DNA from: a virus
Taxonomy: Duplodnaviria > Heunggongvirae > Uroviricota > Caudoviricetes
DNA length: 64,000 bases
IMG/VR virus record: IMGVR_UViG_3300036770_002544
Span: 10,654 to 74,653 of that record
Strand: one strand, 5' to 3'
The notes beneath the pieces are model-generated. The model was not told the origin of the DNA. It did not search any database and saw only the letters and a program-made list of their open reading frames with translations. This document shows, piece by piece, positions 1 to 64,000 of this stretch (the first letter of the stretch is position 1; each line of letters opens with the position of its first letter). The position numbers and the translations under genes were made by a program.

Positions 1-8
1 TGACACAC

Positions 9-1112
9 TTGCATCAAAATACACAAATTGTCAAAGGCTACGCCGAAACATGGACTTTGGAATTTACAAAACAGCAGTTGAGTAACAAAAATCAAGTTGC
101 TAGGCTAGAAATTGACAACCATACATATGATGATGTAGATTTTAAATCAAGTAAAATACACTGGGATAAAACTGATTTTATTAGTCCCAACGACTGGCTT
201 CCTTTAGAAGTAGCTCGTGGTTGTGCTTTTAGCTGTCATTACTGCGACTATCCTAGGCGTAGTAATTTTGACAGTTACAAGAACGCCGAAGCTCTCAAAC
301 AAGAACTTGTTCGCAATTACGAAGAGTTTGGCGTCACTCGATATCTCTTGGTTGACGACCTGTACAACGACAGTCGCGACAAAGTTCGTATACTTTACGA
401 TAAGGTATGGAGTCAACTGCCATTTAAACCCGAATGGGCCAGCTACATGCGCCTAGACATGTTCTGGGCAGACCCCGAAAGCATAGAAATCGTGCGTGAG
501 TCTGGCGCAAGGATCGGTAGTTTCGGCATCGAAACCTTGCACGATCGTGCGGGCAAAGGCGTGGGCAAAGGACTAGGTCGAGAACGAATCTTACAAACTT
601 TGACAAACCTAAAACAAAGTTGGGGAGACCAGGTCTTGGTTTGTGCAAATTTTATAGCAGGACTTCCGCTTGAGCCATTGGACAGCATAAAGGAAACCAT
701 GGCCTGGTGCCTAGAAACTGATTTGCTGTACAGTTATGCATGGAACCCAATGAACATCAGTAATAGCGCAAGGATTGAAATTGCTAGCGACAAAAAATAT
801 TTGCACAAAATCACGCAAAACAATCACAAATACGAAATAAAGTGGCTGACCCATGACAACTGGGTCAATTCTCAAGGAGTTACCTGGGAACAGGCAGATC
901 AGTTGGTCATGGACCACATGAGCAAGGTCCCTCATGGTATCAAAGTGAATTTTACTGACTATGTTGATTTACGAATGTCCGGGCTAGATCACAATGACAT
1001 CGTAGGCCTAAAATCAGGTGCTACACAACGAGTCAAACTGATTACCGCAGTTGATACAATTAGATCTCGAATTCGTTCTAGACTAGAATCGGTAGTGAAC
1101 ACTAAAATTTAG
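9..1112 (+). CDS. radical SAM domain protein (the 5' end may lie upstream of the window)
   Basis: Cx3Cx2C cluster motif CAFSCHYC near the N-terminus. Long ORF with coding-like composition. Confidence 0.6.
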   Translation: MHQNTQIVKGYAETWTLEFTKQQLSNKNQVARLEIDNHTYDDVDFKSSKIHWDKTDFISPNDWLPLEVARGCAFSCHYCDYPRRSNFDSYKNAEALKQELVRNYEEFGVTRYLLVDDLYNDSRDKVRILYDKVWSQLPFKPEWASYMRLDMFWADPESIEIVRESGARIGSFGIETLHDRAGKGVGKGLGRERILQTLTNLKQSWGDQVLVCANFIAGLPLEPLDSIKETMAWCLETDLLYSYAWNPMNISNSARIEIASDKKYLHKITQNNHKYEIKWLTHDNWVNSQGVTWEQADQLVMDHMSKVPHGIKVNFTDYVDLRMSGLDHNDIVGLKSGATQRVKLITAVDTIRSRIRSRLESVVNTKI

Positions 1113-1123
1113 TCAAAAAGTAG

Positions 1124-1152
1124 TTGACAATAAATTCATAGTTTGCTACAAT
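1124..1152 (+). promoter_or_regulatory. sigma70-type promoter (TTGACA-N17-TACAAT)
   Basis: ttgacaataaattcatagtttgctacaat. It precedes a roughly 800-nt ORF-poor, GC-richer stretch and the tRNA array. Confidence 0.45.
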
Positions 1153-1961
1153 AGATACATGTTAAGAAATTAACAAAACAGAAAAGTTGTTCGCTGTAAA
1201 GAAAACACTCGTGCTAGTCCTGAAAATTTGCGGTAATGATTATAATCCGCGAGCATGGACCTGCTAATCATTGTTCTTTAAAAATTTCGGCTAAGATTTT
1301 TTCTTAGCATTGTTGAGCATACTGACTTTGCTTAACCTCTATCTCAGTATACATGAGAATAAGTTAAGTAAGGCTCGTGAGACCAACGCTAGAGGATGGG
1401 AAGATTGTTACCTACCCCAAAAGCGTCTAAACAATCTGTGGTTCAGTGTGTTCAACAATGTTAAGATGTTAAGATTTTAAGGGCAGTTTATTGTCCTGTA
1501 GCGTATGGTTCGCCCAGCGTTACGAAGAATAAGTCGAGTGATCGACCCAAAGGAGGTAAGCCTACGCAACTCCGCCAGCAATGGTTCGTGTAAACAAGCC
1601 TGCTCACTGCCGCGAGGCAGCGTTCACTGATAAGACCGGTGGATGTATATGTGAAGCAAGTGTAGTGGAAAGAATGTCTGCTCAAGCGCCAGCAATGGTA
1701 ACGCAAGTGGATAGAGAGAAACAGGTGGTGCTGTCCTCACTACAAAACCAACTTGTCAGCAAGTATGAGAAAGGGTAGTGTTATGATCCGAGGAGTCGCT
1801 CCCAAGGGTTGTAGTGCATTGTTAGTGGTTAGTGGGTATAGCAATATACACACCGGTCGCAAAACAACACTGAGTAGTCCGCGAGACAAAAGGTATTTGG
1901 TGAGTTGTATTGGGTAGAGCAAAACTTTATTCAGCAACTGAGTCAGCTCATCAAGGTAGGT

Positions 1962-2034
1962 TCAGTTATAGCACAATTGGTAGTGCATCTCCCTGTTAAG
2001 GAGACGGCTGAAGGTTCAACTCCTTCTAACGTTT
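1962..2034 (+). tRNA. tRNA-Asn(GTT)-like, weak acceptor stem (possible pseudo-tRNA)
   Basis: D-arm gcac/gtgc. Anticodon arm ctcc-CTGTTAA-ggag. T-arm gaagg-TTCAACT-ccttc. The acceptor halves do not pair well. Confidence 0.45.
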
Positions 2035-2453
2035 AAAAAGCAAAGACTGACTCGGTTATCAGTGAAAAGCATCTAATGCTTGACACGCAAGTGAATCAAG
2101 TCCATCGTAGCTCGCAAGGCGAAAGTGGTTTGTACTAGAAGTTTCGTAAGGTGTTAGCGCACTTGAATGGCTCGCAAGGTCAACGGAGAAGAAGGTACAG
2201 AGTAACTGGTAACGACAAGCCTACTGCCTGGCTTTAAAAACGGCGATGCTGACAACAGACAGTGATACCGCAAGGGTTGCTGTGGATGTCGAGAGAAGGT
2301 ATGCTCGCAAGGTGTACTATAATGCTCGAGGTGTTGTTGGCTTAAGGTGTAATCTCAACCTTAGGCACTATTATAAAACACATTACTAAGAGTCCAGGTT
2401 CAGAGCGTGGCATAGTGTGTTTCATAATAGTTATAAATAACTGTAACAAATTG

Positions 2454-2530
2454 ACGCGGTGTGTTAGAAGTGGTATCTGGCCAGGCTCATAACCTGGAGA
2501 TCGGAGGTTCGAATCCTTCCACCGCAACCA
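2454..2530 (+). tRNA. tRNA-Met/Ile2 (CAT)
   Basis: Anticodon arm ccagg-CTCATAA-cctgg. T-arm ggagg-TTCGAAT-ccttc. 3' end caccgca-a-CCA. Confidence 0.6.
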
Positions 2531-2577
2531 AATTCTGGCGTGTTGTATAAATACAACACTTGAAAAACAAATCGTGG

Positions 2578-2606
2578 TTGACACGAGAAGGTAAATAAAG
2601 TACAAT
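2578..2606 (+). promoter_or_regulatory. sigma70-type promoter (TTGACA-N17-TACAAT)
   Basis: ttgacacgagaaggtaaataaagtacaat. The roughly 185-nt unit it drives ends at the hairpin terminator at 2769-2797. Confidence 0.5.
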
Positions 2607-2768
2607 AGGACTTATGATGAAACACACAAAACATTCACAGTTGAACTCTACAATGTGCCAAGCGCAAGCCTGGTCACGTGGGTTTACGATTGTGAATAGT
2701 ATTCCCGGTAGTCAAGGGTCCGTTGGAGACAAAGTGTAACCTAAAAGTACACTAAGAATCTAAAAGGA

Positions 2769-2797
2769 CCCTGGAACTAAAAACTCCAGGGTTTTTC
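2769..2797 (+). terminator. rho-independent terminator
   Basis: ccctgga-actaaaaac-tccaggg followed by ttttt. Confidence 0.7.
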
Positions 2798-2983
2798 ATT
2801 TTAGTGCAAGGCAACGCGAGCCTGTATCACTTTAAACTACAAATGGGCGGCCTGTAGGATGAAGCACTTCTTGTAGTGTGAAAAATTACAGCGTATCGAA
2901 GCATTTTCAGGCCGCAAGGCAAGTGGGTTCATCCATGTAGAATGCTTCGATACACACATTGGAAACAGTGTGTTAAAAATTAT

Positions 2984-3058
2984 GGGCTGTAGGTGTTGTT
3001 GGGGGCACACGGGCTTTGCAAGCCTGGAGGAACGGTTCGATCCCGTTACGGTCCACCA
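2984..3058 (+). tRNA. tRNA-Ala(TGC)
   Basis: Acceptor gggctgt/acggtcc with G:U pairs. D-arm gtgt/acac. Anticodon loop TTTGCAA. T-arm aacgg-TTCGATC-ccgtt. CCA encoded. Confidence 0.7.
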
Positions 3059-3065
3059 TAATTGT

Positions 3066-3139
3066 ATCTCGCTGGTGTAATGGCAGCATAGCGGTCTCCA
3101 AAACCGTTGGTCGGGGTTCGAGTCCCTGGTGGGATGCCA
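3066..3139 (+). tRNA. tRNA-Trp(CCA)
   Basis: Acceptor atctcgc/gtgggat. Anticodon arm gcggt-CTCCAAA-accgt. T-arm cgggg-TTCGAGT-ccctg. Ends in gCCA. Confidence 0.65.
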
Positions 3140-3181
3140 AGTTTGGTTGTAGTCGCAGGTTCGAGTCCTGCCCGCTGGTCA
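3140..3181 (+). pseudogene. tRNA 3'-half fragment (T-arm plus acceptor remnant)
   Basis: gcagg-TTCGAGT-cctgc T-arm with no matching 5' half. It shares a cgctggt direct repeat with the preceding tRNA. Confidence 0.35.
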
Positions 3182-3193
3182 AGTTAAAAGCAG

Positions 3194-3216
3194 CCGCGGT
3201 AGTTTAGAGGTAAAAC
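3194..3216 (+). pseudogene. tRNA 5'-half fragment
   Basis: gccgcggtagtttagaggtaaaac resembles acceptor plus D-arm (compare the tRNA-Phe 5' end gccgcggtagctca). No downstream anticodon or T arms. Confidence 0.3.
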
Positions 3217-3233
3217 AACACCATTTTTATTGT

Positions 3234-3308
3234 AGGGGGTTCGCCAAGTGGTAAGGCATCTGATTTTGATTCAGACATCCGGTGGTTCGATCCCATCACC
3301 CTCTGCCA
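3234..3308 (+). tRNA. tRNA-Gln(TTG)
   Basis: Acceptor agggggt/accctct. D-arm gcc-aagtggtaa-ggc. Anticodon arm tctga-TTTTGAT-tcaga. T-arm ggtgg-TTCGATC-ccatc. gCCA. Confidence 0.7.
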
Positions 3309-3315
3309 AAAATTT

Positions 3316-3340
3316 AGCCGTGTAGCTCAGAGGAAGAGCA
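3316..3340 (+). pseudogene. tRNA 5'-half fragment immediately upstream of the HNH gene
   Basis: gccgtgtagctcagaggaagagca equals acceptor plus D-arm. No anticodon or T arms follow. Confidence 0.35.
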
Positions 3341-3381
3341 AATCGTATGCAGAGCATAAATACATGTAAGGAGTGCTCTGT

Positions 3382-3762
3382 ATGAAAGCAGTATGTAAAA
3401 CATGCAAAAATGAATTTGTAGTTGGAAGAAGTTCTACCGGAAAGTATTGTTCGTTAACTTGTTCAAAAGTAGGACAATCAAACGACCGTAGGCAAAACTT
3501 TTTAGAAGGTAAAATGACTAGCCGTGCACTCATGAAAGTTCATATGACTGACATACACGGCTGGAAATGTATGTGTTGTAATAATACTGAGTGGAACAGT
3601 AAGCCTATACCACTCGAATTAGATCATATCGACGGTAATGCAGGAGATAATAGGCCACAAAATTTAAGATTACTGTGTCCAAATTGTCATGCGCAAACGC
3701 CAACACATAAAGCAAAAAATAAAGGAAACGGAAGAGGTAGTCGAGGTCTTCCGTGGTATTAA
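3382..3762 (+). CDS. HNH homing endonuclease
   Basis: HNH motif ELDHIDGNAGDNRPQNLRLLCPNCHA plus N-terminal Cys pairs. SD taaggag 9 nt upstream of the ATG. Confidence 0.8.
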   Translation: MKAVCKTCKNEFVVGRSSTGKYCSLTCSKVGQSNDRRQNFLEGKMTSRALMKVHMTDIHGWKCMCCNNTEWNSKPIPLELDHIDGNAGDNRPQNLRLLCPNCHAQTPTHKAKNKGNGRGSRGLPWY

Positions 3763-3763
3763 C

Positions 3764-3828
3764 ACCAGGTTAGCTCAGTGGTAGAGCAGCGGCTTGATAA
3801 GCCGTTGGTCGCAAGTTCAAATCTTGCA
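3764..3828 (+). tRNA. tRNA-Ile(GAT)
   Basis: Perfect acceptor accaggt/acctggt. D-arm gctc-agtggtag-agc. Anticodon arm gcggc-TTGATAA-gccgt. T-arm gcaag-TTCAAAT-cttgc. aCCA. Confidence 0.8.
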
Positions 3829-3834
3829 CCTGGT

Positions 3835-3930
3835 ACCAAACAATCCACTGTAGGCTTGGACGCCCGGAATGCATGCGCCGAAGAGACGGTTCGATTCCGT
3901 CCTTGGATAAACCAGGTTCGATCCCTGGAC
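3835..3930 (+). tRNA. atypical roughly 95-nt tRNA-like RNA with two T-arm-like hairpins (class II tRNA, composite or pseudo-tRNA)
   Basis: Perfect 7-bp acceptor ccactgt...acagtgg. Two hairpins gacgg-TTCGATT-ccgtc and ccagg-TTCGATC-cctgg. No clean anticodon arm was found by eye. Confidence 0.35.
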
Positions 3931-3943
3931 AGTGGGCCTTTTT

Positions 3944-4014
3944 ATTCCGCAGAATCCGAGCTAGGTGCACGGACTTGACTGTTAATCAATGATTAGCTGG
4001 GTTCGAACCCCAGA
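3944..4014 (+). tRNA. tRNA-Asn(GTT)-like, degenerate acceptor and D arms
   Basis: Anticodon hairpin ttga-CTGTTAA-tcaa. T-arm ctggg-TTCGAAC-cccag. 3' end atgcgga-g-CCA. The 5' acceptor pairs only 5 of 7. Confidence 0.4.
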
Positions 4015-4018
4015 TGCG

Positions 4019-4094
4019 GAGCCAAACATGGGGGCAGCAGAGGGCTGCGGTGATCCCTTGCAAGGATCATGACTACAAGGGTTCGATACCCTGG
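4019..4094 (+). tRNA. tRNA-Ala(TGC)-like second copy, imperfect acceptor
   Basis: Anticodon arm gatcc-CTTGCAA-ggatc. T-arm aggg-TTCGATA-ccct. Ends ggcctcc-a-CCA. Confidence 0.45.
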
Positions 4095-4123
4095 GCCTCC
4101 ACCAAATAAGCAGATGACGTTTC

Positions 4124-4131
4124 TGCTCTTT
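4124..4131 (+). promoter_or_regulatory. TATAAATA box (T4-type late-promoter-like)
   Basis: tataaata lies 29 nt upstream of the 4160 ATG. A second copy sits at 2432-2439 upstream of a tRNA. Confidence 0.3.
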
Positions 4132-4159
4132 TGTATAAATAAAACAAAGGAGATCGAGC

Positions 4160-4546
4160 ATGAACGTTAATCAAAAGGGCAACATAGGCTTGCTAAAAGT
4201 CATAGGAGACTTGTATAATAAAGGCTACACAGTGTTTAAGCCTTTTGACGATTACAATCCAGTTGACTGTATTGCGATGAACGCAGAAGGCAAGACATTT
4301 AGATTACAGGTGAAGTATCGCAGTCCCGATCGAGATGACTCGTACGAGATTTCTGCTTCATCTATGGTAAATGGTAAGAGAGCACAAATTAACCGCGGAC
4401 TCATTGATTATTGGGCTGTATACCTGTCAGATTTAGACCAGGTAGTGTACATGCCGATAAGTATGATGGAAGGTAAAAAAGTTCACTACATTACCAGAAA
4501 ACAATTAGGTGAGATGGATGAGAGGTTGAAATCGGCACCCTGCTAA
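4160..4546 (+). CDS. hypothetical protein (possible small PD-(D/E)xK-like nuclease)
   Basis: RBS aaggagatcgagcATG. The 3' end overlaps the 5' half of tRNA-Ser by about 38 nt. Confidence 0.5.
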   Translation: MNVNQKGNIGLLKVIGDLYNKGYTVFKPFDDYNPVDCIAMNAEGKTFRLQVKYRSPDRDDSYEISASSMVNGKRAQINRGLIDYWAVYLSDLDQVVYMPISMMEGKKVHYITRKQLGEMDERLKSAPC

Positions 4547-4599
4547 GGTGTTTTCTTAGGAAACTAGGGACGTGGGTTCGAATCCCACTCTCACCACCA
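4508..4599 (+). tRNA. tRNA-Ser(GCT), class II
   Basis: Acceptor ggtgaga/tctcacc. Anticodon arm gcacc-CTGCTAA-ggtgt. Long variable arm. T-arm gtggg-TTCGAAT-cccac. aCCA. Confidence 0.8.
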
Positions 4600-4629
4600 A
4601 TTCGAAGTCTAGCAAACTTCAAAGTTTTC

Positions 4630-4703
4630 GCCCCTGTAGTTAAATGGTAGAACATCGGTTTTGTAATCCGAGGACGGGAGTTCGATTCTCTCTAGGGGCA
4701 CCA
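4630..4703 (+). tRNA. tRNA-Thr(TGT)
   Basis: Acceptor gcccctg/taggggc. D-arm gtt-aaatggtag-aac. Anticodon loop TTTGTAA. T-arm gggag-TTCGATT-ctctc. aCCA. Confidence 0.7.
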
Positions 4704-4710
4704 AATTTAT

Positions 4711-4786
4711 TCCTCAGTAGCTCAGTTGGTAGAGTAGCGGACTGTTAATCCGTTGGTCGCTGGATCGTGCCCAGCCTGGGGAGCCA
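4711..4786 (+). tRNA. tRNA-Asn(GTT)
   Basis: Acceptor tcctcag/ctgggga. D-arm tagctcagttggtagagta. Anticodon arm gcgga-CTGTTAA-tccgt. T-arm gctgg-ATCGTGC-ccagc. gCCA. Confidence 0.85.
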
Positions 4787-4794
4787 AACAAAAT

Positions 4795-4870
<76 letters not shown>

Positions 4871-4876
4871 GGATCA

Positions 4877-5909
4877 GATGTATACTCTAGACTTTTGCGA
4901 AGTTTATATCACTAATGTATGCAATTTAAATTGCACTCATTGTAATCGTTTTAATAATTTTGCTTTTGCAGGACACTCGCGGTGGGAAGATTACCAGCAC
5001 GATTACCAGCAATGGGCAAAAAAAGTAAATTTTAACAGTATCAGTATCCTTGGTGGAGAACCGTTATCCAACCCTGATTTTTTAAATTGGATGCATGGTA
5101 TTGCCACCGTGTGGAACAGTGCAGAAATATCTATTCTCACCAATGGGACACAGTTAGATAGATGGCCCAGTTTGTACAAAGAAATAAAAAAATACAACGG
5201 TCGTGTCACTGTTGTTATAAGCGAACATAGTCCGCAGCACTGGCTTGATGCCATTGGCAATGTAAAAAATTTTTTGCAAGGAACAATAGAAAATCAGGAA
5301 CATAAAACTTGGAAACAGTCTTATGATTCGATCAAAGATTCGTCATGGCCCGACTGCAATACCCCTGATGATTTTTATACCTTGCCTGAGCACATTCAAA
5401 CCGAATGTCAAACAGTGTTTAACATACACCCAACAAACAATGAATTTTCAGCCACCAGCGAGCGTGTTCATTTTTACAAAGACTCTAACAATGTAAAAAT
5501 TCTACTAGAGCCAAGTTGGATGTTTAAACCTAATGCATTGATATACCAAAGCACAAATCAAATTGATTTATACAACAGTGATCCAGAAAAAGCAATAAAA
5601 GCATGCACCATGAAAAAATGTCCGCAGTTCAGTCGCGGCAAACTTTACAAGTGCCCGCCGGTGACTGTGCTAGGTGATTTCATACAGCAATTCTCAATCA
5701 ATGTGTCTGACGCTGATAAGCAACTGATAGATGCGTATAAGCCTGCGTCACACTGTTGGCCTGATGATCAACTTAAGAAATTTTTAGATGATTTAACAGA
5801 TTTAAAAACAATCCCACAATGCAAGTTTTGTCCAGAAGAACTTCCATTTATTAAGTTTTCAGCTGGGACTAAAAAAATCAAACTGTTAAAAAAACAAAAC
5901 TTATCATAA
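4877..5909 (+). CDS. radical SAM protein with C-terminal Cys-rich (SPASM/twitch-like) region
   Basis: CNLNCTHC Cx3Cx2C at residues about 15-22. Extra Cys pairs near the C-terminus (CTMKKCPQF, CKFCPE). The table ORF 4767 start runs through tRNAs; the true start is taken as ATG 4877. Confidence 0.7.
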
Positions 5910-5913
5910 AAAA

Positions 5914-5989
<76 letters not shown>

Positions 5990-6038
5990 AACAAGCCTAC
6001 ACTCAATCCTGCCGCGATGACAGTCCCTGGGCTTTTAC

Positions 6039-6117
6039 ACCACTTTAGCTCAGTTGGACTTAGAGCACTGTGCTACGAACGCAGGGGTCGGGAGTTCGAA
6101 TCTCTCAGGTGGTACCA
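6039..6117 (+). tRNA. tRNA-Arg(ACG)
   Basis: Acceptor accactt/aggtggt. D-arm gctc/gagc. Anticodon arm ctgtg-CTACGAA-cgcag. T-arm gggag-TTCGAAT-ctctc. aCCA. Confidence 0.85.
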
Positions 6118-6242
6118 TTTTGTAATACTTGTGTTTGCCAAAAAGGTAAACCAAAGTATACATTTTTCGGGGCTCGGACGTTTTACAGCGATTCTTTTCT
6201 GCAGAACGTACAAAGATCCACAAGCAAGTAAAACAACAGCAA

Positions 6243-6271
6243 TTGACTCAAAATGACATCTGTTGTATAAT
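6243..6271 (+). promoter_or_regulatory. sigma70-type promoter (TTGACT-N17-TATAAT)
   Basis: ttgactcaaaatgacatctgttgtataat, upstream of the tRNA-Lys pair. Confidence 0.5.
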
Positions 6272-6379
6272 ACATTTTTAATTAGGAACATTGACATGAA
6301 ACGTTCAGCGAAACGATAGTGTCGTCTCAGTACCCTGTATGGTCTGGGATGGCACGTAAAAGACAATTTTTACATCCAT

Positions 6380-6454
6380 CCCTTTGAGATGTTAAGGCAG
6401 CATGCCGGACTCTTAATCCGTGACGTGTGGGTTCGACTCCCACCAGAGGGACCA
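6380..6454 (+). tRNA. tRNA-Lys(CTT)
   Basis: Acceptor ccctttg/cagaggg with G:U pairs. Anticodon loop CTCTTAA. T-arm gtggg-TTCGACT-cccac. aCCA. Confidence 0.7.
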
Positions 6455-6458
6455 TATA

Positions 6459-6535
6459 GGGTTGATAGTTTAATGGCTAAAACATCCGGCTTTTAACCGG
6501 TAAGAGTCAGGGTTCGAATCCCTGTCGACCCACCA
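6459..6535 (+). tRNA. tRNA-Lys(TTT)
   Basis: Acceptor gggttga/tcgaccc. Anticodon arm ccgg-CTTTTAA-ccgg. T-arm caggg-TTCGAAT-ccctg. aCCA. Confidence 0.85.
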
Positions 6536-6668
6536 TATAAAAACATTTTTGACGGGCATCATCGCCAACGCATAGTCGCGGTGCTCTGTTCGGTGACCCT
6601 GGCAGGTTGCGAAAATCTATTGTGCCAGCAATAAGAGAATTATTGAAAATGTTTCTATATGGTATTAT

Positions 6669-6743
6669 GGAGTCGTTAGTTTAGTGGTAAAACCGCGGGT
6701 TGTGATTCCGCTATCACGGGTTCGATTCCCGTACTTCTCCCCA
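6669..6743 (+). tRNA. tRNA-His(GTG) with G-1
   Basis: Anticodon arm gcggg-TTGTGAT-tccgc. D-arm gtt-tagtggtaa-aac. T-arm acggg-TTCGATT-cccgt. 3' end acttctc-c-CCA with an extra 5' G. Two internal acceptor mismatches. Confidence 0.65.
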
Positions 6744-6744
6744 A

Positions 6745-6819
6745 GGTGATATGACGTAGACGGATGCGTAGCGGTTTCATAAGCCGACGAGGTTGGGTCG
6801 GTACCAACTATCACCACCA
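6745..6819 (+). tRNA. tRNA-Met(CAT)-like with non-canonical T-loop
   Basis: Perfect acceptor ggtgata/tatcacc. Anticodon loop TTCATAA. T-arm gttgg-GTCGGTA-ccaac lacks TTC. aCCA. Confidence 0.55.
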
Positions 6820-6820
6820 C

Positions 6821-6895
6821 CGGTCCTTATTTCAATGGATAGAATGCCATGCTTCGAACTTGGCGATGTGGGTTCGATTCCTGCAGGACCGGCCA
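6821..6895 (+). tRNA. tRNA-Arg(TCG), anticodon assignment tentative
   Basis: Perfect acceptor cggtcct/aggaccg. Anticodon loop CTTCGAA. T-arm gtggg-TTCGATT-cctgc. gCCA. Confidence 0.55.
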
Positions 6896-6938
6896 AATGA
6901 TTTGTTAGTGCTGTATATGAACGAATAAATATTTTTTT

Positions 6939-7703
6939 ATGACTATTACTAAATTCACTACTGCACAACAACAGCTTTTGAAATTTGTATTAACGTGTGT
7001 CTCTTCTGTGCTGGGTATCTATGTATACCTAATACTAGGCGGCACCTTACTCAAGGCATTTCTGATATATCTATGTTTTGTATTAGTATCTAGAGTTGCA
7101 AACCTAGGTTATCATAGATGGCTGGCACACAACTTGTTAGAACCTGATTTGTTTGGTAGAATTTTTATACTATGGTGTATGGTAAGTTCGGCGTTAGTGA
7201 AGCCTTTGCCCTATGTCATAGGTCATAGACTGCATCACAAATATTCAGACACTGATAAAGATCCTCATCATCCCGGACTAGGGTTATGGGCTTGCTTGAT
7301 AGGAAACTTTAATGTCGTTGAAAACTTAACAATACCAGTAAAAGATTTGTATAGAAAAAAAGAAGTAATGTTTGTCAATAGATATTACTATCAATTATAT
7401 CTTGCAAACTTGCTATTGTTTTGGTTCATTGACAAAGATATAGTGCTACTAAGTTTCTCACTGTTAAACTTGCGTATGTGGGTCAACATAACTGTGTTCA
7501 ACTATCTTGCACACGGAGGTAAGCACGGAAAATCTCCTAAAAATTTGCCAGCCTGGACTAGTTACGTGTTAGGATATTCGGGAGAACAGTTACACAAAAA
7601 TCATCATGATGATCCTTCGTCTAGCGATTTTGGTAAATTGTCAAGATGGAATTTTGATATCATGTACAAAGTGTACAGCAAAATAGTCAAAGTTAAAAAT
7701 TAA
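6939..7703 (+). CDS. membrane fatty-acid (acyl-lipid) desaturase, delta-9-like
   Basis: Three His boxes HRWLAH, HRLHH, HKNHH. Multiple hydrophobic segments. Confidence 0.8.
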   Translation: MTITKFTTAQQQLLKFVLTCVSSVLGIYVYLILGGTLLKAFLIYLCFVLVSRVANLGYHRWLAHNLLEPDLFGRIFILWCMVSSALVKPLPYVIGHRLHHKYSDTDKDPHHPGLGLWACLIGNFNVVENLTIPVKDLYRKKEVMFVNRYYYQLYLANLLLFWFIDKDIVLLSFSLLNLRMWVNITVFNYLAHGGKHGKSPKNLPAWTSYVLGYSGEQLHKNHHDDPSSSDFGKLSRWNFDIMYKVYSKIVKVKN

Positions 7704-7752
7704 CACTCGGTGATTTCTGTACTACTATTAATCATAGTGTAGGTTATCATCT

Positions 7753-7781
7753 AGTTGACAACAAAACAATCTGCTGTTATA
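7753..7781 (+). promoter_or_regulatory. sigma70-type promoter (TTGACA-N17-TATACT) with palindrome over the -10
   Basis: ttgacaacaaaacaatctgctgttatact. gctgt-tatacta-cagc inverted repeat. Upstream of tRNA-Val. Confidence 0.5.
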
Positions 7782-7818
7782 CTACAGCATGTTCTTTAAA
7801 AATTAAGTTTGATAGTTT

Positions 7819-7903
7819 GCCCCTGTAGCTCAGTGGTAGAGCATCGCTTCGACAAAGCGAGGGTCGGTGGATCGTTCCCACCCAGTGGTACCAGTGTTAT
7901 TTA
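7819..7903 (+). tRNA. tRNA-Val(GAC)
   Basis: D-arm gctc-agtggtag-agc. Anticodon arm tcgct-TCGACAA-agcga. T-arm ggtgg-ATCGTTC-ccacc. cagtggt-a-CCA. Confidence 0.75.
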
Positions 7904-8088
7904 CACTGAGAATCTATCCAGGCCAGTGCCGACATCATGTTGGTAAAATAGCGCATGGTAAGTTTTTCATCGTAAATATCATTGACAAAGATGTAACAAG
8001 CGTCAGCAGTGTCGTTAACTGATAGGTGTATATGCATGTATCCGTTGGCAACTATGAAGTCTCGTGTTTGCATATTTTTATTTATTTT

Positions 8089-8162
8089 GCGGGATTGGCA
8101 TAAGGGTTGTGCAGTAGCCTTCCAAGCTACCCATAGCGGTTCGAGACCGCTATCCCGCTCCA
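8089..8162 (+). tRNA. tRNA-Gly(TCC)
   Basis: Perfect acceptor gcgggat/atcccgc. Anticodon arm gtagc-CTTCCAA-gctac. T-arm agcgg-TTCGAGA-ccgct. tCCA. Confidence 0.8.
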
Positions 8163-8169
8163 CAATTTA

Positions 8170-8244
8170 GGGTGATTAGCTCAGCGGTAGAGTCGCTGCC
8201 TTACACGCAGTTTGTCGGGAGTTCGATCCTCTCATCACCCACCA
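8170..8244 (+). tRNA. tRNA-Val(TAC)
   Basis: Acceptor gggtgat/atcaccc. D-arm gctc-agcggtag-agt. Anticodon arm gctgc-CTTACAC-gcagt. T-arm cggga-GTTCGAT-cctct. aCCA. Confidence 0.85.
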
Positions 8245-8252
8245 ACTTATTT

Positions 8253-8330
8253 CCGAGTGTAGCGCAGTCTGGTTAGCGCATCTGCTTTGGGAGCAGAGGG
8301 TCGTAGGTTCGAATCCTACTACTCGGACCA
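8253..8330 (+). tRNA. tRNA-Pro(TGG)
   Basis: Acceptor ccgagtg/tactcgg. D-arm gcgc-agtctggtta-gcgc. Anticodon arm tctgc-TTTGGGA-gcaga. T-arm gtagg-TTCGAAT-cctac. aCCA. Confidence 0.85.
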
Positions 8331-8337
8331 ATTCAAT

Positions 8338-8415
8338 GTACAGGTGGCAGAGTGGCCCAATGCAAGGGATTGCAAATCCCTAAAGCCGTCGGTTCAAATC
8401 CGACCCTGTACTCCA
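8338..8415 (+). tRNA. tRNA-Cys(GCA)
   Basis: Acceptor gtacagg/cctgtac. Anticodon arm aggga-TTGCAAA-tccct. T-arm gtcgg-TTCAAAT-ccgac. tCCA. Confidence 0.8.
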
Positions 8416-8420
8416 TCTAA

Positions 8421-8510
8421 GGAAGCGTGGTCGAGTGGTCTATGGCTCCGGTCTTGAAAACCGGCGATTACGAAAGTGGTCCGTGAGTTCGAATCTCACC
8501 GCTTCCACCA
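8421..8510 (+). tRNA. tRNA-Ser(TGA), class II
   Basis: Acceptor ggaagcg/cgcttcc. Anticodon arm ccggt-CTTGAAA-accgg. Long variable arm. T-arm gtgag-TTCGAAT-ctcac. aCCA. Confidence 0.85.
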
Positions 8511-8515
8511 TATAT

Positions 8516-8591
8516 GCCGCGGTAGCTCATCAGGTAGAGCAGCAGACTGAAAATCTGTGTGTGGCTGGTTCGAGTCCAGCTCGTGGCACCA
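8516..8591 (+). tRNA. tRNA-Phe(GAA)
   Basis: Acceptor gccgcgg/tcgtggc. D-arm tagctcatcaggtagagca. Anticodon arm gcaga-CTGAAAA-tctgt. T-arm ctggt-TCGAGTC-cagc. aCCA. Confidence 0.85.
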
Positions 8592-8592
8592 A

Positions 8593-9234
8593 TCAATGTC
8601 TATTAGGATCTCGAGTTTTTTCAAACTCTGGCACATGTTCGTTGCAACCAGGAAACCATGCTGGGGCAGGTGGAAGATCACACACTTCTCTAGTGAGATC
8701 TATCAACAAAATGAGACGCCGCTCTGAAGTGTTGTTCCAAACACTATGCAACTTTTGATTGTTGAAAGAAAAGACATCATCCCATAGTACAATTTCGTTT
8801 TCAACTTCGAAACCAATGTCGCCATCAGGAACGTACAAAGGAATATGGATGCGAATGCTTTTGGCATCTCTGTTTTCTATGCCAGTGTGTCTGTAAATAA
8901 TAGAGTTGGGTTCTACAATACTGTAACCAGCTAGGTGGCAGTGTTGTCCAAAAGCTTCAACTAATGAAAATGCAGTGGGATACCGAAGTCTATTGGATTC
9001 TGCAAGAACTCCTGATATATGTTTGATGCCTGATATTTTCCAGGCATTTTCTTTATCGTACAAGGTAGAATTTTGTCCAGTAGGATTTTGACGGTAAGGC
9101 ACGCTAGTAAATTTTTCTCCCGACTGGAAGTCTGGGTGCGCTTTGACAAAGTCTGCAAGTAAAGCAGGTTGTAACGCTCTAAACAATGCAGCAAATTTAA
9201 CTTCGTCGCCGCGATAGATATTTTTAAGTTCCAT
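8593..9234 (-). CDS. aspartyl/asparaginyl beta-hydroxylase-family (AspH-like, 2OG-Fe oxygenase cupin) protein
   Basis: Motif HTGIENRDAKSIRIHIPL matches the AspH H-x-G...N...R-x-H-x-PL signature. Paralog of 10868-11545. Confidence 0.6.
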   Translation of the reverse strand: MELKNIYRGDEVKFAALFRALQPALLADFVKAHPDFQSGEKFTSVPYRQNPTGQNSTLYDKENAWKISGIKHISGVLAESNRLRYPTAFSLVEAFGQHCHLAGYSIVEPNSIIYRHTGIENRDAKSIRIHIPLYVPDGDIGFEVENEIVLWDDVFSFNNQKLHSVWNNTSERRLILLIDLTREVCDLPPAPAWFPGCNEHVPEFEKTRDPNRH

Positions 9235-9291
9235 AGATACTTTCTTTAAAAATATTTATTGATCGTTATGGTACATTTATAATTTAACATT

Positions 9292-9366
9292 GTCCCTGTA
9301 GTTCAATGGATAGAACCGGTTCCTCCTAAGAACAAAATATCAGTTCGATTCTGGTCAGGGATACCA
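9292..9366 (+). tRNA. tRNA-Arg(CCT)
   Basis: Acceptor gtccctg/cagggat. D-arm gttcaatggatagaac. Anticodon loop CTCCTAA. T-arm atcag-TTCGATT-ctggt. aCCA. Confidence 0.75.
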
Positions 9367-9371
9367 AGCAT

Positions 9372-9448
9372 GCCCTGGTGGTGGAATTGGCAGACACACT
9401 GCGTTGAGGTCGCAGGTTCTACGGGTTCGAGTCCCGTCTAGGGTACCA
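9372..9448 (+). tRNA. tRNA with anticodon GAG (Leu-decoding) but short variable loop
   Basis: Acceptor gccctgg/ctagggt. Anticodon arm ctgcg-TTGAGGT-cgcag. T-arm acggg-TTCGAGT-cccgt. aCCA. At 77 nt it lacks the class II long arm expected of bacterial tRNA-Leu. Confidence 0.65.
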
Positions 9449-9802
9449 AGTTTTGTAGTAACCAGAGTCCTGTGTAAAAGGTGTTGCGGACGTCATGCGC
9501 TCTTTTTATCGCATGGGTCAATAAAGATCGAAGCGCAAACTAATAAGGTTGTGTCCTTGCCTACTACAGATTAGTTTTGCAAACAATAAAAACGTGTAGG
9601 GGTAATACCCCTTGAAGCTCTGTGCAGAGATGCACATCTTCTATGGATCAGTTGGTGGGATGAGAGGTCCTTCCCTGTTGCCGGTGTCAAGAGTTATCCA
9701 TTGTGGGAGCCGGAGTGCCAACCCAGGTCGATAGTTTACAGCCACACGCCCTAGCGAAACCGGATTGTTTGCAATTTTTTATTGTTGTTGAGAAGAAAAG
9801 AA

Positions 9803-10018
9803 ATGTATAAAATAGCAGAAAAAGAATTTGCCAATCTGGAGTTGGCAATGGCACATGCCAGGCAGTTAAATGAGTTTGTAACTATTGCTGGACCCGACTT
9901 TGAAGTTTGTGGCCGCTTTGGGGTAGATAGCGTTGAACGCGGGCTGTGCCCTGATGGTATTGCATACGATTGGAACAAGGCCAGTCGTACAGGTCGCGTA
10001 CAACGCGAACGAGTCTAA
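9803..10018 (+). CDS. hypothetical small protein
   Basis: ORF following a roughly 330-nt structured noncoding stretch. Weak RBS. Confidence 0.3.
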   Translation: MYKIAEKEFANLELAMAHARQLNEFVTIAGPDFEVCGRFGVDSVERGLCPDGIAYDWNKASRTGRVQRERV

Positions 10019-10108
10019 CGGAGGGTTAACTGGGCTGGGCCCAGCACTGTCTCGAAAACAGATGGACTGTGAAAACGGTTGGAGTTCGATTCTGCCATCC
10101 CTCTTCCA
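10019..10108 (+). tRNA. tRNA-like element (Ser CGA-type loop) with non-canonical T-arm
   Basis: Acceptor ggagggt/tccctct-t-CCA. Hairpin ctgt-CTCGAAA-acag. D region ctggg-ctgggc-cccag. The T-arm does not fold canonically. Confidence 0.3.
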
Positions 10109-10113
10109 ATTTT

Positions 10114-10184
10114 TGGCTCACTCTAGCTGATCTTGCGGGGTCCAAACTCTCAAGTCTCGGGTGCGATTCCTGAAGGGCCAGCCA
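10114..10184 (+). tRNA. tRNA-like element (acceptor plus T-arm only clearly foldable)
   Basis: Acceptor tggctca/agggcca-g-CCA. T-arm tcggg-TGCGATT-cctga. No clear anticodon arm. Confidence 0.3.
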
Positions 10185-10241
10185 TATACCGGTTTACACA
10201 AAACCGTAATATCAAGTATAATATATACTTGTGCAACCAAT

Positions 10242-10318
10242 GCCCCTGTGATGGAATTGGTATACGTGTCGGATTCAAAATCCGAATTTTGCGGGTTCGA
10301 GTCCCGCTGGGGGCACCA
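10242..10318 (+). tRNA. tRNA with anticodon CAA (Leu-decoding), short variable loop
   Basis: Acceptor gcccctg/tgggggc with G:U pairs. Anticodon arm tcgga-TTCAAAA-tccga. T-arm gcggg-TTCGAGT-cccgc. aCCA. Confidence 0.6.
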
Positions 10319-10333
10319 TTTTATAGAAAGACC

Positions 10334-10807
10334 ATGATGAAGAAAATCGATCTAGAACAAGTACGCCAGTTTATTGAAGCACAAACACCAGAAACAAAAA
10401 TCTATCTGGGTTGTGACTCCGAACGTCTGCGTGTCGACGGCCGTTGGTATGCCGATTATATTCTAGCGATTGTTGTTCACATCAATGGCAACAACGGTTG
10501 TAAGATTTTCGGCGAAGTACATCGTGAACCGGTGTGGGATGCCAAGCCAGGCAAGCCAAGTATGCGTCTTATGACCGAAGTGTACAAAGTCAGCGAACTG
10601 TATCTCAAGTTAGCAGAAGTGTTAGAAGGTCGACAAGTCGAAGTTCACTTGGACATCAACCCCGACGAACACTATGGATCAAGCTGTGTTATTAGCCAAG
10701 CTGTGGGCTACATCAAAGGCACTTGCAACGTGGTTCCGTTCGTCAAGCCACATGCGTTTGCTGCTAGTTATGCTGCTGACCGATTCAAGGGTTTGAGAGC
10801 AGCCTAA
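10334..10807 (+). CDS. hypothetical protein
   Basis: ATG immediately after the tRNA. The table ORF 10133 start runs through the tRNA, so the internal Met start MMKKIDLEQ is taken. Followed by a strong terminator. Confidence 0.5.
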   Translation: MMKKIDLEQVRQFIEAQTPETKIYLGCDSERLRVDGRWYADYILAIVVHINGNNGCKIFGEVHREPVWDAKPGKPSMRLMTEVYKVSELYLKLAEVLEGRQVEVHLDINPDEHYGSSCVISQAVGYIKGTCNVVPFVKPHAFAASYAADRFKGLRAA

Positions 10808-10817
10808 ACAAACATGG

Positions 10818-10858
10818 CCCCCGTCAGTTGCCTACTAGGGACTGCTCGGGGGTTTTTC
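10818..10858 (+). terminator. bidirectional rho-independent terminator between convergent genes
   Basis: cccccg-tcagttgcctactagggactgct-cggggg followed by ttttt. Confidence 0.7.
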
Positions 10859-10867
10859 TTGATTAAA

Positions 10868-11545
10868 TTATTGCTGACAACTATGTAACATCTTGGGCAG
10901 TTGTCCTCGTACAAAATCTGGTACATGTTGATACCGAGTTACATCAGTTTTTATTCCCGGTTCAAGCCCCAGCACATCACGATGAAGGTCTAGCAAGTAG
11001 ACCAATCTGCGATGATCAGTATAATTGTATGCACTGTGTATGAACTGATTGTCAAACGCAAACAAATCTGACCAATCAATCTCTACGCCTTCAACTTCAA
11101 AGAAAATATCGCCAGGTGGCACTATCAACGGTATGTGTATTCTCACATACAGTCCATCTCTGTTTTCTACGCCGGTATGTCGTGAAATCACTGCATTATG
11201 CTCTAAGATACTGTAGGTGCTAACTGGGCAGGCATCGCCATATTTTTCAGTTAGTGCAACTGCTGTGGGGAAACGTTCTCGAATATCGTTGTGTTTGGTC
11301 TTGTCTATGACCAAATTGTGTCGAGGATTGGTATATTTTAATGGATCAACTTTCCAAGCATCGGGCCTGCTTTTGTAAGGATCGGTACTGAATATTGGGT
11401 TTTGATATGGGACACCTTTGGCAAAGTCGCCTTGAACAAAGTCAGTGTGGTAGGCCAAAAACTCTTCTAGTAGTTTAGGTGCTAGGGCTAGTAACTCGTC
11501 GGCTATTGGGATTTCTTCTCGGAGCCATATAGATTTTCTTGTCAT
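10868..11545 (-). CDS. aspartyl/asparaginyl beta-hydroxylase-family protein (paralog)
   Basis: HTGVENRDGLYVRIHIPL motif. Roughly 45 percent identical by eye to the 8593-9234 product. Confidence 0.6.
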   Translation of the reverse strand: MTRKSIWLREEIPIADELLALAPKLLEEFLAYHTDFVQGDFAKGVPYQNPIFSTDPYKSRPDAWKVDPLKYTNPRHNLVIDKTKHNDIRERFPTAVALTEKYGDACPVSTYSILEHNAVISRHTGVENRDGLYVRIHIPLIVPPGDIFFEVEGVEIDWSDLFAFDNQFIHSAYNYTDHRRLVYLLDLHRDVLGLEPGIKTDVTRYQHVPDFVRGQLPKMLHSCQQ

Positions 11546-11613
11546 AAAAATATTTACTCTAGTAATTCCGTGCGGAACAAAAATCAGTTGTGCAAATCGA
11601 GGTATATAAAGTT

Positions 11614-12165
11614 ATGCCTAACTGTTTTGAAATTCAACTTGCACTTCCGGTGTTGTTTGACCCCAGGCCATATGACACTGATCTAAGTCCTGCACCTTAT
11701 TACATTGATCCTGGGTCGGAGTTTGTTGTATGGTTGCATAGTCTTGGATTAGAAATAACAAAAGCTGGTGCGGAACAGTTCTATACTCCACCTGGCGGAA
11801 CCATTCCTGTTCACATCGACGGTAGAAATTTTGACAACAAAGTGAAGTTAAACTTTCAACGTGGGGGAAAAGGTAGCACCATGCGATGGTACCAGTTAAA
11901 CAACGCCAATTCAACCATGAACTCAAAAAATGGAGATTTTGGTGAGTTTTTTATGATACAACCGGAGCAGGTAACACAGACATGGCAAGCAGAAATTGGA
12001 TCCCCTAGTTTGATCAATGCAGGAATCTTACACAATGTTGTTAACGGCCCTGAACCCAGATGGGTTGTGAGTGTACCTTTATGGGATGTGACTGCTAATC
12101 AAAACTTACAATGGCATACTGCAGTAGATAAATTTCAACAATGGATTGTTCAAAAACATGATTGA
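11614..12165 (+). CDS. hypothetical protein
   Basis: ORF, with a possible GTG start at 11590. Its stop overlaps the next start (ATGATTGA). Confidence 0.45.
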   Translation: MPNCFEIQLALPVLFDPRPYDTDLSPAPYYIDPGSEFVVWLHSLGLEITKAGAEQFYTPPGGTIPVHIDGRNFDNKVKLNFQRGGKGSTMRWYQLNNANSTMNSKNGDFGEFFMIQPEQVTQTWQAEIGSPSLINAGILHNVVNGPEPRWVVSVPLWDVTANQNLQWHTAVDKFQQWIVQKHD

Positions 12166-12985
12166 CGTCGACCTAACAGATTTAAAAACAAGAGGTTTTG
12201 CGGTTGTAAAGAATTTTCTAACCGACTTGGAAATTAAACCACAATTACAAAATTACGAGATTCAAAAAAACAATCAATCGTCCCAAATCAAAATAAAAAA
12301 TTACTCTGTGATCAAAGCAAGCACTGAGCATAATTTAACTGACAAAATTAAACGTTTACTTGACAAAGTTGCTCAACAAACAGACATATCTATAAATCTT
12401 GTGGGACCAACAGGTGTGTATTTTGACACACAACTAGTAAATACTGGATGGCATCAAGACCATTTATCTTATTATACTTGGCAAACAGGCTACCATCAGA
12501 TAAACTTTTGGATACCTTTGATCAAGCCGTGCCCAACCATGTCAGGGCTTTGCGTGGTTCCAATGGATACGTTAAAAACACACATAGGCGATTTGTTCGA
12601 ACAACACATATTGGATCAAGGTGCAAAGAGATTTATACCAACAGACAACCGTACTCATGTGATTGACGACGACTCCGGACATGAGTTTGAGTTACCAGTT
12701 AATCTCAATGATATTGCAGTGGCTCCAGAACTGCAAGCAGGTGATTTGCTGATAGTCAGAGGAGATGTAATACATACTACCCAGGATTCTGACACCAATC
12801 GTGTTGCCCTTGCAATAAGAGCAGTAGACGGAAACAAGGCAGTTGATCGAACAAAGTTTCAACAGCAGTGCAACATGAAAAAAATGTTGCTCGACGCTGA
12901 TTCGGGCACTAAAAAAATTAACAATTACTTTGCTGCTGGACACAATCAGTTTGTCATACACGACCTTTATAGAGGACGTATTTGA
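12158..12985 (+). CDS. phytanoyl-CoA dioxygenase (PhyH)-family 2OG-Fe(II) oxygenase
   Basis: GWHQDHLSY motif, and a distal His in GDVIHTTQDS. Confidence 0.65.
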   Translation: MIDVDLTDLKTRGFAVVKNFLTDLEIKPQLQNYEIQKNNQSSQIKIKNYSVIKASTEHNLTDKIKRLLDKVAQQTDISINLVGPTGVYFDTQLVNTGWHQDHLSYYTWQTGYHQINFWIPLIKPCPTMSGLCVVPMDTLKTHIGDLFEQHILDQGAKRFIPTDNRTHVIDDDSGHEFELPVNLNDIAVAPELQAGDLLIVRGDVIHTTQDSDTNRVALAIRAVDGNKAVDRTKFQQQCNMKKMLLDADSGTKKINNYFAAGHNQFVIHDLYRGRI

Positions 12986-13031
12986 CCTGGCGTACTACAA
13001 TTTAAAACATATACCTAGGAGTTGCTAGTTA

Positions 13032-13331
13032 ATGATTGGAATTGACTTAGTTGATGTTCGTAGATTTGAGGCAACAACAAGACTGCCTCAATTTATCAAA
13101 CGATTCCATGTTAGTGGGGACTCGCCACTGGATGTAGCAAAAACTTGGGCATGTTTGGAAGCCATTATCAAAGCAGAAGATCAACCGTTTGACCCAACAA
13201 GTATTAGTATTCAATTTGTCGCAGGACAACGACCGCAAGTCAATGATCCGCACAATATACTAAGCAAGCCGTATATACTAAGTCTGAGCCATGATGCAGA
13301 TCTGGTCATCGCAGTAGCATTGCGGACTTGA
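13032..13331 (+). CDS. acpS: holo-ACP synthase-like 4'-phosphopantetheinyl transferase
   Basis: N-terminal MIGIDLVDVRRFE and LSLSHDADLVIAVAL resemble AcpS signatures. SD aggag 8 nt upstream. Confidence 0.6.
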   Translation: MIGIDLVDVRRFEATTRLPQFIKRFHVSGDSPLDVAKTWACLEAIIKAEDQPFDPTSISIQFVAGQRPQVNDPHNILSKPYILSLSHDADLVIAVALRT

Positions 13332-13356
13332 CAAGTGTTGTATTTTTTGTTATACT
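13328..13356 (+). promoter_or_regulatory. sigma70-type promoter (TTGACA-N17-TATACT)
   Basis: ttgacaagtgttgtattttttgttatact. Shares the TATACTACA box with promoters 7753 and 19741. Confidence 0.5.
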
Positions 13357-13378
13357 ACACAATCACAAAAGGTGCTAA

Positions 13379-13699
13379 ATGAGCAACGATCTAGCAAAAT
13401 TCTTAAACAGCCGCAGGCGCCATAAAACTGACGTAGCAATTGCCCGGCAAGTTAAAATTGCCAAGAGTCACGGCTTGGGATTTAACGACAAACACATTAA
13501 AGAACCACATCGGCATGCTAAACATCATGCTATGGACTGCGGTAACCCACAATGTGGACTATGCGGCAATCCACGACATGTTCGCAAAGGTGGTTCAGGT
13601 GGTGGCGGACTAACTGTACAAGAACGTCGACAGCATCAAGATCTTGAACGCACCACCGATCGACACTCAAACGGCATTAAACCAAAGGACTCAGAATGA
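13379..13699 (+). CDS. hypothetical basic Cys/His-rich protein
   Basis: ORF with SD aaaaggtgctaaATG. Gly-rich linker GGSGGGG. Confidence 0.45.
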   Translation: MSNDLAKFLNSRRRHKTDVAIARQVKIAKSHGLGFNDKHIKEPHRHAKHHAMDCGNPQCGLCGNPRHVRKGGSGGGGLTVQERRQHQDLERTTDRHSNGIKPKDSE

Positions 13700-13968
13700 A
13701 AATTAACCCCAAAGACCCTACCATTGGCCTTTCAAATCAAGCCGCTGTTGACGCAATCGGCAACCGTTACGATCTAGTTTTGATTGCTGCTCGTCGAGTG
13801 CGAGAACTGCATCGCGGTGATGCTCGTAAGGTAGACGAGCACCGATGCGGTGCTACATTAACTGCACTGCTAGAAATTGAAGAAGGCAAAGTAGGTCGTG
13901 ACTATTTGTACAAAGAAACCGACGTTGAGACTCGCCGAACAAGAAAACATCGTACTAGTACTTTGTAA
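13696..13968 (+). CDS. rpoZ: RNA polymerase omega subunit (RpoZ)-like protein
   Basis: AVDAIGNRYDLVLIAARRVRELHRGD...TLTALLEIEEGKV parallels E. coli RpoZ ([23 protein letters not shown]...IALREIEEGLI). Confidence 0.5.
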   Translation: MKINPKDPTIGLSNQAAVDAIGNRYDLVLIAARRVRELHRGDARKVDEHRCGATLTALLEIEEGKVGRDYLYKETDVETRRTRKHRTSTL

Positions 13969-13981
13969 TTACTTTTACTGA

Positions 13982-14010
13982 TTGCCCAAAATCTCCTGAT
14001 GTGCTATAAT
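13982..14010 (+). promoter_or_regulatory. sigma70-type promoter (TTGCCC-N17-TATAAT) embedded in an inverted repeat
   Basis: ttgcccaaaatctcctgatgtgctataat. The inverted repeat aaaatctcct / aggagatttt spans the -10 and the SD. Confidence 0.55.
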
Positions 14011-14032
14011 AACGCATATTAGGAGATTTTTT

Positions 14033-14251
14033 ATGTTTGACTGGCTTAAACAATTGTTCGGCAAAGGTACTGTTCGTGTTGAATTTGAGGCAGTCGACGA
14101 TAAGTTTGATGTGCTCAAGGGCAGTGCAAAAGTGCCATATATCGGCCGATATGACGAAGATGAAGTCAAGCGCATTGTGCGAAACAAAATTGCAGTGCAG
14201 CATGGCGTTATCGTTACCAAAATTAATGTAGTTGCCCGCGACGGGTTTTAA
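14033..14251 (+). CDS. hypothetical protein
   Basis: SD aggag. First gene of a tightly coupled operon. Confidence 0.5.
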   Translation: MFDWLKQLFGKGTVRVEFEAVDDKFDVLKGSAKVPYIGRYDEDEVKRIVRNKIAVQHGVIVTKINVVARDGF

Positions 14252-14260
14252 GGAAATAAC

Positions 14261-14674
14261 ATGCCCTGGATTCAGAACGTTAGCATGAGCGATGTCAAGC
14301 AAGGCTTGCACTTCGACGCCGGTGTTAACAGTATGCTGATCCAAATTGTTGATCCGGCATACGAGTTTCCCGTTCCGTTGAAGAAGTTCAAGGAAGTACA
14401 CCAGTTTGAGTTCTTGGACGTTGAGGCAACGGATAAGGAATTTGAGGAGTTTGCTTGCACACAAGAGCAGGCTGCAGAACTTGTTCGCTTGCTCAAGCAT
14501 GCATTGTCTAATCGTATGAACGTTGTAGTTCACTGCCACGCCGGTATTTGCCGATCGGGTGCAGTCTGCGAAGTGGGTACTATGATGGGGTTCGATGATA
14601 CAGAAGTGTTTCGTGCGCCTAATCTGTTGGTCAAGCATTTGATGATGAAGCAATTAGGATGGACTTATGAATAA
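14261..14674 (+). CDS. protein tyrosine / dual-specificity phosphatase
   Basis: CX5R active-site motif VVHCHAGICRSGAV. SD aaggaaataacATG. Confidence 0.7.
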   Translation: MPWIQNVSMSDVKQGLHFDAGVNSMLIQIVDPAYEFPVPLKKFKEVHQFEFLDVEATDKEFEEFACTQEQAAELVRLLKHALSNRMNVVVHCHAGICRSGAVCEVGTMMGFDDTEVFRAPNLLVKHLMMKQLGWTYE

Positions 14675-14975
14675 AGTAATTCGGGATGGAATGGTTGCAG
14701 TGCTGTACTCTCCCGAACACGGTGCAGGCTGGTGGACCTGGAATACCGAGCACACAGATATGTTGTTTGACCCGGGCATGGTTGGCCTAGTTGAAAAGTA
14801 CGATGTTGAGCAGATGCGTGTTTATGCAGAACTCAAGTGGCCCGATGCTTACTTAGGTGGATTGGACAGCCTACAAATCGAGTGGCTCCCAGAAGGCTCA
14901 AAGTTTATTGTAGAAGAATACGATGGGTTTGAAAGTATTCTTACTATCGAGAACACTGTTTGGATAACAGCATGA
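14667..14975 (+). CDS. hypothetical protein (C-terminus ESIL...W resembles the downstream array family)
   Basis: ATGA start/stop overlap with both neighbours. Confidence 0.45.
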   Translation: MNKVIRDGMVAVLYSPEHGAGWWTWNTEHTDMLFDPGMVGLVEKYDVEQMRVYAELKWPDAYLGGLDSLQIEWLPEGSKFIVEEYDGFESILTIENTVWITA

Positions 14976-15136
14976 AAAACCCTTTGCAGTGGCAATACAA
15001 TGGTGCGGCGCCAATGCAAGTACTCATAGCCTGGTGTGAGCAACACATTCCCGATGAGTATGTTTATCACGGTTGGGAAAGTATTTTGTTTCTAACTGAA
15101 CGTGCAAAGACATTATTTTTGCTGAGGTGGTCATGA
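14972..15136 (+). CDS. LRWS-family small protein, array member 0 (54 aa, below the ORF-track cutoff)
   Basis: Hand translation MKNPLQWQYNGAAPMQVLIAWCEQHIPDEYVYHGWESILFLTERAKTLFLLRWS. ATGA overlap upstream; TGAGGTGGTCATGA junction downstream. Confidence 0.5.
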   Translation: MKNPLQWQYNGAAPMQVLIAWCEQHIPDEYVYHGWESILFLTERAKTLFLLRWS

Positions 15137-15372
15137 AACCCTGTGAACTACAACCAATGATAGTCCGAGCCGTGGAAAGAATAGGAATAAATGATTATTG
15201 GCAACTTCCTCCGGAAGCAAGAGTAATTACCGGCAATCCTAAATATGACGCACAACTTCATTATATGTTAGTTGAGTTTGGGGTGGAAGTAGAGTTAGAT
15301 CGATACGGCATGAAAGATTACCGTGTAGTTGATGAACAAAAATTCATGATGTTTTTGTTGAGGTGGTCATGA
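15133..15372 (+). CDS. LRWS-family small protein, array member 1
   Basis: Ends ...EQKFMMFLLRWS. Junction tgaggtggtcATGa. Confidence 0.6.
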   Translation: MKPCELQPMIVRAVERIGINDYWQLPPEARVITGNPKYDAQLHYMLVEFGVEVELDRYGMKDYRVVDEQKFMMFLLRWS

Positions 15373-15581
15373 CAGCACAATACAGTCGTAGCCGAGATCT
15401 TGTTCATCGTGTGGAAGTGCCACATTCGGGTGGTTGGGTCTGGGGCGAGGATCAAAGGTTTGAATGGTGCAAACAGAACTGCCAGGACGATTATCGTGGC
15501 GCAATGTTTCGCCGAGACCGAACTGTGTGGCATTTTAAATCACAGAAGGATGCTGTGATGTTTGCGCTGAGGTGGTCATGA
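15369..15581 (+). CDS. LRWS-family small protein, array member 2
   Basis: Ends ...QKDAVMFALRWS. Identical junction. Confidence 0.6.
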   Translation: MTAQYSRSRDLVHRVEVPHSGGWVWGEDQRFEWCKQNCQDDYRGAMFRRDRTVWHFKSQKDAVMFALRWS

Positions 15582-15817
15582 CAATACCCGAACATTACAA
15601 CCATCGAGTACAAGTAAAGTTAAAATTGCGAGACATCTTTGAACTTGAACATAGACTCGAGGAATTAAATTATATCCGCGCTTGGTTAGACGAATTAGTA
15701 GAATGGCAACCGGATGCGTTTACGATAAAATATTATGATCGAGGAAATGGTGCTGTAATCGATGTTTGGTTTGCCGATGAACGACATGCTATGATTTGTG
15801 CGTTGAGGTGGTCATGA
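15578..15817 (+). CDS. LRWS-family small protein, array member 3
   Basis: Ends ...ERHAMICALRWS. Identical junction. Confidence 0.6.
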   Translation: MTIPEHYNHRVQVKLKLRDIFELEHRLEELNYIRAWLDELVEWQPDAFTIKYYDRGNGAVIDVWFADERHAMICALRWS

Positions 15818-16014
15818 AATACTGGAACAAAGACAAACGGATTCGCCAGCAGAACTGGTATGCAGTCCCATCGGGTAACAGGCGGCCCTATGCTGACACC
15901 AAACGCGAGTTACAACTATTTGACAGTCCGGGTAAGTTTTATCTATACTACGGCAGTAGCACTATTTGGTTTGAGCGTGAACAAGATGCATTGTGGTGGA
16001 GATTGAAATCATGA
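15814..16014 (+). CDS. LRWS-family small protein, array member 4
   Basis: Ends ...EQDALWWRLKS. ATGA overlap. Confidence 0.55.
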   Translation: MKYWNKDKRIRQQNWYAVPSGNRRPYADTKRELQLFDSPGKFYLYYGSSTIWFEREQDALWWRLKS

Positions 16015-16199
16015 AAGTTTATCAAGTTGCAGGTTATCCAAAGAATCATTATTTTGTCAAAGACTTTCAAGAGTTATTGAACATAATGAGTTGGATGACC
16101 AAGAACGATGTAGGTTACTTGCACGAATCTAGCAGCATACATGGCTATGGGTTTAGTGTTAAAAAGAATTTTGAATGGTTTAGTTTGAAGTGGTTATGA
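16011..16199 (+). CDS. LRWS-family small protein, array member 5
   Basis: Ends ...KNFEWFSLKWL. ATGA overlap. Confidence 0.55.
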   Translation: MKVYQVAGYPKNHYFVKDFQELLNIMSWMTKNDVGYLHESSSIHGYGFSVKKNFEWFSLKWL

Positions 16200-16405
16200 G
16201 TTACGAAGTTGTAATACCGTATGATCCTGCTTGGGAACCACTAGACTGGGCCAAGGAACATTGTCCTAGTTATATTACAAACCGAGCAATTGCTCAAGAA
16301 ACAAAATATGATATAATAGTTCGTGCGTACTATAACGATTACGATGTTGTCTATTATTTCAGCGAAGGAAAGGATGCAACAGCGTTTGCATTGAAGTGGA
16401 AATGA
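16196..16405 (+). CDS. LRWS-family small protein, array member 6
   Basis: Ends ...GKDATAFALKWK. ATGA overlap. Confidence 0.55.
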   Translation: MSYEVVIPYDPAWEPLDWAKEHCPSYITNRAIAQETKYDIIVRAYYNDYDVVYYFSEGKDATAFALKWK

Positions 16406-16656
16406 AACTAATAAAATTAAATCAAAGACACAACCTAGGACGCAGAGGTTTTAAGTATGCGTTTGTGTTTACTCGTTACGGCCCTGATGTGCCCAACGAA
16501 TTCAAGGTAGAACGGTTAGTAAAAGATGCAGAAGGTATGGGTACATTTTATGGCAATACCTTTTATGGTAAGCGCAAGGATCGTAGTTCTCGTTCGCCTT
16601 ACTACATTGGGTTCAACCACGAATCAACTGCTACTCTAGTGCAGTTACAATTGTAA
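16402..16656 (+). CDS. small protein, terminal array member (divergent, lacks the C-terminal motif)
   Basis: ATGA-coupled to member 6. Followed by the palindrome gtaatact-ca-agtattac. Confidence 0.5.
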   Translation: MKLIKLNQRHNLGRRGFKYAFVFTRYGPDVPNEFKVERLVKDAEGMGTFYGNTFYGKRKDRSSRSPYYIGFNHESTATLVQLQL

Positions 16657-16670
16657 TACTCAAGTATTAC

Positions 16671-16699
16671 TTGCCCAAAAAGCAGTTTTCTGCTATAAT
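16671..16699 (+). promoter_or_regulatory. sigma70-type promoter (TTGCCC-N17-TATAAT)
   Basis: ttgcccaaaaagcagttttctgctataat. SD aaaggagg follows. Confidence 0.55.
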
Positions 16700-16724
16700 A
16701 AGCAATTAAAGAAAGGAGGCGACT

Positions 16725-17339
16725 ATGCCCGCAGTATTTTTAGTTAGCGACACGCACTTTGGTCACACAGGCGTATGTCGCTTTACCCGAGAGGACGGGG
16801 TTACAAAGTTACGGCCCTGGGACTCGGCCGAAGAAATGGACGAGGCGATGATCAAGTCTTGGAACGAGCGTGTTCGTCCCAACGATAAGGTCTATCACTT
16901 GGGCGATGTGGTTATTAACCGCCGTGCGTTAAAGACATTAAGCCGCTTAAACGGCGACAAAGTTTTAATCCGCGGCAACCACGACATCTTCCGTGACACA
17001 GAGTACATGGAATATTTCCGCGAGTTACGTGCATACCACGTTATGAACGGAATGATCTTAAGCCATATTCCTGTACACGAAGCAAGTTTAGGGCGCTTTG
17101 GTACTAACATTCACGGTCACTTACATGCCAGTCGTGTAAAGCGGGCTCGCGGTGTTGATGCAAAGACTGGTGCAGTGTTATACAGCGATGAAAACGATTT
17201 ACGTTATCACTGTGTATGTGTAGAGCAAACACCCGACTTTGCACCTATCTTGTTAGAAGATGTGTACAAGCGCATCGAAGCCGAAGGCGGAACAGTAGGG
17301 TTCAATCCCAATGCTTACGGCAACGGTAGTGCCATGTGA
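16725..17339 (+). CDS. calcineurin-like metallophosphoesterase (Ser/Thr phosphatase-like)
   Basis: DTHFGH, GDVV, GNHD, GHLH motifs. SD aaggagg. Confidence 0.75.
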   Translation: MPAVFLVSDTHFGHTGVCRFTREDGVTKLRPWDSAEEMDEAMIKSWNERVRPNDKVYHLGDVVINRRALKTLSRLNGDKVLIRGNHDIFRDTEYMEYFRELRAYHVMNGMILSHIPVHEASLGRFGTNIHGHLHASRVKRARGVDAKTGAVLYSDENDLRYHCVCVEQTPDFAPILLEDVYKRIEAEGGTVGFNPNAYGNGSAM

Positions 17340-17346
17340 GACCGGT

Positions 17347-17709
17347 ATGCAGTTTATCCTAGATGAACAGTATATTTGCGATGTAACGGTTAGAACGGAA
17401 CACGATTTTATCAAGGACCGTTCTAACCCTACAAACGAAGATCTTATTAAAATCCTTAAAGGATGGGACAAGAGTCTAACCATTAGTAACAAAGATCACG
17501 ACGAGTTTACAAAACTACGCAACCAACTTGCAGAACTGGGGTATATCGAAATCCAACGAGGTTGGTGGAATGGCGATCGTGTACTAAAACCTTTTATGCT
17601 TAACGAGTGGCGGTTCCATAAGGGTCATAAATTCCCTAGTGCGGCGGCTTTGCGTAACAGTATAGAGTGTGCTCGTAAGCATGGTTGGAAGGGTATTAGT
17701 AGTTTATAA
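17347..17709 (+). CDS. hypothetical protein
   Basis: ORF directly after the phosphoesterase. Confidence 0.4.
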   Translation: MQFILDEQYICDVTVRTEHDFIKDRSNPTNEDLIKILKGWDKSLTISNKDHDEFTKLRNQLAELGYIEIQRGWWNGDRVLKPFMLNEWRFHKGHKFPSAAALRNSIECARKHGWKGISSL

Positions 17710-17793
17710 GGTAAGAGGCAAGAACCAAATGCTTGCACTATATTCGTAAATGATATTTTAAAACGCAGGTTTATACGTGCAATTAAATACAAT

Positions 17794-18138
17794 ATGCGTC
17801 TCGAAAAAAGTGTTGCTGTTGCAGTTGAATTTGCTGAAAAAGTTGCTCTGGCTCGAGTGCGATTTAAAAATGCAAAACTTTCCCAAATGGATATGGATTG
17901 GTACGAATCAAAATGGAAAACATTTTCAAATTCTGCCGAAGTAGATCACATGCTCAACACGTTAACTGATGCTTTATCGTTGTATTGGGACGTTGATCAG
18001 GAACTAAAATTAGACCCTACAAATTTAAAATTATTTTTAAACAGGGCAGAAATGACCAGACAAATTAGCAAAATTAGGCACAAGTTATTTTTGTTAGCAT
18101 CTGATGCTAACACAAACAAAGCATCAGATGGCATATGA
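17794..18138 (+). CDS. hypothetical protein
   Basis: ORF. Confidence 0.4.
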   Translation: MRLEKSVAVAVEFAEKVALARVRFKNAKLSQMDMDWYESKWKTFSNSAEVDHMLNTLTDALSLYWDVDQELKLDPTNLKLFLNRAEMTRQISKIRHKLFLLASDANTNKASDGI

Positions 18139-19693
18139 TTGTATTATTTTTACAGATGTAACTTACACAAATCTGGTGTATAAGCCAATGGGTGCTTATA
18201 AGTTAGCAAATCATCTGAGATCCAGTGGGTACAGTTGTTTAGTAGTTGATCATTTTCATACTTTTACTCAGCAGCAAATTTTAGATATTATTGCTGCGTC
18301 AGTAGGACCAGAAACTAAATTTGTTGGGTTTAGTATTGCTTTCTTCAATAGTGTAGAAGGTACTAATCCAATGGATCCGATATCTGATAATACCTATAAA
18401 CCGTTAGAATATAATCAATCGTTTTGTCCGCAAGGACAGGCATTTGAAATTGCATTGGTCTCTGCCATTCACGATATCAACAGCCATTGCAAAATAGTAT
18501 TAGGTGGTGCGGCCAGGATCAGCAATCAGATTAAAAATCCCAGGGTAGATTACGTGATTTCGGGATTCGCCGAAGTTGCTATATTAGATTTAGTGCATTC
18601 TTTGGAGCTTGGTCAGGTTCCGGGTACAGCAGTAAAAAATATATGGGGAACGCACATCATAGATGGTGGATCAGCTGAGTCATTTGACTATCAGCACAGC
18701 GAGATGGTATGGCAACCCGAAGATGTGGCTGGTATAAAAGTTTTACAACTCGATGTATCTCGTGGCTGCAAATTTAACTGTACTTTTTGCGACTGGAGCA
18801 TGCGTGGTACCAAGAATAACAAATGGACACGCGAAATAGACGTTCTTGCTTCAGAACTTCAGCGCAATTATGATCAGTATGGCATATATCGATACTTTGT
18901 ACATGACCATACTTTTAACGAAAGTGACTACAAACTCAATGTAGTCAAACAAGCAGTCAAACAATTAACATTTCAGCCCATCATCTGGTGTCACGTCAGA
19001 CCAGATTTACTAGTTAAATACCCCAACCGTACTGATACCATGTACGAAGTTGGTGTCAGGAGCATGATGATGGGTATCGAGACCCTGGACCCAGATGTGG
19101 CCAAAACTGTAGGCAAAGGTCTTGCACCAGAAAAAATCATTGCTGAATTAAAAAATATTCAACAACGCTACGGCAACGAGTTGTTGACCCATGGTAATTT
19201 TGTCATTGGCTTACCAGGCGAATCTATTGACAGTGTTCTTGCTACCGCTGCACGATTAGAAAACGGAGATATTTCGTTGCACCATTGGAGCTACAATGCA
19301 TTGATGATCAGCACAGATCATAACAATTGGTGGGGGTCTACATACGAACAAGATCCGGCCAGATACGGCTACACAGAAAACAAAAACACAATCACGACAG
19401 GATTTAATATTGATTATAGAAAAAATTCACTGATGAACTGGCGCAATGATCATATGACCTTTGAACAAGCTATGCATCTGAACAAAAAGTTATACGACTC
19501 GGCAGCCGATAACCCAGCCTATCTGGTAGACAGCATGGTCAGTTGGGCATTGATGGGTTTCACTGACCTAGACTTTAAAGGCATACAGAAGTTGCGTCCC
19601 CGGGATATTGATTGGTTTTCAGTGTCCAAGCAACGATTGCACTATCTATACGATTACAAGAAAAATATAATTAAACATGTGCACGGTAAATAA
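18128..19693 (+). CDS. radical SAM protein with N-terminal B12-binding-like domain (class B-like)
   Basis: CKFNCTFC Cx3Cx2C at about residue 210. The N-terminal region is Rossmann-like. Confidence 0.65.
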   Translation: MAYDCIIFTDVTYTNLVYKPMGAYKLANHLRSSGYSCLVVDHFHTFTQQQILDIIAASVGPETKFVGFSIAFFNSVEGTNPMDPISDNTYKPLEYNQSFCPQGQAFEIALVSAIHDINSHCKIVLGGAARISNQIKNPRVDYVISGFAEVAILDLVHSLELGQVPGTAVKNIWGTHIIDGGSAESFDYQHSEMVWQPEDVAGIKVLQLDVSRGCKFNCTFCDWSMRGTKNNKWTREIDVLASELQRNYDQYGIYRYFVHDHTFNESDYKLNVVKQAVKQLTFQPIIWCHVRPDLLVKYPNRTDTMYEVGVRSMMMGIETLDPDVAKTVGKGLAPEKIIAELKNIQQRYGNELLTHGNFVIGLPGESIDSVLATAARLENGDISLHHWSYNALMISTDHNNWWGSTYEQDPARYGYTENKNTITTGFNIDYRKNSLMNWRNDHMTFEQAMHLNKKLYDSAADNPAYLVDSMVSWALMGFTDLDFKGIQKLRPRDIDWFSVSKQRLHYLYDYKKNIIKHVHGK

Positions 19694-19740
19694 AAACAGC
19701 AGCGCCAACAAGGGTTGACGCCGGATTTCAATACAGACGC

Positions 19741-19769
19741 TTGACATGTAGATGTCTTTACTGTAGAAT
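19741..19769 (+). promoter_or_regulatory. sigma70-type promoter (TTGACA-N17-TAGAAT) with palindrome
   Basis: ttgacatgtagatgtctttactgtagaat. ctgtag-aatatac-tacag inverted repeat over the -10. Confidence 0.5.
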
Positions 19770-19842
19770 ATACTACAGAACGCCTGCCGTATGCAGAGTT
19801 CTTCTGCAAGCTAATACAACCATAATATTTTTAGGAATTAAC

Positions 19843-20811
19843 ATGATTCGATCATTCTCACGCCTGGTTGCGTTTGCGCTAGCCAGTATTGCTATCACTT
19901 CTGCTAATGCAGAAGTCTACCCTTCAAAACCCATCAATATCGTTGTGCCATACAACGCTGGCGGCGGTATGGATAACGTTATCCGTAAAATGACCACCGA
20001 ATTAGAAAAGGAACTTGGGCAGCCAGTTACTGTTGTAAATCAAGCAGGAGCTGGTGGTAATGTTGGCACTCGTAAACTTGCTGAATCTGCCCCTGATGGT
20101 TATACCATTGGTATGAGCGGTGGCTCTACGTTTGGCACTAATCAGGTATTCAACAAAGAAGTACCATATGATGCAGGCAAACAATTTGAGTTTGTTAGCA
20201 TGGTTGGTACTTTGCCACGTATTGTTGTGGTCAGTGCTGCAGGCCCAATTAAAACAATCGACGACCTAAAGAAAGAAGCACTAACTAATCCCAAGTTTAC
20301 AATGGCGGCTGCACTCAACAGTCCAGACATCTTGATGGGTGAAATTTTCAAACACAAAATGCTAGGCAAGCCAGTTATTGCCAGTTACGGTGCAGCAACT
20401 AACACCATGATGGTCGATTTGGTTGGTGGCCGTATTCATGCAGTATGGAACAGCGTTCCAGCATTGAATGCTTGCTTGACTAACAATACCTGTGTAGCAC
20501 TTGCAGTTACTGGCAAACAACGTCTCAAAGGCTTGCCCAATGTCCCAACCTTTGCCGAAGTGGGTCTTGCTGAAGTAGATGCTCCTGCTTACTATGGCAT
20601 CGTTACACCCAAAGGTGTTGCTGCTGACAAGATTGCCAAACTAAACCGTGCGTTTAACCGTGTAATTCAAAATGAAAAAGTTGCCAGCGATCTTGATAAA
20701 ATGGGTGTGGTTACTATTGTGAGTTCTCCTGCCGAAACCAAAGAACAACACTTACAAGGTATTGCTAATGCCAAGAAGTATGCCGCAGTGGCAAACATTG
20801 TGGCAAAATAA
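19843..20811 (+). CDS. TctC-family (tripartite tricarboxylate transporter) periplasmic substrate-binding protein with signal peptide
   Basis: Signal peptide MIRSFSRLVAFALASIAITSANA. Typical Bug/TctC-like region YPSKPINIVVPYNAGGGMDNVIR. Confidence 0.65.
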   Translation: MIRSFSRLVAFALASIAITSANAEVYPSKPINIVVPYNAGGGMDNVIRKMTTELEKELGQPVTVVNQAGAGGNVGTRKLAESAPDGYTIGMSGGSTFGTNQVFNKEVPYDAGKQFEFVSMVGTLPRIVVVSAAGPIKTIDDLKKEALTNPKFTMAAALNSPDILMGEIFKHKMLGKPVIASYGAATNTMMVDLVGGRIHAVWNSVPALNACLTNNTCVALAVTGKQRLKGLPNVPTFAEVGLAEVDAPAYYGIVTPKGVAADKIAKLNRAFNRVIQNEKVASDLDKMGVVTIVSSPAETKEQHLQGIANAKKYAAVANIVAK

Positions 20812-20814
20812 ATC

Positions 20815-21432
20815 ATGCATGTTCTAGTCACAGGAGCATCCAGTGGAGTTGGTCTTGCTTGTGCAAAATTGCTAGAGCAACAAGGACACGCTGTGACCAC
20901 GTGGTCCAGTGCAGACTGTGACTTTGATTATCCGGATAGAATCTTTGATCATGATCTATCCGGATATGACATGATTATAAACTGTGCAGGGCATGGTCAA
21001 GGGCATAATCATAATTTTTTTACCAACACCTGGCAAAATCAACTTAGCCAGGTCATGGTTAACTACGTATCAAACATATTCCTGTATAAACATTATGTAA
21101 ATTCTGTGAGCACAGGAAGATATGTTTGGGTAGGATCTAGACTCACTGCATGCCCTAACAGCAAGCCTTGGCAGGCTGTGTACACCACTACTAAATCTGC
21201 TAGCGCAATAACAATTGAATCGGCTAATCAAGATCAATCACATGTGTCTACGCTGGAGGTTATGTTAGGGCTTACTAGATCTAATTTTAGATACAGAAGT
21301 CAATTGGGTTTCACTGATCAACAAGAAATTGAACAAATGTGGAATTCCCAAGGAGCAATCAGTTCAGATCAAGCAGCCAGTCGAATCATTGAGTCTGCAT
21401 TCAGTGATTGCAAAAAAATATTAATAGAATAA
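20815..21432 (+). CDS. short-chain dehydrogenase/reductase (SDR)-like
   Basis: N-terminal TGASSGVG NAD(P)-binding motif. Confidence 0.6.
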   Translation: MHVLVTGASSGVGLACAKLLEQQGHAVTTWSSADCDFDYPDRIFDHDLSGYDMIINCAGHGQGHNHNFFTNTWQNQLSQVMVNYVSNIFLYKHYVNSVSTGRYVWVGSRLTACPNSKPWQAVYTTTKSASAITIESANQDQSHVSTLEVMLGLTRSNFRYRSQLGFTDQQEIEQMWNSQGAISSDQAASRIIESAFSDCKKILIE

Positions 21433-21433
21433 T

Positions 21434-22024
21434 ATGTTTTACACAATATTAGATTGTCCTCCTTTGCCAGTTGAGTTTGAGCAAGAAGTTATTGCAACAG
21501 TAAGGGGCACAGAACGACTTAAAGTTAAAACGTTCAAAGATGCCCCAGGTCGCAAAGAATATAGAGAACGTATAGTAACCATGCCCGATGGCAGTCGATG
21601 CACTAGCGTCACTAGTCAAAAGTGGTCAATTAGTGCAGAACTTGAGCAGTGGATTCGAGACAATGTCTACAACGGGCCATGGGTAGATGTTGGTATTAAC
21701 AGCCATAATACTGTCAGCAACGTAATGGGACCACATGTCGACGATATTAAAAACGAAATTATTCTTTATGTTGTTGAAACTGGCGGGGACAATGTAGAGA
21801 CTGCTTGGTGGCAGGAACAAGGCTTTCCTGTAGAGAGACCAGACAAACTGCCAGCAAACAACAACGGCGAATTCTATACCAGCACAGACGACTACAGCAA
21901 GCTCGTTGAACTTGAGCGTGTGTGTTTGCCCACTGGTAAATGGGTACGCATGAACACCTTGGTATTACACAGTGTTGAAAATATCACTGGTGTAAGAACC
22001 ATTGTCAAGATTGGGTTAGACTAA
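21434..22024 (+). CDS. hypothetical protein (paralog A)
   Basis: C-terminus ...WVRMNTLVLHSVENITGVRT parallels the next gene. Confidence 0.45.
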   Translation: MFYTILDCPPLPVEFEQEVIATVRGTERLKVKTFKDAPGRKEYRERIVTMPDGSRCTSVTSQKWSISAELEQWIRDNVYNGPWVDVGINSHNTVSNVMGPHVDDIKNEIILYVVETGGDNVETAWWQEQGFPVERPDKLPANNNGEFYTSTDDYSKLVELERVCLPTGKWVRMNTLVLHSVENITGVRTIVKIGLD

Positions 22025-22629
22025 TGTTTACGTGGATGCCGATGGCACATTTACCACAGGTACCCGAGTACCTGGTCAACATTGCACAAAATTTAATCAG
22101 TACTAAGACAGACGGGGATAGCGATTTTACCAAAGAAATTGACCACTCGAAGTATCTAAACAGATGGTTAGATCTAAACGATGGCTCTCGCGTACAATCA
22201 AGATCGCAACGTGGCATAATGATGCCACAAATTTGGGACGATTGGGTAAAGGCAAACATCACACAAAAATACATCGAAACCAGCATACGTGTAAGTGAAG
22301 GTAATAGTACCACACACGGCGCACATTGCGACTTTAGACGCAAGTGGAAATTATATTATTTGCTGAGCCGCGGCGGCGATAACGCAACAACTTATTTTTA
22401 TCGTCAAAAAGGACACCCAATTGTTCGTGAAGAGATTACCGATGACGACACACGGCTTATTGCAGTTACTGACTACTCTGAACTAGAAGTGGTTGACTCA
22501 GTGCAATGGCCATTGAATCAATGGGTTCTGCTGAATACCATGATACTGCACGGAGTAGAAGGCATAACTGGCTTGCGATCAAATTTTACTGTTGGTATTC
22601 CTCCTGATTATTCTTTGTTGTTTAATTAA
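22024..22629 (+). CDS. hypothetical protein (paralog B)
   Basis: C-terminus ...WVLLNTMILHGVEGITGLRS. ATG overlaps the preceding stop. Confidence 0.45.
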   Translation: MFTWMPMAHLPQVPEYLVNIAQNLISTKTDGDSDFTKEIDHSKYLNRWLDLNDGSRVQSRSQRGIMMPQIWDDWVKANITQKYIETSIRVSEGNSTTHGAHCDFRRKWKLYYLLSRGGDNATTYFYRQKGHPIVREEITDDDTRLIAVTDYSELEVVDSVQWPLNQWVLLNTMILHGVEGITGLRSNFTVGIPPDYSLLFN

Positions 22630-22632
22630 TGT

Positions 22633-23784
22633 ATGAGCCTAAAAACATTTGACACAGCAGATTACTACTGGCAAGTAGGTGATCAAAAAACTTTTAGTAA
22701 GCAGCAGGCTATTATCTGGGCAGGCGGTGACGTTAGCAAAATACACTATTACTTCATGGACGAATTGTGGGATTCACAAGACTGGACACAAAAGCCCAAG
22801 CACACAGTACACGAACTCATGCGTACCAGGTGCAGGCAACTGAGATCACAATACAAAAATGTGCGTGTGGCTTACAGTGGTGGGTATGACAGTCAAGGTA
22901 TCATTGATGCATTTGCTAGATCAAGTATTCCTGTTGATAGTGTGTTAATACGAATTAAAAACTACAAAGTTACTCCAGAAAACAAAATTGCGGTACAGCA
23001 AGCTCGTGCGTTACAAAATACCATATGGCCCAATCTAAAAATAGAAACCGTTGAACTAGAAGCCAACGACTTTTACCAATTCTATCAGCAGCACAAGGAT
23101 GACTGGATTGTGCAACCTGCTGGCGGTTACGAGCCTTGGTTTTACAAAGTAAACCTGAGTTTTCTTGAAAACTACAATCCAGATTTTCAACGTGCTCGAG
23201 ACAACTATGTCACACAAAATACCTGTGATGTTTACGGTATAGAAAAGCCAAGGCTTTGGATTGAAAATGGTGCATGGTATGCTACCATGATTGACAAAAC
23301 ATTGAACTGGGTAGCCAACACCAGTGTTGAAAGTTTTTATATCAGTCGAGACTTACCCGAGTTGCATGTAGCACAAACTTGGGCCATGCTTGACTGGATT
23401 GAGAGCCAACCATTTACTACACAAGAAGAAGTACATACATTTTTACACTCAATACAAAGTCACAAACAAGGGTGGGACAAGTACAGAGATTGGAACTTAG
23501 CAATAGGTCGCAGCATGGTACTCAACATGTATAGTTACGAAGGCGGCGGTACTAAGGGTTATAATAGTGGGGACCCAAGAAACAACAAAGGATGCCAGGA
23601 TTTAATGGCTGAAGCAAGGCGCACTCATGCTGATGCAATTGCAACGTGGGAAGGCGTACTTGGAGATTTCGAAACACAGTACGCTAATGCAATCGAAAGC
23701 AGTGGCGAAATTGCCGGGTGCTGGAGTAAAAAATATTACATCAAACCAGTAGAGCCCGGACGTTTGAATAGGAACAAACAATGA
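22633..23784 (+). CDS. hypothetical protein
   Basis: ORF. Confidence 0.45.
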   Translation: MSLKTFDTADYYWQVGDQKTFSKQQAIIWAGGDVSKIHYYFMDELWDSQDWTQKPKHTVHELMRTRCRQLRSQYKNVRVAYSGGYDSQGIIDAFARSSIPVDSVLIRIKNYKVTPENKIAVQQARALQNTIWPNLKIETVELEANDFYQFYQQHKDDWIVQPAGGYEPWFYKVNLSFLENYNPDFQRARDNYVTQNTCDVYGIEKPRLWIENGAWYATMIDKTLNWVANTSVESFYISRDLPELHVAQTWAMLDWIESQPFTTQEEVHTFLHSIQSHKQGWDKYRDWNLAIGRSMVLNMYSYEGGGTKGYNSGDPRNNKGCQDLMAEARRTHADAIATWEGVLGDFETQYANAIESSGEIAGCWSKKYYIKPVEPGRLNRNKQ

Positions 23785-24416
23785 AAAAACTCTATGACTT
23801 TTTATACCAAACACAAGTAGACCCTGCAAATCCTGGGCGTTGGTATACTTTACGTCCAAATCAGCCTTTGCTTGACTGTCTCAGCGAAATGAACATTCGT
23901 TCTTGCAAATTGGAATCATTTGTTACCACCTATAATGATTACAATTATACAAAACAGGCTGCACAGTTCAATATGACTGTAGAAGAAATAAAAAGTTGGA
24001 TGCTTGATCCCGAATATCAGCGATACTCAGACAATGCCAATAGTCGAATTGCTATATTACCCACAGACTTAGAATCACGTATAAGACACGAATTGGCAGA
24101 ATACCTAGGGCTTGTTGAGGATACCTTGCTCATGCGCATTCAAGTACAGGCGCCCGGCGAAATGATTGCTTTGCACCTAGACCCGTTAAAGACAAAACTG
24201 TTTGGCGCAGAGGACGAAGAAATTTTAAGATATGCTTGGTTTTTAGAAGATCAAGCACCCGGACAAATTTGGATCATGGGCGAAACAAATCAACCTGTGT
24301 TTTGGAGGTCTGGGGATTTGGTTTATTTTGACAATACTAAATTACCTCATGCCACTGCCAATGTTGGGTATAACGATCGTTACGTTATGATCATCACTGG
24401 CACAAAGAGCAGTTAA
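23781..24416 (+). CDS. putative 2OG-Fe(II) oxygenase-like (HxD...H) protein
   Basis: ALHLDP and KLPHATANVG motifs. Confidence 0.4.
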   Translation: MKKLYDFLYQTQVDPANPGRWYTLRPNQPLLDCLSEMNIRSCKLESFVTTYNDYNYTKQAAQFNMTVEEIKSWMLDPEYQRYSDNANSRIAILPTDLESRIRHELAEYLGLVEDTLLMRIQVQAPGEMIALHLDPLKTKLFGAEDEEILRYAWFLEDQAPGQIWIMGETNQPVFWRSGDLVYFDNTKLPHATANVGYNDRYVMIITGTKSS

Positions 24417-25813
24417 TCTTCTTCTAACCATGTGTTGTACTCAGATCCTTTTTTGCCTATCTTTGGTATGCGCAATTGAAATTTGAGAGTGTCTCCTTCG
24501 TGCAGTTCGCAATCATGTAACTCGTAATCCCCGATTGTAGTAACTGTACCGTCTTTGGCAATTTTAGTTGCACATGATATTGCATGCCAGTCCTTGTTTA
24601 AGTCAGTCCATAAATCTTGTTCTTGTTTCCTCAGCGAACCTTCGTAAGGAACTTCGTAGCTGTCCGAATGTTGAGCAAATGATATGTAATAGTGAGACCA
24701 ATTAAAGTGAACATTGATCAATACTATCATACCTTTGAGTACCTTGACTTCGGCTAATGCCATGCGCTCTTCTGCAGGAATCCATTGCGGAAAGTCACCT
24801 TCGAGAATAACTCTATCATCAAACATAGATCCGGGTATTGTTGTGCCTGAGTATTTCCAATGTCTGCGTATTTTTACATCTATTCTAGTGTCAGGATCAT
24901 ACACAGATCCTACCAATTTAAATTTACGATAAATTAGATCGTTCCAGTAGGGTTCTCGACGGCCAAACACCACAGTCTTTTGTAGTTTAAGTCCACCTTT
25001 TCTGTGATCCATACAGGTACCTAGATCACTGTGGTTGAATGGATCGTGCCCCCATTCTGAGTTTCCTAAATTTTTAAGTTTGTATCCTTTTTCTTGATAC
25101 ATTAATTTTAGTTCGTCAAAAACATTGCCGTCGGCGCGGCTAGACAACTTTAAAACTTTTTCTGTTACATATAACTCTGCAAATTCTGTTAAAAACTCTC
25201 CTGCAAGGGAACGATTCCAACAAAGCCAACCTGTCTCTGTGCTACCACGGCCATCGTGCCAATCAGGCATAACATACTCTCTGCCCAAGTACGAAACAAC
25301 CTCATTATGAGACGGTGCCATTTTTTCAAGTAAATTGTGAGTTACTTGATCAAAAATAAACACGTCAGCATCAAGCCATATCAATCTATCTGCTGTGGAC
25401 TTTTTGTGTGCAATGTATTGTGCAATCACTTTGTAAGAATATTTTAAAGCATTAGCCGATGACATTGAGATTTGCCCCCAGTTGGTACGAGCTAGCCAAC
25501 CCGAAACATGTGCTGAATCCTGTTCACTAGGGACTAGTCCGGTGCAATCAGGACGCTCCTTCCATTTTTTTCTTGTTGCAGCATACTCTAAATGTTCAAC
25601 ATCAATGTCTAGCACAATCACTCTAGGACTCTCGTGCTCAAACACAAAATCATTGATCACTACATACAAGTTGGTATCTTCAGGAAAATACTTGACAAAG
25701 TTGTCAACAAATGTTTTTCCATATAATTCGTATGCAGTTTTATGAAAACTAGTAACAACATCAAACTTCAATTTGTACTCTCCAAAATTTCCTAGTAGTA
25801 TTGATACCAGCAT
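24413..25813 (-). CDS. putative nucleotide-sugar glycosyltransferase (DxD)
   Basis: WLDADVFIFDQ DxD motif. 466-aa ORF. Confidence 0.45.
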   Translation of the reverse strand: MLVSILLGNFGEYKLKFDVVTSFHKTAYELYGKTFVDNFVKYFPEDTNLYVVINDFVFEHESPRVIVLDIDVEHLEYAATRKKWKERPDCTGLVPSEQDSAHVSGWLARTNWGQISMSSANALKYSYKVIAQYIAHKKSTADRLIWLDADVFIFDQVTHNLLEKMAPSHNEVVSYLGREYVMPDWHDGRGSTETGWLCWNRSLAGEFLTEFAELYVTEKVLKLSSRADGNVFDELKLMYQEKGYKLKNLGNSEWGHDPFNHSDLGTCMDHRKGGLKLQKTVVFGRREPYWNDLIYRKFKLVGSVYDPDTRIDVKIRRHWKYSGTTIPGSMFDDRVILEGDFPQWIPAEERMALAEVKVLKGMIVLINVHFNWSHYYISFAQHSDSYEVPYEGSLRKQEQDLWTDLNKDWHAISCATKIAKDGTVTTIGDYELHDCELHEGDTLKFQLRIPKIGKKGSEYNTWLEED

Positions 25814-26666
25814 TGTCTATTTTACGATGTAGTACATATCTGTTGTCCCAGATTACTATTTGGTCTGGACGCCATCTGTGTTGATATATCCATGCAGGAT
25901 TGTTTAGCTGTTGCTTCAACATGTTAACAATAGCATCGCTTTCGGCCTCTGACAAGTTCAACAGCCGAGGATGATCTTTTGGACTAAAATTCAACCAATC
26001 ATTGTTTTTTACAATTTTATCAACAAACGGCGTTGGAATATGAGTTTTTAATTTAAAAATTGCAGCCACAACATCTTTAATGTTGCCGGACTTTAGTGCA
26101 TGCTGCATTGCTAATGACAAGTAATAATGATGATTCCTATAAAATGTACTAGTGTGTTCTATCTCCAACTGTGACAGCAGATTTTTGATCGGATCACTTA
26201 GCGAATCGTAAATTCCTTTGAGATTGCAAAAACTTGTATCCCCTAATAGCTCATTACCATCAGACTTGCTAAACTTTACAGTAGCGATTCCAATCATTCG
26301 TTTGTCAGTGTAGCTTGCGCCATCTTGATGCCAGTCGTTTAGATCTATAGACTTTGGTAGCCCCGGGGCGGTTACAGAAGTAAGATCGTCTACCCCAATG
26401 TCGGATCCAGTGTAGTAATCAAGTTCTGTAGTTGGTGTTATTTTGTAATAGGACACCTGAGGAAACAACTTTCCAATTTTTTGAGCATAGTCAACCAGAC
26501 ATTGTTGAGTATTAATGCTAGCGTTTTGAACTACTAATACCTTGTGTTTTTTCAAAAGGTCAATGACCTGTGATGGTTCTAGACTTTGTGCATCAAGTTG
26601 AGCCCCAAAACTCCAGTTTAATGTTTGCATCACAATATTTAACACAGCCAATGTTGCTTTAAACAA
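25761..26666 (-). CDS. TauD/TfdA-family 2OG-Fe(II) dioxygenase
   Basis: WHQDGASY and VIWDNRYVLHRKI...R motifs. Confidence 0.6.
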   Translation of the reverse strand: MFKATLAVLNIVMQTLNWSFGAQLDAQSLEPSQVIDLLKKHKVLVVQNASINTQQCLVDYAQKIGKLFPQVSYYKITPTTELDYYTGSDIGVDDLTSVTAPGLPKSIDLNDWHQDGASYTDKRMIGIATVKFSKSDGNELLGDTSFCNLKGIYDSLSDPIKNLLSQLEIEHTSTFYRNHHYYLSLAMQHALKSGNIKDVVAAIFKLKTHIPTPFVDKIVKNNDWLNFSPKDHPRLLNLSEAESDAIVNMLKQQLNNPAWIYQHRWRPDQIVIWDNRYVLHRKIDNAGINTTRKFWRVQIEV

Positions 26667-26684
26667 AAGTATTAATTTTTAGAG

Positions 26685-26713
26685 TTGACTGAATATTCGT
26701 CGTTTGCTATAAT
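26685..26713 (+). promoter_or_regulatory. sigma70-type promoter (TTGACT-N17-TATAAT, TGn extended -10)
   Basis: ttgactgaatattcgtcgtttgctataat. SD aaaggag follows. Confidence 0.55.
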
Positions 26714-26743
26714 ACACACATGTTAACGCAAAAGGAGTCAACA

Positions 26744-26920
26744 ATGAGCAAGATGAGTGAACTGGCACTGGACATTGAGTACCTTCTCAAAGAAGGCCGG
26801 AGTTTTGCGCAAATTGCACGTGAGCTAGAAATCCCAGTGCAATTTGTAGTTGAGGCCGCAGACGTCATCGAACGCGACAACGATCAAGACTGTAGCCCTT
26901 TTGCAACAATCAACAGTTGA
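26744..26920 (+). CDS. hypothetical small acidic protein
   Basis: SD aaaggagtcaacaATG. Confidence 0.45.
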   Translation: MSKMSELALDIEYLLKEGRSFAQIARELEIPVQFVVEAADVIERDNDQDCSPFATINS

Positions 26921-26989
26921 CTGATAATTCACAATCCTATACAATATAGGCTTAGTTAAACAATTTCCCCACCACCGAAAGGCACTGCA

Positions 26990-28075
26990 ATGAGCGATAC
27001 CCGCACCGTAACTTCCGTCCAAGCCCGCAAGTCTATTCTGACTGCGTTCAAAGTCAAACGTCCCATCTTCCTGTGGGGTCCTCCTGGTATCGGCAAGTCC
27101 GAACTGGTTGAAGGTATTACCAAGGATCTTGGCGGCGTCATGTATGACCTGCGTCTGGGTCAAATGGAACCCACTGACATTCGTGGCATTCCGTTTTATA
27201 ACAAAGAAAATGGCAAGATGGACTGGGCTGCTCCTATTGACTTGCCCGATGCTGAAACTGCTGCTCAGTATCCTGTTGTCGTCCTGTTCTTGGACGAAAT
27301 GAACTCGGCCCCTGCCTCAGTGCAATCGGCTGCCTACCAGCTGATCCTGAACCGCCGAATTGGCAAGTACGTACTGCCCGACAACGTGGTTATCGTTGCA
27401 GCCGGTAACCGTGAAAGCGACAAAGGCGTTACTTTCCGCATGCCAACTCCACTGGCAAACCGTTTCTTGCACCAAGAAATGAAGGTTGACTTCCCGTCTT
27501 GGCAGGAATGGGCTGTGCAAAACAACATCCACAAGGACGTGGTTGGTTACTTGAGTTTTGCCAAGCAAGATCTGTATGACTTTGATGCCAAGAGCTCAAG
27601 CCGTGCGTTTGCTACTCCACGTAGCTGGACTTTCGTGAGCCAGTTGCTGAACGACGAAGCACTGGATGACGACACTGCTACCAACCTTGTGGCTGGTACT
27701 GTGGGCGAAGGCCTTGCTGTTAAGTTCATGGCACACCGCAAGATTGCAGGTCGCATGCCTAGCCCAACTGACATTCTCAAAGGCAAGGTCAAGGACTTGA
27801 ACGTCAAGGAAGTGTCGGCTATGTACTCGCTGGTTATTTCCATGTGCTACGAACTCAAGGCTGCTGTGGAAGCCAAGATGGACATGAAAGAGTTCCATGA
27901 AATGGCAGACAACTTCTTTGCCTACATGATGAAGAACTTTGAAACTGAGTTGGTTGTTATGGGAGCAAGGATTGCACTTACGACCTATAATTTGCCATTC
28001 CAACCTACCAAGCTCAAGAACTTCGACGAGTTCCACCAGCGTTTTGGTAAGTACATTTTGCAGGCTAGCGCCTAA
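26990..28075 (+). CDS. MoxR/CobS-like AAA+ ATPase
   Basis: Walker A FLWGPPGIGKS, Walker B VVVLFLDEMN, sensor VIVAAGNRE. Confidence 0.75.
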   Translation: MSDTRTVTSVQARKSILTAFKVKRPIFLWGPPGIGKSELVEGITKDLGGVMYDLRLGQMEPTDIRGIPFYNKENGKMDWAAPIDLPDAETAAQYPVVVLFLDEMNSAPASVQSAAYQLILNRRIGKYVLPDNVVIVAAGNRESDKGVTFRMPTPLANRFLHQEMKVDFPSWQEWAVQNNIHKDVVGYLSFAKQDLYDFDAKSSSRAFATPRSWTFVSQLLNDEALDDDTATNLVAGTVGEGLAVKFMAHRKIAGRMPSPTDILKGKVKDLNVKEVSAMYSLVISMCYELKAAVEAKMDMKEFHEMADNFFAYMMKNFETELVVMGARIALTTYNLPFQPTKLKNFDEFHQRFGKYILQASA

Positions 28076-28113
28076 TTGATGGTGGTGGGGGGCAGTGGCA
28101 ACACTGCCCCTTT

Positions 28114-28449
28114 TTGTTTATGCACTATAAAATCACAAAAATGGATGGTAGGTACAGCCACTATGGCTACACTTATCTGCTTGAATTTTCAAAGCATGTT
28201 TATACTGGCACTGGCGTGTTAGACTTTGATCGTAGCCGACGTTGGTTTAACGAACACTTTGGGTGGAGTCAAGATGTTGAGACTCGTGCCAAAATGAAGG
28301 AAAATCTGTACTACCACAAAGGTGCTTATACCCCCGAAGACATCAATCCTGTGTGGGCTTATGCAGTTAAGTACGGCGATTATCGAATCTATGTAGATAA
28401 CGAAAAGACCTTGAGTTGGTTTGTAATGGCACATCCATGCGCGGAATGA
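28114..28449 (+). CDS. hypothetical protein
   Basis: ORF. Overlaps the next ORF. Confidence 0.35.
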   Translation: MFMHYKITKMDGRYSHYGYTYLLEFSKHVYTGTGVLDFDRSRRWFNEHFGWSQDVETRAKMKENLYYHKGAYTPEDINPVWAYAVKYGDYRIYVDNEKTLSWFVMAHPCAE

Positions 28450-28670
28450 CACACAGATTTGACTTTCGAGCCCAGGACATTGATCCGTTGCCTCGAATAA
28501 AGTGGTGCCGGGAAAATCTTGGACCGCGTGGTCAACGCTGGGACTTTGATGGTGGGCGTGGTATAACTATATACATCCGGGATCAAGCAGACGTTGATCT
28601 CTACGAAAAAACCTGGAGATTTTGGAATGTCCTCAAAGGTGATTGTAAAGAAGAATCTCGTAATATTTAG
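28416..28670 (+). CDS. hypothetical protein
   Basis: ORF. Overlaps both neighbours, so a possible frameshift. Confidence 0.3.
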   Translation: MVCNGTSMRGMTHRFDFRAQDIDPLPRIKWCRENLGPRGQRWDFDGGRGITIYIRDQADVDLYEKTWRFWNVLKGDCKEESRNI

Positions 28671-28926
28671 AAAGCGTTCTGATTGGGAAGAAATCTGGCA
28701 ACGCATAAAGCAAGAGTACGGTGCCAAAATTACCATCAGTTATGTGTGCCGTCGAGAGCTTGGATTTACAGTTAGAACCCATACCGAATGGATTCAGTTC
28801 GATATTAGTGGTGGCCGCCCTCGCTACTATGCAGAGGAGCAAATTCACCTGGACTTCTACAACGAAAGTACACAGAGTTGGTTCTTGCTACGCTACTTAA
28901 ACAATTCTGCAGGCGCAGATGCATAA
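28594..28926 (+). CDS. hypothetical protein
   Basis: ORF. Confidence 0.35.
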   Translation: MISTKKPGDFGMSSKVIVKKNLVIFRKRSDWEEIWQRIKQEYGAKITISYVCRRELGFTVRTHTEWIQFDISGGRPRYYAEEQIHLDFYNESTQSWFLLRYLNNSAGADA

Positions 28927-28997
28927 AACGTCAAAAGAATCGCTGTAAAACGTCCGAACTACCAAAAATGTATACTTTTTTAGTACTAGGTTTTTGG

Positions 28998-29026
28998 TTG
29001 ACCCAAAATTCGCCTTTTGCTATAAT
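28998..29026 (+). promoter_or_regulatory. strong sigma70-type promoter, repeat copy 1 (TTGACC-N17-TATAAT)
   Basis: ttgacccaaaattcgccttttgctataatata. Near-identical to the copies at 29968 and 30294. Confidence 0.6.
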
Positions 29027-29052
29027 ATAAGCATAGTAAGAAGGAGTTAGTA

Positions 29053-29217
29053 ATGGACAACCCCTACACCAACAACCCAACTGAGCGCGGTCCGGAAGTT
29101 TATGTCAAGCCTGTTCTGGCTAAAGATTTTCAAGATGAGGCTTGGCAGCGCTTCAAGCAGATCATGGAAGCGGATACCGAAATCATTGAAGCAATCAAAC
29201 GTTTGAAGGATAAGTGA
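29053..29217 (+). CDS. small hypothetical protein (54 aa, below the ORF-track cutoff)
   Basis: SD aaggag. Hand translation MDNPYTNNPTERGPEVYVKPVLAKDFQDEAWQRFKQIMEADTEIIEAIKRLKDK. Confidence 0.45.
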   Translation: MDNPYTNNPTERGPEVYVKPVLAKDFQDEAWQRFKQIMEADTEIIEAIKRLKDK

Positions 29218-29218
29218 A

Positions 29219-29413
29219 ATGATTGAAAACGGAATGCCCATTTACATCATTCAGATCAACATGGCAGAACCCAATCAAAATCCCGAGTGGGACAACATGG
29301 GCGTCTATCAAGACTACAATCAAGCACTGAAGCACATTGAATGGTGCAAGGGCGAATACGGCACCGAGATCGAGTTCCGTGTTGATGTGCAATCGTTTTA
29401 CGCAAAGGCTTAA
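29219..29413 (+). CDS. small hypothetical protein
   Basis: ATG 1 nt after the previous stop. Confidence 0.4.
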   Translation: MIENGMPIYIIQINMAEPNQNPEWDNMGVYQDYNQALKHIEWCKGEYGTEIEFRVDVQSFYAKA

Positions 29414-29414
29414 T

Positions 29415-29669
29415 ATGAACGAACGAATTAAACAACTTGCTGAACAGGCAGGACTTAAAGTCGAATCGTGGATGACTAATCCGCCCAAGCCTTTTCAGAT
29501 TCTTGGTAGCACTGAACAGTTTGAAAAGTTCGCCGAGTTGATTGTTCGGGAATGTGCTAACGCCGCAGACATGGCACAAGACGCTGGTTGCGAATATGCC
29601 GGTGACTATGTTGCTGAGTACATGGGCTATGGTCAAGAAGAAGGCGTAACAGAATGGAGAGCAAAATGA
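29415..29669 (+). CDS. hypothetical protein, paralog of 31623-31853
   Basis: MNERIKQLAEQAGL...FEKFAELIVRECANAADMAQ versus MNPHIAKLAEQAAQ...IQRFAELIVQDCVNIANTAE. Confidence 0.5.
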   Translation: MNERIKQLAEQAGLKVESWMTNPPKPFQILGSTEQFEKFAELIVRECANAADMAQDAGCEYAGDYVAEYMGYGQEEGVTEWRAK

Positions 29670-29971
29670 GCATCCAAACCGTAGCACAAAATCTGCGTAA
29701 CACAATCGCCGGCAAGGAACAGCACCTGAAAACTTTGAATAGGACTCTGGCTACTGCGGATCTCAACGACACTGAACGCACTGTAATCAGAACCACTAGT
29801 ATGTTTCTGGAAGTGAATCTAGATGAACTCCGGCGTATCCTTGCTGATGTGGAGGCATGTGAATCTCCAGCAAATCCTACTTGCACAGTGCAAGACTGGA
29901 TTACTAACCCGGATCGTATGGGTGGGCAGTTTACACAAGAAGAAATTGATAACGCAAATCGCTGGATTTGA
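29666..29971 (+). CDS. hypothetical protein
   Basis: ORF; alternative ATG at 29654. Confidence 0.4.
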   Translation: MSIQTVAQNLRNTIAGKEQHLKTLNRTLATADLNDTERTVIRTTSMFLEVNLDELRRILADVEACESPANPTCTVQDWITNPDRMGGQFTQEEIDNANRWI

Positions 29972-29996
29972 CCTAAAATTCGCCTTCTGCTATAAT
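29968..29996 (+). promoter_or_regulatory. strong sigma70-type promoter, repeat copy 2
   Basis: ttgacctaaaattcgccttctgctataatatacacataac. Confidence 0.6.
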
Positions 29997-30024
29997 ATAC
30001 ACATAACACAACCAAGGACACACA

Positions 30025-30297
30025 ATGGCTTTGCCCAAAGAAGTTACACTTACTAAAGACGGCGGCAACTTTTATCGAGCGATGGCTTTTCACTATCTTG
30101 TGGTCGCAGTAGCCATTGTCCCGGTCTTGGCCCTGCTACTGCTGGCTATCATCAATCCTTTTTGGTTCCGCGACAGTGCCTTTAACTGGGCTGAACGCCG
30201 AGTAAACCAACTGTCACGCTGGCGAAATCTTGTGAAGTATCGCATCTACTTGGGCACTGATCCTGAACTGTGGCATGCACTCAAAGACCGCAATTGA
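30025..30297 (+). CDS. small membrane protein
   Basis: Hydrophobic helix LVVAVAIVPVLALLLLAIINPFWF. Confidence 0.45.
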   Translation: MALPKEVTLTKDGGNFYRAMAFHYLVVAVAIVPVLALLLLAIINPFWFRDSAFNWAERRVNQLSRWRNLVKYRIYLGTDPELWHALKDRN

Positions 30298-30322
30298 CCA
30301 ATAAATCGCCTTCTGCTATAAT
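30294..30322 (+). promoter_or_regulatory. strong sigma70-type promoter, repeat copy 3
   Basis: ttgaccaataaatcgccttctgctataatatacacataacgc. Confidence 0.6.
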
Positions 30323-30349
30323 ATACACATAACGCAACAAAGGACACCA

Positions 30350-31621
30350 ATGACTGCCACTACTGCTAACAAAGACGACAAGCAAAAATTCGCTAACTTG
30401 CTGGGTCCAACTGACCCTAAAATTGACCGCGAAGTTCGCGAAAAACTGATTACTGCCCGCGTGGGTTTGTTGCTTCGTGCCAGTTTCTTTGGCAACTTGG
30501 CTACCCGTCTCAAACTGACCAACGCCGACGAATGGTGTTCTACTGCGGCCACTGATGGTCGTAACTTCTATTACAACAGCCGATTCATTCAAATGCTTCG
30601 TCCCAAAGAGATCGAATTCTTGTTTGGTCACGAGGTTCTGCACTGCGTTTATGATCACTTTGGTCGCCGCGGCGATCGCGATCCGCAACTGTTCAACATT
30701 GCCAACGACTTTGCTGTCAACGCAGACTTGATCAAGCACCGTGTGGGCGAAAAGATTACCACAGTGCCTTGCCTGCACGATACCAAGTACGATGGTATGA
30801 GTTCCGAAGAAATCTACGATCAACTGTACGAAAACGCCAGCAAGATCAATCTCAGCGACCTGCTGGACAAGATGATCGACGAGCACTTGGACGGCGAAGG
30901 TGATAGCGAGGGCGAAGGTGATAGCGAGGGCGAAGGCAAAGGTCGCCCCAAGCTCAGCGAAGAAGAAAAGCGCCAGATCCGCGACGAGATCAAGGAAGCC
31001 ATGCTGGCAGCGGCTCAAACTGTCGACGGTGCAGGCAACATTCCTGCTGGCGTTATGCGCATGATCAAGGAGCTTACTGAGCCCCAAATGAACTGGCGTG
31101 AACTGCTACGCATGAACTTGGAGTCTACTATCAAGTCGGACTTTACTTGGATGCGAGCAAGCCGACGCGGCTGGCACATGGATGCTGTCATGCCTGGCAT
31201 GAAGAACGACGAAATGATTGACATTGCTATTGCAATTGATACTTCGGGCTCAATTGGCGAAAAGATGCTCAAAGATTTCCTCAGCGAAATCCAAGGTATC
31301 ATGGACTCGTTCCCTGCATACAAGATCCATATTGTTAGCTTTGATACTGACACTTACAATCCTGCTCAGTACGATAGCGATAACTTGGATTCTATTGTTG
31401 ACTACGAACCTGCTGGCGGCGGAGGTACCGACTTTGACGCCATCTATCGCTATCTCAAGGACGAGGAAATCCAACCTCGACGCTTGGTAGTGTTTACAGA
31501 CGGCTACCCATTTGGTAGCTGGGGCGATGAAGAATACTGTGACGTGACTTGGATCTTGCACGGTACTACTACCATTGTTCCACCTTGGGGTGCTTATGCC
31601 TACTACGAGGAAAAGAAGTAA
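30350..31621 (+). CDS. VWA-domain protein with N-terminal HExxH metallopeptidase-like domain (DUF2201/CobT-like partner of the MoxR ATPase)
   Basis: HEVLH zinc-binding motif. MIDAS DTSGS. Acidic linker GEGDSEGEGDSEGEG. Confidence 0.65.
   Translation: MTATTANKDDKQKFANLLGPTDPKIDREVREKLITARVGLLLRASFFGNLATRLKLTNADEWCSTAATDGRNFYYNSRFIQMLRPKEIEFLFGHEVLHCVYDHFGRRGDRDPQLFNIANDFAVNADLIKHRVGEKITTVPCLHDTKYDGMSSEEIYDQLYENASKINLSDLLDKMIDEHLDGEGDSEGEGDSEGEGKGRPKLSEEEKRQIRDEIKEAMLAAAQTVDGAGNIPAGVMRMIKELTEPQMNWRELLRMNLESTIKSDFTWMRASRRGWHMDAVMPGMKNDEMIDIAIAIDTSGSIGEKMLKDFLSEIQGIMDSFPAYKIHIVSFDTDTYNPAQYDSDNLDSIVDYEPAGGGGTDFDAIYRYLKDEEIQPRRLVVFTDGYPFGSWGDEEYCDVTWILHGTTTIVPPWGAYAYYEEKK
30895..30950 (+). repeat. 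in-frame tandem 18-nt repeat encoding a GEGDSE linker
   Basis: ggcgaaggtgatagcgag x2, then a partial copy. Confidence 0.6.
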
Positions 31622-31622
31622 T

Positions 31623-31853
31623 ATGAATCCGCATATTGCCAAACTTGCCGAACAGGCAGCACAAGAATCGTTTGATCCCGAAAACGATACCGCACTGGAG
31701 GTATCAGACGATGAAGTGTCCTACCAAATTCCAGAAGGATTTATCCAGCGTTTTGCTGAGTTGATTGTACAGGACTGTGTGAATATTGCTAACACCGCAG
31801 AACCGTATCAGTCAGCTGATCTTATACAAAAGCATTTTGGAGTTGAATCATGA
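31623..31853 (+). CDS. hypothetical protein, paralog of 29415-29669
   Basis: See 29415. Confidence 0.5.
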   Translation: MNPHIAKLAEQAAQESFDPENDTALEVSDDEVSYQIPEGFIQRFAELIVQDCVNIANTAEPYQSADLIQKHFGVES

Positions 31854-32026
31854 TTAAGATGTTTACAATGTGGCTTATGTTGAGTGCCGCAATCGGGCTT
31901 GGTATCATAGCATTTCGGCAAATGTCGGGCAAGGAGCAATGGCAATTGACAAAATTAGTTGCCTATGCTACAATGTGCTCACTAATTGCTGTAGTGTTAT
32001 TGGGCATTATGGTTATTTTGTTTTAA
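31850..32026 (+). CDS. small membrane peptide (58 aa, below the ORF-track cutoff)
   Basis: ATGA overlap with the preceding stop. Two hydrophobic segments. Confidence 0.35.
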   Translation: MIKMFTMWLMLSAAIGLGIIAFRQMSGKEQWQLTKLVAYATMCSLIAVVLLGIMVILF

Positions 32027-32121
32027 AGGATGTATATGATCAATGACGTTTGGCTTAGGCCGCTGTATTTTGTTCTTGGTTTTGCATTTTGTTTCTTTCT
32101 TTTTTCTACAGGAGTTCTTTA

Positions 32122-32916
32122 ATGAAAAGCGTTTTTAAAATTGGTTTTATCGCGGCCGCGGTTGCTCTCGCTACCGGTTGTACTCGTATCGAAACTGGTG
32201 AGGTTGGTGTCCGTGTTGGCTTTGACAAGCAAGTTAAGTCTGGCGAACTGCTACCCGGCTCGTTCAACCAAGTGCTAATTGGTGATGTGTTGACATTTCC
32301 TGTTAAGGACGTTAATGTGGTCCTAGAGAATATGACTCCCGTGGCCAAAGACAACAGCACCATGAAAGAAATGGATGCTGTGGTTGTTTATAACATCAAC
32401 CCACAGAGTGTTGCAGAGTTGTATTCAACCAAGAACAAGGCATTCCACGCTGATGCCAAAGGCGACACTTATGTGATGTATAACTACATCGTCCAAAATG
32501 CTCGTAACGCCATTTACAAGGCTGCACGTAAGTACGAAGCATTGGATATGGCAGACAATCGCAGTGACATGGAAAACTTCATCAAGGAAGAAATCGTTCG
32601 TAACCTTGCTGAAGAAAAACTGGACGGTAGTATCACTATCAGTCAAGTACTAATCCGTAACGTAGTGCCTGCTGATTCGGTTGTGGAAAGTGCCAACGCA
32701 CTGGTTCGTAGTAAAAACGAACTCAAACAAAAAGAAGTTGAAGTGAAGACTGCCGAAGCAGAATCACGCCGTATGGCTGCTCTTGCTAACAACAGCCAAA
32801 GTTCTATCCAGTTCATGCAGGCACAGGCTATGCTGAACATCTCCGAAGGTATCAAGAATGGTAAAGTGCAGACCATTGTTGTTCCTAGCAACTTCACTGC
32901 ACTAATGACCAAGTAA
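32122..32916 (+). CDS. SPFH/band-7 domain lipoprotein
   Basis: Lipobox LATGC after the signal peptide MKSVFKIGFIAAAVA. Stomatin/prohibitin-like core with C-terminal coiled coil. Confidence 0.55.
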   Translation: MKSVFKIGFIAAAVALATGCTRIETGEVGVRVGFDKQVKSGELLPGSFNQVLIGDVLTFPVKDVNVVLENMTPVAKDNSTMKEMDAVVVYNINPQSVAELYSTKNKAFHADAKGDTYVMYNYIVQNARNAIYKAARKYEALDMADNRSDMENFIKEEIVRNLAEEKLDGSITISQVLIRNVVPADSVVESANALVRSKNELKQKEVEVKTAEAESRRMAALANNSQSSIQFMQAQAMLNISEGIKNGKVQTIVVPSNFTALMTK

Positions 32917-33024
32917 TATGAACTCGGACAAGGCTTTCTTTGGCACCATCCTGGCAATGATGGCCTTGTTGTTTGGTCATCCTGGTACTGCATTGTTAAT
33001 CTTTATTTTAGGGTGTATATTGTA

Positions 33025-33291
33025 ATGTTTAACTGGTTTAACAAAGAAAAATCGTACAGTGACGCCAGCTATGCCGCAGATCAACGATATTACAACAAAC
33101 TGGAAAAGAAAATGACAGAAACAGACGAACCATATCGTGTTGGCGTTACACTAGATGGAAAAGTTACACTAACTCTTATTGCCGGTGTAGGAAACAGCAT
33201 GACTTTAACTATGAGCCCGGAAGCATGTGAAGCGATGATCCGTGTTCTTCGTGCAACCTATACAACCGAAAAGGCGGCAGAAAATGTATAA
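33025..33291 (+). CDS. hypothetical protein
   Basis: ORF. Confidence 0.35.
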   Translation: MFNWFNKEKSYSDASYAADQRYYNKLEKKMTETDEPYRVGVTLDGKVTLTLIAGVGNSMTLTMSPEACEAMIRVLRATYTTEKAAENV

Positions 33292-33517
33292 AACTGCGTA
33301 CAAAGAAGTTGAAATTGAAATTGATCTCAGTGACTTCGACGACGATGATTTGATTGAAGAAATCGAAAGTCGCGGCATTGATCTCAATTCTAAGTACATT
33401 AGTGGTGACGAAATGCGAGAACTGCTGACCAAAGTTTGGCAGTATCGTAGGGAAGGTCGGGACTATCAACGAGAACTAGATGATCTAATTTGGTACGGCA
33501 TTGGAAGAGTGGTATGA
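33284..33517 (+). CDS. hypothetical acidic protein
   Basis: ORF overlapping the upstream stop. Confidence 0.35.
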   Translation: MYKTAYKEVEIEIDLSDFDDDDLIEEIESRGIDLNSKYISGDEMRELLTKVWQYRREGRDYQRELDDLIWYGIGRVV

Positions 33518-33762
33518 TTAACTTAATTTTATATTGTGCATTAGGTATTGCACTAGCAGCCAGCGGCATCAGTATCGTGGATAAACCATGGCAGTTTATT
33601 GTGATCATAATCATAGTCGTTGCCATTGATTACTACGGAAGACTAGGATGAGCGAAATAACCAAAGTTGACTGGTTTGTTTTGGGACTATTAGTTGGATA
33701 CTTTTGGTATCCAATTTGGACTATAGCAAAGAAGATTGTACACGAAGCAAAGGTAGCAAAAA

Positions 33763-33966
33763 ATGAGTGGCGAAAACCAAGAGACTGAGACTCGGACACG
33801 CTTTGATCTTGAGCAAGAGATTCTGGAGTGCTGGAAAGTTACTACAGACATCAAAATGTTTGCCGAGCAAGGCGGAGATTTAAAAGTACTGTCTGCATAC
33901 TACGAACAAAAATTCGAACGTTTGTGGAACACGTTTGAATCACTTGTGCACGAATCCAAACTGTAA
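33763..33966 (+). CDS. hypothetical protein
   Basis: SD aaggtagcaaaaaATG. Confidence 0.4.
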   Translation: MSGENQETETRTRFDLEQEILECWKVTTDIKMFAEQGGDLKVLSAYYEQKFERLWNTFESLVHESKL

Positions 33967-34205
33967 TGGGCAATCAAACTGATTATTTCAATCGTATTGG
34001 CTACAAGCCTACGTACCATATTGGCGATCGTGTAATCGGTAAATGGAACAAGATCCCGTTTGTAGGCACTGTTGGCAACGATCGGTTAATCAATCATAAT
34101 GACGGACCTGAAATAACTGTACACTTAGATCTTCCAATCAAGTATCGAGATCGGGTATATACGTTCTTAATAGTCAAGCATAAAGACGTTAAACCCTACA
34201 AATAA
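33966..34205 (+). CDS. hypothetical protein
   Basis: ATG overlaps the previous stop (TAATG). Confidence 0.4.
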   Translation: MGNQTDYFNRIGYKPTYHIGDRVIGKWNKIPFVGTVGNDRLINHNDGPEITVHLDLPIKYRDRVYTFLIVKHKDVKPYK

Positions 34206-34223
34206 ATTTGTTGGCCATGTGCA

Positions 34224-34436
34224 TTGTTAGTAAATATCTGCATGGAAAACAAACAATTAACCATTGCTGATCTAGCATCGATTCAATCGTTACTAGACAC
34301 TGCTTGTGCTCGTGGCACATTCAAAGGGCACGAGATGCGAGCAGTTGGTGAGATTTACGATAAGCTGACTGCGTTTTTAACCGCAGCAAAAGCAACTGCT
34401 CAAGCTTCAGAGCAACAACCCCCACAAGGAGATTAA
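34224..34436 (+). CDS. hypothetical protein
   Basis: ORF. Confidence 0.4.
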   Translation: MLVNICMENKQLTIADLASIQSLLDTACARGTFKGHEMRAVGEIYDKLTAFLTAAKATAQASEQQPPQGD

Positions 34437-34437
34437 C

Positions 34438-35175
34438 ATGTTAAAACACATCGGAAGACACGGCGATCGCAAGGTAGCCATTTTGTTTAGAGAAGTACCT
34501 GGCGAAGATCACATGTGCCTTGTGATTTATCCCGAAGTGCTGCCCAGCCACATTCATGATTCAATTATGAAAACACTGGAAAGCCCAGTTGGTCAACAGG
34601 CCACAAACTTAGCCGATGCACTACATCGCAACCTGCTGCCAGATGGTCGTGTGCAACTAGAAGCTTTGCATCGCGAAGGCATGATCAAGAAGATTCCTAC
34701 CAATCAAGTTATTGTAACTCCTAATGCCACTAGCAGTGTCAAACTGGACGAACTCAACAAGATTGTGCGTGAGATGGAAACAGGCGAAAACGCTGTGAAA
34801 CGTTTGCAAGAAATTGACGCTGCCACTGGCATCGTTGATCCGCTGACCAAACGCAAAGCCGAAGCTGAGTTTAAACGTAGCCAACAGAACCCCCAACCAG
34901 CAGTTGAGCCTATGCAAGCCACTATGGATGGTGCGTTAGATGACAAGACCTTGGCCAACAACATGCTAGCACAAGCCAAGCGCATGGAGGTCGAGGCCAA
35001 GAGCATGATCGCCGAAGCGGCCAGAATGAAGAAAGAAGCTCAACGTATGCATCCAAGTGTGATTGCTGCTGAGCCAGTGGCTGCAGCACCCGTTGCTGAA
35101 ACAGCACCATCAAAACGTCGCGGACGTCCTTCTAACGCAAACAAGGCGATGGCAGGTGATGCAGTTCAGCGATGA
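34438..35175 (+). CDS. hypothetical protein with C-terminal coiled coil and Ala/Pro tail
   Basis: ORF. Confidence 0.45.
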   Translation: MLKHIGRHGDRKVAILFREVPGEDHMCLVIYPEVLPSHIHDSIMKTLESPVGQQATNLADALHRNLLPDGRVQLEALHREGMIKKIPTNQVIVTPNATSSVKLDELNKIVREMETGENAVKRLQEIDAATGIVDPLTKRKAEAEFKRSQQNPQPAVEPMQATMDGALDDKTLANNMLAQAKRMEVEAKSMIAEAARMKKEAQRMHPSVIAAEPVAAAPVAETAPSKRRGRPSNANKAMAGDAVQR

Positions 35176-35461
35176 GTTCTTGGACAAGTGGGAACACATC
35201 ATTGAAGAAGTGACCAAGACCGAAGTTCCACTTGAATGCATTAAAAAAGTAGTGATTAGACTACATGGCAAGAAACAACGCACTGTTAATCTTGCTACAC
35301 TACGAAAACAAGGATTGGACATCGATGAAATCGAAGTAGTCCTTTCCCGAACACTAACCGAGATCGGCGATCAGGTTCGTGATATCGACTTTGTAGTTGA
35401 CGCTGCATTAGTAGCTGAGATTGCACAGCCCGCAACCGACAAACTGCTCAACGGCCTATAA
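35159..35461 (+). CDS. hypothetical protein
   Basis: ORF overlapping the previous stop. Confidence 0.4.
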   Translation: MQFSDEFLDKWEHIIEEVTKTEVPLECIKKVVIRLHGKKQRTVNLATLRKQGLDIDEIEVVLSRTLTEIGDQVRDIDFVVDAALVAEIAQPATDKLLNGL

Positions 35462-35490
35462 GCTGTTGAGCTTTTTACTCCTTAACTATT

Positions 35491-36168
35491 ATGAATGTAT
35501 CCCTGGTATCCTACAGTCAACCCACTGAACAATTTGCCCAACAAGGCATCAATGATGCTCAAGAACTTATTGCGTATTGCGCCCGTGTGTCCAATCCTGC
35601 CAATCAGTTTAACACTGAGACAAGCGAAAAGCTCATCCGATACCTTATCAAGCACCAACACTGGAGCCCACTCGAAATGGTCTCGGCCTGTATTGAAATC
35701 ACTACAACCCGAGACATTGCACGACAGATTCTACGTCACCGAAGTTTCAGCTTTCAAGAGTTCTCCCAGCGATATGCTGATCCTACAGCTGAACTCGACG
35801 AAGCGTTTGTGCTACGTGAGGCACGATTGCAAGACACCAAAAATCGACAAAACAGTATAGAAACTGATGATACCATGCTAGCCATTGAGTGGGAACGTGC
35901 TCAAAAACGAGTGTTGCATGTGGTCAAGCAAGAATACAAGTGGGCTATTGATGCAGGTATTGCCAAAGAACAGGCTCGTGCAGTGCTGCCCGAAGGTCTT
36001 ACCATCAGCAGATTGTATATGAACGGCACTCTGCGTAGCTGGATCCATTTTATTCAACTACGTGCCGGCAACGGAACACAAAAAGAGCATCAACACATTG
36101 CCCTAGCCTGTGCTCAAGCAATCGCAGCAATCTTCCCAATGGCAACCGATCTAGTTGTAAACAGCTAA
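35491..36168 (+). CDS. thyX: flavin-dependent thymidylate synthase
   Basis: ThyX signature RHRSFSFQEFSQRY. Confidence 0.8.
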   Translation: MNVSLVSYSQPTEQFAQQGINDAQELIAYCARVSNPANQFNTETSEKLIRYLIKHQHWSPLEMVSACIEITTTRDIARQILRHRSFSFQEFSQRYADPTAELDEAFVLREARLQDTKNRQNSIETDDTMLAIEWERAQKRVLHVVKQEYKWAIDAGIAKEQARAVLPEGLTISRLYMNGTLRSWIHFIQLRAGNGTQKEHQHIALACAQAIAAIFPMATDLVVNS

Positions 36169-36177
36169 TGCCAATGC
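36151..36177 (+). promoter_or_regulatory. sigma70-type promoter (TTGTAA-N17-TATAAT, TGn)
   Basis: ttgtaaacagctaatgccaatgctataat. Confidence 0.4.
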
Positions 36178-36188
36178 TATAATAGCAC

Positions 36189-36506
36189 ATGGCTATTACC
36201 ACAGCATTTGACAAAACACAGTTTCGACCTAGAGAAACTAAAGTAATCGATGGACAAGCAATTACATATAGTGATGTGCTTGTCCATTCTTTTGTGCTGT
36301 CCGATGTCGATGACCCTGAAATATATGCCGCCGGGCCAATCTGGGATTGGCAACATAGCGAGCAAGGACAATGGGTATTAGAGCATGCAGTCAATGAGCC
36401 TTGGTATACAATAGATGTAGACTTTGCATCATACGGATACCGATGCAGAATTGTTGCTAGGCTAGCAGAACAAGATCAAACATTTTTTAAATTAAAGTGG
36501 AAATAA
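36189..36506 (+). CDS. hypothetical protein
   Basis: ORF. Confidence 0.4.
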   Translation: MAITTAFDKTQFRPRETKVIDGQAITYSDVLVHSFVLSDVDDPEIYAAGPIWDWQHSEQGQWVLEHAVNEPWYTIDVDFASYGYRCRIVARLAEQDQTFFKLKWK

Positions 36507-36507
36507 A

Positions 36508-37476
36508 ATGAAATTTTTAGTAACAGGCGGACACGGTCTTATTGGGCACAATGTGGTTCAACGACTACAAGCAAGGGAAGAAGATGTAGTTGTTGTTGAC
36601 AATCATACTAACTACGGCATTATTCCGCAAGCAGAAATTGATTACTTAATCGGCGAGCGTCTCAAGAAACTCAAAGATCATACACAATATAGTTACGATA
36701 TTGCCAATACAGATGTAGTTGAAGCAGTGTTTGCTAACGAAAAACCCAATGTAGTAATTCATTGTGCAAGTTTTCCTAGACAAAAAGTAGTCAATGCAAA
36801 TCCCGTACACGGCGCCGATGTAATGATGCGTGGATTAATCAACTTGCTCGAGGGTGCCAAATCTCACGGTGTTGAGCGTTTTGTTTACATTAGTTCTAGC
36901 ATGGTCTACGGCGACTTTGAAGATCAAGTATTAGAAGGTGATGCTTGTAATCCGCAAGGACAATACGGCATCATGAAACTAGCAGGAGAATGGCTTGTCA
37001 AAGATTATGCGCGAAGAACTGGTATGGAATATGTCATTATCCGTCCGTCGGCGGTCTATGGGCCTTTGGATGTGGAAGATCGAGTTGTTGCGAAATTTAT
37101 GCTCACGGCCATGCGTGGCGGAACACTCAAGGTTAACGGCGCAGGAGAAACACTCGATTTCACGTATGTTGACGATGCAGCAGCAGGTATTGTGGCAGCA
37201 GCGACTCGCATCATGGCAAAGAACAACACTTACAATATTACTAAATCTCATTCAGTCACCCTCTATGAAGCCGCCCAGATGGTGGTTGACATTGTGGGCA
37301 AAGGCAGCATCGAAGTGAGAGACAAAGACGCAGACTTTCCGTCACGCGGCGCATTAAATATTGATCGTGCTCGTACCATTCTTGGTTACGATCCTAAAGT
37401 AGATGTAGAAGAGGGGTTCCGTGCCTACTACACTTGGCTTACAAATTCCGTTTACTGGTCTCCGAAAACAGTATAA
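36508..37476 (+). CDS. NAD-dependent sugar epimerase/dehydratase
   Basis: N-terminal VTGGHGLIGHNV Rossmann motif. SDR-extended fold (YxxxK context). Confidence 0.7.
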   Translation: MKFLVTGGHGLIGHNVVQRLQAREEDVVVVDNHTNYGIIPQAEIDYLIGERLKKLKDHTQYSYDIANTDVVEAVFANEKPNVVIHCASFPRQKVVNANPVHGADVMMRGLINLLEGAKSHGVERFVYISSSMVYGDFEDQVLEGDACNPQGQYGIMKLAGEWLVKDYARRTGMEYVIIRPSAVYGPLDVEDRVVAKFMLTAMRGGTLKVNGAGETLDFTYVDDAAAGIVAAATRIMAKNNTYNITKSHSVTLYEAAQMVVDIVGKGSIEVRDKDADFPSRGALNIDRARTILGYDPKVDVEEGFRAYYTWLTNSVYWSPKTV

Positions 37477-38524
37477 CAACCTTCGCGAAGAAGTCCTGGC
37501 TGCAACTGATGAAGTGCTGCGGTCAGGAAATCTTATGAACGGCAATTATACTGCTGAGTTTGAGCATTGGCTAGCAAAAAAGAATCGTACACAGTATGCA
37601 GTAACTTGCCACTCAGGTACACATGCACTAGAAATACTCGCTGAGTATTATATTACTCAAACAACTGTACATCCAAAGATCCTTGTACCTACACTAACTT
37701 ATGTTGCATCGGCTAATGCATTCTTACGTGCAGGATGGGATGTTGAACTTGTAGACACAGATGCCTACGGGCTTATGGATCTAAAAAAGATTCCCGATCA
37801 CTCATATGAAGCGGTGCTGCTAATTGGATTATACGGTCATTCCATTTTGCACTACTACGATGTTAGGCAGTGGACCAGTTGGATTACTGGAAACACCATT
37901 GTATTAGAAGATGCTGCACAACACTGGTTAAGCTCTGATTGTACACGCATAGGTCAAGGTGCTGCTATCAGTTTTGATCCGATGAAGAACTTGTCTAACT
38001 ACGGCAACGGTGGTGCAGTTGTAACAAACAGTTTTGAGTTGGCAGAGTTTGCAAGGGGCTGGCGAGATGCTGGCAAACCCAACTACGATTATGCAGGTAC
38101 TAACAGTCGCATGAGCGAAGTTGACTGTGCCACTATGCTAGTTAAAACCAAGCACTTGGATCGCTGGCAGGCACGTAGGGCTAGTATTGCAGACTATTGG
38201 CGCAGTAGATTTAAAGATTCTAACATACGATGTTTAATTACAGAGAATAATAGTCATAATCACGCACATCACAAGTTTGTTATCGATATCAATAACAGAG
38301 ATGCGGTTAAGCAACGTTTAGCCGACTACAAAATAGAAACCAAGATTCACTACGAGCGCCCACTGCACGAAGTTGAAATGTTCGCCGCACACTGTTACGG
38401 TCCGGACATGTTGTCTGCTGCATCTTCTTTATCAAGACGTGCACTAAGTCTACCATTTTACTCTGAGCTAACAGACTTAGAAGTTGAATACATTAGCGAT
38501 CGGGTACTAAGTTGCGTTGCATAA
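37421..38524 (+). CDS. DegT/DnrJ/EryC1-family PLP-dependent sugar aminotransferase
   Basis: Family-typical N-terminus and SFDPMKN Lys region. GTG start overlapping the upstream gene. Confidence 0.6.
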   Translation: MPTTLGLQIPFTGLRKQYNNLREEVLAATDEVLRSGNLMNGNYTAEFEHWLAKKNRTQYAVTCHSGTHALEILAEYYITQTTVHPKILVPTLTYVASANAFLRAGWDVELVDTDAYGLMDLKKIPDHSYEAVLLIGLYGHSILHYYDVRQWTSWITGNTIVLEDAAQHWLSSDCTRIGQGAAISFDPMKNLSNYGNGGAVVTNSFELAEFARGWRDAGKPNYDYAGTNSRMSEVDCATMLVKTKHLDRWQARRASIADYWRSRFKDSNIRCLITENNSHNHAHHKFVIDINNRDAVKQRLADYKIETKIHYERPLHEVEMFAAHCYGPDMLSAASSLSRRALSLPFYSELTDLEVEYISDRVLSCVA

Positions 38525-41087
38525 ACGCATAACTTGCTAACCACGCCCAATCATAACTCTTGCGCAGTTCTGTAAAGTCACCATTGACTGCTTTGTAATA
38601 TTCAACAGCATCCTCTGCGCCATACACACTCCACTGTTCGTTATCAACTAATCCATTGGTTTCAGGATCAAGCCATTGTCGAAGTCTGTACTGGCTTTCT
38701 ACATCGGGGCTACCGCATAGTTTAACGACTTCACGGAAAGCAGTGCGCCAGGCCATCCAAGGAGTATAACTGTAGTAAGCAGTACCAGACATAATAGGTA
38801 CAACTTCGTGTGCGCTGTCTAGCGTAAAGTCTAATCCCACACCCGGATTGCCTAATGTCAATTGCCGATTGTACGCAATCATTGCCTGATGACCATACTC
38901 GAGACCGTTTACAGGATTACGTGCATGGAAGATATAATGCTTAGGCTGCTGCATACGATCCGGTTGCCACGCCCAATTAAACTCAGGGTTGATTGCTAGT
39001 TTAGCAAACACAGCAAAGAACCAAGGTGTAGTACTGGCTTGTGCTGCTGCATGATAAGCAGCAACACGGCCATTAATACCGTCAACTCTGTGCAGTTTGT
39101 TCGGTTGATGGCCTACTACATTGCTGAGCATTTTCCAATTTGTTTCTGCATTGGGTTCACCGTTGCTAATAAACACAACATCCAGAGGTTGGTCACTTAG
39201 ACGTCTAGTGTATGTTTTGTCTATGTAAGGATAATCATACAACTGTTTTTTGATGCTGCCTTTGGCAATATTAGGAACAATAACTGCATTTGCGCCTTTG
39301 CTCAGAGGCACAATAGTCTTTGTTTCTTGGCGCCATAACGGAACAGTAGGCACGGTAACGGGCACGCCATTGGTAGTGAACAATGCCAAAGGCCCTGACC
39401 AATCTGTGGTCTTAACTATATCAACATGTGAATCGCTAGTGTGCTCAACAACCGGCATTGATCTGCGTGGCACAGATACATCCACAAAGTTCACGTCGTA
39501 CCATTCTAGTAGTGCTTTCTTTTCAGCTCTAGCAGCAAAGGTAGGCACATGCATGTAGAACGTGTCTCCAAACTTTTGTTCGTTAGAACGGAAAACATGC
39601 AGCATGGTGGCTTGCCACTGCTCAGGATGCCAGGAAAAGTCAAAGCCAGAGTAGTCACAGATTGAGCTGCACACCCACACCCATTCATGTTCAGTACCGA
39701 TGCTCTTGGCCAAGCGTATGAGTGTATCTCTATAGTTGTCAAAGTAACGCACACGTCGAACAGTGTTGGGTATTTGTCCTGCTAAACCATCCATGTGATC
39801 TATTTCGTAGATTGCTGCTGCGCCTGCTGTGGTCTCGATGCGAATCTGATCCACATACTTGACTTCTGTTGCACCAGGAACTGTGTATTGCGGCCCACCT
39901 GTACGCTGATGTTGCGTAGCAAACTGATACACATAAGGTGGTTCTGTTGCGTCAGGATGCCAGGTCCAATCAAATGTGCTAGTATCCACCCCGTCTGGCA
40001 CAGTCCAGTTGTTGTCTCGGGAGGTCTTTACTGCACGTGGCAGCGACACATACTTGACTTCTGTTGCCCCGGGCACTGTGTAAACTGGCCCGCCTGTGCG
40101 TTGCCATTGGGTGCCGAACTGATAGATCAGTGGAGGATCTCCTGGATCAGGGCACCAAGTAAAATCAAAAGACTCCAGACCCTCGGGCACAGTCCAGCAA
40201 TCAGCTACATCAATCAATCTAGCACGTGGCCAGCTCACATACTTGCGTTCCGTTGCGCCAGGCGCATGATATTCAACTGTAGGCATGATTTCAGCAGGCC
40301 ACCACTGGTTGCCAAACACATAGATGTAAGGAGGATCTCCTGGGTCAGGTTGCCACGAATAGTCCCAGTCACAATCCACTAGAGTATGCCAGCGATTGCA
40401 GTGTCGTTCGGGCAGTCTAGCGTGTGGATGAGTAACATACTTGACTTCTGTTGCACCGGGTACTGAGTATTGTACAGTAGGAAATACTTCAGCAGGCCAC
40501 CACTGATTGCCAAACACATAAGTGTATGGTGGGTCTTGCGGATGCGGGCGCCATGAATAGTCAAACTCACAATCAGTAAACTGTTTCCACCAAGGCAAAT
40601 CTGGTTTGGCTCGTAGCTGTGCTTTGGGTACTAAGTGATGTTTGATACTAGTGTACCCTGGTTCTGTATACACAGGGCCGCCTTCGTCCCACCATTGCGT
40701 GGCAAATTCATGCAGGTACGGAGGATCTGCTGGATCAGGGTGCCAACTGGTATCCCAGTCAACTATGTCTGGACCAACAGCCCAGTTCAACGGATTAGGC
40801 TTTCGTGTTATAATCGGACTTACATGATAGTTGGTTTCACTGTAGCCTGCTTTGGGAACAAGATACACTCCAGAATCTTTTTGGTGTTGACTGGGCCATG
40901 CATGTCGTTGTGTCGACTCCCAAGGCTTGGGTACATAAAGCCAATCCCAGTGATCTAGATCAGCTAAGTATGTGATCCACCAAAAATACTCTGTACGACT
41001 CAACCGCTGTGCATGTTCCAAACTGTCAGCTGGCTGCTCATGCGCTACAGCATTGGGCTTGGTTCCGAAATAAAATACATCAAACAT
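38493..41087 (-). CDS. large repeat-containing protein (five ~66-aa W-x-PDPxDPPY-x-Y-x-F-x-QW repeats plus C-terminal domain)
   Basis: 864-aa ORF. Tandem repeats visible at protein level at about aa 112-415. Confidence 0.6.
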   Translation of the reverse strand: MFDVFYFGTKPNAVAHEQPADSLEHAQRLSRTEYFWWITYLADLDHWDWLYVPKPWESTQRHAWPSQHQKDSGVYLVPKAGYSETNYHVSPIITRKPNPLNWAVGPDIVDWDTSWHPDPADPPYLHEFATQWWDEGGPVYTEPGYTSIKHHLVPKAQLRAKPDLPWWKQFTDCEFDYSWRPHPQDPPYTYVFGNQWWPAEVFPTVQYSVPGATEVKYVTHPHARLPERHCNRWHTLVDCDWDYSWQPDPGDPPYIYVFGNQWWPAEIMPTVEYHAPGATERKYVSWPRARLIDVADCWTVPEGLESFDFTWCPDPGDPPLIYQFGTQWQRTGGPVYTVPGATEVKYVSLPRAVKTSRDNNWTVPDGVDTSTFDWTWHPDATEPPYVYQFATQHQRTGGPQYTVPGATEVKYVDQIRIETTAGAAAIYEIDHMDGLAGQIPNTVRRVRYFDNYRDTLIRLAKSIGTEHEWVWVCSSICDYSGFDFSWHPEQWQATMLHVFRSNEQKFGDTFYMHVPTFAARAEKKALLEWYDVNFVDVSVPRRSMPVVEHTSDSHVDIVKTTDWSGPLALFTTNGVPVTVPTVPLWRQETKTIVPLSKGANAVIVPNIAKGSIKKQLYDYPYIDKTYTRRLSDQPLDVVFISNGEPNAETNWKMLSNVVGHQPNKLHRVDGINGRVAAYHAAAQASTTPWFFAVFAKLAINPEFNWAWQPDRMQQPKHYIFHARNPVNGLEYGHQAMIAYNRQLTLGNPGVGLDFTLDSAHEVVPIMSGTAYYSYTPWMAWRTAFREVVKLCGSPDVESQYRLRQWLDPETNGLVDNEQWSVYGAEDAVEYYKAVNGDFTELRKSYDWAWLASYAFMQRNLVPDR
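39845..40755 (-). repeat. five in-frame roughly 198-nt tandem repeats inside the 864-aa gene
   Basis: WHPDPADPPY / WRPHPQDPPY / WQPDPGDPPY / WCPDPGDPPL / WHPDATEPPY units, each followed by GATEVKYV. Confidence 0.6.
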
Positions 41088-42177
41088 GCTTAGAATAGAC
41101 GAGATTTACAATAATACATTTTGGCCTTGGTTGCGCCAACATAGACCAGGTGTTAGATTGTTGACCTGTGACCCATTTGGCCGAAGCGACCCCGACAGTG
41201 TGATTGGCTATGGTCATGAAGACGTACACGAATACAATTATATATTCTTTTTTGATCAAGAGCCAATACATTTGAACATACACACCGCAACATTTGATCG
41301 TGTTAGAGCAAACAACGGGGACTTACCTCCCGGAGGCTTTATTTGTACTAGCGAGAAAGATAGTGAAAATGTAGATGTAGTATGCGATAAATTTGGTTGG
41401 AAACCCTTGTACTACTTCTTTCACGGGTGGGCTGCACTAGACTGGTACAGAGGCTATGACAAAACGTTTTTGATCAGGCCGTTTGAACAACGAGCAATCA
41501 CTCGTACATTCTTAGCGCCTAATCGGATTGTAGCCGGAGAACGACAGCATCGATTAGAAATGCTGTATCATATATTCCGAAACAACCTGCAGCACAATCA
41601 CATCAGTTGCCCTGCTGTGTGCCCTGCTGAAAATATTAGCATACTGGATGCTGTTAAACCACTCAAAGACAAGTATCCTGACATTGAATCGGTGTTTGCT
41701 GCTCAATCCTTGCCCATTAACTTTGCAGGAGAAACTGATCATCCTATGCACTCGTGTTGGCTTAGTTTGTTTGATCAAGCAGGTGAAAGTATGTTATATC
41801 TAGTAACAGAAACAGTTGCTACTGGTCGCAGACACCACATCACTGAAAAAACATTCAAGCCTATTGCCCTGGGTATGCCGTTTGTTATTGTGGGCACCCG
41901 TGGCAGTTTGGAGTATCTGCGTAGCTATGGCTTCAGAACCTTTGATGGTATATGGGACGAAAGCTACGACTTAGAAGAAGATAGCGTCCGAATTGAACGC
42001 ATCGCTAGTCTGCTGCGTAGTCTCGACGAGCTGCCAGCAGCAGCTAAACAAGACTTGTTCAATCAGTGCCAAGAAGTAGTTGAACACAATTGGAACCACT
42101 TCTACAACGGTGGCTTCGAAGCGGTGTTGTGGAAAGAACTTAACGAGATGTTAAATGGAATTGAATCTAGTAGCTGA
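41086..42177 (+). CDS. TEKxFKP-family protein (putative glycosyltransferase-like), paralog 1
   Basis: C-terminal TEKTFKPIALGMPFVIVGTRGSLEYLRSYGFRTFDGIWDESYD. Confidence 0.5.
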   Translation: MLRIDEIYNNTFWPWLRQHRPGVRLLTCDPFGRSDPDSVIGYGHEDVHEYNYIFFFDQEPIHLNIHTATFDRVRANNGDLPPGGFICTSEKDSENVDVVCDKFGWKPLYYFFHGWAALDWYRGYDKTFLIRPFEQRAITRTFLAPNRIVAGERQHRLEMLYHIFRNNLQHNHISCPAVCPAENISILDAVKPLKDKYPDIESVFAAQSLPINFAGETDHPMHSCWLSLFDQAGESMLYLVTETVATGRRHHITEKTFKPIALGMPFVIVGTRGSLEYLRSYGFRTFDGIWDESYDLEEDSVRIERIASLLRSLDELPAAAKQDLFNQCQEVVEHNWNHFYNGGFEAVLWKELNEMLNGIESSS

Positions 42178-43333
42178 CAACGTTGTTAAAGGACGTATCT
42201 ACCCTGCATTTGCTACGCATCAAGCAAGGCCTTATACACAAGCCTGGCGTGAATTTGGTCTACATTTTCCGTACACTATTCCTCTACGACTGCAAGAATA
42301 CTGTGACCACCACGGAGTTAACATCTGCATTCATCATATGCACAGTAATCTACCTCCGAACACTTTTTATCCTGTGGGCTTAGGATTCTTTGACTTTGGC
42401 ATTGATTATTTTACATTGTTACCTACAGAAGTATTTGCCAGTGTGTTTAAAGGCAAGATAAAAGTATTGTTCTACTATCACGAAGGAGACAACCCTGATA
42501 GGATCAAGCAACGACTAGACCAACTGGCACAGCATGCTCGACTGCCTGTTAACTGCTATGTGTTCGTGAGCGCTAACTCTGCTGCTAAAGACATTCCCGG
42601 CTTTGTATACTTCAATGACTTTGAGTTATGGTACTGGCAACGTAATCAGGAAGTAGAACCATTATCTGTGCATTCTGATTCCCGGGAGTGCGAGTTTACT
42701 GTGTTAAATCGTTTGCACAAAAGTTGGCGAGCCACTGCGATGGCAGACTTGCATCGTCAAGGCTTACTAAACAACAGTTATTGGAGCTACTGTGAAACAG
42801 GTGAGCTGGACAACAACAATCCTATCGAAATTAACAGCTTTGCACAACTAGAGTATGATACTCTGAATTTCCTTGCAGGAGCACCATACTTTAGCGATGA
42901 ACTAGATCAAGCCGAACGCAACAATCACGCTATTACTCAAGCCAAGTATCATTCAAACAGCTATTGCAGCATAGTAATGGAAACACATTTTGACGCAGAT
43001 CAGTCCGGCGGCACATTCTTAACTGAAAAAACATTTAAGCCCATCAAGCATGGACAGATGTTTTTTATTGCAGGACCTGCAGGCAGCTTGCAAGCATTGC
43101 GTGACCTAGGCTATCGTACATTTGATTCAGTATTAGACAACACCTACGACCGAATTCAAAACAATACTCAACGTTGGGCTAAATTGTGTGATTCTATAAA
43201 GCAGTCCCGGCACAGATTGTCAGATAGATTTGCTGCAGTCAAGGCAGATATCGAGCACAACCAACGGTTATTTTCAGAGCTCAAGACTCAACGTTTAAAT
43301 AACTTAATCAAGGACATACATGAACAAAGTTAA
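42155..43333 (+). CDS. TEKxFKP-family protein, paralog 2
   Basis: TEKTFKPIKHGQMFFIAGPAGSLQALRDLGYRTFDSVLDNTYD. Confidence 0.5.
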   Translation: MELNLVADNVVKGRIYPAFATHQARPYTQAWREFGLHFPYTIPLRLQEYCDHHGVNICIHHMHSNLPPNTFYPVGLGFFDFGIDYFTLLPTEVFASVFKGKIKVLFYYHEGDNPDRIKQRLDQLAQHARLPVNCYVFVSANSAAKDIPGFVYFNDFELWYWQRNQEVEPLSVHSDSRECEFTVLNRLHKSWRATAMADLHRQGLLNNSYWSYCETGELDNNNPIEINSFAQLEYDTLNFLAGAPYFSDELDQAERNNHAITQAKYHSNSYCSIVMETHFDADQSGGTFLTEKTFKPIKHGQMFFIAGPAGSLQALRDLGYRTFDSVLDNTYDRIQNNTQRWAKLCDSIKQSRHRLSDRFAAVKADIEHNQRLFSELKTQRLNNLIKDIHEQS

Positions 43334-44345
43334 TTCGTACACTAGTTGGCAACCGTTAGAAGAAGTTATAGTGGGGCGTGCCTACAGTCCGGACTACTTT
43401 GATTTTATTGATAATCCCCAAGTGCGCAATCAGCTACAACAGATTCTAGCCGAAACTGAGGAAGATCTTGACAATCTAAGCAAGACTATCCAACGCTATG
43501 GTGCCACTGTTCGTAGACCCAATCTGCCCAGCAAAGACAGCTTTGTGTGGCATCAAACCGAGGGCGGTGGTGCTCCATTGCCGCCGCTCACACCGCGTGA
43601 TTGGCAAATCACCTTAGGCGACAAACTGCTGCGAGTGCTTAACATGGAAGAACTAGACGAGATCTGCGCTGAGTACGGAGATCAAGTGGTCAACCCGCAT
43701 GCTAGCCGCTGGGACGAAAACTGCATTCTTAACGGTGCATCAGCTTCGTGCATAGTGCGTGTGGGTCGTGATGTATTCTTTGACAATTCAGACTTCTTAC
43801 GGCCCGAACAAACTCGTTGGATTGTGGACAATGTACTGGGTCCTGAATATCGCATACACGAAGCAGTCACAGATGGGCACGGCGATGCTGTGTTTGCTAT
43901 TCTCAAGCCGGGTGTACTATTAAGTTCTAAGCATGATGTTAACCTAGACTTAGCACGTGATTTTCCTGGTTGGGATGTGTGCAAGATCTGGGATAGCTCA
44001 ATTTGGGCAGCAATGGAAGTAGGCAAATTCAAGTATGAACAAAGCCCGGGTGCTTGGTATGTGCAAGGACAAACTCCTACTCCTGAGTTCACACAGTTTG
44101 TTGACACTTATCTAAGCAAGTGGACAGGATTTGTAGCCGAGACAGTTTTCGATGTTAACTGTCTTGTGCTAGACGAAGAGAATGTAATCTTCAGCGCCTA
44201 CAACAAGCAGGTGTTTGATTACTGTAAGCAGCATCGGATTAATCCGATTATCAGTGAGTTGCGTCACAGCTACTTCTGGGACGGCGGTATATCGTGTTGT
44301 ACGCAGGATATCCGTCGTCGTGGAGGTTTAGAAACTTATCTATAA
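43320..44345 (+). CDS. guanidino-group-modifying (amidinotransferase / agmatine-deiminase superfamily)-like protein
   Basis: C-terminal catalytic-Cys motif DGGISCCTQDI. Confidence 0.45.
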   Translation: MNKVNSYTSWQPLEEVIVGRAYSPDYFDFIDNPQVRNQLQQILAETEEDLDNLSKTIQRYGATVRRPNLPSKDSFVWHQTEGGGAPLPPLTPRDWQITLGDKLLRVLNMEELDEICAEYGDQVVNPHASRWDENCILNGASASCIVRVGRDVFFDNSDFLRPEQTRWIVDNVLGPEYRIHEAVTDGHGDAVFAILKPGVLLSSKHDVNLDLARDFPGWDVCKIWDSSIWAAMEVGKFKYEQSPGAWYVQGQTPTPEFTQFVDTYLSKWTGFVAETVFDVNCLVLDEENVIFSAYNKQVFDYCKQHRINPIISELRHSYFWDGGISCCTQDIRRRGGLETYL

Positions 44346-44368
44346 AAAAGCCCCGCAAGGGGCTTTTT
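44345..44368 (+). terminator. bidirectional rho-independent terminator
   Basis: aaaaagcccc-gcaa-ggggcttttt between convergent genes. Confidence 0.75.
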
Positions 44369-44370
44369 CT

Positions 44371-45849
44371 TTAGCTACACACCTTAACACCGTATTGCTG
44401 TTCAAATCGATCAGCGTCTGCTCTATCGTTGACCATGGGCTCGCCACGTATGTTTAAACTAGTGTTGAGCAACATAGGGCAGTCGGTCATTACATACCAT
44501 TTTTCAAGCAGTTGTCTAATTCCTGATCCATCTTTCGGCACTGTCTGGACACGACTAGTACCGTCAGCGTGAACGATAGCAGGAAATAAGTCAGGAAGCC
44601 TGCAACGAGCGACGACTTGCATATACCTACTGTCGTTCCAGCCACGAGGCATATCAAAGTAAGTATCAGCCAGTTCCTCCAAAATAACGGGCGCAAAAGG
44701 TCTAAATTTTTGTCTACGTTTGATTTCATTTACTCGATCCTTGATTTCTGGTCCTCTTGGGTCTGCAAGAAGGCTTCTGTGTCCAAGGGCCCGTGGCCCC
44801 CACTCAGCTCTACCACTAGCAACGCCAACAATCCGATCAGTGACAAGCACATCAAGTATATTGTTAACTGGATAAGGACCAGGAATATTATGACCGAGGT
44901 AAGCACTGGTCCAGTTGAGGCGCTGCCCATAAGCCAAAGCAGCGGCTCCGAGACTACTGCCAGCATCACTAGGACAAGGCATAATCCAAATATTTTCAAA
45001 GCATTCTCCCAATCTACGATTTGCGCTGCAATTCAATGCTACACCGCCCATGTAGACTAAATTATCGCTCCAACCAAATGCACGAGCACGGCGCATTACA
45101 TTCATTATTAAATCTTCTGCAAGATCTTGTGCACCAGCAGCAATATCCATGTCGCCAACATAGCTCAAGTACTTTTGGCTTAGGCCCATGTGCAGATTTT
45201 CTTTGAATGTAATCTCCCACGGATCAGCTACCAAGTCCTGCCGCATGAGATCGCCAAACCCACGTTCACCGTAGGCCGCCATGCCCATCAAAATATATTC
45301 TTCGTCTAGTACGCGGAGGCCAACGCGGCTAGTCGCTGCTGAATAAAAGAGTCCGATACTATGTGGGTAGCCGCGACTCCACAATTTTTTATAATGCGCT
45401 TGATCATGTTGATCATATTCTGCTCCCCAGATTGTAATTGTGTCCCATTCACCTATTGCATCAATAACCACAACTGTAGCGCGATTGTAAGGACTGGTTT
45501 GAAATCCCGCTGCTGCATGACACAAGTGATGGTTGTGTGTACTGATAGGTACGCCTCGATATCTGTTGCCAGTTTCGCTGCGTATGATTTGTTTGGCGGT
45601 TAACTGATCCCAGTCAACACCTTGCCCGGCCCAGAGTTGTCGTGCTTGGCGTGCCCAGGGACGCTCGTAATACGCAATATGTCCGATGCTGTATTCGTCT
45701 ACGTCATCTAGCAATGCATCGCAGAGATTTTTATCGTGCTTGTTTTTACTGTAGCGTTCACTGTGGCTGGCAAATTTTATATCTCCAGAATCACTTACCA
45801 CAGCAACTGCAGCATCATGAAACCCTGAGCTGATTCCTAAATAGTTCAT
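44371..45849 (-). CDS. NodU/CmcH-family carbamoyltransferase
   Basis: N-terminal YLGISSGFHDAAVAVV and the HHLCHAA motif. Confidence 0.7.
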   Translation of the reverse strand: MNYLGISSGFHDAAVAVVSDSGDIKFASHSERYSKNKHDKNLCDALLDDVDEYSIGHIAYYERPWARQARQLWAGQGVDWDQLTAKQIIRSETGNRYRGVPISTHNHHLCHAAAGFQTSPYNRATVVVIDAIGEWDTITIWGAEYDQHDQAHYKKLWSRGYPHSIGLFYSAATSRVGLRVLDEEYILMGMAAYGERGFGDLMRQDLVADPWEITFKENLHMGLSQKYLSYVGDMDIAAGAQDLAEDLIMNVMRRARAFGWSDNLVYMGGVALNCSANRRLGECFENIWIMPCPSDAGSSLGAAALAYGQRLNWTSAYLGHNIPGPYPVNNILDVLVTDRIVGVASGRAEWGPRALGHRSLLADPRGPEIKDRVNEIKRRQKFRPFAPVILEELADTYFDMPRGWNDSRYMQVVARCRLPDLFPAIVHADGTSRVQTVPKDGSGIRQLLEKWYVMTDCPMLLNTSLNIRGEPMVNDRADADRFEQQYGVKVCS

Positions 45850-45948
45850 TTATAGATAAAAGGATCTCTTTTGCGTAGTTCTTTTAACTTTTTACGATAT
45901 CGAATTTCCAAGGTGATCCGTGCCCATAAAGTTTTGATCCAGTTCATA

Positions 45949-46155
45949 TTATATCCTTCTGAATTTTGGAGTAGCGTCTGCACCGGCTTCGTATTCCAAG
46001 CCTGTTAATGCATCAGCTAGGTCTTGTAGTGATTTTTGATCCAGTCTGTGTCTAATCACTTCTGCTGTGCCACTGCTGTACACAAAATAAAACAAATCTT
46101 GTGGGTTTTGACTCAACTGAGTTTTAAATATTTCTTGGACTTGATCTAGTGTCAT
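45949..46155 (-). CDS. hypothetical small protein
   Basis: ORF coupled to the upstream gene. Confidence 0.35.
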   Translation of the reverse strand: MTLDQVQEIFKTQLSQNPQDLFYFVYSSGTAEVIRHRLDQKSLQDLADALTGLEYEAGADATPKFRRI

Positions 46156-47195
46156 GTTAATATCCTTGTTTGTTGTTCTTGGTAGTTGTTGTCGCTCCAG
46201 CGGTATTCATATGTTGCTGCTGCTTGAGAAGTTTTAATTGAGTACACGTCAGTAAAATTACTTAGCTGTCCCCAAATGCTGTTATAATCAGTTGTGCCAA
46301 AGCTGCGAATCAGATCTACTTGTCCCACTTGTGGGTGACCAATAGTTAAACTTTTATCTTCGGGGTCAAACCCGTTATTGGTTAACCATTCTTTGAATTC
46401 TGCTAACTGTTTGATCTGCCAGTGGTAAGCCCCTGGATCCTTGGCCCATTCGATGTCAAAATCTCCTGCAGCCAACGTCTGGCCATGTAGTGTAGTAGTA
46501 GTAAGTTCGTTTATTCTACTGTCGCGCCCTTCGTCATTGAACACTTCCCAATGATGCTTGCCTACTGCTTTATTAACACCCAAATAAACACCGCCTAGTT
46601 TGCGATTGATTGTTTCAATACCAAATAATTCAAAGTCCTGCTCATCTAATTTAAAGCGTGGCGCTTGTAGCCAGCACATGAGCTGACTAGGGCGTTGCCA
46701 TTCGGGAGCAGTGTGTAATTTACGAACGCTGAGAATAAGACTTTCGTATTCGTGACACAGCAAGTTTAATTGTCTAATATGCCAGCGAGTATTTGCATCT
46801 GCTTTTAGATAATAAGGGCTAATGTTTTGTGCTGTGCCTTGTAAATCTTCAAAGTAACGATGCAAGTGATTTGTACGGTCGTGATTTAAACGCCATTCGT
46901 CCTCGACTGTATTTTCAACAGTAAAATGATCATTGATTTGATACCCTACATCACTGGCGTTAATTGCAGCGATGCTAGCATTAATTTGTTTGCAAACAAA
47001 GTCTGGGGTTCTATCACCGGTTGCAAACCCTAAAAAACAATAATTCTTTTCTAAATGATAATTTTGTTCTATTAGATTGTTTAATGCTGCTAACCATTTT
47101 CTGCTAAGGCTGTTATCTTCTACATTAATAAACACTGGCAAAATGTTGCCATGTTTATTCCTCAAAGTCATTGTAATACAATCAAGCAATGCCAC
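46152..47195 (-). CDS. hypothetical protein
   Basis: ORF. Confidence 0.45.
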   Translation of the reverse strand: MALLDCITMTLRNKHGNILPVFINVEDNSLSRKWLAALNNLIEQNYHLEKNYCFLGFATGDRTPDFVCKQINASIAAINASDVGYQINDHFTVENTVEDEWRLNHDRTNHLHRYFEDLQGTAQNISPYYLKADANTRWHIRQLNLLCHEYESLILSVRKLHTAPEWQRPSQLMCWLQAPRFKLDEQDFELFGIETINRKLGGVYLGVNKAVGKHHWEVFNDEGRDSRINELTTTTLHGQTLAAGDFDIEWAKDPGAYHWQIKQLAEFKEWLTNNGFDPEDKSLTIGHPQVGQVDLIRSFGTTDYNSIWGQLSNFTDVYSIKTSQAAATYEYRWSDNNYQEQQTRILT

Positions 47196-48474
47196 GCCAC
47201 CATGCTCCTATTTCTGGTCTACTATTTAATATAGTTTCCATGCTAGTAATAGATTGTCGAATACTTTCTAACTTCAACGCACGTTGTTTGCCTTTAACAA
47301 GCCCAGCACGATATTCGTCAGGCCATTGTTCTTCAAATGTAGGACGATTCTTTAACTGAGTCAATATTCCACGCATTTCGCCGCTGGTACAGTCTACCAG
47401 CAGTTCGTCCACCCAGGGATCTAATAGATGTCTTGGTAGTGCTAGTGGGCTCATTACAATGTCGGGTGTAAAACTAAAGATTACTTTTGCCAACAATTCT
47501 ACACCATACTGCTGTGCCAGTTGTTGTATATTGTTAACTTCAAACATGCCGGGTAAGGTCAGTGTAAAATCTAACCGCATTTGCCTACGATTCTTTTGGT
47601 GCTTTAGTCCTGCTTCAAAGTTTCGACAAAACTGATTGTAGTCCAGTCCGGTTCGTATGTATTCGCCAATAGCTCCGGTTCCATCAAGACTGGCACATAT
47701 TTGCCAATCACGTATGTGATCAAGTATATCACTGTACAGATTAATACCGCGATAATCCACGCGGCTGAGGTTAGTATTATATCTAGCGTAAACACGAGGT
47801 CCATCTCCTAATTCTACAATGCGCTGCATATAGCGCCAGTGCTGTTCATACATTAAAGGTTCGCCGCCAACCCAATAGACCTCTTCGACAGCATGATTTT
47901 CAACGGCGGTAGAGAACTCGGCTTCAACTTGACTATCTTGGAACTGTGTGATTGCATCACGACTATCTTTTCGCATCCAATTATTCTTTGGGTTAGCCCA
48001 GTTAACCATGTTATATTGCTTTTCCTCACTCTCCCATGACGATGAAAGCATATCTCCGCAAGTTCTGCATTTGAAATTGCATAAATTGGAAAACCTATAA
48101 TCCCACGAAACAGGTGCCATAGTTGTCGAACCATCGGGCAGCGTTTTATTGTAAACTTCGGCAAGTTTGTGCCCGAATAAATGATCGAAGTAGGTTCTAT
48201 AGACACTAGTGTTAAGGAGTCGGTCATTGCATACCTCGCATTCCGGTAATGTTTCTCCGGCCATCATACGACGGCGCACTGATTTCATATGCTCACTATT
48301 CCAGTGCTGTTCCAGCGTTAAAGGAATATATTTTCCTGTGCCCGTTGCTGTGTCAATGTATTGTTCAAAATTTTGTGCAGGCTCACGGCTAGCACAGCAC
48401 ATCCTACGCTCAGTTTGCGGGCTCAGATAAGTGTGTGTCCAGGGTGCTAGGCACAGGGTATTGGGTTTATCCAT
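47182..48474 (-). CDS. radical SAM protein, Cys-rich N-terminal family, paralog 1
   Basis: CNFKCRTC. N-terminal LCLAPWTHTYLSPQTERRMCC. Confidence 0.65.
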   Translation of the reverse strand: MDKPNTLCLAPWTHTYLSPQTERRMCCASREPAQNFEQYIDTATGTGKYIPLTLEQHWNSEHMKSVRRRMMAGETLPECEVCNDRLLNTSVYRTYFDHLFGHKLAEVYNKTLPDGSTTMAPVSWDYRFSNLCNFKCRTCGDMLSSSWESEEKQYNMVNWANPKNNWMRKDSRDAITQFQDSQVEAEFSTAVENHAVEEVYWVGGEPLMYEQHWRYMQRIVELGDGPRVYARYNTNLSRVDYRGINLYSDILDHIRDWQICASLDGTGAIGEYIRTGLDYNQFCRNFEAGLKHQKNRRQMRLDFTLTLPGMFEVNNIQQLAQQYGVELLAKVIFSFTPDIVMSPLALPRHLLDPWVDELLVDCTSGEMRGILTQLKNRPTFEEQWPDEYRAGLVKGKQRALKLESIRQSITSMETILNSRPEIGAWWRGIA

Positions 48475-49477
48475 TTATGAAATCAAACATGGGTTGTTGT
48501 ATTGTGCTCAATGCTAACTGTTTAGTTATGCTAGCATCAAAGAACCTGTGTTGATTATAACGTAGTTTTTCTAGTACTTTAGGTTGATCTACGCTGCGTC
48601 GATCAAACTCCAAGAGTACATTGACAATGTATTGCACACGTTGCTTCCAGTCTGTAATATCGTCATATTGCTCATCAAACAATTCAGGGAAAGTTTCAAA
48701 TCCTTGGCTTCGTAGATATGCCAAGCTACCTGGAGTGCTAACTAGCAGCAAAGGGTGTTGAGCTGCTAAAGGTTTGTAGCTTTTTTCACACAAGAACAAA
48801 TGATTTTGACGGGTTAGACTGTAACCCGAAGTGGCTTCACTTATATAAGTTTCCACTGCTAGTGTACATGCTGTGTTGTGCATCCAGTCGGGGTTGATAT
48901 AACGTTGCTGCAGCACAGGATCATGATAATCATTGGGCAAATTGATGCCGCGAGCTTGATAACTGTGTATGCTATCTAACAAATGGTTGCCTAGACTTTC
49001 GTACACATAGTCACGTTCAGGACGTTGCTTGCCCAGACTCATAAAGAATTTTTTCTTAGAGTCCGATGGGGTCCACACAACTTCGTGCACTCCTGTATTG
49101 CGCATCTGCACTTGATCCATTATCCAATACCAATGAGGTGTGGCAATGATTTGCACGCCAGGCAAGGGATTGGGCTCATGTCCTGAAATAATAAAACAGC
49201 CTTGTCCCGGGTGCTGCATGAAACTATACAATACATGATGCATTTCGTAGTGTATGTAATGTTCATTTTTGGCGTCAAAAATTACTCGATAACCTTGTGC
49301 CAAATGTGTTGCAATACGATCATGCCCAGGGCCATACATGTTATAATAGAACACAGTGTCTTGAGGATACTTAACAGCAGGATTAAAGAATTCAAATTTA
49401 GTGCCTTCGGGAACAATCATTCTCATTGTTTCCTTAGGTGCCCCAAAAGGATCGTAAACAAATACTAGCTTAGCCAT
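48467..49477 (-). CDS. TEKxFKP-family protein, paralog 3
   Basis: CEKSYKPLAAQHPLLLVSTPGSLAYLRSQGFETFPELFDEQYD. Confidence 0.5.
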   Translation of the reverse strand: MAKLVFVYDPFGAPKETMRMIVPEGTKFEFFNPAVKYPQDTVFYYNMYGPGHDRIATHLAQGYRVIFDAKNEHYIHYEMHHVLYSFMQHPGQGCFIISGHEPNPLPGVQIIATPHWYWIMDQVQMRNTGVHEVVWTPSDSKKKFFMSLGKQRPERDYVYESLGNHLLDSIHSYQARGINLPNDYHDPVLQQRYINPDWMHNTACTLAVETYISEATSGYSLTRQNHLFLCEKSYKPLAAQHPLLLVSTPGSLAYLRSQGFETFPELFDEQYDDITDWKQRVQYIVNVLLEFDRRSVDQPKVLEKLRYNQHRFFDASITKQLALSTIQQPMFDFING

Positions 49478-50690
49478 TCTTTTTGTAATCTAGTAATTGA
49501 GCCATTTCGGGTGCTACTTGTGCAAAATCCTGATTTCTTTTTTGATCTAGATCTTGTATTTTCATTCTAGTCATGAACCCGTCTGTGCTAGCGCCACCGT
49601 TCATGAAATCAATTATTCGATCAAATTCTTGTTTGAACTGCAGAGGTATTGAAGCTGTTTGCAGGTACGCAGTAACAGCTTGTTTAGCAGTATCTGGTAA
49701 GGTAGCAATGGAGAAATACCAAGCGTCATGCATGATATTCCAATATACAAAATCAAATGATTCCTGATTTTGATCTATCCAGTGTGCCAATTGATCTATA
49801 TAACGCACGTTGAATATGTTTACTGTGGCGCATATTTGCAACTGAATGTTCGTGTGTATTTCTTTAAGGTCTCTAAAACGATCTAGATTTTCACACACTT
49901 CGGTCCACACTGCATTACTACGCTGATATTCAAAGCGCTCACCTAAATCATCAATACTAAATGCAATTTCTACAGTTTTAAAATGCTTCCAGATCTGCTC
50001 TGCAGATTCTGGATATTGGGTGCCATTAGTGTTGTAGTGTATTTCTACCTGGTGTGCGATACCACGATCTACAATACCTTGCAGCATTTGAAAATGCTCT
50101 TGAATCATAAAAGGCTCACCGCCGGTGAATTCGATATAACGTATGTCGCCAAGGACCGCATCAATTTCATTCCAGAATTGAGTATTTTCTCTGGGCCAGG
50201 AGCCTGCCCGCAGCATAGTGTATGCGTGTGACTTTTTTTGTTCTGCCCGGTCCATGAACTGTAGTTCTTCAGTAGCAAATTGACTTGAACTCCATGAGCC
50301 GCATATGCGGCATTTCAAATTGCAGATGTTGCCCAGCTTCAGGTCAAGAAACTGCAAAGGCTTGGCGTCTGTGGTCCAGTCTGTGTCTGTCACAGTGTGC
50401 TTGAGTCTGTTAAGAGTGTGCATGCGCTTTGATGTACGGCCAGCACGTTCTTCATTCCAGCACTTGCGACAGGTCTGCGGTTTTTGCCCAGCTAAAAACT
50501 GTTCTCTCAGTTGTTGCATGGAGTTGCTGTTTTGAATTTCTACAAATGTAGCAGTATGCAAACTAAACTTGTTACCACTGTTATCTACTAACTCGTCATC
50601 GGCTAGGCAGCAGGGACGCACAGTACCAATAGGACTAGCTTCTAAGCTAATCCAAGGTAGTACGCAAAATCGATCGTGTGGTAAGTTCAT
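49470..50690 (-). CDS. radical SAM protein, Cys-rich N-terminal family, paralog 2
   Basis: CNLKCRIC. FCVLPWISLEASPIGTVRPCC. Confidence 0.65.
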   Translation of the reverse strand: MNLPHDRFCVLPWISLEASPIGTVRPCCLADDELVDNSGNKFSLHTATFVEIQNSNSMQQLREQFLAGQKPQTCRKCWNEERAGRTSKRMHTLNRLKHTVTDTDWTTDAKPLQFLDLKLGNICNLKCRICGSWSSSQFATEELQFMDRAEQKKSHAYTMLRAGSWPRENTQFWNEIDAVLGDIRYIEFTGGEPFMIQEHFQMLQGIVDRGIAHQVEIHYNTNGTQYPESAEQIWKHFKTVEIAFSIDDLGERFEYQRSNAVWTEVCENLDRFRDLKEIHTNIQLQICATVNIFNVRYIDQLAHWIDQNQESFDFVYWNIMHDAWYFSIATLPDTAKQAVTAYLQTASIPLQFKQEFDRIIDFMNGGASTDGFMTRMKIQDLDQKRNQDFAQVAPEMAQLLDYKKNG

Positions 50691-51949
50691 AGTAAAGCTC
50701 GTAATTCAGGAATAATATCCAAGCAAGATTCGTTTCTAATGCTGTCTAGTTCATTGGTCTTTCGCCAGAATGTATCTATTAGATGAGTGTTGTCTGTGGC
50801 GTGCATAAAAGCAATTGCTGATTCAAATCCTACTGTAGCGCGGTTAAGTCGATCTAACGGTTTTAACCACGCTAGGTGAGATTGATACAGTTCGGTTAAT
50901 TCTTGCTTGTACTCAGCTGGCGCAATGTCGATTCTGTAGTGTGCAGGATCTTGCAGGATATTTACGTTTAAATCCTGCGGCTTAATCAACCCTTTTTCAA
51001 CCCACACACGATGGAACTTAGGCAAATGTCGTGCATTCAGGATGCTCAATGTAGGGCTAATGTAAAAATCTACCTCTGGACAAATAGACAGCATATCTTT
51101 ACGATTCTTTTCTACTTGTCCCCATGCGGTGCCTTTGCGTATGTATTCTGCACGGGTGCCCATGTCATCTAAACTAGCGCCTACAGCAACACTCTTAAAC
51201 TGCTTCCAGTATTCAAATACACTCTTACCTTTTAAATCAGTGTGTGTAAAGTTAGTATTGTATATTAAACGGACATCTGTACGCCCTCTGCGCACTAACT
51301 CGTCAAGAATGCGATAATGTTCTTCCATTAGCAATGGTTCGCCGCCTGCAAAGTAAATTTGTTCTACATAGTCTAAGTGAGGTTCAAGTTGTTCCCACAT
51401 GTCTAGTTCCGTACGGCCTGCATAATTCAATACAGTGTTGTGTTCTTTCCAATTGCCGCCAGCAAGTTTGGCTTGATCTTGATACCATTGACTGCTAAAG
51501 ATGTGCCCGCAACTACGGCAACGCAAATTACACAAGTTACTAAAGCGAATATCCCAGTAAGTTAACTCAAAAGGATTGCTATCTAACTTTTTAATTTGAT
51601 GCCCGTGATGCTTGTTGGCACTACGACGACCACTAAAGAATCCCGACTCTTCTTGTTCGTAGCATCGAGTACATGCCGGATGCTTTGTTTCATTGAGCAT
51701 ATCTTGGCGTAATTTTTCTAGAGGTTCGCTACGCCAAATTTCTTCTAACGTTTGTGTTCTACAATTACCGATTACACCAGGCTTCATTTCGGCGTGGCAG
51801 CAAGGGTATGCTTCGCCAGTAGGATAAGCATGCAGGTGTATCCAAGGATAGATACAAAATGTTTTTGATTCTTTTAATAAGAATTCTTCACGTTCTGTAA
51901 GTTCTACAGGACGTACAAGGTCAGCAGAATTATATTTGTATTGACTCAT
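50687..51949 (-). CDS. radical SAM protein, Cys-rich N-terminal family, paralog 3
   Basis: CNLRCRSC. FCIYPWIHLHAYPTGEAYPCC. Confidence 0.65.
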   Translation of the reverse strand: MSQYKYNSADLVRPVELTEREEFLLKESKTFCIYPWIHLHAYPTGEAYPCCHAEMKPGVIGNCRTQTLEEIWRSEPLEKLRQDMLNETKHPACTRCYEQEESGFFSGRRSANKHHGHQIKKLDSNPFELTYWDIRFSNLCNLRCRSCGHIFSSQWYQDQAKLAGGNWKEHNTVLNYAGRTELDMWEQLEPHLDYVEQIYFAGGEPLLMEEHYRILDELVRRGRTDVRLIYNTNFTHTDLKGKSVFEYWKQFKSVAVGASLDDMGTRAEYIRKGTAWGQVEKNRKDMLSICPEVDFYISPTLSILNARHLPKFHRVWVEKGLIKPQDLNVNILQDPAHYRIDIAPAEYKQELTELYQSHLAWLKPLDRLNRATVGFESAIAFMHATDNTHLIDTFWRKTNELDSIRNESCLDIIPELRALL

Positions 51950-53313
51950 AAACTATTGTACCAGTCTACTAGTAGGTCGCCGGGGCTACGAATACCAAAC
52001 TCTCTTAAGGGATCAAACGATGATGTAAAACTCTTACTACGGCGGATATCATACTGCTCATAGAATCTTTTAAAATCGTTGTGCAGTGCAGGTCGATCAA
52101 ACGTATCGCTGTGCGGTGTTTTAACTACATCCAAGTAATCGATTAGTCGCTGGGTATGATTAATTTCGTGCTCGTGCAGTAGTTCTGCGTTATGCTGTTG
52201 ATTGTGTTTTAACCAGCGGCACAGTACATTACCATAATGCTCGCGAAGTTTGTCGCTTAGTACTAGTGGGCTTTGGAAGCTAGGGAATCTCAAAATGTTT
52301 AGTGTAAAGTTGATATAATCTTTACCGTACTGGCGTTTCCAAGCAAGCAATTGATTCAAGTGTGCTGGCAAACTGTTTAAACACAGTGCGTTAATTGTGC
52401 ACATGCAGTGAACCACAATACCAGCATCTAGCAATTTTGTAACATTCTTGCGCCAGGTGGCGTAGTCTAATCCGTCGCGAATGTATTCTGCTTCGCGACC
52501 AACTGCTTCCTGACTAGTATAAATTTCTACATCTAGGCCTTGAATGCTATCTAGTAAGCGATCAACATCAACGTCTGCACCGAGGTTACTGTTAATTGCC
52601 AGGCGTGTATTACTGCGCCCAGGGTTGTTCTTAAACCAATCAATTAGTTTCCAGGTGTGCCCCGACATTAGTGGCTCGCCGCCGGTTATTCGCAGTTCTT
52701 GCAGTGTGCGGTGGAGGTCTGATTCCCACCAGGCAAAGAACGCTTCCACGTAAGGATTAGTCTCACCGAATTTATAAAGTTGAGCACTATCATGAGTGTG
52801 AGTAAAGTGGTTCCTACCGTCACTAACCAGGTTGGTGTAAGGTCCATTCTGTTTAATGTCTTTAACCCAGGTACTACTAAAAGCAGGGTTGCAATAAGAG
52901 CAAGCAAACTGACAAGTTCTGTCGAATGCGATTTCAAGAGTTTTGAGATTGACGTCTTGATCTGCAGGAGTATTGTATGCTTCATGTAATGCCTCAATGG
53001 GATAAATTTTACTTTTATACACACGATCGCTAACTGCATTACGACCCATGTCTTCGATCTTCCAGCAATACTCGCAGCCAGCAGGACGTTCGCCTGCTAA
53101 CATCTTGCGACGATCATCTTTCTTTTGATCGGTATTGTGCAGCAGCCTAGGGTTGGCACTGACTTTATCTTTGTCAACCAAATGGGCCGGCGGGTGGTGG
53201 CAGCTAGTGCTCATGCCGCTACCAAGCCAAATGGTAGCATTATACCACTTTGCAGCACAAAAACTATCGCTAAGTTTGTCCAGCACTTGCTGGCGGAATT
53301 CAAGATCTGTCAT
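51946..53313 (-). CDS. radical SAM protein, Cys-rich N-terminal family, paralog 4
   Basis: CQFACSYC. FCAAKWYNATIWLGSGMSTSCHHPP. Confidence 0.65.
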   Translation of the reverse strand: MTDLEFRQQVLDKLSDSFCAAKWYNATIWLGSGMSTSCHHPPAHLVDKDKVSANPRLLHNTDQKKDDRRKMLAGERPAGCEYCWKIEDMGRNAVSDRVYKSKIYPIEALHEAYNTPADQDVNLKTLEIAFDRTCQFACSYCNPAFSSTWVKDIKQNGPYTNLVSDGRNHFTHTHDSAQLYKFGETNPYVEAFFAWWESDLHRTLQELRITGGEPLMSGHTWKLIDWFKNNPGRSNTRLAINSNLGADVDVDRLLDSIQGLDVEIYTSQEAVGREAEYIRDGLDYATWRKNVTKLLDAGIVVHCMCTINALCLNSLPAHLNQLLAWKRQYGKDYINFTLNILRFPSFQSPLVLSDKLREHYGNVLCRWLKHNQQHNAELLHEHEINHTQRLIDYLDVVKTPHSDTFDRPALHNDFKRFYEQYDIRRSKSFTSSFDPLREFGIRSPGDLLVDWYNSL

Positions 53314-54421
53314 TGAGGTATTGTTCTAAACTAACAGGAAGTTGGGCACGTTGTTCACGGTTGTACTCTACAAGACGTTGCTGGTTGTATTTACAAATGT
53401 CACGACTAGCATCCCAGAATTTAGCAGCACCGGTCCGGCTAATGTCGCGCACTGTATCTATTATACGCTCTGCACGGGCTTGCGGGCAATCAATTTGATC
53501 GTAGTGTTCATCGATCAATGTATCAAACGTTTTAAATCCTGCGTTACGCAAGTCACGCAAATAACCTGCATTGGCCGCTACCACAAATGGGTGTGCCATC
53601 AAAACGGGCTTCCAAATCTTTTCTGTTCTAAATGTATGAGGATAGTCGTAAATGGTTTCTGTTACCAGACTGAACCAGGTGTCTGTATAGCAGCGTGGAT
53701 TTACTATGGCGTCGCCCCAGGTGTTGTTGAACAGTTTGTGTTTGACAAATCCGCCATCAGTATAAAGATCAGGTGTTAATCTTTCTCTGGCACGTTCTAT
53801 TTCGTATTCCTGGGGCAGCAGTCTAATAGGCTCTGTTTTAAATGTACTCAACTGGGATGTAAATGCCATTTCTACATGACTACCCAAATTGGTCCATAAT
53901 GCATGTGTCAGCAAACCTTGATCTTTAAGACCATCAATTAGATATTTGCGATGCGGACGTAGCCGACCGTTTAAAAAAAGAAATTCGTACGGACGGTGTG
54001 TTTTATAGTCCAAGGCGCCTTGTAGTTGTGCAGCTTTATTTTCGTCGTACTCAACAATATTACTAAAGTAACAGTCTGTTTTGCAGTAGTTCCAGCCCGG
54101 TTCTAAATCGCCTGACGTTAGTAGGCCAATACGCCCGTCGCGCACATGGTCAGTAATTCGCAGTCTCGTGAGCTGTAGTAACACAGTTTCAGATCCTTCA
54201 GCAGGATTTGAAAAAATGATACGTCCGGGGTATCGATTGGCAAGATCAATAATTCGTGTCCAATTTTCTTTTAAGACCACACGACCTACAATGTACGTAG
54301 CCTCAGGGTCAAAAGAATCAGGCCATTGCCAAAATGATGCGTCTGCATAAGGTTTAAGCAGATCCCAGGTTTCGGCCCATTCATCAACAATCAGTTTATG
54401 AATTCCTAGCATGGTACTCAC
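53300..54421 (-). CDS. TEKxFKP-family protein, paralog 4
   Basis: TEKIWKPVLMAHPFVVAANAGYLRDLRNAGFKTFDTLIDEHYD. Confidence 0.5.
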   Translation of the reverse strand: MSTMLGIHKLIVDEWAETWDLLKPYADASFWQWPDSFDPEATYIVGRVVLKENWTRIIDLANRYPGRIIFSNPAEGSETVLLQLTRLRITDHVRDGRIGLLTSGDLEPGWNYCKTDCYFSNIVEYDENKAAQLQGALDYKTHRPYEFLFLNGRLRPHRKYLIDGLKDQGLLTHALWTNLGSHVEMAFTSQLSTFKTEPIRLLPQEYEIERARERLTPDLYTDGGFVKHKLFNNTWGDAIVNPRCYTDTWFSLVTETIYDYPHTFRTEKIWKPVLMAHPFVVAANAGYLRDLRNAGFKTFDTLIDEHYDQIDCPQARAERIIDTVRDISRTGAAKFWDASRDICKYNQQRLVEYNREQRAQLPVSLEQYLNDRS

Positions 54422-55787
54422 ATTCTGTCCACCAGGACTTCATTTCAGGGAATGTTCTTAAAAAATCAGTTCCGCGGCGACGATCGTGTTCACTAAAGAA
54501 CCGATAGAAATCAGCCTTGGCTGCTGAATGGTCTTGCTGCTGACCTGCTCGCATCCAGGCGATATCACGCTCTAGACGCTGCACTTCGTAGTCCTTGAAT
54601 CCATGCAAGGGGTTAGATTCAGTGACCAGATTGGCCAACATGTAGTCTCGCACTGACTCAAGCTTTTGGGCATAGCTCTCGGGCATGATCTGCAAGCTTT
54701 GCCAAGCAGGTTCCCGCAGTACCGGAGTATCAAACCACACACGCTGATATGTATGAGAATATAATTTTCGCAAGTGCAAGATCCATTCCATATAGGTTTG
54801 CAGTCCAGTGATACTGAGATTGTTCATTGTAATGATAAACGTTAAACTATTGCGATGCGGAGCTTCGGTAAGATAACGATTTACGTTGGTTGCAACACGA
54901 TGCGAATCCATACCGTGTCTGATGTATTCTGCTTGTAATCCATTGCCCGAGTCCAGGCTCACATACTGCATGAAATGTTCGATCTGAGTGTTGCACAGAC
55001 GCTTGACATAGTCTAGATACTTTTCAAACAGTGCATCATCAACTGAAAAATTCGATGTCACATTTAAATGCAAATCAGATTTGGGCAATGCTAACACATA
55101 GTCAAACACACGATAGGTGTTTTTATCCATAAGTGGTTCGCCACCAGTCATGCGGAAATGCTTCAGCTGAGGATACAGCGTGGGCCACCACTGCCAAAAT
55201 GCTTCAACATAGGGATTGTGTTCCCTAGCGGGAATAACACGCCTAGCCCCTGTAAAGTGTTCAGGAGCATTATGTGGTGAGGCAGTAGGGAAAGCGCCAA
55301 AACGATTAGCTTCGTCTGCCCAGCTAGAGCTAAACTGGGGAGAGCAATAACTGCACTTGAGGTTACAAGCATTGTTAAAATTAACCTCAACATAGCTAGG
55401 GATGACGTCATCTTCTGTTCCTGTACTGTTCTTTATACGTTCAAAGTCCACCGCTGCCCAGGGTTCACCTGATCTATAGTGTCTGTCACTCAGCTTATTT
55501 TCAGCTTCCATGTTCCAGCAGTAGCTGCATTCCGCAGGTTTTTGCTGCTGCAACATCAAGACACGTTGCGCTTTCTTGTGTTCAGTATTGTGCAGGGCGC
55601 CAGGATCGGCAGCAATGGCAGCAGGATCAATTGGATGCAGTGGCGGGTGATAGCACGAGTTGTTCATGCCTGTCTGCAGGTGCAAACTGACCTGTTTCCA
55701 TTTGGCAAGACAAAGAGCAGGACCTAGGTCCTGCTTCATTTGTTCAGCAGTTCCCATAAATGTTGATTTGTCTGTTGATTGGGTCAT
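54396..55787 (-). CDS. radical SAM protein, Cys-rich N-terminal family, paralog 5
   Basis: CNLKCSYC. LCLAKWKQVSLHLQTGMNNSCYHPP. Confidence 0.65.
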   Translation of the reverse strand: MTQSTDKSTFMGTAEQMKQDLGPALCLAKWKQVSLHLQTGMNNSCYHPPLHPIDPAAIAADPGALHNTEHKKAQRVLMLQQQKPAECSYCWNMEAENKLSDRHYRSGEPWAAVDFERIKNSTGTEDDVIPSYVEVNFNNACNLKCSYCSPQFSSSWADEANRFGAFPTASPHNAPEHFTGARRVIPAREHNPYVEAFWQWWPTLYPQLKHFRMTGGEPLMDKNTYRVFDYVLALPKSDLHLNVTSNFSVDDALFEKYLDYVKRLCNTQIEHFMQYVSLDSGNGLQAEYIRHGMDSHRVATNVNRYLTEAPHRNSLTFIITMNNLSITGLQTYMEWILHLRKLYSHTYQRVWFDTPVLREPAWQSLQIMPESYAQKLESVRDYMLANLVTESNPLHGFKDYEVQRLERDIAWMRAGQQQDHSAAKADFYRFFSEHDRRRGTDFLRTFPEMKSWWTECEYHARNS

Positions 55788-56383
55788 AGATATTGTTTCA
55801 AAAACTCAAGTACTTCAGCATTGCCCTGTGCGCTCATGTGGTTCGTGCTGCCTGGGTGAGCTTTCCAAACGTTGTGTAGACTTTTAACCTTAGGTAACTG
55901 ATAATCAAAAAATGTTATATGCACAGCATCGGGTAGTTTCCCCACAGCATAGCTAACCAGCAAGCTATGCGTGAACTCAGCTTGTTCTATGTCAAATACA
56001 TTTTCAAACCACCAAACCACATCAGCAGCATACTGATCAGGCAGTCTAGCATGCATGTCTGCATACAGCAAGTCGCAATTGCGATGCGTAGCACTGGTTC
56101 TGTAATAAGGGTTTGTCTCTACATAGATTCTATTGGGACTGGTGTGAACAAAGATTACCTTGCTATACTTGCTAGTATCAATTGAGTTGAGCTTTTTTAT
56201 CAGTCTATATTCACTGCTGCCACACATGGAAACGTTGTCTACAACATAGTTATCAATACACATAGTCCAGCTTGGTGTATCGGTGCTGGCACTAAAACTA
56301 TCACCAATGATCAGTAGCTTCTTTACCATGCTTGTGAAAGTGTATCTAATTTGCGAATAAAACTGGTGCTGAGAACAGAGCAA
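55784..56383 (-). CDS. SGNH/GDSL-like hydrolase
   Basis: N-terminal LLIIGDSFSAS. Confidence 0.45.
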   Translation of the reverse strand: MLCSQHQFYSQIRYTFTSMVKKLLIIGDSFSASTDTPSWTMCIDNYVVDNVSMCGSSEYRLIKKLNSIDTSKYSKVIFVHTSPNRIYVETNPYYRTSATHRNCDLLYADMHARLPDQYAADVVWWFENVFDIEQAEFTHSLLVSYAVGKLPDAVHITFFDYQLPKVKSLHNVWKAHPGSTNHMSAQGNAEVLEFLKQYL

Positions 56384-57150
56384 CAGTATTGCTTTTCAAG
56401 TCTGGGACGAATCCAGTAGTCTACCCAGCTCATGTGTACGTTGCTGGGTGGGTGCATTTTGTTTATATCATTGTATATGGGCAGGTTGTTGTTCATGGCA
56501 TATTGAATCAGTGACACAAACTCGAACCATTCCGAACTCAACACAGGCTTTATCTTTGCACTCAAAGGCTGACTTAAAAAGTCATGTCGCTGTAGTTCGG
56601 CACCTTGTGTTAGGTATGCGTTTATTTCCTGCTCCTGGTACTGCCATATTTCCATGTCAAATAACGGGAAAAGATCTATGCCACGACTCTCACACAGCTT
56701 TTCCAGGGCGCTAAACACAAGCATATTGTTGACACAAGCAATGTCTGGGTCGAAGAAGTTGTTGTAGTAATGTTGTTTTATCAAGGGCCAGTGCGATCCT
56801 GTGCTCCAAAATCCAAACTGACCAGGCACAGCAGGTTGTCCTGCAATGTCTATGGGACGGTGCTTTTCGTTAATATAGTCAGCAGTTTGACTAGGATTTA
56901 GATACATGTCAAACTTGTCAATGCCAGTGAACATAGGCATGCACAAGGTGTTTTTTGAATCAGCATTTAGTATAGCATTGATACAACTAACCGCAATATA
57001 ATAGTTACTAGTACCGCGAGCACTGAGATTGATCACTCGGCGAGGCCGTAGTATTTCGCATACAATATCTGCCCATGTAAACCAAGGGCTTGCAGTTATG
57101 CTAGCACCGCTAATGATCAGTGTATCAATTTGTTTCATAACAGTTGACAA
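56323..57150 (-). CDS. SGNH-like hydrolase (divergent)
   Basis: N-terminal LIISGASITASPW. Confidence 0.35.
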   Translation of the reverse strand: MSTVMKQIDTLIISGASITASPWFTWADIVCEILRPRRVINLSARGTSNYYIAVSCINAILNADSKNTLCMPMFTGIDKFDMYLNPSQTADYINEKHRPIDIAGQPAVPGQFGFWSTGSHWPLIKQHYYNNFFDPDIACVNNMLVFSALEKLCESRGIDLFPLFDMEIWQYQEQEINAYLTQGAELQRHDFLSQPLSAKIKPVLSSEWFEFVSLIQYAMNNNLPIYNDINKMHPPSNVHMSWVDYWIRPRLEKQYCCSVLSTSFIRKLDTLSQAW

Positions 57151-58279
57151 AGTGTTTTAGTTCTTCCATTACACCAAGATTGTGTGCGCGAAACTGTTGT
57201 TCAAGTTTGCCGCTCCAGGCCAGTTCAAAATTGTGCTCTACTGAGGGCTGGGCCATTCTAGCTAAGTCCGGTACAGGCGTTTCTAGTATCCAGTTAATTT
57301 GGCTTAGTATTACTTCCAAGCGTTGGTTGTCGTTAAAGGCACCATCATAGTCACGGGCCCATACATAGTCAAATACAAAGCCCCAGGATTCTAGCTGTTT
57401 TTTGAGTCCAGCTTGTCCAGTAAACAAAATAGCGTTGCCCCCAAACAAGGGCTTCCAAGTTTTTTCTGTTATGTAAGGGGTAGGTAATTTGCCAAACTCC
57501 GGAGTTTGACTCAAGGACTGTGTTTCGTTGATGGAGTTTATAACTGTGTCAAAATAAGCAGGATGATTAAAACAAGAACCACTAAGTGGATTGTTATCAA
57601 ACTGTTCTGCATTAACACTATTGTTTTTTAAAAACTCTTTGTATTCCAGCAGTTTGTCAGCATGATAAAGCCCGTGTGGTTCAAACACAAATCCATCTTG
57701 ATTTCTAATATCAAAGCCTCGATTCCAAGTATACAATGCATGGGCACTTTGCATACTGTGTAGTTTGGCTGTTACGTAAAACTTAAATTCATTAAGTCTT
57801 GAGCTTAGGCTGCTTAACTTGTATTTGCGTTTTGATAAATCAATCTGTGTTGGAGGATTGTTTTTAATGTGTATGGCCCGAAACCAGGTGGCATGATGTA
57901 TTATTTGAAATACTTTTACTCTTTCAAGGTTGGCAAATCCGTTTGGTTGCGCATCTGTTATAACAACAAACTGCGCCTGCGGATTACGGTTGTATAAGTC
58001 TAAAAACCATAAATCACCAAATGGTTCAAAGAACCATGACAGAATGTACAGTTCTTTTCCGTTGGGCACAGTAGGACAACATGGTTGTTGGCTAGCAATG
58101 TTCATCAAGCAGTAAGTATTTTTGTTGTGCTTTTTGAGCCAGGAGAAGTCTGCGTCAACAAACTCAAAGTTTCCGTTTTCTACAGTTTGATTTAGTTTAT
58201 AAAACCAATTGTGCATTACCAGCCTTCCTGCTGACGAATTACATCCATTTCTCTGACCATAACACCTCGATTGCGCCAA
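57125..58279 (-). CDS. TEKxFKP-family protein, paralog 5
   Basis: TEKTWKPLFGGNAILFTGQAGLKKQLESWGFVFDYVWARDYD. Confidence 0.5.
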   Translation of the reverse strand: MAQSRCYGQRNGCNSSAGRLVMHNWFYKLNQTVENGNFEFVDADFSWLKKHNKNTYCLMNIASQQPCCPTVPNGKELYILSWFFEPFGDLWFLDLYNRNPQAQFVVITDAQPNGFANLERVKVFQIIHHATWFRAIHIKNNPPTQIDLSKRKYKLSSLSSRLNEFKFYVTAKLHSMQSAHALYTWNRGFDIRNQDGFVFEPHGLYHADKLLEYKEFLKNNSVNAEQFDNNPLSGSCFNHPAYFDTVINSINETQSLSQTPEFGKLPTPYITEKTWKPLFGGNAILFTGQAGLKKQLESWGFVFDYVWARDYDGAFNDNQRLEVILSQINWILETPVPDLARMAQPSVEHNFELAWSGKLEQQFRAHNLGVMEELKHFVNCYETN

Positions 58280-59139
58280 TCACCACGATAGTGATGCTTG
58301 AAGAATGCCGACTGCTCTGCTTCAAGTATAGCCATAGGCAAATCTAATTGTGTTCCAAGATCAGGACCAATTTGATTAGCCAGTATACGAGGATTGGAAT
58401 CTTTTACCGTGTCCCACAACTTAGCGAGAGCATCGAAGTCTTGAACTTGTGTGTGATCCCAATTTGTAAGCATAGTCATATAAGTGCCTTGGCGGGCACC
58501 AGCAATTGCCCATTCACCGTGTTCAGCATCAACACCTACATTGTGCCAAATTGTTAGATGGTCTAGGTTGCGTAGGACTTGATTTTTGAATTCGTCAATA
58601 GTAGGTTTGCGTCCGCGCTGCAAACACATTTTAACACCCTCACGAAATCCCGCACGCCACGCTTGGAAAGGCGAACCGTTGGGATACGTCGTCGAAAAAC
58701 AATCGTGCATCGCCCAATAAAGGGGATCGAAACAGAACTCCACCTGCGTTTCGTGGGATCCATTTGAATGTTCATGAGTTTGCATATTATGTACAAACTC
58801 CTTCGTCCATGAAGATAAACCACCATTGCCATACATCAGTCCATTAATCTTGTTACGAGCACGCCAGCGGAACACAGCGTTCTCATATTCTTCATTAGGA
58901 AAAACAAGCGTTTGATTAAAAAACGTTGGATCAGGCAAGTTGTCACCGTCGATGAGAATAAATCTGGCTGTATCTGAGGCCTGGGCTGCCGCTTTGTGAG
59001 CAGCATCGCTGCCCTTAACGCCGTCCACCCGTTTGGCCCAAGGCACCATGTTCTTAATTTTAACCCAAAATTCTTCACGTTGTGGCTCATCGTATGTAAG
59101 GTAAATGCAATCTAAATCTGCAATGTCAATTTGTTTCAT
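58216..59139 (-). CDS. hypothetical protein
   Basis: ORF. Confidence 0.45.
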
Positions 59140-59497
59140 AAGTTATTTTGTTCCAAAGTTGATGCGGTTGGTCTGCGCTGACTACTACAGCAACATCTCT
59201 AGGATCACACATGGTCCCTTGTGTATCACTAATTTCTAGTCTGGCAGTGGTCTGCCAGGTTAATTCTACCAATTGCCCGTTGCGAACACGCACGTTGCTG
59301 GCATTACGATGATACTGTTCTTGCGTAATCTCAATGTATGTACCTGGCAAATCTTCCATGCTGTAGAATAAAGGAATACCCTGTGCATCGTGATACAGCC
59401 TATAAAAGACCGGGACCACAGCAGGAACAGCATTTAAAATGTCCCAAAACTCTTGCTCAGTCATGTTCTTTGTGCCCTGTAATGTATAGCACCCCAT
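59126..59497 (-). CDS. hypothetical protein
   Basis: ORF. Confidence 0.4.
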
Positions 59498-60228
59498 TGC
59501 GCTACGGTATTAATTCGATAAGGATCGCTTTCAAACGTTAGTTCATGCATCCAATCTTCGGTCGCTGTACCAGCATGATGTCGCTTCATATGTACAATCT
59601 GTGGGTAGGTTGCAAACGGCAGCGTTACACGATCCCTACCCATGATTTCTGCTGCCATTGCGTATACTAAATCTGTACTAGCACGTTCTTCGGGAAACTT
59701 TAATAAAATCTTGTAGGATTCCCAGTTTGTAAAGATTTCCTTGACCAAATTAAAAAATTCTTGTGCAGTTTCGCTCAATCGCCAGTAGGTAATTGCATTG
59801 TACACATCGGGCAAGTTGTTGGCATCAAAACATTTTCTATAGTTACGTGCAGTACTTGTATCTCCGCGCCAGGTTCTGCATCCAGTACTAATCACAACGT
59901 CTCGATGTCTAAACAAATCCCACCAATGATCAATTGGTGTAGCAATCAACATGTCTGCTTCAAGTTTAATTGTTTCTCTAAATGGTGTGTTCTTAAACAC
60001 TAACCAATCGTTTGCCCAGGGATTGTCAGTGTCAATGTTTTCAACTATATGTGTATAGGCAAACAGTGCGGGCTCAGCTGCATATTTCTCATTGGTCAGC
60101 AAACAAATACGTGCATTGGGATTATGTGCCAAAAGCGTTGTAGCCAATGCACGGGCACAGTCAACATAGTCTGTCTTGCCTATGTTCCAGGCAGGAATAA
60201 TATAACCTTGTTCTTCAACGGGACGCAA
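59461..60228 (-). CDS. putative glycosyltransferase-like protein
   Basis: ORF; weak nucleotide-sugar transferase-like N-terminus. Confidence 0.35.
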
Positions 60229-61018
60229 TTATCTTCTCCAACTGGCTTTTGCCCATGGCATGAAAGTCTATGCCTGAGGTGCCTACTTGACGAGCAACAT
60301 TGTTAGAATCAATATATTCCAATGCAAAGTAATCATCCCGTAATTGAGAAACCGCAGCAGTAGGCAATACAGATGCCAAACTCCAAGGAATTTTATCAAC
60401 ATGATTAGTATGTCCGCTAACAATACCTAATGCAATGCTCAATGCAAAATCATTTCTATATGTTGATCGGTCAATGTGATACAAGTCTCGATAGTGCTGC
60501 CAATTTTCACGCACCATTGTCATTGCATCGAAAATATATTGGACGACGTTTGTACGTTTAAAACACATAACTGTGGCCCACCACATGGGCATTTGATGAC
60601 GTCCAAAAGTATTAAGACCGTCGAGTGGTAGGCCAGTTGTTACATCCCAGGCATTTTTATGGCAAAGAAAATCTGTGTCAATATCCCAGAGTTGATTTAA
60701 AGCATCGCTGCAAACCACATAGTCAGCATCTAGTACCAGTGTATGGTCCCAGGGTGTTAGATTAAACGCATCAACCCGTCCGGCATTGTGCCAAGACACA
60801 GTGTTTTGATAATCTTCAAACCAACGTGTTCCACCGGTGGCCGCAGATGCCATAATGACTTTCTCAAAACCCTGAGTTCGGCTTGTATCCTTGCAATCTG
60901 TGACGACTGCAACTGGAATGTCGAGGTGGCGACGAATACGTTGAGCACTCCAGTGAGCCATAGCAACGTAGTCGGTTTGTTCATTGTTAAAAGCAAAGAT
61001 AAGTGCGCCGCGAGTCAT
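60215..61018 (-). CDS. putative glycosyltransferase (DxD)
   Basis: LVLDADYVV DxD motif. Confidence 0.45.
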   Translation of the reverse strand: MTRGALIFAFNNEQTDYVAMAHWSAQRIRRHLDIPVAVVTDCKDTSRTQGFEKVIMASAATGGTRWFEDYQNTVSWHNAGRVDAFNLTPWDHTLVLDADYVVCSDALNQLWDIDTDFLCHKNAWDVTTGLPLDGLNTFGRHQMPMWWATVMCFKRTNVVQYIFDAMTMVRENWQHYRDLYHIDRSTYRNDFALSIALGIVSGHTNHVDKIPWSLASVLPTAAVSQLRDDYFALEYIDSNNVARQVGTSGIDFHAMGKSQLEKIIASR

Positions 61019-61320
61019 CGTTTTTTATTGTTTGCTTCGTGTTCTATTAACCAAGCGTTCATGATTTCTTGAAAGCGTTCACCTACCTGGTGTCCTAGTT
61101 CAATGGTATTAATTTTGACAGGGTTTCCATACAAGTCTAGTATTACTGCTTCTTCGGTTGGTATTGCTTGCAGTAGTACCATCAAGTGCTGGTCAGCACG
61201 AAACATTCCGCCGTTGTATGCAAACAACATTCGCGCTTCGTACTTTTCTTTAAGAATTCGTTTTGCAGTTTCGTGATCAAAACGGGCTCGTGCGTGAGCC
61301 ACAAGGGCATTGGTATCCAT
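61015..61320 (-). CDS. hypothetical protein
   Basis: ORF. Confidence 0.4.
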   Translation of the reverse strand: MDTNALVAHARARFDHETAKRILKEKYEARMLFAYNGGMFRADQHLMVLLQAIPTEEAVILDLYGNPVKINTIELGHQVGERFQEIMNAWLIEHEANNKKR

Positions 61321-61352
61321 CGTGTTATTTTACAGGAAAAGAGAACAAAAGT

Positions 61353-61373
61353 AAAGGGGCTGCTGCCCCTTTT
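61353..61373 (-). terminator. hairpin terminator (minus-strand transcription, after the tail-fibre genes)
   Basis: aaagggg-ctgctg-cccctttt. Confidence 0.5.
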
Positions 61374-61375
61374 GG

Positions 61376-62344
61376 TTAGACTGTTGTAGCTGCTACTGTG
61401 GGTGTGCCCCAACTTGCACTAGTCAAATATGTAGTCGAGGGTGGATAATAGGTACAAATTGTACATGGTGCTGTACCCGGTGTCGCGCCGCTGGCTGCGG
61501 TACCGCCTGAAATTGGGTCGCCATCGCTGGCCGACCAAACTGTAGCAAATGTTAGCACTGTGCTCGCAGCATTTAAAGATGCAGTAACTTGAATATAGTT
61601 GCTAGTGTATGGAACGGTGTCTGCAAACTGTTTGTAAATTATTACCCCTGCGCCACCAGCAGTCAAATCATAAAACCCAGTGGTAGTAGCCAAAGTGTTG
61701 GGTGTACCAGTTCCGCCAATTTTGGTTGTGCCTGTGTAAGCTGTACCAGCAATAGTAGCTGTACCTGTTCCGCCAGTGAAGTAAATGTCGCCGCACAAGG
61801 TGTTGGCCAAGTCGTTCCATTCTGGGTCACCTAGTGCACCTGTCGCTGTTTTGCTAAAATCCAGTTTGATACGTCCGCCACCGTTGAAAAAATAACGAGC
61901 AGCAGCAGCACTAGCAAATGTCACAGTGTTAGTAATGGTAAAACTCCAGGTGGCGCCCGAAGTGGCAGCAGTCTTTGAGTTAGTTCCAGTCCAACCAGTG
62001 TACTGTGATCCATTACCAACAGCATTGCGTCGGTTGTTAGTAATGTTAGTTAAGTCAGTGTTCAGAGCAGCAAGAATCTGAATCAGATTGCCAGTAACAG
62101 GAGCAGTCCTAGAAGTAATAGTTGTGCCAGTTTGGCTAGCCATGCTCGAAATGGTGTTAACAAGACTGGCCCAGTTAGTAGCTGTAACTGTTCCGCTGGC
62201 GCTGACAGTGCTCAGTGCGGTTTGTCCCCACCCTTTATCGCTTGAGCCGGTGCTCCAAAGGTCGTTAACGTTAGCGCCTGCTGTAGTGCTTGCAAAACCG
62301 TTAAAGTCTGTGGCCTGGATCAAGCCGCCTGATGAATAAGTCAT
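61376..62344 (-). CDS. tail fibre / structural Gly-Thr-rich protein
   Basis: Low-complexity T/G/A-rich composition typical of fibre proteins. Adjacent to the fibre gene. Confidence 0.5.
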   Translation of the reverse strand: MTYSSGGLIQATDFNGFASTTAGANVNDLWSTGSSDKGWGQTALSTVSASGTVTATNWASLVNTISSMASQTGTTITSRTAPVTGNLIQILAALNTDLTNITNNRRNAVGNGSQYTGWTGTNSKTAATSGATWSFTITNTVTFASAAAARYFFNGGGRIKLDFSKTATGALGDPEWNDLANTLCGDIYFTGGTGTATIAGTAYTGTTKIGGTGTPNTLATTTGFYDLTAGGAGVIIYKQFADTVPYTSNYIQVTASLNAASTVLTFATVWSASDGDPISGGTAASGATPGTAPCTICTYYPPSTTYLTSASWGTPTVAATTV

Positions 62345-62357
62345 TTTTTTATCCTAA

Positions 62358-63929
62358 TTATTTGCTTATGGTTACAATAGCCTCAACTTCGCCTAGTTCG
62401 GGAGTCAGCTTGTGTGCCAACGCACGACCTAGAACGTTGAACGCAGTTGCTTCTCCAGGTCGGGCAGCTCGCGCAACTCCGTTACCAGCTGATACCAATC
62501 GATCACCTTTGTTTACCGTACCAATCACCTGAACCGGAACTCGTCCAGTCATGGCCACAGCAGGGTGAGTATTGTCATCGCCAGCACCGCCGTTCATCAG
62601 ATAAGCAGCACGGGTACTAATAACACCAAACACATTGTCGCTGAGTTCGTCTCGGGCACGAGTGATTTCTTTTTCGCCACCCAGTTCAACTACCGTACCA
62701 GCTTCAAGCACTTCGTCAGCAGCAAAACGTTCTGCAACGTCAGCGTACAAGGCTGTAGTAGATTGAGCAAACACACGGTTAAACGGATTCGAAGCAGAAC
62801 CAATGTTGCCGGTTGCGTTACCTGCTGTAGTAATGTTGTTTACGTTAACAACGTTAGCATACACTGTGCTGGTGTCAATTACAACCACATTGGACACGCC
62901 GCCTACGTTGAAGTTGATGTTACCGCCCGAAGTACCAATCGCACCTTCTGAGGTACCGTTCTGGAACTTAGTAACACTAACGCCTAAGCTCAAACCAGTC
63001 AGTTGCGAGCCATTACCAAGGAAATATGTACCCGAAATGTTAGCACTGCTGGTAATGTTACCTGTTGCAGTAATCAAGCCAGCAGTGCTGACGTTGCCAG
63101 CAATCACGTTAGCAGTCGCGCTAACAGTGGCACCTTGTACTAGAGCTGCAGTCAGCACGTTGCCACCAGTAATGTTGGCGGTTGCACTGACTTGTCCGGC
63201 AGTGACCAAATTACCGCCTGTGACGTTGCCAGTTACCCCAAGTGTTGTGCCCACTGTGGCAGCGTTAGCAATAGCAAAAGTACCGTTGGAACCCAAGGCA
63301 CGAGCCACGTTATAGGTTGTGCCACCCACGTTGGCTTGAATAACCAAGTTACCGTTTGAAATGTCGCTCTTAACGTTAGCATCTGTTGTGGTAGTGTTCA
63401 CATTGAACACGTTAGCAGCACCAACAAACAAACCTGTGTTATTTTGCACACGCACAGTACCTGTAGTCGCTGTATTAGCAGTGGCTCTCATGAAGTCTGT
63501 GGAGTCTAAATTGTCTAACAACTGAGCATTGGTTGCGCTGCCGGAAAACACTGCCGAACCACCTAGACCTGAGGTGGGCAATGTAATACCAGTAGAGATT
63601 GTAGGGAATGTAGTAACTGTAGGAGCAGCAGGAGTAAAGTCAGCATCCTTGCTGACAATGGCAACTCTAGTGTTGTTCACATACAAGCTAGTAACAAAGT
63701 GCGGTGTGCCGCCGTTGTCGTTGATTGTTTCAGGAATAGCGCCAGTTGTACCTTCAGCTGATGTAAACGCAGGACCAACCACAATAAAGCCTGTGCCTGT
63801 GTATACTTTGACCTGCTGGTTGACGGTATCGTACCACAAGTCACCAGTAACGTTAGATGTTGGCGCAGTAGAGCTAGAAGTTGCTGCACTGATGGTTTTG
63901 AACAGTGTGCCGTTGTAAACCTTCAGCAA
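62358..63929 (-). CDS. tail fibre protein with internal short repeats
   Basis: Repeats of ...ANITGGNVLTAALVQGATVSATANVIAGNVSTAG... Confidence 0.6.
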   Translation of the reverse strand: MLKVYNGTLFKTISAATSSSTAPTSNVTGDLWYDTVNQQVKVYTGTGFIVVGPAFTSAEGTTGAIPETINDNGGTPHFVTSLYVNNTRVAIVSKDADFTPAAPTVTTFPTISTGITLPTSGLGGSAVFSGSATNAQLLDNLDSTDFMRATANTATTGTVRVQNNTGLFVGAANVFNVNTTTTDANVKSDISNGNLVIQANVGGTTYNVARALGSNGTFAIANAATVGTTLGVTGNVTGGNLVTAGQVSATANITGGNVLTAALVQGATVSATANVIAGNVSTAGLITATGNITSSANISGTYFLGNGSQLTGLSLGVSVTKFQNGTSEGAIGTSGGNINFNVGGVSNVVVIDTSTVYANVVNVNNITTAGNATGNIGSASNPFNRVFAQSTTALYADVAERFAADEVLEAGTVVELGGEKEITRARDELSDNVFGVISTRAAYLMNGGAGDDNTHPAVAMTGRVPVQVIGTVNKGDRLVSAGNGVARAARPGEATAFNVLGRALAHKLTPELGEVEAIVTISK

Positions 63930-63932
63930 GTT

Positions 63933-64000
63933 GTTGGTTTTGTCCCACCACAGCTGACCAGTTAGCGGAGCGCTTGGAGCTGTAGTGTTTGAACCACTTT
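63933..64000 (-). CDS. 3' end of a further structural gene (truncated by the window edge)
   Basis: The open frame continues to the window edge on the minus strand. Confidence 0.3.

What the first reader, a model, noticed from the sequence alone, without database searches (positions are those of the whole stretch)
3835..3930. Atypical ~95-nt tRNA-like RNA with a perfect 7-bp acceptor helix enclosing two T-arm-like hairpins
ccactgt (3835-3841) is exactly complementary to acagtgg (3920-3926). The enclosed RNA contains gacgg-TTCGATT-ccgtc and ccagg-TTCGATC-cctgg. This could be a class II tRNA with an unusual architecture, a fused duplicated tRNA, or a structured decoy. No standard anticodon arm is obvious.
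Basis: seen in the sequence. Interest (0 to 1): 0.5.

Follow-up and report, generated by a model that had tools for sequence, protein, structure and literature searches.

The report
Phage tRNA mimic with two T-arms
This ~91-nt segment is a real, conserved, apparently undescribed kind of phage tRNA look-alike: it keeps a tRNA's ends and elbow, has a second T-arm and no anticodon, and carries a self-complementary loop that probably lets two copies pair.

Summary
The element spans 3845-3935, plus the tail GCC at 3936-3938.

It is not a tRNA. ARAGORN and the Rfam models call nothing there, even at E<=10.

It is not debris either. I found the same architecture in about 73 loci: viral contigs, metagenomes, and the cultured cyanophages S-CREM1, B3 and B23. 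The plan is a 7-bp acceptor helix, a short D-like hairpin with a UUGG loop, a variable hairpin V in the anticodon-arm position without an anticodon, T-arm 1, a D-loop-like linker (YUGGNAWAA), and T-arm 2 stacked on the acceptor.

All five helices covary: 97.5% of cells pair against ~47% in slid controls, and 25 of 30 pairs change on both sides. Members nearly always sit inside same-strand tRNA arrays at tRNA-like spacing, unannotated.

In this window's subtype the tip of hairpin V always carries a 6-10-nt palindrome, with at least 7 different sequences. That suggests kissing-loop homodimers.

Best reading: a non-decoding tRNA mimic, matured like a tRNA and acting in trans. Its function (a decoy or sponge is my leading guess) is untested.

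I rate it a new variant of a known kind (phage tRNA-like RNAs such as T4 rnaC). Interest 0.7.

The parts
3845..3851 (+). 5' strand of the 7-bp acceptor-like helix (CCACUGU)
   Evidence: Pairs perfectly with 3929-3935. In the family all 7 pairs show changes on both sides and 97% of cells are paired. In 12 of 14 distinct subtype sequences the 3' strand, which the search pattern did not select, is fully complementary.
3853..3864 (+). Hairpin D (D-arm equivalent): GGC-UUGGAC-GCC, loop with invariant GG
   Evidence: The stem covaries: GGC/GCC, GAC/GUC, CACC/GGUG, AAC/GUU. It is 100% paired. GG is present in the loop of 20/20 members. Ordinary tRNAs align their D arm here.
3865..3880 (+). Hairpin V (in the anticodon-arm position, no anticodon): CGG-AAUGCAUGCG-CCG
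   Evidence: The stem covaries: 99-100% paired, with 7 of 8 and 4 of 5 pairs changed on both sides. Loop length is 3-13 nt across the family, so it is not an anticodon loop. Ordinary tRNAs align their anticodon arm here.
3871..3876 (+). Self-complementary hexamer GCAUGC at the tip of hairpin V (overlapping AUGCAU at 3869-3874); proposed kissing-loop dimerisation site
   Evidence: All 14 distinct subtype sequences carry a 6-10-nt palindrome here, with at least 7 different sequences. Counting the loop alone, 12/14 have >=6 nt against a shuffled mean of 1.4 and a maximum of 6. The symmetric positions are 100% complementary and 3 positions change on both sides. Predicted self-duplex -11.0 kcal/mol. 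The 4 extra loci also have palindromes.
3881..3884 (+). Spacer AAGA (variable-loop equivalent)
   Evidence: AAGA or AGA is conserved in most members.
3885..3901 (+). T-arm 1: GACGG-UUCGAUU-CCGUC
   Evidence: A 5-bp stem with a covarying outer part and a T-loop consensus. When left unconstrained by the search pattern it is still a 5-bp stem with a UUCGAUU loop in 11/11 new subtype-B and 4/4 new subtype-A sequences, including the compensatory variant GGCAG/CUGUC. The phage B3 member has GAAAG-UUUGAUU-CUUUC.
3902..3911 (+). Linker CUUGGAUAAA, resembling a stem-less D-loop (YUGGNAWAA)
   Evidence: GG followed by an A-rich tail is present in 20/20 members. Its role as a docking partner for a T-loop is inferred by analogy with G18/G19 of tRNA.
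3912..3928 (+). T-arm 2: CCAGG-UUCGAUC-CCUGG, contiguous with the 3' acceptor strand
   Evidence: It was not part of the metagenome search pattern, yet it is present and 100% paired in all 14 distinct sequences, with 3 covarying pairs.
3929..3935 (+). 3' strand of the acceptor-like helix (ACAGUGG)
3936..3938 (+). Discriminator G plus CC (the genome reads GCC-U, not GCCA)
   Evidence: The tail is GCCU in 10, GCCA in 3, GCCG in 1 and AUCU in 1 of the subtype rows. Neighbouring tRNAs of the same arrays encode CCA.

Best explanation
Window 3845-3935 (+ strand, plus the tail GCC) encodes a member of a conserved, apparently undescribed family of phage tRNA-derived non-coding RNAs.

Architecture:
- It keeps the tRNA acceptor helix, with a T-arm (T-arm 2) stacked directly on it.
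- It keeps a short D-arm with the GG loop, and a helix (V) in the anticodon-arm position.
- That helix ends in a non-anticodon loop, so the RNA cannot decode.
- An extra module is added: T-arm 1 plus a stem-less, D-loop-like linker.

Shown by computation:
- the five-helix fold with covariation;
- strand specificity (many G.U pairs);
- descent from tRNA;
- absence of an anticodon loop;
- residence in same-strand tRNA arrays at tRNA spacing;
- a palindromic tip on hairpin V that is conserved in this window's subtype while its sequence varies.

Inferred:
- The RNA is co-transcribed with the array.
- Its ends are cut by RNase P and the tRNA 3'-processing enzymes, because the acceptor/T-arm minihelix is what those enzymes recognise.
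- The two GG segments dock on the two T-loops, giving two tRNA-like elbows.
- In this subtype two molecules pair through the palindromic loop (GCAUGC here) as a kissing dimer.

Most speculative step: it acts in trans as a tRNA mimic that occupies a host factor recognising the tRNA elbow, T-arm or extra arm. Examples would be a tRNA-targeting defence nuclease or a tRNA-processing or modifying enzyme.

The confidence given (0.6) is for the whole statement. For its parts I would give about 0.9 that this is a conserved, structured, non-decoding tRNA-derived RNA family, about 0.5 for dimerisation in this subtype, and about 0.3 for the decoy or sponge function.
For: Not a tRNA:
- ARAGORN makes no call.
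- Rfam gives no hit at E<=10.
- The S-CREM1 member reaches only 20.2 bits on the tRNA model against a gathering score of 29.

Family:
- 20-member structural alignment: 97.5% of cells paired against ~47% when slid, 25/30 pairs changed on both sides, 0/500 shuffles as high.
- Model R1 scores the window element at 55.8 bits. It is the only window hit above 27 bits. S-CREM1 scores 60.4 and B3 38.9.

Tests free of the selection pattern:
- 18/18 metagenome loci selected only on the 5' part have the full element at 47-58 bits.
- T-arm 2 there is 100% paired and covaries.
- T-arm 1 is conserved when unconstrained, with one compensatory variant.
- Subtype-B acceptor helices are 7/7 paired in 14/15 distinct sequences, with 6 different helix versions.

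tRNA descent: ordinary tRNAs align to R1 as acceptor - D - anticodon arm (=V) - variable loop - T arm, with the 30 positions of linker plus second T-arm deleted.

Context:
- Members lie 1-12 nt from flanking same-strand tRNAs.
- They fill unannotated gaps in the S-CREM1 and B3 arrays.
- Their neighbours differ between arrays, as for an independent gene.

Palindrome.

Fold energy: the family-consensus fold of the element is within 0.3-2.5 kcal/mol of the MFE.

Precedents:
- T4 rnaC, a stable RNA of unknown function in a tRNA cluster, has an acceptor-like helix plus a T-arm (PMC9697503).
- ROOL and GOLLD are phage RNAs encoded near tRNA islands that self-assemble through kissing loops (PMC12286853).
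- The defences Septu and retron-Eco7 cleave the variable arm of a class II tRNA, and phage tRNA-cluster genes counter them (PMC13096335).
Against: - There are no expression, end-mapping, modification, aminoacylation or dimerisation data for any member.
- Selection bias: the 20-member alignment was chosen for closed helices, and hairpins D and V were parsed by hand. The independent tests only partly offset this.
- The closest fetched relative of this genome (L003) lacks the element, so it is dispensable.
- The palindromic loop is confined to one subtype. The others have a GACG tetraloop or other loops, so dimerisation cannot be the family's core function.
- Five members are outside tRNA arrays and share no neighbouring gene, so nothing points to a partner.
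- The 3' tail is mostly GCCU rather than GCCA, so a tRNA-type 3' end is not assured.
- A decoy would have to be abundant to work, and nothing here speaks to abundance.
Confidence: 0.6

Rival explanations
1. It is a functional class II-type tRNA. One version is tRNA-Ser(CGA), with the first 'T-arm' serving as the anticodon arm (loop UUCGAUU read as anticodon CGA). The other version has hairpin V as an anticodon arm and T-arm 1 as the long variable arm.
For: - ARAGORN calls the L083 member tRNA-Ser(cga) and the L119 member tRNA-Leu(cag).
- T-arm 1 sits where a class II extra arm would.
- The discriminator is G in this subtype, as in bacterial tRNA-Ser (own knowledge).
- The one natural T-arm-1 loop variant (B3, UUUGAUU) would still read as a Ser anticodon, UGA.
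- The window has no tRNA-Ser(CGA).
Against: - ARAGORN and Rfam call nothing for the window element, even at E<=10.
- The putative anticodon loop is the invariant T-loop consensus, with U at position 37 where tRNAs have a purine.
- A whole hairpin (V) plus 3-4 nt would lie between the D stem and that 'anticodon stem'.
- Under the other reading, the V loop is 3-13 nt long and mostly a tetraloop.
- The linker between the extra arm and the T stem is 7-15 nt instead of 0-2.
- Discriminator bases vary across the family (A, U, C, G).
Confidence: 0.05
2. It is an aminoacylatable but non-decoding tRNA mimic. A synthetase that ignores the anticodon (SerRS through the extra arm, or LeuRS) charges it, and it donates or sequesters the amino acid outside translation.
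For: - It has an intact acceptor/T-arm minihelix, elbow elements and an extra arm.
- G73 and the CC tail are conserved in this subtype.
- Two radical-SAM enzymes and two Asp/Asn hydroxylases are encoded within the same array.
- SerRS, LeuRS and AlaRS do not need the anticodon (own knowledge; the identity review PMC9976931 was listed but not read in detail).
Against: - Acceptor stems and discriminators are not conserved across the family.
- There is no G3.U70.
- Most members do not encode CCA, and this subtype mostly reads CCU.
- No tRNA-dependent transferase is conserved nearby.
- The radical-SAM neighbours are not shared by other members.
Confidence: 0.12
3. It is a cis-acting maturation or stability element of the polycistronic tRNA transcript. 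It would serve as a processing-enzyme entry site or spacer, with no function as a free RNA.
For: - It is almost always embedded in arrays at tRNA spacing.
- In the window it lies in a sub-cluster closed by a terminator-like hairpin at 4109-4127.
Against: - Five members lie in loci with no tRNA nearby.
- Its position in arrays is not fixed.
- Two T-loops, two GG segments and a palindromic loop are more structure than a spacer needs.
- Many arrays, including the close relative L003, do without it.
Confidence: 0.12
4. It is non-functional debris: a decaying tRNA pseudogene, or a fusion of tRNA fragments created by recombination or homing-endonuclease activity in the array.
For: - The array does contain debris: an orphan T-arm at ~3155-3182 and a tRNA-Ile 5' half at 3310-3345 next to the HNH gene.
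- tRNA fragments are common by-products of mobile-element activity (PMC9897764).
- RNAfold z is only -1.33.
Against: - The same five-helix plan appears in ~73 loci with compensatory changes in every helix.
- There is no similarity to other tRNAs of the array beyond the T-loop.
- The non-paired motifs (GG, AGA, linker) are conserved.
Confidence: 0.04
5. It is a DNA-level element. The palindrome and repeats would serve as a protein-binding, recombination or homing site rather than an RNA.
For: - An HNH homing cassette lies just upstream in the window.
- The tip of hairpin V is a DNA palindrome and includes restriction-site-like sequences.
Against: - The helices contain many G.U pairs, which would be A.C on the other strand.
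- The palindrome's sequence varies while its symmetry is kept, which is not how protein sites evolve.
- Other members have no HNH neighbour.
Confidence: 0.03

Closest known systems
Phage T4 rnaC (species 1 RNA) and rnaD
   Same: - Stable small RNAs encoded in a phage tRNA cluster, just after a homing endonuclease gene and a tRNA.
- rnaC closes an acceptor-like terminal helix directly onto a GGUUCGAAUCC T-arm and carries non-tRNA hairpins inside.
- Their function is still unknown (PMC9697503).
   Different: - rnaC has one T-arm, is 139 nt long and has a different inner architecture.
- R1 scores it at 19.8 bits, no better than ordinary tRNAs.
- It has no D-loop-like linker and no palindromic loop.
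Class II tRNAs (Ser, Leu, Tyr, Sec)
   Same: - Acceptor, D arm, a helix in the anticodon position, an extra arm before the T-arm, and the T-arm.
- Overall length about 90 nt.
   Different: - No 7-nt anticodon loop.
- The extra arm is a full T-arm copy (5 bp plus UUCGAUU).
- A 7-15-nt linker follows it.
- The D loop is only 4-6 nt.
- Not recognised by the tRNA models.
tmRNA tRNA-like domain
   Same: - An acceptor/T-arm minihelix combined with a stem-less, GG-containing D-loop analogue.
- A non-decoding tRNA mimic.
   Different: - No tag reading frame and no pseudoknots.
- No G3.U70.
- 91 nt rather than ~350.
- No ARAGORN or Rfam tmRNA hit on the element.
Bacterial Y RNA YrlA (tRNA-like module)
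   Same: A non-coding RNA that mimics the tRNA T-arm/D-arm elbow. Some are phage-encoded (PMC4201824, listed but not read in detail).
   Different: - In YrlA the ends lie in the Ro-binding stem and the acceptor-like stem is closed (own knowledge).
- It has a single T-arm.
- No Rfam match here.
ROOL and GOLLD RNAs
   Same: - Phage and prophage structured RNAs of unknown function, encoded near tRNA islands.
- They self-associate through kissing loops, and covariation supports the intermolecular contacts (PMC12286853).
   Different: - They are 500-800+ nt and form 8- to 14-mer cages.
- They are not tRNA-derived and show no sequence or structure relationship to this element.
HIV-1 dimerisation initiation site (kissing loop)
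   Same: - A hairpin whose loop carries a 6-nt GC-rich palindrome flanked by unpaired purines.
- The palindrome varies (GCGCGC or GUGCAC) while its symmetry is kept (own knowledge).
- Predicted self-duplex energies are similar.
   Different: The context is unrelated (a retroviral genome). Here the loop sits at the anticodon-equivalent tip of a tRNA mimic, and dimerisation is untested.

Membership tests
Canonical tRNA (Rfam RF00005 / ARAGORN) | Score at or above the model threshold (gathering score 29 bits) | tested here: not met
   No tRNA hit on 3845-3938 at E<=10. No ARAGORN call. The S-CREM1 member scores 20.2 bits.
Canonical tRNA (Rfam RF00005 / ARAGORN) | 5-bp anticodon stem with a 7-nt loop carrying an anticodon | tested here: not met
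   Hairpin V is 3 bp plus a 10-nt loop here. In the family the loops are 3-13 nt, mostly tetraloops.
Canonical tRNA (Rfam RF00005 / ARAGORN) | 7-bp acceptor helix contiguous with a 5-bp T stem and a UUCRANY loop | tested here: met
   3845-3851/3929-3935 with T-arm 2 at 3912-3928 and no intervening base. Covariation.
Class II tRNA | Long extra arm between the anticodon arm and the T arm, joined to the T stem by 0-2 nt | tested here: not met
   T-arm 1 is in that position, but a 7-15-nt linker follows it.
tmRNA (RF00023, ARAGORN) | tRNA-like domain plus tag reading frame and pseudoknots; G3.U70 | tested here: not met
   No tmRNA call on the element. It is 91 nt long with A3-U70. The tmRNA-like hit is on the neighbouring element 4030-4104.
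T4 rnaC-type RNA | Homology in sequence and structure to T4 rnaC | tested here: not met
   R1 against rnaC gives 19.8 bits, within the range of ordinary tRNAs. The inner hairpins differ.
YrlA / bacterial Y RNA | Match to the Rfam model; ends in a Ro-binding stem | tested here: not met
   No match at E<=10. The ends lie in the acceptor helix.
Double-T-arm tRNA-like family defined here (model R1) | Five helices in the order acceptor, D (GG loop), V, T-arm 1, GG-A-rich linker, T-arm 2 contiguous with the acceptor | tested here: met
   55.8 bits, E 1e-11, full-length match. All segments parsed. The sequence was itself in the seed alignment; independent members score 39-60 bits.
Double-T-arm tRNA-like family defined here (model R1) | Location in a same-strand tRNA array at tRNA spacing | tested here: met
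   6 nt after tRNA-Ile and 9 nt before the next tRNA-like element. This is not universal: 5 of 22 members are stand-alone.
Kissing-loop dimerisation hairpin (DIS-like) | Self-complementary hexamer or longer in an apical loop, with symmetry conserved while the sequence varies | tested here: met
   GCAUGC at 3871-3876. 14/14 distinct subtype sequences carry one of at least 7 palindromes.
Kissing-loop dimerisation hairpin (DIS-like) | Physical dimer formation | not testable with these tools
   Only duplex energies could be computed (-9 to -15 kcal/mol).

The most novel reading that the evidence does not exclude
The element belongs to a new class of phage RNA: a tRNA-processed, non-decoding mimic with two tRNA elbows. 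In this subtype it self-pairs through an anticodon-position kissing loop into a four-elbow dimer. Phages would use it to trap or jam a host protein that recognises tRNA shape, for example a tRNA-cleaving or tRNA-modifying defence effector. It would then be an RNA anti-defence factor carried inside tRNA arrays.
Probability: 0.2. Interest if true: 0.88.

Novelty: new variant of a known kind. Interest (0 to 1): 0.7.

Why it matters
Phage tRNA arrays are usually read as codon-usage or anti-defence tRNA supplies, and anything tRNA finders skip is left as a gap. This work shows that one such gap holds a conserved structured RNA.
- It occurs in cultured cyanophages (S-CREM1, B3, B23) and in many uncultured large phages.
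- It cannot decode but keeps everything needed to be handled as a tRNA.

If it is a tRNA-shape decoy or a self-assembling RNA, it adds an RNA-level player to the conflict over tRNAs between phages and host defences. It would also give T4's 50-year-old orphan RNAs (rnaC/rnaD) a comparative context.

It matters for annotation too. ARAGORN miscalls some members as tRNA-Ser(CGA) or tRNA-Leu(CAG), which inflates phage tRNA repertoires.

Cultured hosts and phages exist, so the question can be tested directly.

Tried and rejected
Searches that found nothing:
- Megablast of 3300-4500 against 50,697 phage records: no match.
- Exact or near-exact patterns for the element in viral contigs: none.
- Blastn of the element alone against phages: only T-loop-sized hits.
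- Literature searches for two-T-arm or tRNA-like phage RNAs: nothing describing this architecture.

Leads through neighbouring genes:
- The neighbouring PD-(D/E)XK ORF led to one relative, L003, which lacks the element.
- The neighbouring radical-SAM ORF gave only a 30% identical locus.
- HNH homologues led to 7 arrays, none carrying the element.

Hypotheses tested and dropped:
- A mosaic of other tRNAs in the array is rejected. Only the T-loop motif is shared.
- A protein partner for the stand-alone members was sought, but they share no gene.
- Cellular genomes gave 43 pattern hits, but only ~3 score as family members, all on short MAG contigs.
- In subtype B the GACG loop plus its closing G (GACGG) matches the 5' strand of T-arm 1, which suggested a structural switch. 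The loop stays constant when T-arm 1 changes, so I rejected this.
- A T-box-like pairing between the linker UGGN and the NCCA 3' end was considered. N does not track the discriminator base, so I rejected this.

Methods:
- A plain MAFFT alignment misaligned the covarying 5' half. I replaced it with structure-registered padded alignments.
- The acceptor-pair counts printed were off by one base. I recomputed them.

Full report
OBSERVATION. The window is a large-phage tRNA array. ARAGORN finds 26 tRNAs, all on the + strand, between 2455 and 10318. They are interspersed with small ORFs:
- an HNH endonuclease at 3373-3762;
- a PD-(D/E)XK nuclease at 4160-4546;
- two radical-SAM proteins;
- two Asp/Asn hydroxylases;
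- an RNase H-like protein.

- ccactgt is at 3845-3851;
- gacgg-ttcgatt-ccgtc is at 3885-3901;
- ccagg-ttcgatc-cctgg is at 3912-3928;
- acagtgg is at 3929-3935, followed by GCC.

The T-loop motif GGTTCGANNCC occurs 23 times in the window against 0.29 expected. Neither ARAGORN nor any of the 4227 Rfam models at E<=10 calls anything on this segment. Its folding energy alone is unremarkable (z = -1.33).

IS IT AN ACCIDENT? The array does contain debris:
- an orphan T-arm plus 3' acceptor strand at ~3155-3182;
- a tRNA-Ile 5' half at 3310-3345, abutting the HNH gene.

I therefore tested whether the element is a mosaic of other tRNAs. It shares only the generic T-loop with them. The closest relative I could fetch through a neighbouring gene (L003, PD-(D/E)XK ORF 78% identical) lacks it. 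So do seven arrays carrying a 64-78% identical HNH gene. On that evidence alone it could have been a one-off.

THE FAMILY. I classified them by whether a 7-bp helix closes on the second arm. This revealed close homologues with the same termini (L066, L129) and a wider set with the same plan but different helix sequences. The plan, 5' to 3', is:
- acceptor 5' strand (7 nt), then 0-2 nt;
- hairpin D: 3-5 bp with a 4-6-nt loop that always contains GG, usually UUGG;
- 0-1 nt;
- hairpin V: 3-8 bp with a 3-13-nt loop, commonly a GACG tetraloop;
- spacer AGA or AAGA;
- T-arm 1: 5 bp plus UUCGAUU;
- a single-stranded linker YUGGNAWAA of 7-15 nt that always contains GG;
- T-arm 2: 5 bp plus a T-loop;
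- acceptor 3' strand with no gap, then the discriminator.

On a structure-registered alignment of 20 members, 97.5% of cells form standard pairs, against 40-52% when partners are slid by 1-3 columns. Of the 30 pairs, 25 show changes on both sides, in all five helices, and 0 of 500 shuffles reach the observed values. Many pairs are G.U, which fixes the + strand as the functional one.

CONTROLLING FOR SELECTION. The 20 members had been chosen for closed helices, and I parsed hairpins D and V by hand, so I looked for independent tests.

(a) BLAST with one member found unannotated copies in the cultured cyanophages S-CREM1, B3 and B23. In S-CREM1 and B3 the element exactly fills a ~90-nt gap between two annotated tRNAs. 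The B3 copy has a T-arm 1 (GAAAG-UUUGAUU-CUUUC) that my pattern could not have selected, yet it keeps the pairing.

(b) A metagenome scan anchored only on the 5' acceptor strand, the D loop and half of T-arm 1 gave 18 loci. All 18 have the complete element at 47-58 bits. In the 14 distinct sequences, the unselected T-arm 2 is 100% paired with three covarying positions. The D and V stems also covary.

(c) Scans that leave T-arm 1, or both T-arms, unconstrained still return 5-bp stems with UUCGAUU loops in 11/11 and 4/4 new sequences. One carries a compensatory GGCAG/CUGUC variant.

(d) The subtype-B acceptor helices, which were essentially unconstrained, are 7/7 paired in 14 of 15 distinct sequences, with six helix versions.

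In total about 73 loci carry a member.

Among 185,579 cellular genomes, a stricter pattern gave 43 hits. Only about three of them score as members, all on short MAG contigs. The family therefore looks viral.

RELATION TO tRNA. The covariance model R1 scores the window element at 55.8 bits, and nothing else in the window scores above 27. Ordinary tRNAs align to R1 at <=28 bits as acceptor - D arm - anticodon arm (on V) - variable loop - T arm (on T-arm 1), with the 30 positions of linker plus T-arm 2 deleted. The family is therefore a tRNA derivative that:
- has lost the anticodon loop;
- has a shortened D loop;
- has gained a 'D-loop-like linker plus T-arm' module.

Equivalently, it has class II topology with a T-arm copy in the extra-arm position. 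Rfam sees only sub-threshold tRNA similarity (20.2 bits for the S-CREM1 member) and has no dedicated family. ARAGORN miscalls the L083 member as tRNA-Ser(cga), reading T-arm 1 as an anticodon arm, and the L119 member as tRNA-Leu(cag).

CONTEXT. Of the 22 members first examined, 15 lie in same-strand arrays 1-12 nt from their neighbours. All 21 subtype-A loci lie in arrays of 5-32 tRNAs. Their neighbours differ (Pro-X-Gln, Val-X-Gly or Trp, Gln-X-Ser, Ile-X-Asn-like), as expected for an independently shuffling gene. L202 has the window's exact order. Five members are in loci with no tRNA nearby and share no neighbouring gene. In the window, the sub-cluster tRNA-Ile - element - two further odd tRNAs ends at a terminator-like hairpin at 4109-4127. 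The window genome itself is novel: an 864-aa protein has a single weak hit among phage records.

A SUBTYPE-SPECIFIC FEATURE. In the window's subtype the V loops differ between members, but each contains a self-complementary 6-10-mer. The sequences seen are GCAUGC/AUGCAU, UGCGCA, GCGCGC, UCGCGA, UCGCGCGA, UGCGCGCA and AUUGCGCAAU.
- Counting the loop alone, 12 of 14 have a palindrome of >=6 nt, against a shuffled mean of 1.4 and a maximum of 6 in 2000 shuffles.
- Written as symmetric pairs, these positions are 100% complementary, and three of them change on both sides. They include the two central adjacent columns, which cannot pair within one hairpin.
- Four further loci behave the same way.
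- Predicted loop self-duplexes are -9 to -15 kcal/mol, against -2.5 for the GACG loop of subtype B.

Symmetry that is conserved while the sequence varies is what a loop pairing with a second copy of itself would show. A protein-binding site would not evolve that way. The other subtypes lack this feature, so it is an add-on rather than the family's core.

MECHANISM.

Shown:
- the fold;
- its tRNA ancestry;
- the lack of an anticodon;
- residence in tRNA arrays;
- the palindromic loop.

Inferred from established tRNA biology:
- RNase P and the 3'-processing and CCA enzymes recognise the acceptor/T-arm minihelix and elbow, so the RNA is probably excised from the array transcript like a tRNA.
- The two GG segments probably dock on the two T-loops, as G18/G19 do on Psi55/C56, giving two elbows.
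- Subtype A probably dimerises.

Speculative: it acts in trans as a tRNA-shape mimic that occupies a host factor. The precedents are suggestive only:
- T4 rnaC and rnaD are tRNA-cluster RNAs, and rnaC has an acceptor-like helix plus a T-arm. Their function is still unknown (PMC9697503).
- ROOL and GOLLD are phage RNAs encoded near tRNA islands that self-assemble through kissing loops (PMC12286853).
- Septu and retron-Eco7 cleave the variable arm of a class II tRNA, phage tRNA-cluster genes counter them, and homing endonucleases are often associated with tRNA genes (PMC13096335).

RIVALS.
- A decoding class II tRNA is unlikely. There is no anticodon loop, the T-loop read as an anticodon would have U37, an extra hairpin is in the way, and no model calls it.
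- An aminoacylatable, non-decoding mimic is possible but has no positive support. Acceptor helices and discriminators vary, and the tail is mostly CCU.
- A purely cis-acting processing element is hard to square with the stand-alone members and the elaborate structure.
- The debris and DNA-site readings are contradicted by covariation, by the G.U pairs and by the varying palindrome.

VERDICT. This is a real feature with slightly wrong coordinates. It belongs to a conserved family of double-T-arm tRNA mimics that is absent from Rfam 15 and from the literature I could search. I class it as a new variant of a known kind, namely phage tRNA-like RNAs. The structural claims are well supported; the functional claim is a hypothesis. 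Interest 0.7.

Noticed in passing
window 3945-4025: A second uncalled tRNA-like element: a non-canonical tRNA-Asn(GUU) look-alike with a G7.A66 mismatch and a weak 4-bp anticodon stem. Copies ~80% identical occur in 74 phage records (Acinetobacter and Klebsiella T4-like phages, Synechococcus phage BUCT-ZZ01), mostly unannotated or annotated inconsistently as tRNA-Arg or tRNA-Asn. The window also has a canonical tRNA-Asn at 4711-4786.
   Followed up: partly
window 4029-4104: A third odd element: a tRNA-Ala(UGC) look-alike with G3.U70, encoded ACCA, a 4-nt D loop and an 8-nt variable region. ARAGORN calls it with an offset anticodon position. The best Rfam match is the tmRNA tRNA-like domain at 17 bits. 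It duplicates the canonical tRNA-Ala at 2984-3058. L202 has the same order Ile - double-T element - Asn-like - Ala-like.
   Followed up: partly
window 3310-3762 and loci L006-L012: The HNH gene is preceded in all 8 contigs by the motif GAGCATAAATACA. In the window, L009 and L010 that motif follows a tRNA 5' half (acceptor plus D arm). The window fragment 3310-3345 matches the tRNA-Ile genes of L008 and L011 at 24/25 nt. The HNH gene is always followed directly by an intact tRNA-Ile(GAT). This looks like a homing cassette that inserts into tRNA-Ile genes after the D arm and carries its own replacement copy.
   Followed up: partly
window 3155-3182: An orphan T-arm (GCAGG-TTCGAGT-CCTGC) plus a 3' acceptor-like strand, just after tRNA-Trp, with no 5' half. 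It is probably a tRNA gene remnant.
   Followed up: no
L011 3465-3620: A ~150-nt element directly after tRNA-Ile with tRNA- or tmRNA-like ends (GGAGAC ... GGUCUCCACCA). ARAGORN does not call it.
   Followed up: no
L002 1414-1500 (Acinetobacter phage KARL-1) and L001 2455-2527 (Synechococcus phage BUCT-ZZ01): Further unannotated tRNA-like RNAs lie just upstream of the conserved Asn-like element. KARL-1 has an Arg(UCU)-like anticodon arm with a long-range CCCAC/GUGGG helix replacing the D arm. BUCT-ZZ01 has an acceptor and T-arm plus one long hairpin.
   Followed up: no
L065 ~3890-4040 and L110 (two sites): tRNA genes carrying a ~60-70-nt insertion after the anticodon region. The insertion itself contains a T-arm-like hairpin. 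This is a different kind of double-T-arm arrangement.
   Followed up: no
window 10337-10807 and L010 ~3590-4000: An RNase H-like (PF04308) ORF is embedded in the tRNA array here and in an unrelated HNH-bearing array.
   Followed up: no
L057 3784-3885 and 4468-4567: One viral contig carries two family members (37.7 and 46.1 bits) in the same array. The stronger one has an 8-bp hairpin V with a 7-nt loop.
   Followed up: no

Follow-up and report, generated by a model that had tools for sequence, protein, structure and literature searches.

A predicted SCD1-type membrane di-iron desaturase encoded within the tRNA array of a large uncultured phage

The desaturase gene and its position in the tRNA array

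The stretch of phage DNA analysed here (64 kb, hereafter the window) carries 26 tRNA genes on a single strand, and an open reading frame predicted to encode a membrane desaturase is, as the original prediction had described, embedded between tRNA genes, namely tRNA-Arg(tcg) and tRNA-Val(gac). The frame starts with ATG, encodes 254 amino acids and is the sole one in the open reading frame listing at its coordinates. The flanking tRNAs were confirmed by Rfam. The following features surround the gene:

2455-10318, plus strand: array of 26 tRNA genes (ARAGORN; Rfam)
3373-3762: HNH gene inside the array
4160-4546: PD-(D/E)XK gene inside the array
about 4875-5909: radical SAM gene inside the array
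6821-6895, plus strand: tRNA-Arg(tcg), upstream neighbour, ending 43 nt before the ATG (ARAGORN, Rfam)
6939-7703, plus strand: coding sequence, with its stop codon, of the predicted membrane di-iron desaturase of SCD1 fold (open reading frame, PDB profile match, AF2 model, Foldseek, 56-member alignment)
7755-7789, plus strand: putative sigma-70-type promoter site TTGACA-17-TATACT, near-consensus and TG-extended (pattern scan only)
7819-7893, plus strand: tRNA-Val(gac), downstream neighbour (ARAGORN, Rfam)
8593-9234, minus strand: Asp/Asn-hydroxylase-family gene (PF05118) inside the array
10868-11545: paralogue of the PF05118 gene

The tRNA array is headed by a GOLLD RNA. The window holds no second copy of the desaturase gene, and its exact sequence turned up only on one 1.4-kb Logan contig.

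Since the desaturase gene is co-oriented with the tRNA genes and a pattern scan detected no promoter in the 43-nt spacer behind tRNA-Arg, it is probably transcribed together with the upstream tRNA block (tRNA-Lys/Lys/His/Arg), in which case its mRNA would be freed by tRNA processing. The promoter-like site at 7755-7789, which overlaps a hairpin (6 bp, T-rich tail), is situated between the end of the desaturase gene and tRNA-Val. It likely marks the 3' end of the desaturase transcript, which would then terminate at 7772-7789, and/or a restart for the next tRNA block. The promoter-like regions could not be aligned to one another. Neither flanking repeats nor cassette boundaries were detected around the desaturase gene, every repeat family being tRNA-derived.

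Family, fold and di-metal site of the predicted enzyme

The similarity of the encoded protein to database proteins is far beyond chance, with 137 sequences matching at E<=1e-3 (best 1e-157) and JGI names among the matches reading 'stearoyl-CoA desaturase (delta-9)'. A phmmer search against the PDB retrieved SCD1 (4ymk, E 8.5e-7), which was also the only protein matched there by the family profile (E 3.4e-13). The AlphaFold (AF2) model obtained a pLDDT of 95.2 and a pTM of 0.91, and a Foldseek search against the PDB at E<=1e-3 returned only the SCD1 entries 6wf2, 4ymk and 4zyo (TMq 0.72-0.74, probability 1.00). In the BFVD the top match to the model was an 'OLE1 fatty-acid desaturase [uncultured Caudovirales phage]'. 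Identity to characterised desaturases amounts to only 21-30%. The Pfam profile PF00487 (FA_desaturase) aligns over positions 5-225 of 253 at E 6.4e-6, the protein taken alone scoring 26.5 bits (gathering cut-off 29.7), and is matched by 39 of the 56 family members at E<=0.01 (best 2e-12). The cut-off of the DesA-family model NF049918 of NCBIfam (400 bits) is not reached, the score being 33. Judged by sequence and modelled fold, the protein is a membrane di-iron desaturase of the SCD1/Ole1/DesC ("delta-9-type") group, in agreement with the earlier proposal of a membrane lipid desaturase and with the outcome expected there of a homology search.

The elements of the predicted active site and membrane anchor are distributed over the coding sequence as follows:

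6960-7127, plus strand: transmembrane hairpin 1, helices 8-32 and 37-63 with the turn G34-G35-T36, ending in His box 1 (DSSP on the AF2 model, hydropathy)
7113-7130, plus strand: His box 1, H59-R-W-L-A-H64 (HX4H), residues 59-64; H59 and H64 invariant in 56/56; aligns with SCD1 HRLWSH
7224-7238, plus strand: His box 2, H96-R-L-H99-H100 (HX2HH), residues 96-100; invariant; aligns with SCD1 HRAHHKFSETHADPH
7386-7511, plus strand: transmembrane hairpin 2, helices 150-164 and 166-191 with the turn D165-K166-D167 (AF2 secondary structure)
7500-7514, plus strand: N188-Y-L-A-H192, Asn and ninth His of an SCD1-type di-metal site; aligns with SCD1 NSAAH
7593-7607, plus strand: His box 3, H219-K-N-H222-H223 (HX2HH), residues 219-223, following the invariant G215-E216; aligns with SCD1 GEGFHNYHH

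The three motifs HRWLAH, HRLHH and HKNHH were recovered from the translation as originally predicted, both by reading the sequence and by regular expression, and their spacing is exactly that of the delta-9 type. HX4H, HX2HH and HX2HH is the rule in SCD1, Ole1 and DesC, while other desaturase subfamilies show HX3H, HX2-3HH and (H/Q)X2HH. His box 2 is followed by D104 and D108-P109-H110, all four residues being invariant in 56/56 members, and the corresponding stretch of SCD1 reads HRAHH..DPH. N188, Y189 and H192 are likewise invariant in 56/56 members, and when cellular delta-9 desaturases were added to the alignment H192 remained invariant and N188 was conserved in at least 90%. Their SCD1 counterparts N265 and H269 (NxxxH at the end of TM4) are the water-bridging Asn and the ninth His. 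All ten metal-site residues, namely nine His ligands and N188, are invariant across 56 members sharing 42-91% identity.

The model predicts four transmembrane helices arranged in two hairpins, with which hydropathy agrees: Kyte-Doolittle maxima reach 2.1-2.3 at residues 22-47 of hairpin 1, where G35 is invariant in the family alignment, and moderate values of 1.0-1.8 in hairpin 2. Both modelled hairpins turn back to one membrane face and place all His clusters on the same side, as the original prediction, with its His boxes in cytoplasmic loops, would require. By homology with SCD1 this face is presumably the cytoplasmic one.

We consider it probable that the gene encodes a catalytically competent, size-minimised di-iron acyl desaturase (a 'first desaturase') and is an auxiliary metabolic gene of a large uncultured phage. 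The two hairpins would anchor the enzyme in the cytoplasmic membrane of the host, where H59, H64, H96, H99, H100, H192, H219, H222 and H223 together with a water held by N188 would bind two irons at the cytoplasmic face. With O2 and with two electrons delivered by a carrier, either one of the host or one encoded elsewhere by the phage, the enzyme would strip a saturated acyl chain of two hydrogens and introduce a cis double bond, most probably at C9. The membrane of the infected cell would in this manner become more unsaturated and more fluid without new fatty-acid synthesis.

A search for ferredoxin, flavodoxin, rubredoxin or b5 motifs in the open reading frames of the 64-kb window yielded two implausible matches only. 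No b5 domain is fused to the 254-aa protein, nor was a fused cytochrome b5 domain present in relatives whose N-terminus is longer by about 70 residues. The missing b5 fusion and the missing ferredoxin or b5 motif in the window do not discriminate between an acyl-lipid and an acyl-CoA carrier. The only pointer to the host is a Bug/TctC gene of the phage, whose named relatives in a protein search belong to the Burkholderiales (33-38% identity), and a scan of genome contigs with the TctC gene to trace the host returned nothing.

Some properties of the locus would also fit a decaying or non-catalytic moron that the plastic tRNA region had picked up: genes for mobile endonucleases (HNH, PD-(D/E)XK) are abundant there, a Shine-Dalgarno motif is absent upstream of the desaturase gene, the protein is shorter than its cellular homologues, and the Pfam cut-off is missed. 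However, the open reading frame is intact and full-length in comparison with 55 relatives (98% coverage), most genes of the window equally lack a Shine-Dalgarno motif, and the fold is predicted with very high confidence. In comparison with a relative of 77% identity dN (0.17) is well below dS, which is saturated and therefore yields no dN/dS value. Taking furthermore into account the invariance of the ten metal-site residues, we regard a decaying passenger as very improbable.

Viral relatives, array plasticity and possible changes in specificity

The close relatives of the desaturase (42-91% identity, about 250 aa) were found on viral or metagenomic contigs only, whereas the best match among 185,579 species-representative genomes shares 32% identity. 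Relatives are encoded on 509 IMG/VR contigs. In a neighbour-joining tree the protein falls into a 22-leaf clade consisting entirely of viral sequences, and the sequences closest to it are without exception viral or metagenomic. Judged by these sequence comparisons, the close relatives of this branch appear to be essentially confined to viral gene pools. A sharp 'cliff' between the family and cellular proteins, as suggested by a word-indexed search, was rejected as partly an artefact of sensitivity: in an exhaustive profile search, which yielded 1,426 cluster representatives at E<=1e-10 from a library that gives no origin, short relatives form a continuum.

The position of the gene in a tRNA array recurs among the relatives, and the slot shifts. 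Relatives with 77% (L005-7) and 53% identity (L001-3) lie inside arrays of 29 and 40 tRNAs, respectively, at other slots, and placement in an array was also detected for relatives at 36% and 33% identity. A 186-aa HNH gene is found near the desaturase gene in both the L005-7 and the L001-3 arrays, with 85% identity between the two, and also adjoins the relative of 91% identity. L001 and L005 share this HNH gene alone beside the desaturase, which has no other conserved protein partner there. These comparisons support the view of the tRNA array as a zone of accretion and shuffling in this phage lineage, which would explain the position of the desaturase gene. The suggestion that the location between tRNA genes marks a hyperplastic region is supported by the relatives, although the placement by itself would not have sufficed for it.

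The recurrent placement might alternatively be functional, the desaturase being tied to the tRNA transcription unit so that, for example, its timing or dosage is set by mRNA release during tRNA processing. Such a role would be in line with the shared strand (26 of 26 tRNAs), the short spacer in which no promoter was detected and the recurrence at 77%, 53%, 36% and 33% identity. Yet no tRNA lies within reach of the gene in the relatives L008-L013 and L004 (61%, 51% and 46-48% identity), the tRNAs of L014 and L021 are on the strand opposite the desaturase, the array slot varies, and a flanking repeat or cassette boundary is missing. We therefore consider a functional placement unlikely and retain the accretion zone as the explanation of the position.

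It appears rather unlikely that the protein keeps the SCD1 fold and di-iron chemistry with a diverged specificity, acting at another bond position, on another chain length or carrier, or as a hydroxylase. The carriers to be considered in this case are acyl-CoA, lipid A, the acyl chains of ornithine or other aminolipids, or a phage-made lipid. The long separation of the clade from cellular enzymes (at most 32% identity) and its shortening to about 250 aa would be compatible with such a change, and 2-4 desaturase paralogues in some relatives suggest sub-functionalisation. Furthermore, the motif at the Asn ligand reads TWLVNS in cellular enzymes and I-T-V-F-N-Y here. The Trp of this motif, which presumably lines the substrate tunnel in the SCD1 structure, is missing, and the viral family carries T (33), A (10), S (6) or N (4) in this column. 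The Trp is a conserved motif of the cellular enzymes and no formal defining feature of the subfamily. Its replacement may indicate a different regiochemistry or chain-length preference. On the other hand, the His-box spacing and the ninth His with its Asn are exactly of the delta-9 type.

The same reading might include cooperation with neighbouring oxygenases of the Asp/Asn-hydroxylase family (LpxO/OlsC-like) as a lipid-remodelling set. The PF05118 gene at 8593-9234 lies 890 bp downstream of the desaturase gene, and the sole NCBIfam matches of this gene and its paralogue were OlsC and LpxO, both weak. With scores of 20-33 bits against cut-offs of 450-500 these matches indicate superfamily membership only. 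A PF05118 gene within 3 kb of the desaturase gene was detected at 36 of 80 IMG/VR loci, in both orders and sometimes overlapping, but at none of 80 cellular loci, and the two genes are also adjacent in Pelagibacter phage Mosig. However, one phage lineage accounts for many of the 36 loci (partners 55-64% identical), these phages frequently carry PF05118 genes in any case, and the hydroxylase genes of the window lie on the opposite strand, with 7 tRNAs between them and the desaturase. That they are orthologues of the Mosig-type partner was rejected, as no BLASTP match was obtained at 1e-3.

In its most far-reaching form, which we regard as quite unlikely, the viral-only clade would be no copy of a host delta-9 enzyme but a phage-evolved lipid oxidase with a regiochemistry or substrate of its own, for instance lipid A or aminolipid chains. 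Together with the linked LpxO/OlsC-family hydroxylases it might remodel the host envelope during infection. If so, receptor display, superinfection or the timing of lysis could be altered.

Under the preferred reading of a delta-9-type acyl desaturase, the present case is chiefly one more well-documented, though divergent, example of phage desaturases, which are an accepted class of auxiliary metabolic genes. The branch is pared down to about 250 aa with all metal ligands kept and may be viewed as a natural 'minimal SCD', potentially useful for studying the structure and mechanism of a class of membrane enzymes that is difficult to express. From the shifting slot of the gene beside an HNH gene, the tRNA arrays of related large phages emerge as zones in which accessory genes accrete. 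Should the host not be a cyanobacterium, manipulation of lipid fluidity by phages would extend beyond the photosynthetic hosts in which it was first described.

Comparison with known desaturases

Mammalian stearoyl-CoA desaturase 1 (SCD1; 4YMK, 6WF2, 4ZYO), the sole protein with solved structures matched by both profile and fold, shares with the phage protein the HX4H/HX2HH/HX2HH boxes, the DPH motif, the Asn...His pair at the end of TM4 and the two transmembrane hairpins. In contrast, identity is limited to 21-23%, and the phage protein has 254 aa compared to about 355 aa, with shorter termini and cytosolic loops. SCD1 works in the ER with acyl-CoA as substrate and cytochrome b5 as electron donor, and the Trp next to its Asn ligand is not kept here.

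The nearest cellular sequences are bacterial and cyanobacterial delta-9 desaturases (DesC, acyl-CoA desaturases), named 'acyl-lipid desaturase delta 9', 'sn-1 stearoyl-lipid 9-desaturase' or 'stearoyl-CoA desaturase' in their sources. Boxes and topology agree with those of the phage protein, but identity to it is only 22-32%, and the cellular proteins, of about 270-300 aa, extend further at the C-terminus and in the loop behind His box 2.

Lipid desaturases are known in cyanophages, as the original prediction stated: the cyanomyophage enzymes vFAD-I and vFAD-II are DesC-like auxiliary metabolic gene products which formed delta-9 C16:1 in yeast (Roitman et al. 2017, PMC5776448), a precedent for the activity proposed here. 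They are encoded on cyanomyophage contigs and branch beside the picocyanobacterial DesC delta-9-3 and delta-9-4 (PMC5776448). The desaturase described here resembles them in being phage-borne, DesC-like and a presumed auxiliary metabolic gene product, but it falls outside these families. Membership was rejected because of its identity of 28-31% to the DesC proteins of Synechococcus/Cyanobium (L143, L151, L168) and its viral and metagenomic neighbours, which set it apart from the vFADs as described in the literature. A tblastn search of 50,697 GenBank phage records retrieved no cyanophage at E<=1e-3, and a megablast search of the tRNA region and of 24 kb of flanking DNA against the same records gave nothing beyond tRNA-sized matches. 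Neither comparison gave a sign of a cyanophage origin.

The sole tblastn match among these records was Pelagibacter phage Mosig (Kyanoviridae; 23% identity over 68% of the query), whose protein Mosig_00080 is likewise a short (216 aa) FA_desaturase-domain protein. Its gene is located in an accessory region with genes for an Asp/Asn-hydroxylase, TauD and an aminotransferase, families that are also represented in the window. In contrast to the gene described here, it lies outside any tRNA array and directly abuts its hydroxylase partner. The top viral structural match, the 'OLE1 fatty-acid desaturase' of an uncultured Caudovirales phage (A0A6J5LCH2, BFVD), whose annotation is automatic only, is similarly short (233 aa) and shares 24% identity with the desaturase at a TMq of 0.61.

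The desaturase and its predicted metal site

Positions 6939-7703 (+) form a single open reading frame with exactly these bounds in the ORF listing, starting with ATG and comprising 254 codons. The original observation of a gene with three histidine boxes of the delta-9 type, located between tRNA genes, was borne out by the ORF listing, the translation, ARAGORN and Rfam. According to the translation the boxes are arranged as follows:

Residues 59-64, box 1, HRWLAH
Residues 96-100, box 2, HRLHH
Residues 219-223, box 3, HKNHH

The boxes of the protein are spaced HX4H/HX2HH/HX2HH, as in the delta-9-type "first desaturase" class. Taken as a single sequence the protein matches desaturases weakly but specifically: it reached 26.5 bits with Pfam FA_desaturase (gathering score 29.7) and 33 bits with the NCBIfam DesA family (cut-off 400), while a phmmer search against the PDB matched solely mouse and human stearoyl-CoA desaturase 1 (SCD1; E 8.5e-7 and 3.2e-6). 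A large protein collection contains 55 clusters that form a tight family with the protein; their lengths are 214-260 aa (for the most part about 230-254), their identities to it 42-91%, and they are of metagenomic or viral origin throughout.

In the alignment of the 56 family sequences the residues H59, H64, H96, H99, H100, H219, H222 and H223 are invariant, as are N188, H192, D104, D108, P109, H110, G215 and E216. The profile of this alignment detected SCD1 (E 3.4e-13) and no other PDB entry. Its motifs align residue for residue with HRLWSH, HRAHH...DPH, NSAAH and HNYHH of SCD1, which in the SCD1 structures contain the nine histidine ligands and the water-bridging asparagine of the di-metal centre. 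Since the metal ligands are invariant, it seems unlikely that the gene is a dead passenger.

An AlphaFold2 model built on the same alignment (mean pLDDT 95.2, pTM 0.91) predicts two hairpins, concordant with hydropathy, of which the first (helices 8-32 and 37-63) terminates in box 1 and the second (helices 150-164 and 166-191) in N188/H192, whereas boxes 2 and 3 are carried by predicted cytosolic helices. As each hairpin re-emerges on its starting side, the metal ligands and both termini would share one membrane face, in agreement with the topology that the original interpretation called for; by analogy to SCD1 this face is probably the cytoplasmic one. A Foldseek search against the PDB returned exclusively SCD1 entries at E<=1e-3 (TMq 0.72-0.74; next matches E>1), and the top match among viral predicted structures was a 233-aa "OLE1 fatty-acid desaturase" of an uncultured Caudovirales phage. 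Desaturase homology is therefore indicated by phmmer, profile and Foldseek alike, and by the JGI label "stearoyl-CoA (delta-9) desaturase" carried by several family members.

The tRNA array as genomic setting

ARAGORN detected 26 tRNA genes from 2455 to 10318, all on the plus strand. The desaturase gene is preceded by tRNA-Arg(tcg) (6821-6895) and followed by tRNA-Val(gac) (7819-7893), both confirmed by Rfam. Further genes within the array are:

3373-3762, HNH endonuclease
4160-4546, PD-(D/E)XK nuclease
about 4875-5909 (+), radical-SAM protein
8593-9234 (-), Asp/Asn-beta-hydroxylase-family protein, opposite in strand to the tRNAs

The mechanical start of the radical-SAM frame (4767-5909, +), a GTG at 4767, overlaps tRNA-Asn and tRNA-Gly; most likely the protein starts at the ATG near 4875 (MYTLDF...), right behind tRNA-Gly. 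An additional tRNA-like match (6745-6816, +; RF00005, 39 bits), uncalled by ARAGORN, lies between tRNA-His and tRNA-Arg(tcg), and the stretches at about 3941-4024 and 10036-10114, in which repeats resembling a T arm or anticodon arm recur from the real tRNAs (repeat families D3, D8, D9 and D16), may represent degenerate or unusual tRNAs.

Immediately 5' of the first tRNA, and unrelated to the desaturase, a full-length GOLLD RNA was found at 1897-2361 (+) (RF02032, 213 bits, gathering score 150, E 1.4e-59, model positions 1-416), with a tRNA-like element inside it at 1965-2030 (RF00005, 57 bits). No GOLLD was detected in the examined stretches of six related loci (L001, L004, L005, L009, L014 and L021). 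The co-occurrence of GOLLD with tRNA genes and phages has been reported before (e.g. PMC6582537, PMC12286853).

A pattern scan called no promoter in the 43-nt spacer between tRNA-Arg and the ATG of the desaturase gene, while promoter-like sites were found upstream at 6243-6271 and 6291-6320. Between its stop codon and tRNA-Val, directly upstream of the latter, the scan detected a near-perfect TG-extended sigma-70-type promoter-like site at 7755-7789 (+) (TTGACA-17-TATACT), with its -10 element within a hairpin of 6 bp that leads into a T-rich tail. This arrangement makes it plausible that the gene is co-transcribed with the upstream tRNA block and its mRNA freed by tRNA processing.

Same-strand tRNA arrays also embed the desaturase genes of the 77% identical relatives (L005-L007, 29 tRNAs) and of the 53% identical relatives (L001-L003, 40 tRNAs), and the distant relatives L014 (36%) and L021 (33%) are embedded in arrays with tRNAs on the other strand. 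No tRNA was found within reach of L008 (61%), L009 (51%), and L004 and L010-L013 (46-48%). On a partly shared tRNA backbone the slot of the gene varies:

Gene order around the desaturase gene (DES) in three tRNA arrays
This window: Arg(tcg), DES, Val(gac)
L005: Phe, DES, 201-aa ORF, Arg(tcg), HNH, Thr, Asn
L001: Arg(tcg), HNH, Thr, 139-aa ORF, Asn, DES, Arg(tct)

L001 (4497-5057) and L005 (11518-12078) share a 186-aa HNH gene at 85% identity, although their desaturases agree in no more than about half of their residues. This HNH gene also adjoins the desaturase that is 91% identical to the window protein, and has the appearance of a mobile (homing) element that moves between such arrays. No flanking repeats or cassette ends were detected around the desaturase gene in the window. 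Together, the differing slots, the tRNA-free relatives, the shared HNH gene and the missing repeats and cassette ends favour a zone in which genes accrete and are shuffled over a site of fixed functional coupling, in agreement with the plastic insertion region initially proposed.

On some related phage contigs, between two and four desaturase-like paralogues occur in a stretch of about 10 kb, either in a tRNA array or next to one; the window has a single copy. The matches are:

L014: 1489-1968, 2773-3453, 5091-5414, 10001-10708
L021: 2162-2887, 7805-8467, 9601-10269
L005, additional match: 60-335

The L005 array also contains genes for a 124-aa RF-1-domain protein (release-factor or peptidyl-tRNA-hydrolase-like) and an AdoMet-decarboxylase-family protein (9153-9527 and 12322-12678).

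Phage and host

Apart from the tRNAs, no deposited phage resembles the window at the nucleotide level. Its MoxR-type AAA ATPase (26990-28075, +) shares 51% identity with the counterparts in PA5oct-like jumbo Pseudomonas phages and is followed about 2.3 kb downstream by a VWA/metallopeptidase partner (DUF2201; 30350-31621, +). A contig of 200,938 bp, on which 40 tRNAs are packed into 16.5 kb, carries a desaturase relative; this fits a large or jumbo phage.

The window further encodes a tail-fibre-like protein, a Nol-type carbamoyltransferase, an SPFH protein, sugar-modifying enzymes and many radical-SAM and 2OG/Fe oxygenase proteins. The six radical-SAM genes (9-1112, 4875-5909, 18104-19693, 47182-48474, 51946-53313 and 54396-55787) are unusually dense; three lie inside a same-strand ORF run at 46-59 kb, and one has a sub-threshold SPASM-domain match. 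TauD, PhyH and sugar aminotransferase/epimerase genes are likewise present.

A Bug/TctC solute-binding protein of a tripartite tricarboxylate transporter (19741-20808, +; Pfam E 5e-38) has named cellular relatives solely in Burkholderiales (33-38% identity), and its copies at 62-100% identity are metagenomic only. The protein is only a weak pointer to such a host, because this family is greatly expanded in Burkholderiales. Near-consensus TTGACA/TATAAT promoters were detected in the tRNA array by pattern scan, and most window genes lack a preceding Shine-Dalgarno motif. None of these observations points to a cyanophage.

Predicted activity and relation to known desaturases

We consider it probable that the gene encodes an active O2-dependent di-iron desaturase, which would desaturate acyl chains of the infected cell in cis configuration, probably at C9, with electrons supplied by a host carrier, and would thereby raise membrane unsaturation. 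No electron-carrier gene was detected in the 64-kb window and no b5 fusion in the desaturase relatives.

The main alternative, which we consider less likely, is a changed specificity of the same chemistry, possibly in concert with nearby PF05118 (LpxO/OlsC-family) hydroxylases. Two PF05118 paralogues, 41% identical to each other, are located near the desaturase gene:

8593-9234 (-), PF05118 hydroxylase
10868-11545 (-), PF05118 hydroxylase

A PF05118 gene occurs within 3 kb of the desaturase gene, in both gene orders, in 36 of 80 IMG/VR loci (falling among L023-L087) compared to none of 80 cellular loci, and adjoins it in Pelagibacter phage Mosig (L169, 3312-4588). However, many of the 36 loci represent one lineage, and the window hydroxylases are not orthologous to the desaturase-linked, Mosig-type partner; their NCBIfam matches are limited to the lipid hydroxylases OlsC and LpxO, with scores far under the cut-offs.

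Returning to the probable delta-9 desaturase, the protein is only 22-27% identical to cellular delta-9 desaturases in the alignment, is shorter than these by about 20-40 residues at the C-terminus and has lost part of the loop behind box 2. Beside the Asn ligand it reads I-T-V-F-N-Y instead of T-W-L-V-N-S, the cellular Trp being replaced by T, A, S or N across the family. A word-indexed search had suggested a sharp gap between the family and cellular desaturases, but when 1.84 billion cluster representatives were searched exhaustively with the profile, a large pool of short relatives emerged instead (E<=1e-3: 5,327; E<=1e-10: 1,426; E<=1e-30: 30); most of the best 150 measure 240-270 aa.

Relatives are encoded on 509 viral contigs in IMG/VR, with >=46% identity in six cases, while the best match among 185,579 bacterial and archaeal species (one genome each) reaches 32%. 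With start codons crudely assigned, ORFs around viral matches have median lengths of 235-250 aa and cellular ones mostly >=270 aa. A neighbour-joining tree without support values places the protein in a 22-leaf clade with zero cellular members, and its 30 nearest neighbours are viral or metagenomic without exception. In the comparison with the 77% identical relative dS is saturated, whereas dN amounts to 0.17. Judging from these sequence comparisons we conclude that the gene is presumably functional and belongs to an essentially viral branch of long standing within the class comprising SCD1 and the bacterial DesC. Its value lies in being a naturally minimised SCD1-type enzyme and a member of a viral-only branch, and in comparative evidence that genes of this kind accumulate and change places in the tRNA arrays of large phages.

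Desaturase genes have been described on a pelagiphage scaffold (PMC11480375), in Nitrospirota viruses of Lake Baikal (PMC7678222) and in cyanomyophages, whose two families vFAD-I and vFAD-II branch beside picocyanobacterial DesC and produced delta-9 C16:1 in yeast (Roitman et al., PMC5776448). The cyanophage precedent originally invoked is thus real, but the window protein shares only 28-31% identity with the Synechococcus and Cyanobium DesC found here, and the sole tblastn match among 50,697 deposited phage genomes was a 216-aa FA_desaturase-domain protein of Mosig (23% identity), which points to a different, more divergent branch. The original interpretation is right in its essentials and the finding is real: the protein is a divergent member of the phage auxiliary desaturases, whose branch, judged by the published description of the vFADs and the identity to picocyanobacterial DesC, appears distinct from that of the cyanophage enzymes.

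Follow-up and report, generated by a model that had tools for sequence, protein, structure and literature searches.

What could a large phage do with an enzyme that charges carrier proteins, and which carrier would it charge? The question is raised by ORF 13032..13331 in a 64,000-nucleotide stretch of viral DNA (here called the window, meaning the whole 64 kb that was analysed). A first-pass annotation, made from the letters alone, had read this ORF as a phosphopantetheinyl transferase (PPTase) of the AcpS type, saw no carrier protein nearby, and proposed as substrate either a host acyl carrier protein (ACP) or an unrecognised small carrier among the many small ORFs.

The ORF and its assignment to the AcpS type

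The gene and the signal in front of its start are:

13032..13331, + strand: PPTase gene, ATG start, 99 aa, compact AcpS-type 4'-phosphopantetheinyl transferase
13017..13021, + strand: Shine-Dalgarno-like AGGAG, 10 nt before the ATG, as read from the sequence

Our analysis found the ORF on the + strand as had been described, and its 99-aa translation, MIGIDLVDVRRFEATTRLPQFIKRFHVSGDSPLDVAKTWACLEAIIKAEDQPFDPTSISIQFVAGQRPQVNDPHNILSKPYILSLSHDADLVIAVALRT, agrees with the N- and C-terminal strings quoted in that description. In GC content (42.7 %) and GC3 (0.31) the gene is like its neighbours, which marks it as resident and not recently imported. A large protein collection contained 77 homologues of 99–115 aa with 41–100 % identity to the window protein, and an alignment of 34 homologues has 21 invariant columns, the catalytic residues among them. 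The ORF is therefore not a chance ORF.

The Pfam ACPS profile matched the window protein over its full length (profile positions 2–111 of 111) with 22.5 bits against a cut-off of 25 (E 1.2e-4), and the NCBIfam holo-ACP synthase model matched it with E 1.5e-6 and 28.6 bits against a cut-off of 107. Thirty-two of the 34 family members matched Pfam ACPS individually (E<=0.01). When a profile of the 34 homologues was compared with the PDB, Helicobacter pylori AcpS (5xuk) was matched from end to end with E 4e-6, while the match to B. subtilis AcpS was weaker. The window protein also scored 74 bits against a broad AcpS profile, whose 137 representatives came from a search with the family profile and belong only in a minority to the family of the window protein. 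Neither the PHROGs search nor the single-sequence PDB search with the window protein gave a match.

The AlphaFold2 model, a single-chain prediction built on the family alignment, is a single alpha/beta domain with pLDDT 95.5 and pTM 0.88. Foldseek against the PDB returned 65 matches at E<=1e-3 with TM up to 0.81, the best 50 of which were all AcpS-type PPTases or the fungal FAS PPT domain; TM was 0.81 to 5xuk and 0.79 to 1f80. PPTases of the Sfp type (group II) are pseudo-dimers of about 230 aa made up of two PPTase half-domains, and the window protein has 99 aa and one domain. The matches of the family members and the profile, the fold of the model and the score against the broad AcpS profile together settle the AcpS identity. 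By sequence and predicted fold, then, the ORF is a group I (AcpS) PPTase and no Sfp-type enzyme. The first-pass assignment was right in this respect: the HMM match is below threshold when taken alone, and the identity is clear by profile and fold.

HMM alignment paired the following residues of the window protein with those of B. subtilis AcpS; the roles are those known from the 1F7L/1F80 structures:

D5: aligned to D8; Mg2+ ligand
R11: aligned to R14; helix-1 Arg that docks the ACP
E43: aligned to E58; Mg2+ ligand
K47: aligned to K62; catalytic Lys
P68: aligned to P87; conserved Pro
H87: aligned to H105; C-terminal His

In the 1F80 complex, R14 of B. subtilis AcpS docks acidic helix II of the ACP, and K62 is a catalytic or pyrophosphate-binding Lys. 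D5, R11, E43, K47 and H87 are invariant in the 34 family sequences. Since an ACPS HMM match was obtained and both Mg ligands, Asp D5 and Glu E43, are present and invariant, the PPTase reading stands.

There are also differences from B. subtilis AcpS. Two of its basic positions are changed in the window protein (R53 to T38 and K57 to L42), and about 16 residues, spread over four loops, are absent relative to AcpS. Together with the scores under the curated cut-offs and a length shorter than that of any characterised AcpS, the two substitutions could fit a non-catalytic look-alike which would sequester host ACP or CoA in a takeover or inhibitor role. However, D5, E43, K47 and H87 have stayed invariant across 41–100 % identity, which sequestration alone would not require; the length differs only in loops, and the model can be superposed on AcpS-CoA complexes. 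Relatives are paired with ACP genes of their own, as described below, which fits an activating enzyme. We consider the look-alike explanation scarcely credible.

A virus-restricted lineage and its carrier-linked relatives

A HMMER search over 1.84 billion representative proteins delimited the PPTase lineage at 14 representatives (E<=1e-10, at least 61 bits), below which a continuum of generic AcpS proteins began at 55 bits or less. The signature AKTWACLE was essentially absent from the genomes of 185,579 bacterial and archaeal species, surveyed with one genome per species, where a single weak partial match was found. A search of 50,697 deposited phage genomes yielded no member of the family. 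The few AcpS/Sfp matches that a divergent member found in deposited "phage" records were rejected; these records consist of several contigs, contain acpP and sfp as well and resemble host DNA. The window PPTase is thus part of a small lineage whose members come from viral or metagenomic contigs alone; ORFs of the family had already been labelled "phosphopantetheinyl transferase" by the JGI pipeline. The long contigs with family members are phage-like: they are of 63–348 kb and have tRNA arrays, ThyX, RNR and DNA ligase, along with an RNAP-omega-like gene and numerous small ORFs that overlap. The carriers of the lineage are probably large freshwater phages.

In a rough NJ tree, the window falls in a derived clade with L001-7, L010-20 and L145 (our labels for the loci), and this clade is ACP-less; all the ACP-linked PPTase loci are basal. 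These relatives supply what the first-pass annotation did not have, namely PPTase genes paired with a phage ACP and with desaturases. On the 96.7-kb contig L008/9, whose PPTase is 43 % identical, only about 10 nt separate the stop codon of the PPTase gene from a canonical ACP gene downstream (PF00550, containing …DLKGDSLDTVEM…). Two FA_desaturase genes lie upstream of the PPTase, and Asp_Arg_Hydrox, radical-SAM and 2OG genes lie beyond them. Directly adjoining PPTase-ACP pairs were also found in L021 and L022, and in the latter three desaturases are followed by the PPTase and then by the ACP. Asp_Arg_Hydrox homologues flank the pair in L008, L021 and L022. L029/30 and L031, which branch off deepest, have PP-binding ORFs above the Pfam cut-off at 1.5–2.2 kb from the PPTase.

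L023 and L026/27 have an 87-aa ACP-like ORF (...KLDSIEF...) directly downstream of the PPTase. It gave hhalign E 0.06 with the Ser aligned and no Pfam match; its match to the custom carrier HMM is partly circular. The product of this ORF is a candidate carrier on sequence grounds. The idea that the L144 PPTase ends in what is left of a decayed ACP (…KSLDSIRLS) was discarded, as the tblastn matches were at chance level.

Of 21 distinct contexts, 10 have membrane desaturase homologues no more than 6.1 kb from the PPTase; among these 10 are the window and all 6 contexts with a directly adjacent carrier. In L004, an AMP-binding ligase is located 2 kb from the PPTase, with SDR/KR and BKACE as further neighbours. 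These neighbours, the L145 halogenase described below and the LpxO/OlsC-like hydroxylases of the window and L008 come from enzyme classes whose substrates are often lipids or are tethered to carriers. From gene order, the PPTase family appears to descend from a phage module of membrane desaturase(s), PPTase and ACP. The module is defined from the relatives; in the window the adjacent carrier gene is missing.

In L145 (ENA ERZ28594332 scaffold_608), a flavin-dependent (Trp-type) halogenase gene at 6876-8875 comes right after an FA desaturase gene, 1.1 kb upstream of the PPTase, and a ribosomal protein S21 gene is found at 15816-16046.

The neighbourhood in the window and the search for a carrier

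The features of the window that bear on the setting of the PPTase gene are:

6939..7703, + strand: membrane FA desaturase-like gene; Pfam FA_desaturase 26.5 bits, cut-off 29.7
10868..11545 and 8593..9234, - strand: LpxO/OlsC-like Asp/Arg-hydroxylase-type Fe/2OG oxygenases; Pfam Asp_Arg_Hydrox 55.8 and 62.1 bits
11590..12165, + strand: unknown protein of 191 aa, upstream of the PPTase, overlapping the next gene
12146..12985, + strand: PhyH-type Fe/2OG dioxygenase; PhyH 23 bits against a cut-off of 22, 46 nt before the PPTase
13328..13356, + strand: sigma-70-like promoter, TTGACA-17-TATACT with TG, 11/12 matches, by consensus match only, overlapping the PPTase stop

The desaturase-like gene lies 5.3 kb upstream of the PPTase and is not adjacent to it. 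Its product is below the Pfam cut-off and matches an NCBIfam DesA-family model with E 3.5e-8, far below the cut-off of that model; its translation shows the His boxes HRWLAH, HRLHH and HKNHH. The two Asp_Arg_Hydrox genes also have distant NCBIfam LpxO and OlsC matches. PDB sequence searches with the products of 11590..12165 and 12146..12985 gave no match, nor did a PHROGs search with the PPTase neighbours.

The two upstream genes and the PPTase occur in the same order on the independent contig L007, and no strong promoter was found between the 11590..12985 genes and the PPTase. Judging from the sequence, the three genes probably form one transcription unit. The site at 13328..13356 would mark the putative start of the next unit. 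The PPTase gene thus probably ends a three-gene unit, since there is no strong promoter before it and a strong one over its stop codon. Further sigma-70-like sites with an extended -10 TG were seen at 13982-14010 and 16671-16699; with 13328-13356, they lie just upstream of the gene starts at 14033, 16725 and 13379, respectively. Sigma-70-like sites in the window, counted with a view to the early-type operon that the first-pass annotation named, were not enriched over shuffles (19 versus 16.3 +/- 3.9).

Our search for a carrier protein or PP-binding domain in all six frames of the window, with E. coli, B. subtilis and phage ACPs as queries, found none. An HMM of 64 viral ACPs, divergent ones included, gave a best E of 1.1 against the window ORFs, and Pfam over essentially all plausible window genes gave no PP-binding match. 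The earlier statement that no carrier is nearby therefore holds for the entire 64 kb, in which there is no ACP-like ORF; this absence applies to the window, that is, to 64 kb of a genome of maybe 200–350 kb.

The suggestion of a non-canonical carrier encoded by one of the small ORFs near the PPTase gene fared less well. Small unannotated ORFs are many here, one of them (14667..14975) carries the only carrier-like motif among the window ORFs (GLDSL), and the 87-aa Pfam-unrecognised type beside the PPTase in L023 and L026 indicates that divergent carriers may exist. But most of the 31 homologues of 14667..14975, the sole DSL candidate, have D, N, E or K in place of the motif Ser, and the protein has no HMM support and is not helical-bundle-like, so it was rejected as a hidden carrier. 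The genes immediately downstream of the PPTase, for a Cys-rich protein (13379..13699) and an omega-like protein, were rejected as partners as well, because they are core genes of the phage lineage at a variable distance from the PPTase, about 10 kb in L013 and L024. With these results, and with the failure of the divergent-carrier HMM and of Pfam to find a carrier, a small-ORF substrate is highly improbable.

Several other genes were noted around the PPTase. The region 13379-13968 encodes the Cys-rich protein, which is basic and has 106 aa (…HHAMDCGNPQCGLCGNPRH…), and then, with a 4-nt overlap, the RNA-polymerase omega/Rpb6-like protein (PF01192, 36.7 bits); both are conserved in the core of the lineage (L001-3, L004, L013, L024). 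A dual-specificity/Tyr-phosphatase-like gene at 14261-14674 has the CX5R motif HCHAGICRSG (Pfam Tc-R-P 28.7 bits) and is similar to an L004 gene at 1e-63. A tandem family of 7–8 small ORFs of 58–105 aa occupies 14960-16405 and 36189-36506. Its members end in hydrophobic-x-L-(R/K)-W-(S/K/L), have no Pfam or PHROG match, and overlap via the junction TGAGGTGGTCATGA (stop, then GTG start) at 15128, 15364, 15573 and 15809.

Three proteins of about 190–200 aa without database match (11590-12165, 21434-22024 and 22024-22629) show by eye an HxD…H pattern, with the instances PVHIDG…ILHNV, GPHVDD…LVLHSV and GAHCDF…ILHGV, which suggests that they may be further small cupin or 2OG-type oxygenases. With PhyH, TauD and three Asp_Arg_Hydrox genes near them, they lie in an oxygenase-rich island with unusually many such genes.

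The window has 26 tRNA genes, arrayed over 2455-10318 and mixed with protein genes for an HNH endonuclease (3373-3762), a PD-(D/E)XK nuclease (4160-4546), a radical SAM protein (4767-5909), the FA-desaturase-like protein (6939-7703) and one LpxO-like hydroxylase (8593-9234, - strand). Because tRNA-Leu at 10242-10318 lies inside ORF 10133-10807, the real RNaseH-like gene there starts near 10340.

A large biosynthetic-looking cluster covers 44371-61320 on the - strand and 36508-38524 on the + strand, with many unknowns without Pfam match. It includes a Nol-like carbamoyltransferase (44371-45849; 43 % identity to Ralstonia jumbo phage RsoM2USA) and five radical SAM/SPASM genes in a row (47182-55787), near which a sugar epimerase/dehydratase and a DegT aminotransferase are encoded. 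The cluster may encode a pathway that modifies glycans or nucleotide sugars. The gene at 38493-41087 (- strand) encodes an 864-aa protein with about five repeats of W(H/Q)PDPxDPPYxYxFG(N/T)QW...GGPxYTVPGATEVKYV and no PHROG match.

Probable substrate and comparison with known systems

The host is probably a betaproteobacterium. The clues are an AcpP-like ACP in a related contig (67–73 % identical to betaproteobacterial AcpP), a TctC/Bug-type gene, and the Ralstonia link of one window auxiliary gene, whose nearest deposited phage is the 344-kb Ralstonia phage RsoM2USA. The TctC/Bug-type binding proteins, with signal peptides, are parts of a tripartite tricarboxylate transporter and are encoded at 19741-20811 of the window and at 3104-3967 of L008; TctA is encoded at 11960-13264 of L001. 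Such transporter genes are unusual auxiliary cargo and hint at a betaproteobacterial host.

What the enzyme would do, on which substrate and to what end, we infer as follows. By homology, it would use Mg2+ (D5, E43), K47 and CoA and would attach the 4'-phosphopantetheine of CoA to a carrier of the ACP type at its conserved Ser, turning the apo- into the holo-carrier, with the ACP presumably docked via the invariant R11 of helix 1. In the clade of the window, where the ACP gene no longer lies beside the PPTase gene, the enzyme would act in trans on an AcpP-type ACP, be it that of the host or of the phage. Action in trans is the most likely mode because no ACP gene is present in the 64 kb examined, and the resident codon usage of the gene was counted toward its plausibility. 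Its purpose would be to keep acyl-carrier capacity for phage-directed lipid remodelling by the surrounding desaturase-, LpxO- and PhyH-like oxygenases, a role that is likely from the gene neighbourhood. Overall, we judge it probable that the ORF encodes an active, minimal AcpS-type PPTase of a virus-restricted lineage, and that the most likely target of this enzyme, reached in trans, is an ACP of the AcpP type.

As to which ACP this would be, the host protein proposed in the first-pass annotation is a live option, and we give host AcpP an even chance. The competing explanation is that the PPTase serves a dedicated phage ACP encoded elsewhere in the genome, outside the 64 kb, the module being dispersed and the host ACP irrelevant. 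The 102-kb contig L024 has just such an arrangement, in which 15 kb lie between the PPTase and a canonical ACP, and ACPs are also found in deposited betaproteobacterial jumbo phages (Burkholderia BCSR5, Achromobacter Motura and Ralstonia phages). The window is moreover partial: its own contig has 74.6 kb and relatives reach 348 kb (348,509 bp in KRAE22-1 scaffold_1, ENA ERZ28593699). A search for further copies of the window's own contig found a 3.1-kb Logan copy, none in IMG/VR, and a best match of 51 % identity among metagenome contigs. However, no carrier was found within +/-10 kb of the PPTase in any of 10 distinct derived-clade contexts, and derived-clade contigs of 140, 164 and 229 kb (3300047554_000527, 3300043438_000976 and 3300034117_001294) gave no ACP match in IMG/VR pattern scans, which are sensitive only to motif-bearing ACPs and gave the best 80 of 109 matches. 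Most of the 80 viral ACP loci listed have no PPTase of the window family within 3 kb. For these two reasons, the lack of ACP matches on the 140–229 kb contigs and the lack of a family PPTase near most phage ACPs, host AcpP was ranked slightly higher, and a phage ACP outside the window is a serious possibility that we hold to be somewhat less probable.

Deposited ACP-carrying phages gave no PPTase match by tblastn and evidently rely on host AcpS; therefore, host and phage components can be mixed. If the PPTase does use host ACP as its substrate, its gene would represent a novel type of auxiliary metabolic gene with the acyl-carrier pool as target.

A bolder reading, which we regard as speculative and rather unlikely, is that large freshwater phages carry a self-contained thiotemplated lipid module, and that in the clade of the window, which would have lost the ACP, the PPTase captures host apo-ACP or loads acyl-phosphopantetheine. 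If true, a private ACP, a minimal AcpS and desaturases or hydroxylases would make modified acyl chains on a phage-owned carrier, and acyl-phosphopantetheine loaded directly from acyl-CoA would bypass host fatty-acid synthesis. The phage PPTase would then be a host-takeover enzyme for the acyl-carrier pool and no housekeeping duplicate.

Returning to the minimal PPTase acting in trans, the analysis defines a compact virus-only AcpS lineage whose ancestral partners appear to be an ACP and membrane desaturases. This leads to the testable idea that some large phages bring their own carrier activation to re-tool host lipid metabolism. At 99 aa, the protein is among the smallest AcpS-like proteins found, and it could serve as a minimal PPTase for labelling or pathway engineering.

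The bacterial AcpS enzymes of known structure (5xuk, B. subtilis 1f7l/1f80 and S. coelicolor 2wdy) have the same single alpha/beta fold as the window model, with TM 0.73–0.81. They share with the window protein the Asp of GxD, a (W/F)AxKEAxxK-type helix with Glu and Lys, the helix-1 Arg and a C-terminal S-x-S/T-H motif. However, the window protein has 99 aa against 115–135 aa in bacterial AcpS and is at most 27 % identical to any solved AcpS. The invariant signature of its lineage, AAKTWACLEA, has Leu and Thr where B. subtilis AcpS has K57 and R53, and the lineage, unlike bacterial AcpS, occurs on viral or metagenomic contigs only and not in bacterial genomes.

Phage-encoded ACPs have been reported repeatedly (PMC7760394, PMC10152775, PMC13573597), and our literature search for phage AcpS or PPTase found no paper. 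The T4-like cyanophage MED4-213 (L154 in our set; NC_020845.1) has an ACP, CPMG_00087 (94737-95204), and a PPTase-domain protein, CPMG_00044 (UniProt M4QPY7; 71057-71515), about 23 kb apart, a pair known only from automatic annotation (UniProt/BFVD). Both are a "hypothetical protein" in RefSeq, and CPMG_00087 is a 155-aa ACP with N- and C-terminal extensions. CPMG_00044 differs from the window protein in having 152 aa and an Sfp-like "GVDIE...WCQKEAYTK" (Foldseek E 0.53 and TM 0.52 to the window model), and tblastn of the window family showed no similarity to MED4-213. MED4-213 is a marine cyanophage, whereas the window comes from a freshwater jumbo-type phage.

Membrane desaturases are known to act on ACP-tethered acyl chains in the polyyne "desaturase triad" of Burkholderia-type bacteria (PMC9828172) and in JamB/JamC (bioRxiv 10.1101/291195). 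The polyyne clusters cay/pgn combine a fatty acyl-AMP ligase and an ACP with three desaturases plus a thioesterase (PMC9828172), and JamA/JamB/JamC form a thiotemplated membrane-desaturase cassette (bioRxiv 10.1101/291195). Differences from the phage loci are evident: the bacterial cassettes are without an AcpS-type PPTase of their own, no phage locus examined has a full polyyne cassette, and the window is without ACP, AMP-binding ligase and thioesterase domains. The phage desaturases are only distantly DesA-like, and the window has one weak desaturase against the three of the polyyne cassettes. What the polyyne and Jam cassettes do have in common with the phage relatives L008 and L022 is FA_desaturase-family genes next to a dedicated ACP. 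They may thus serve, as an analogy only and with no membership implied, as a picture of how the ancestral phage module could have worked.
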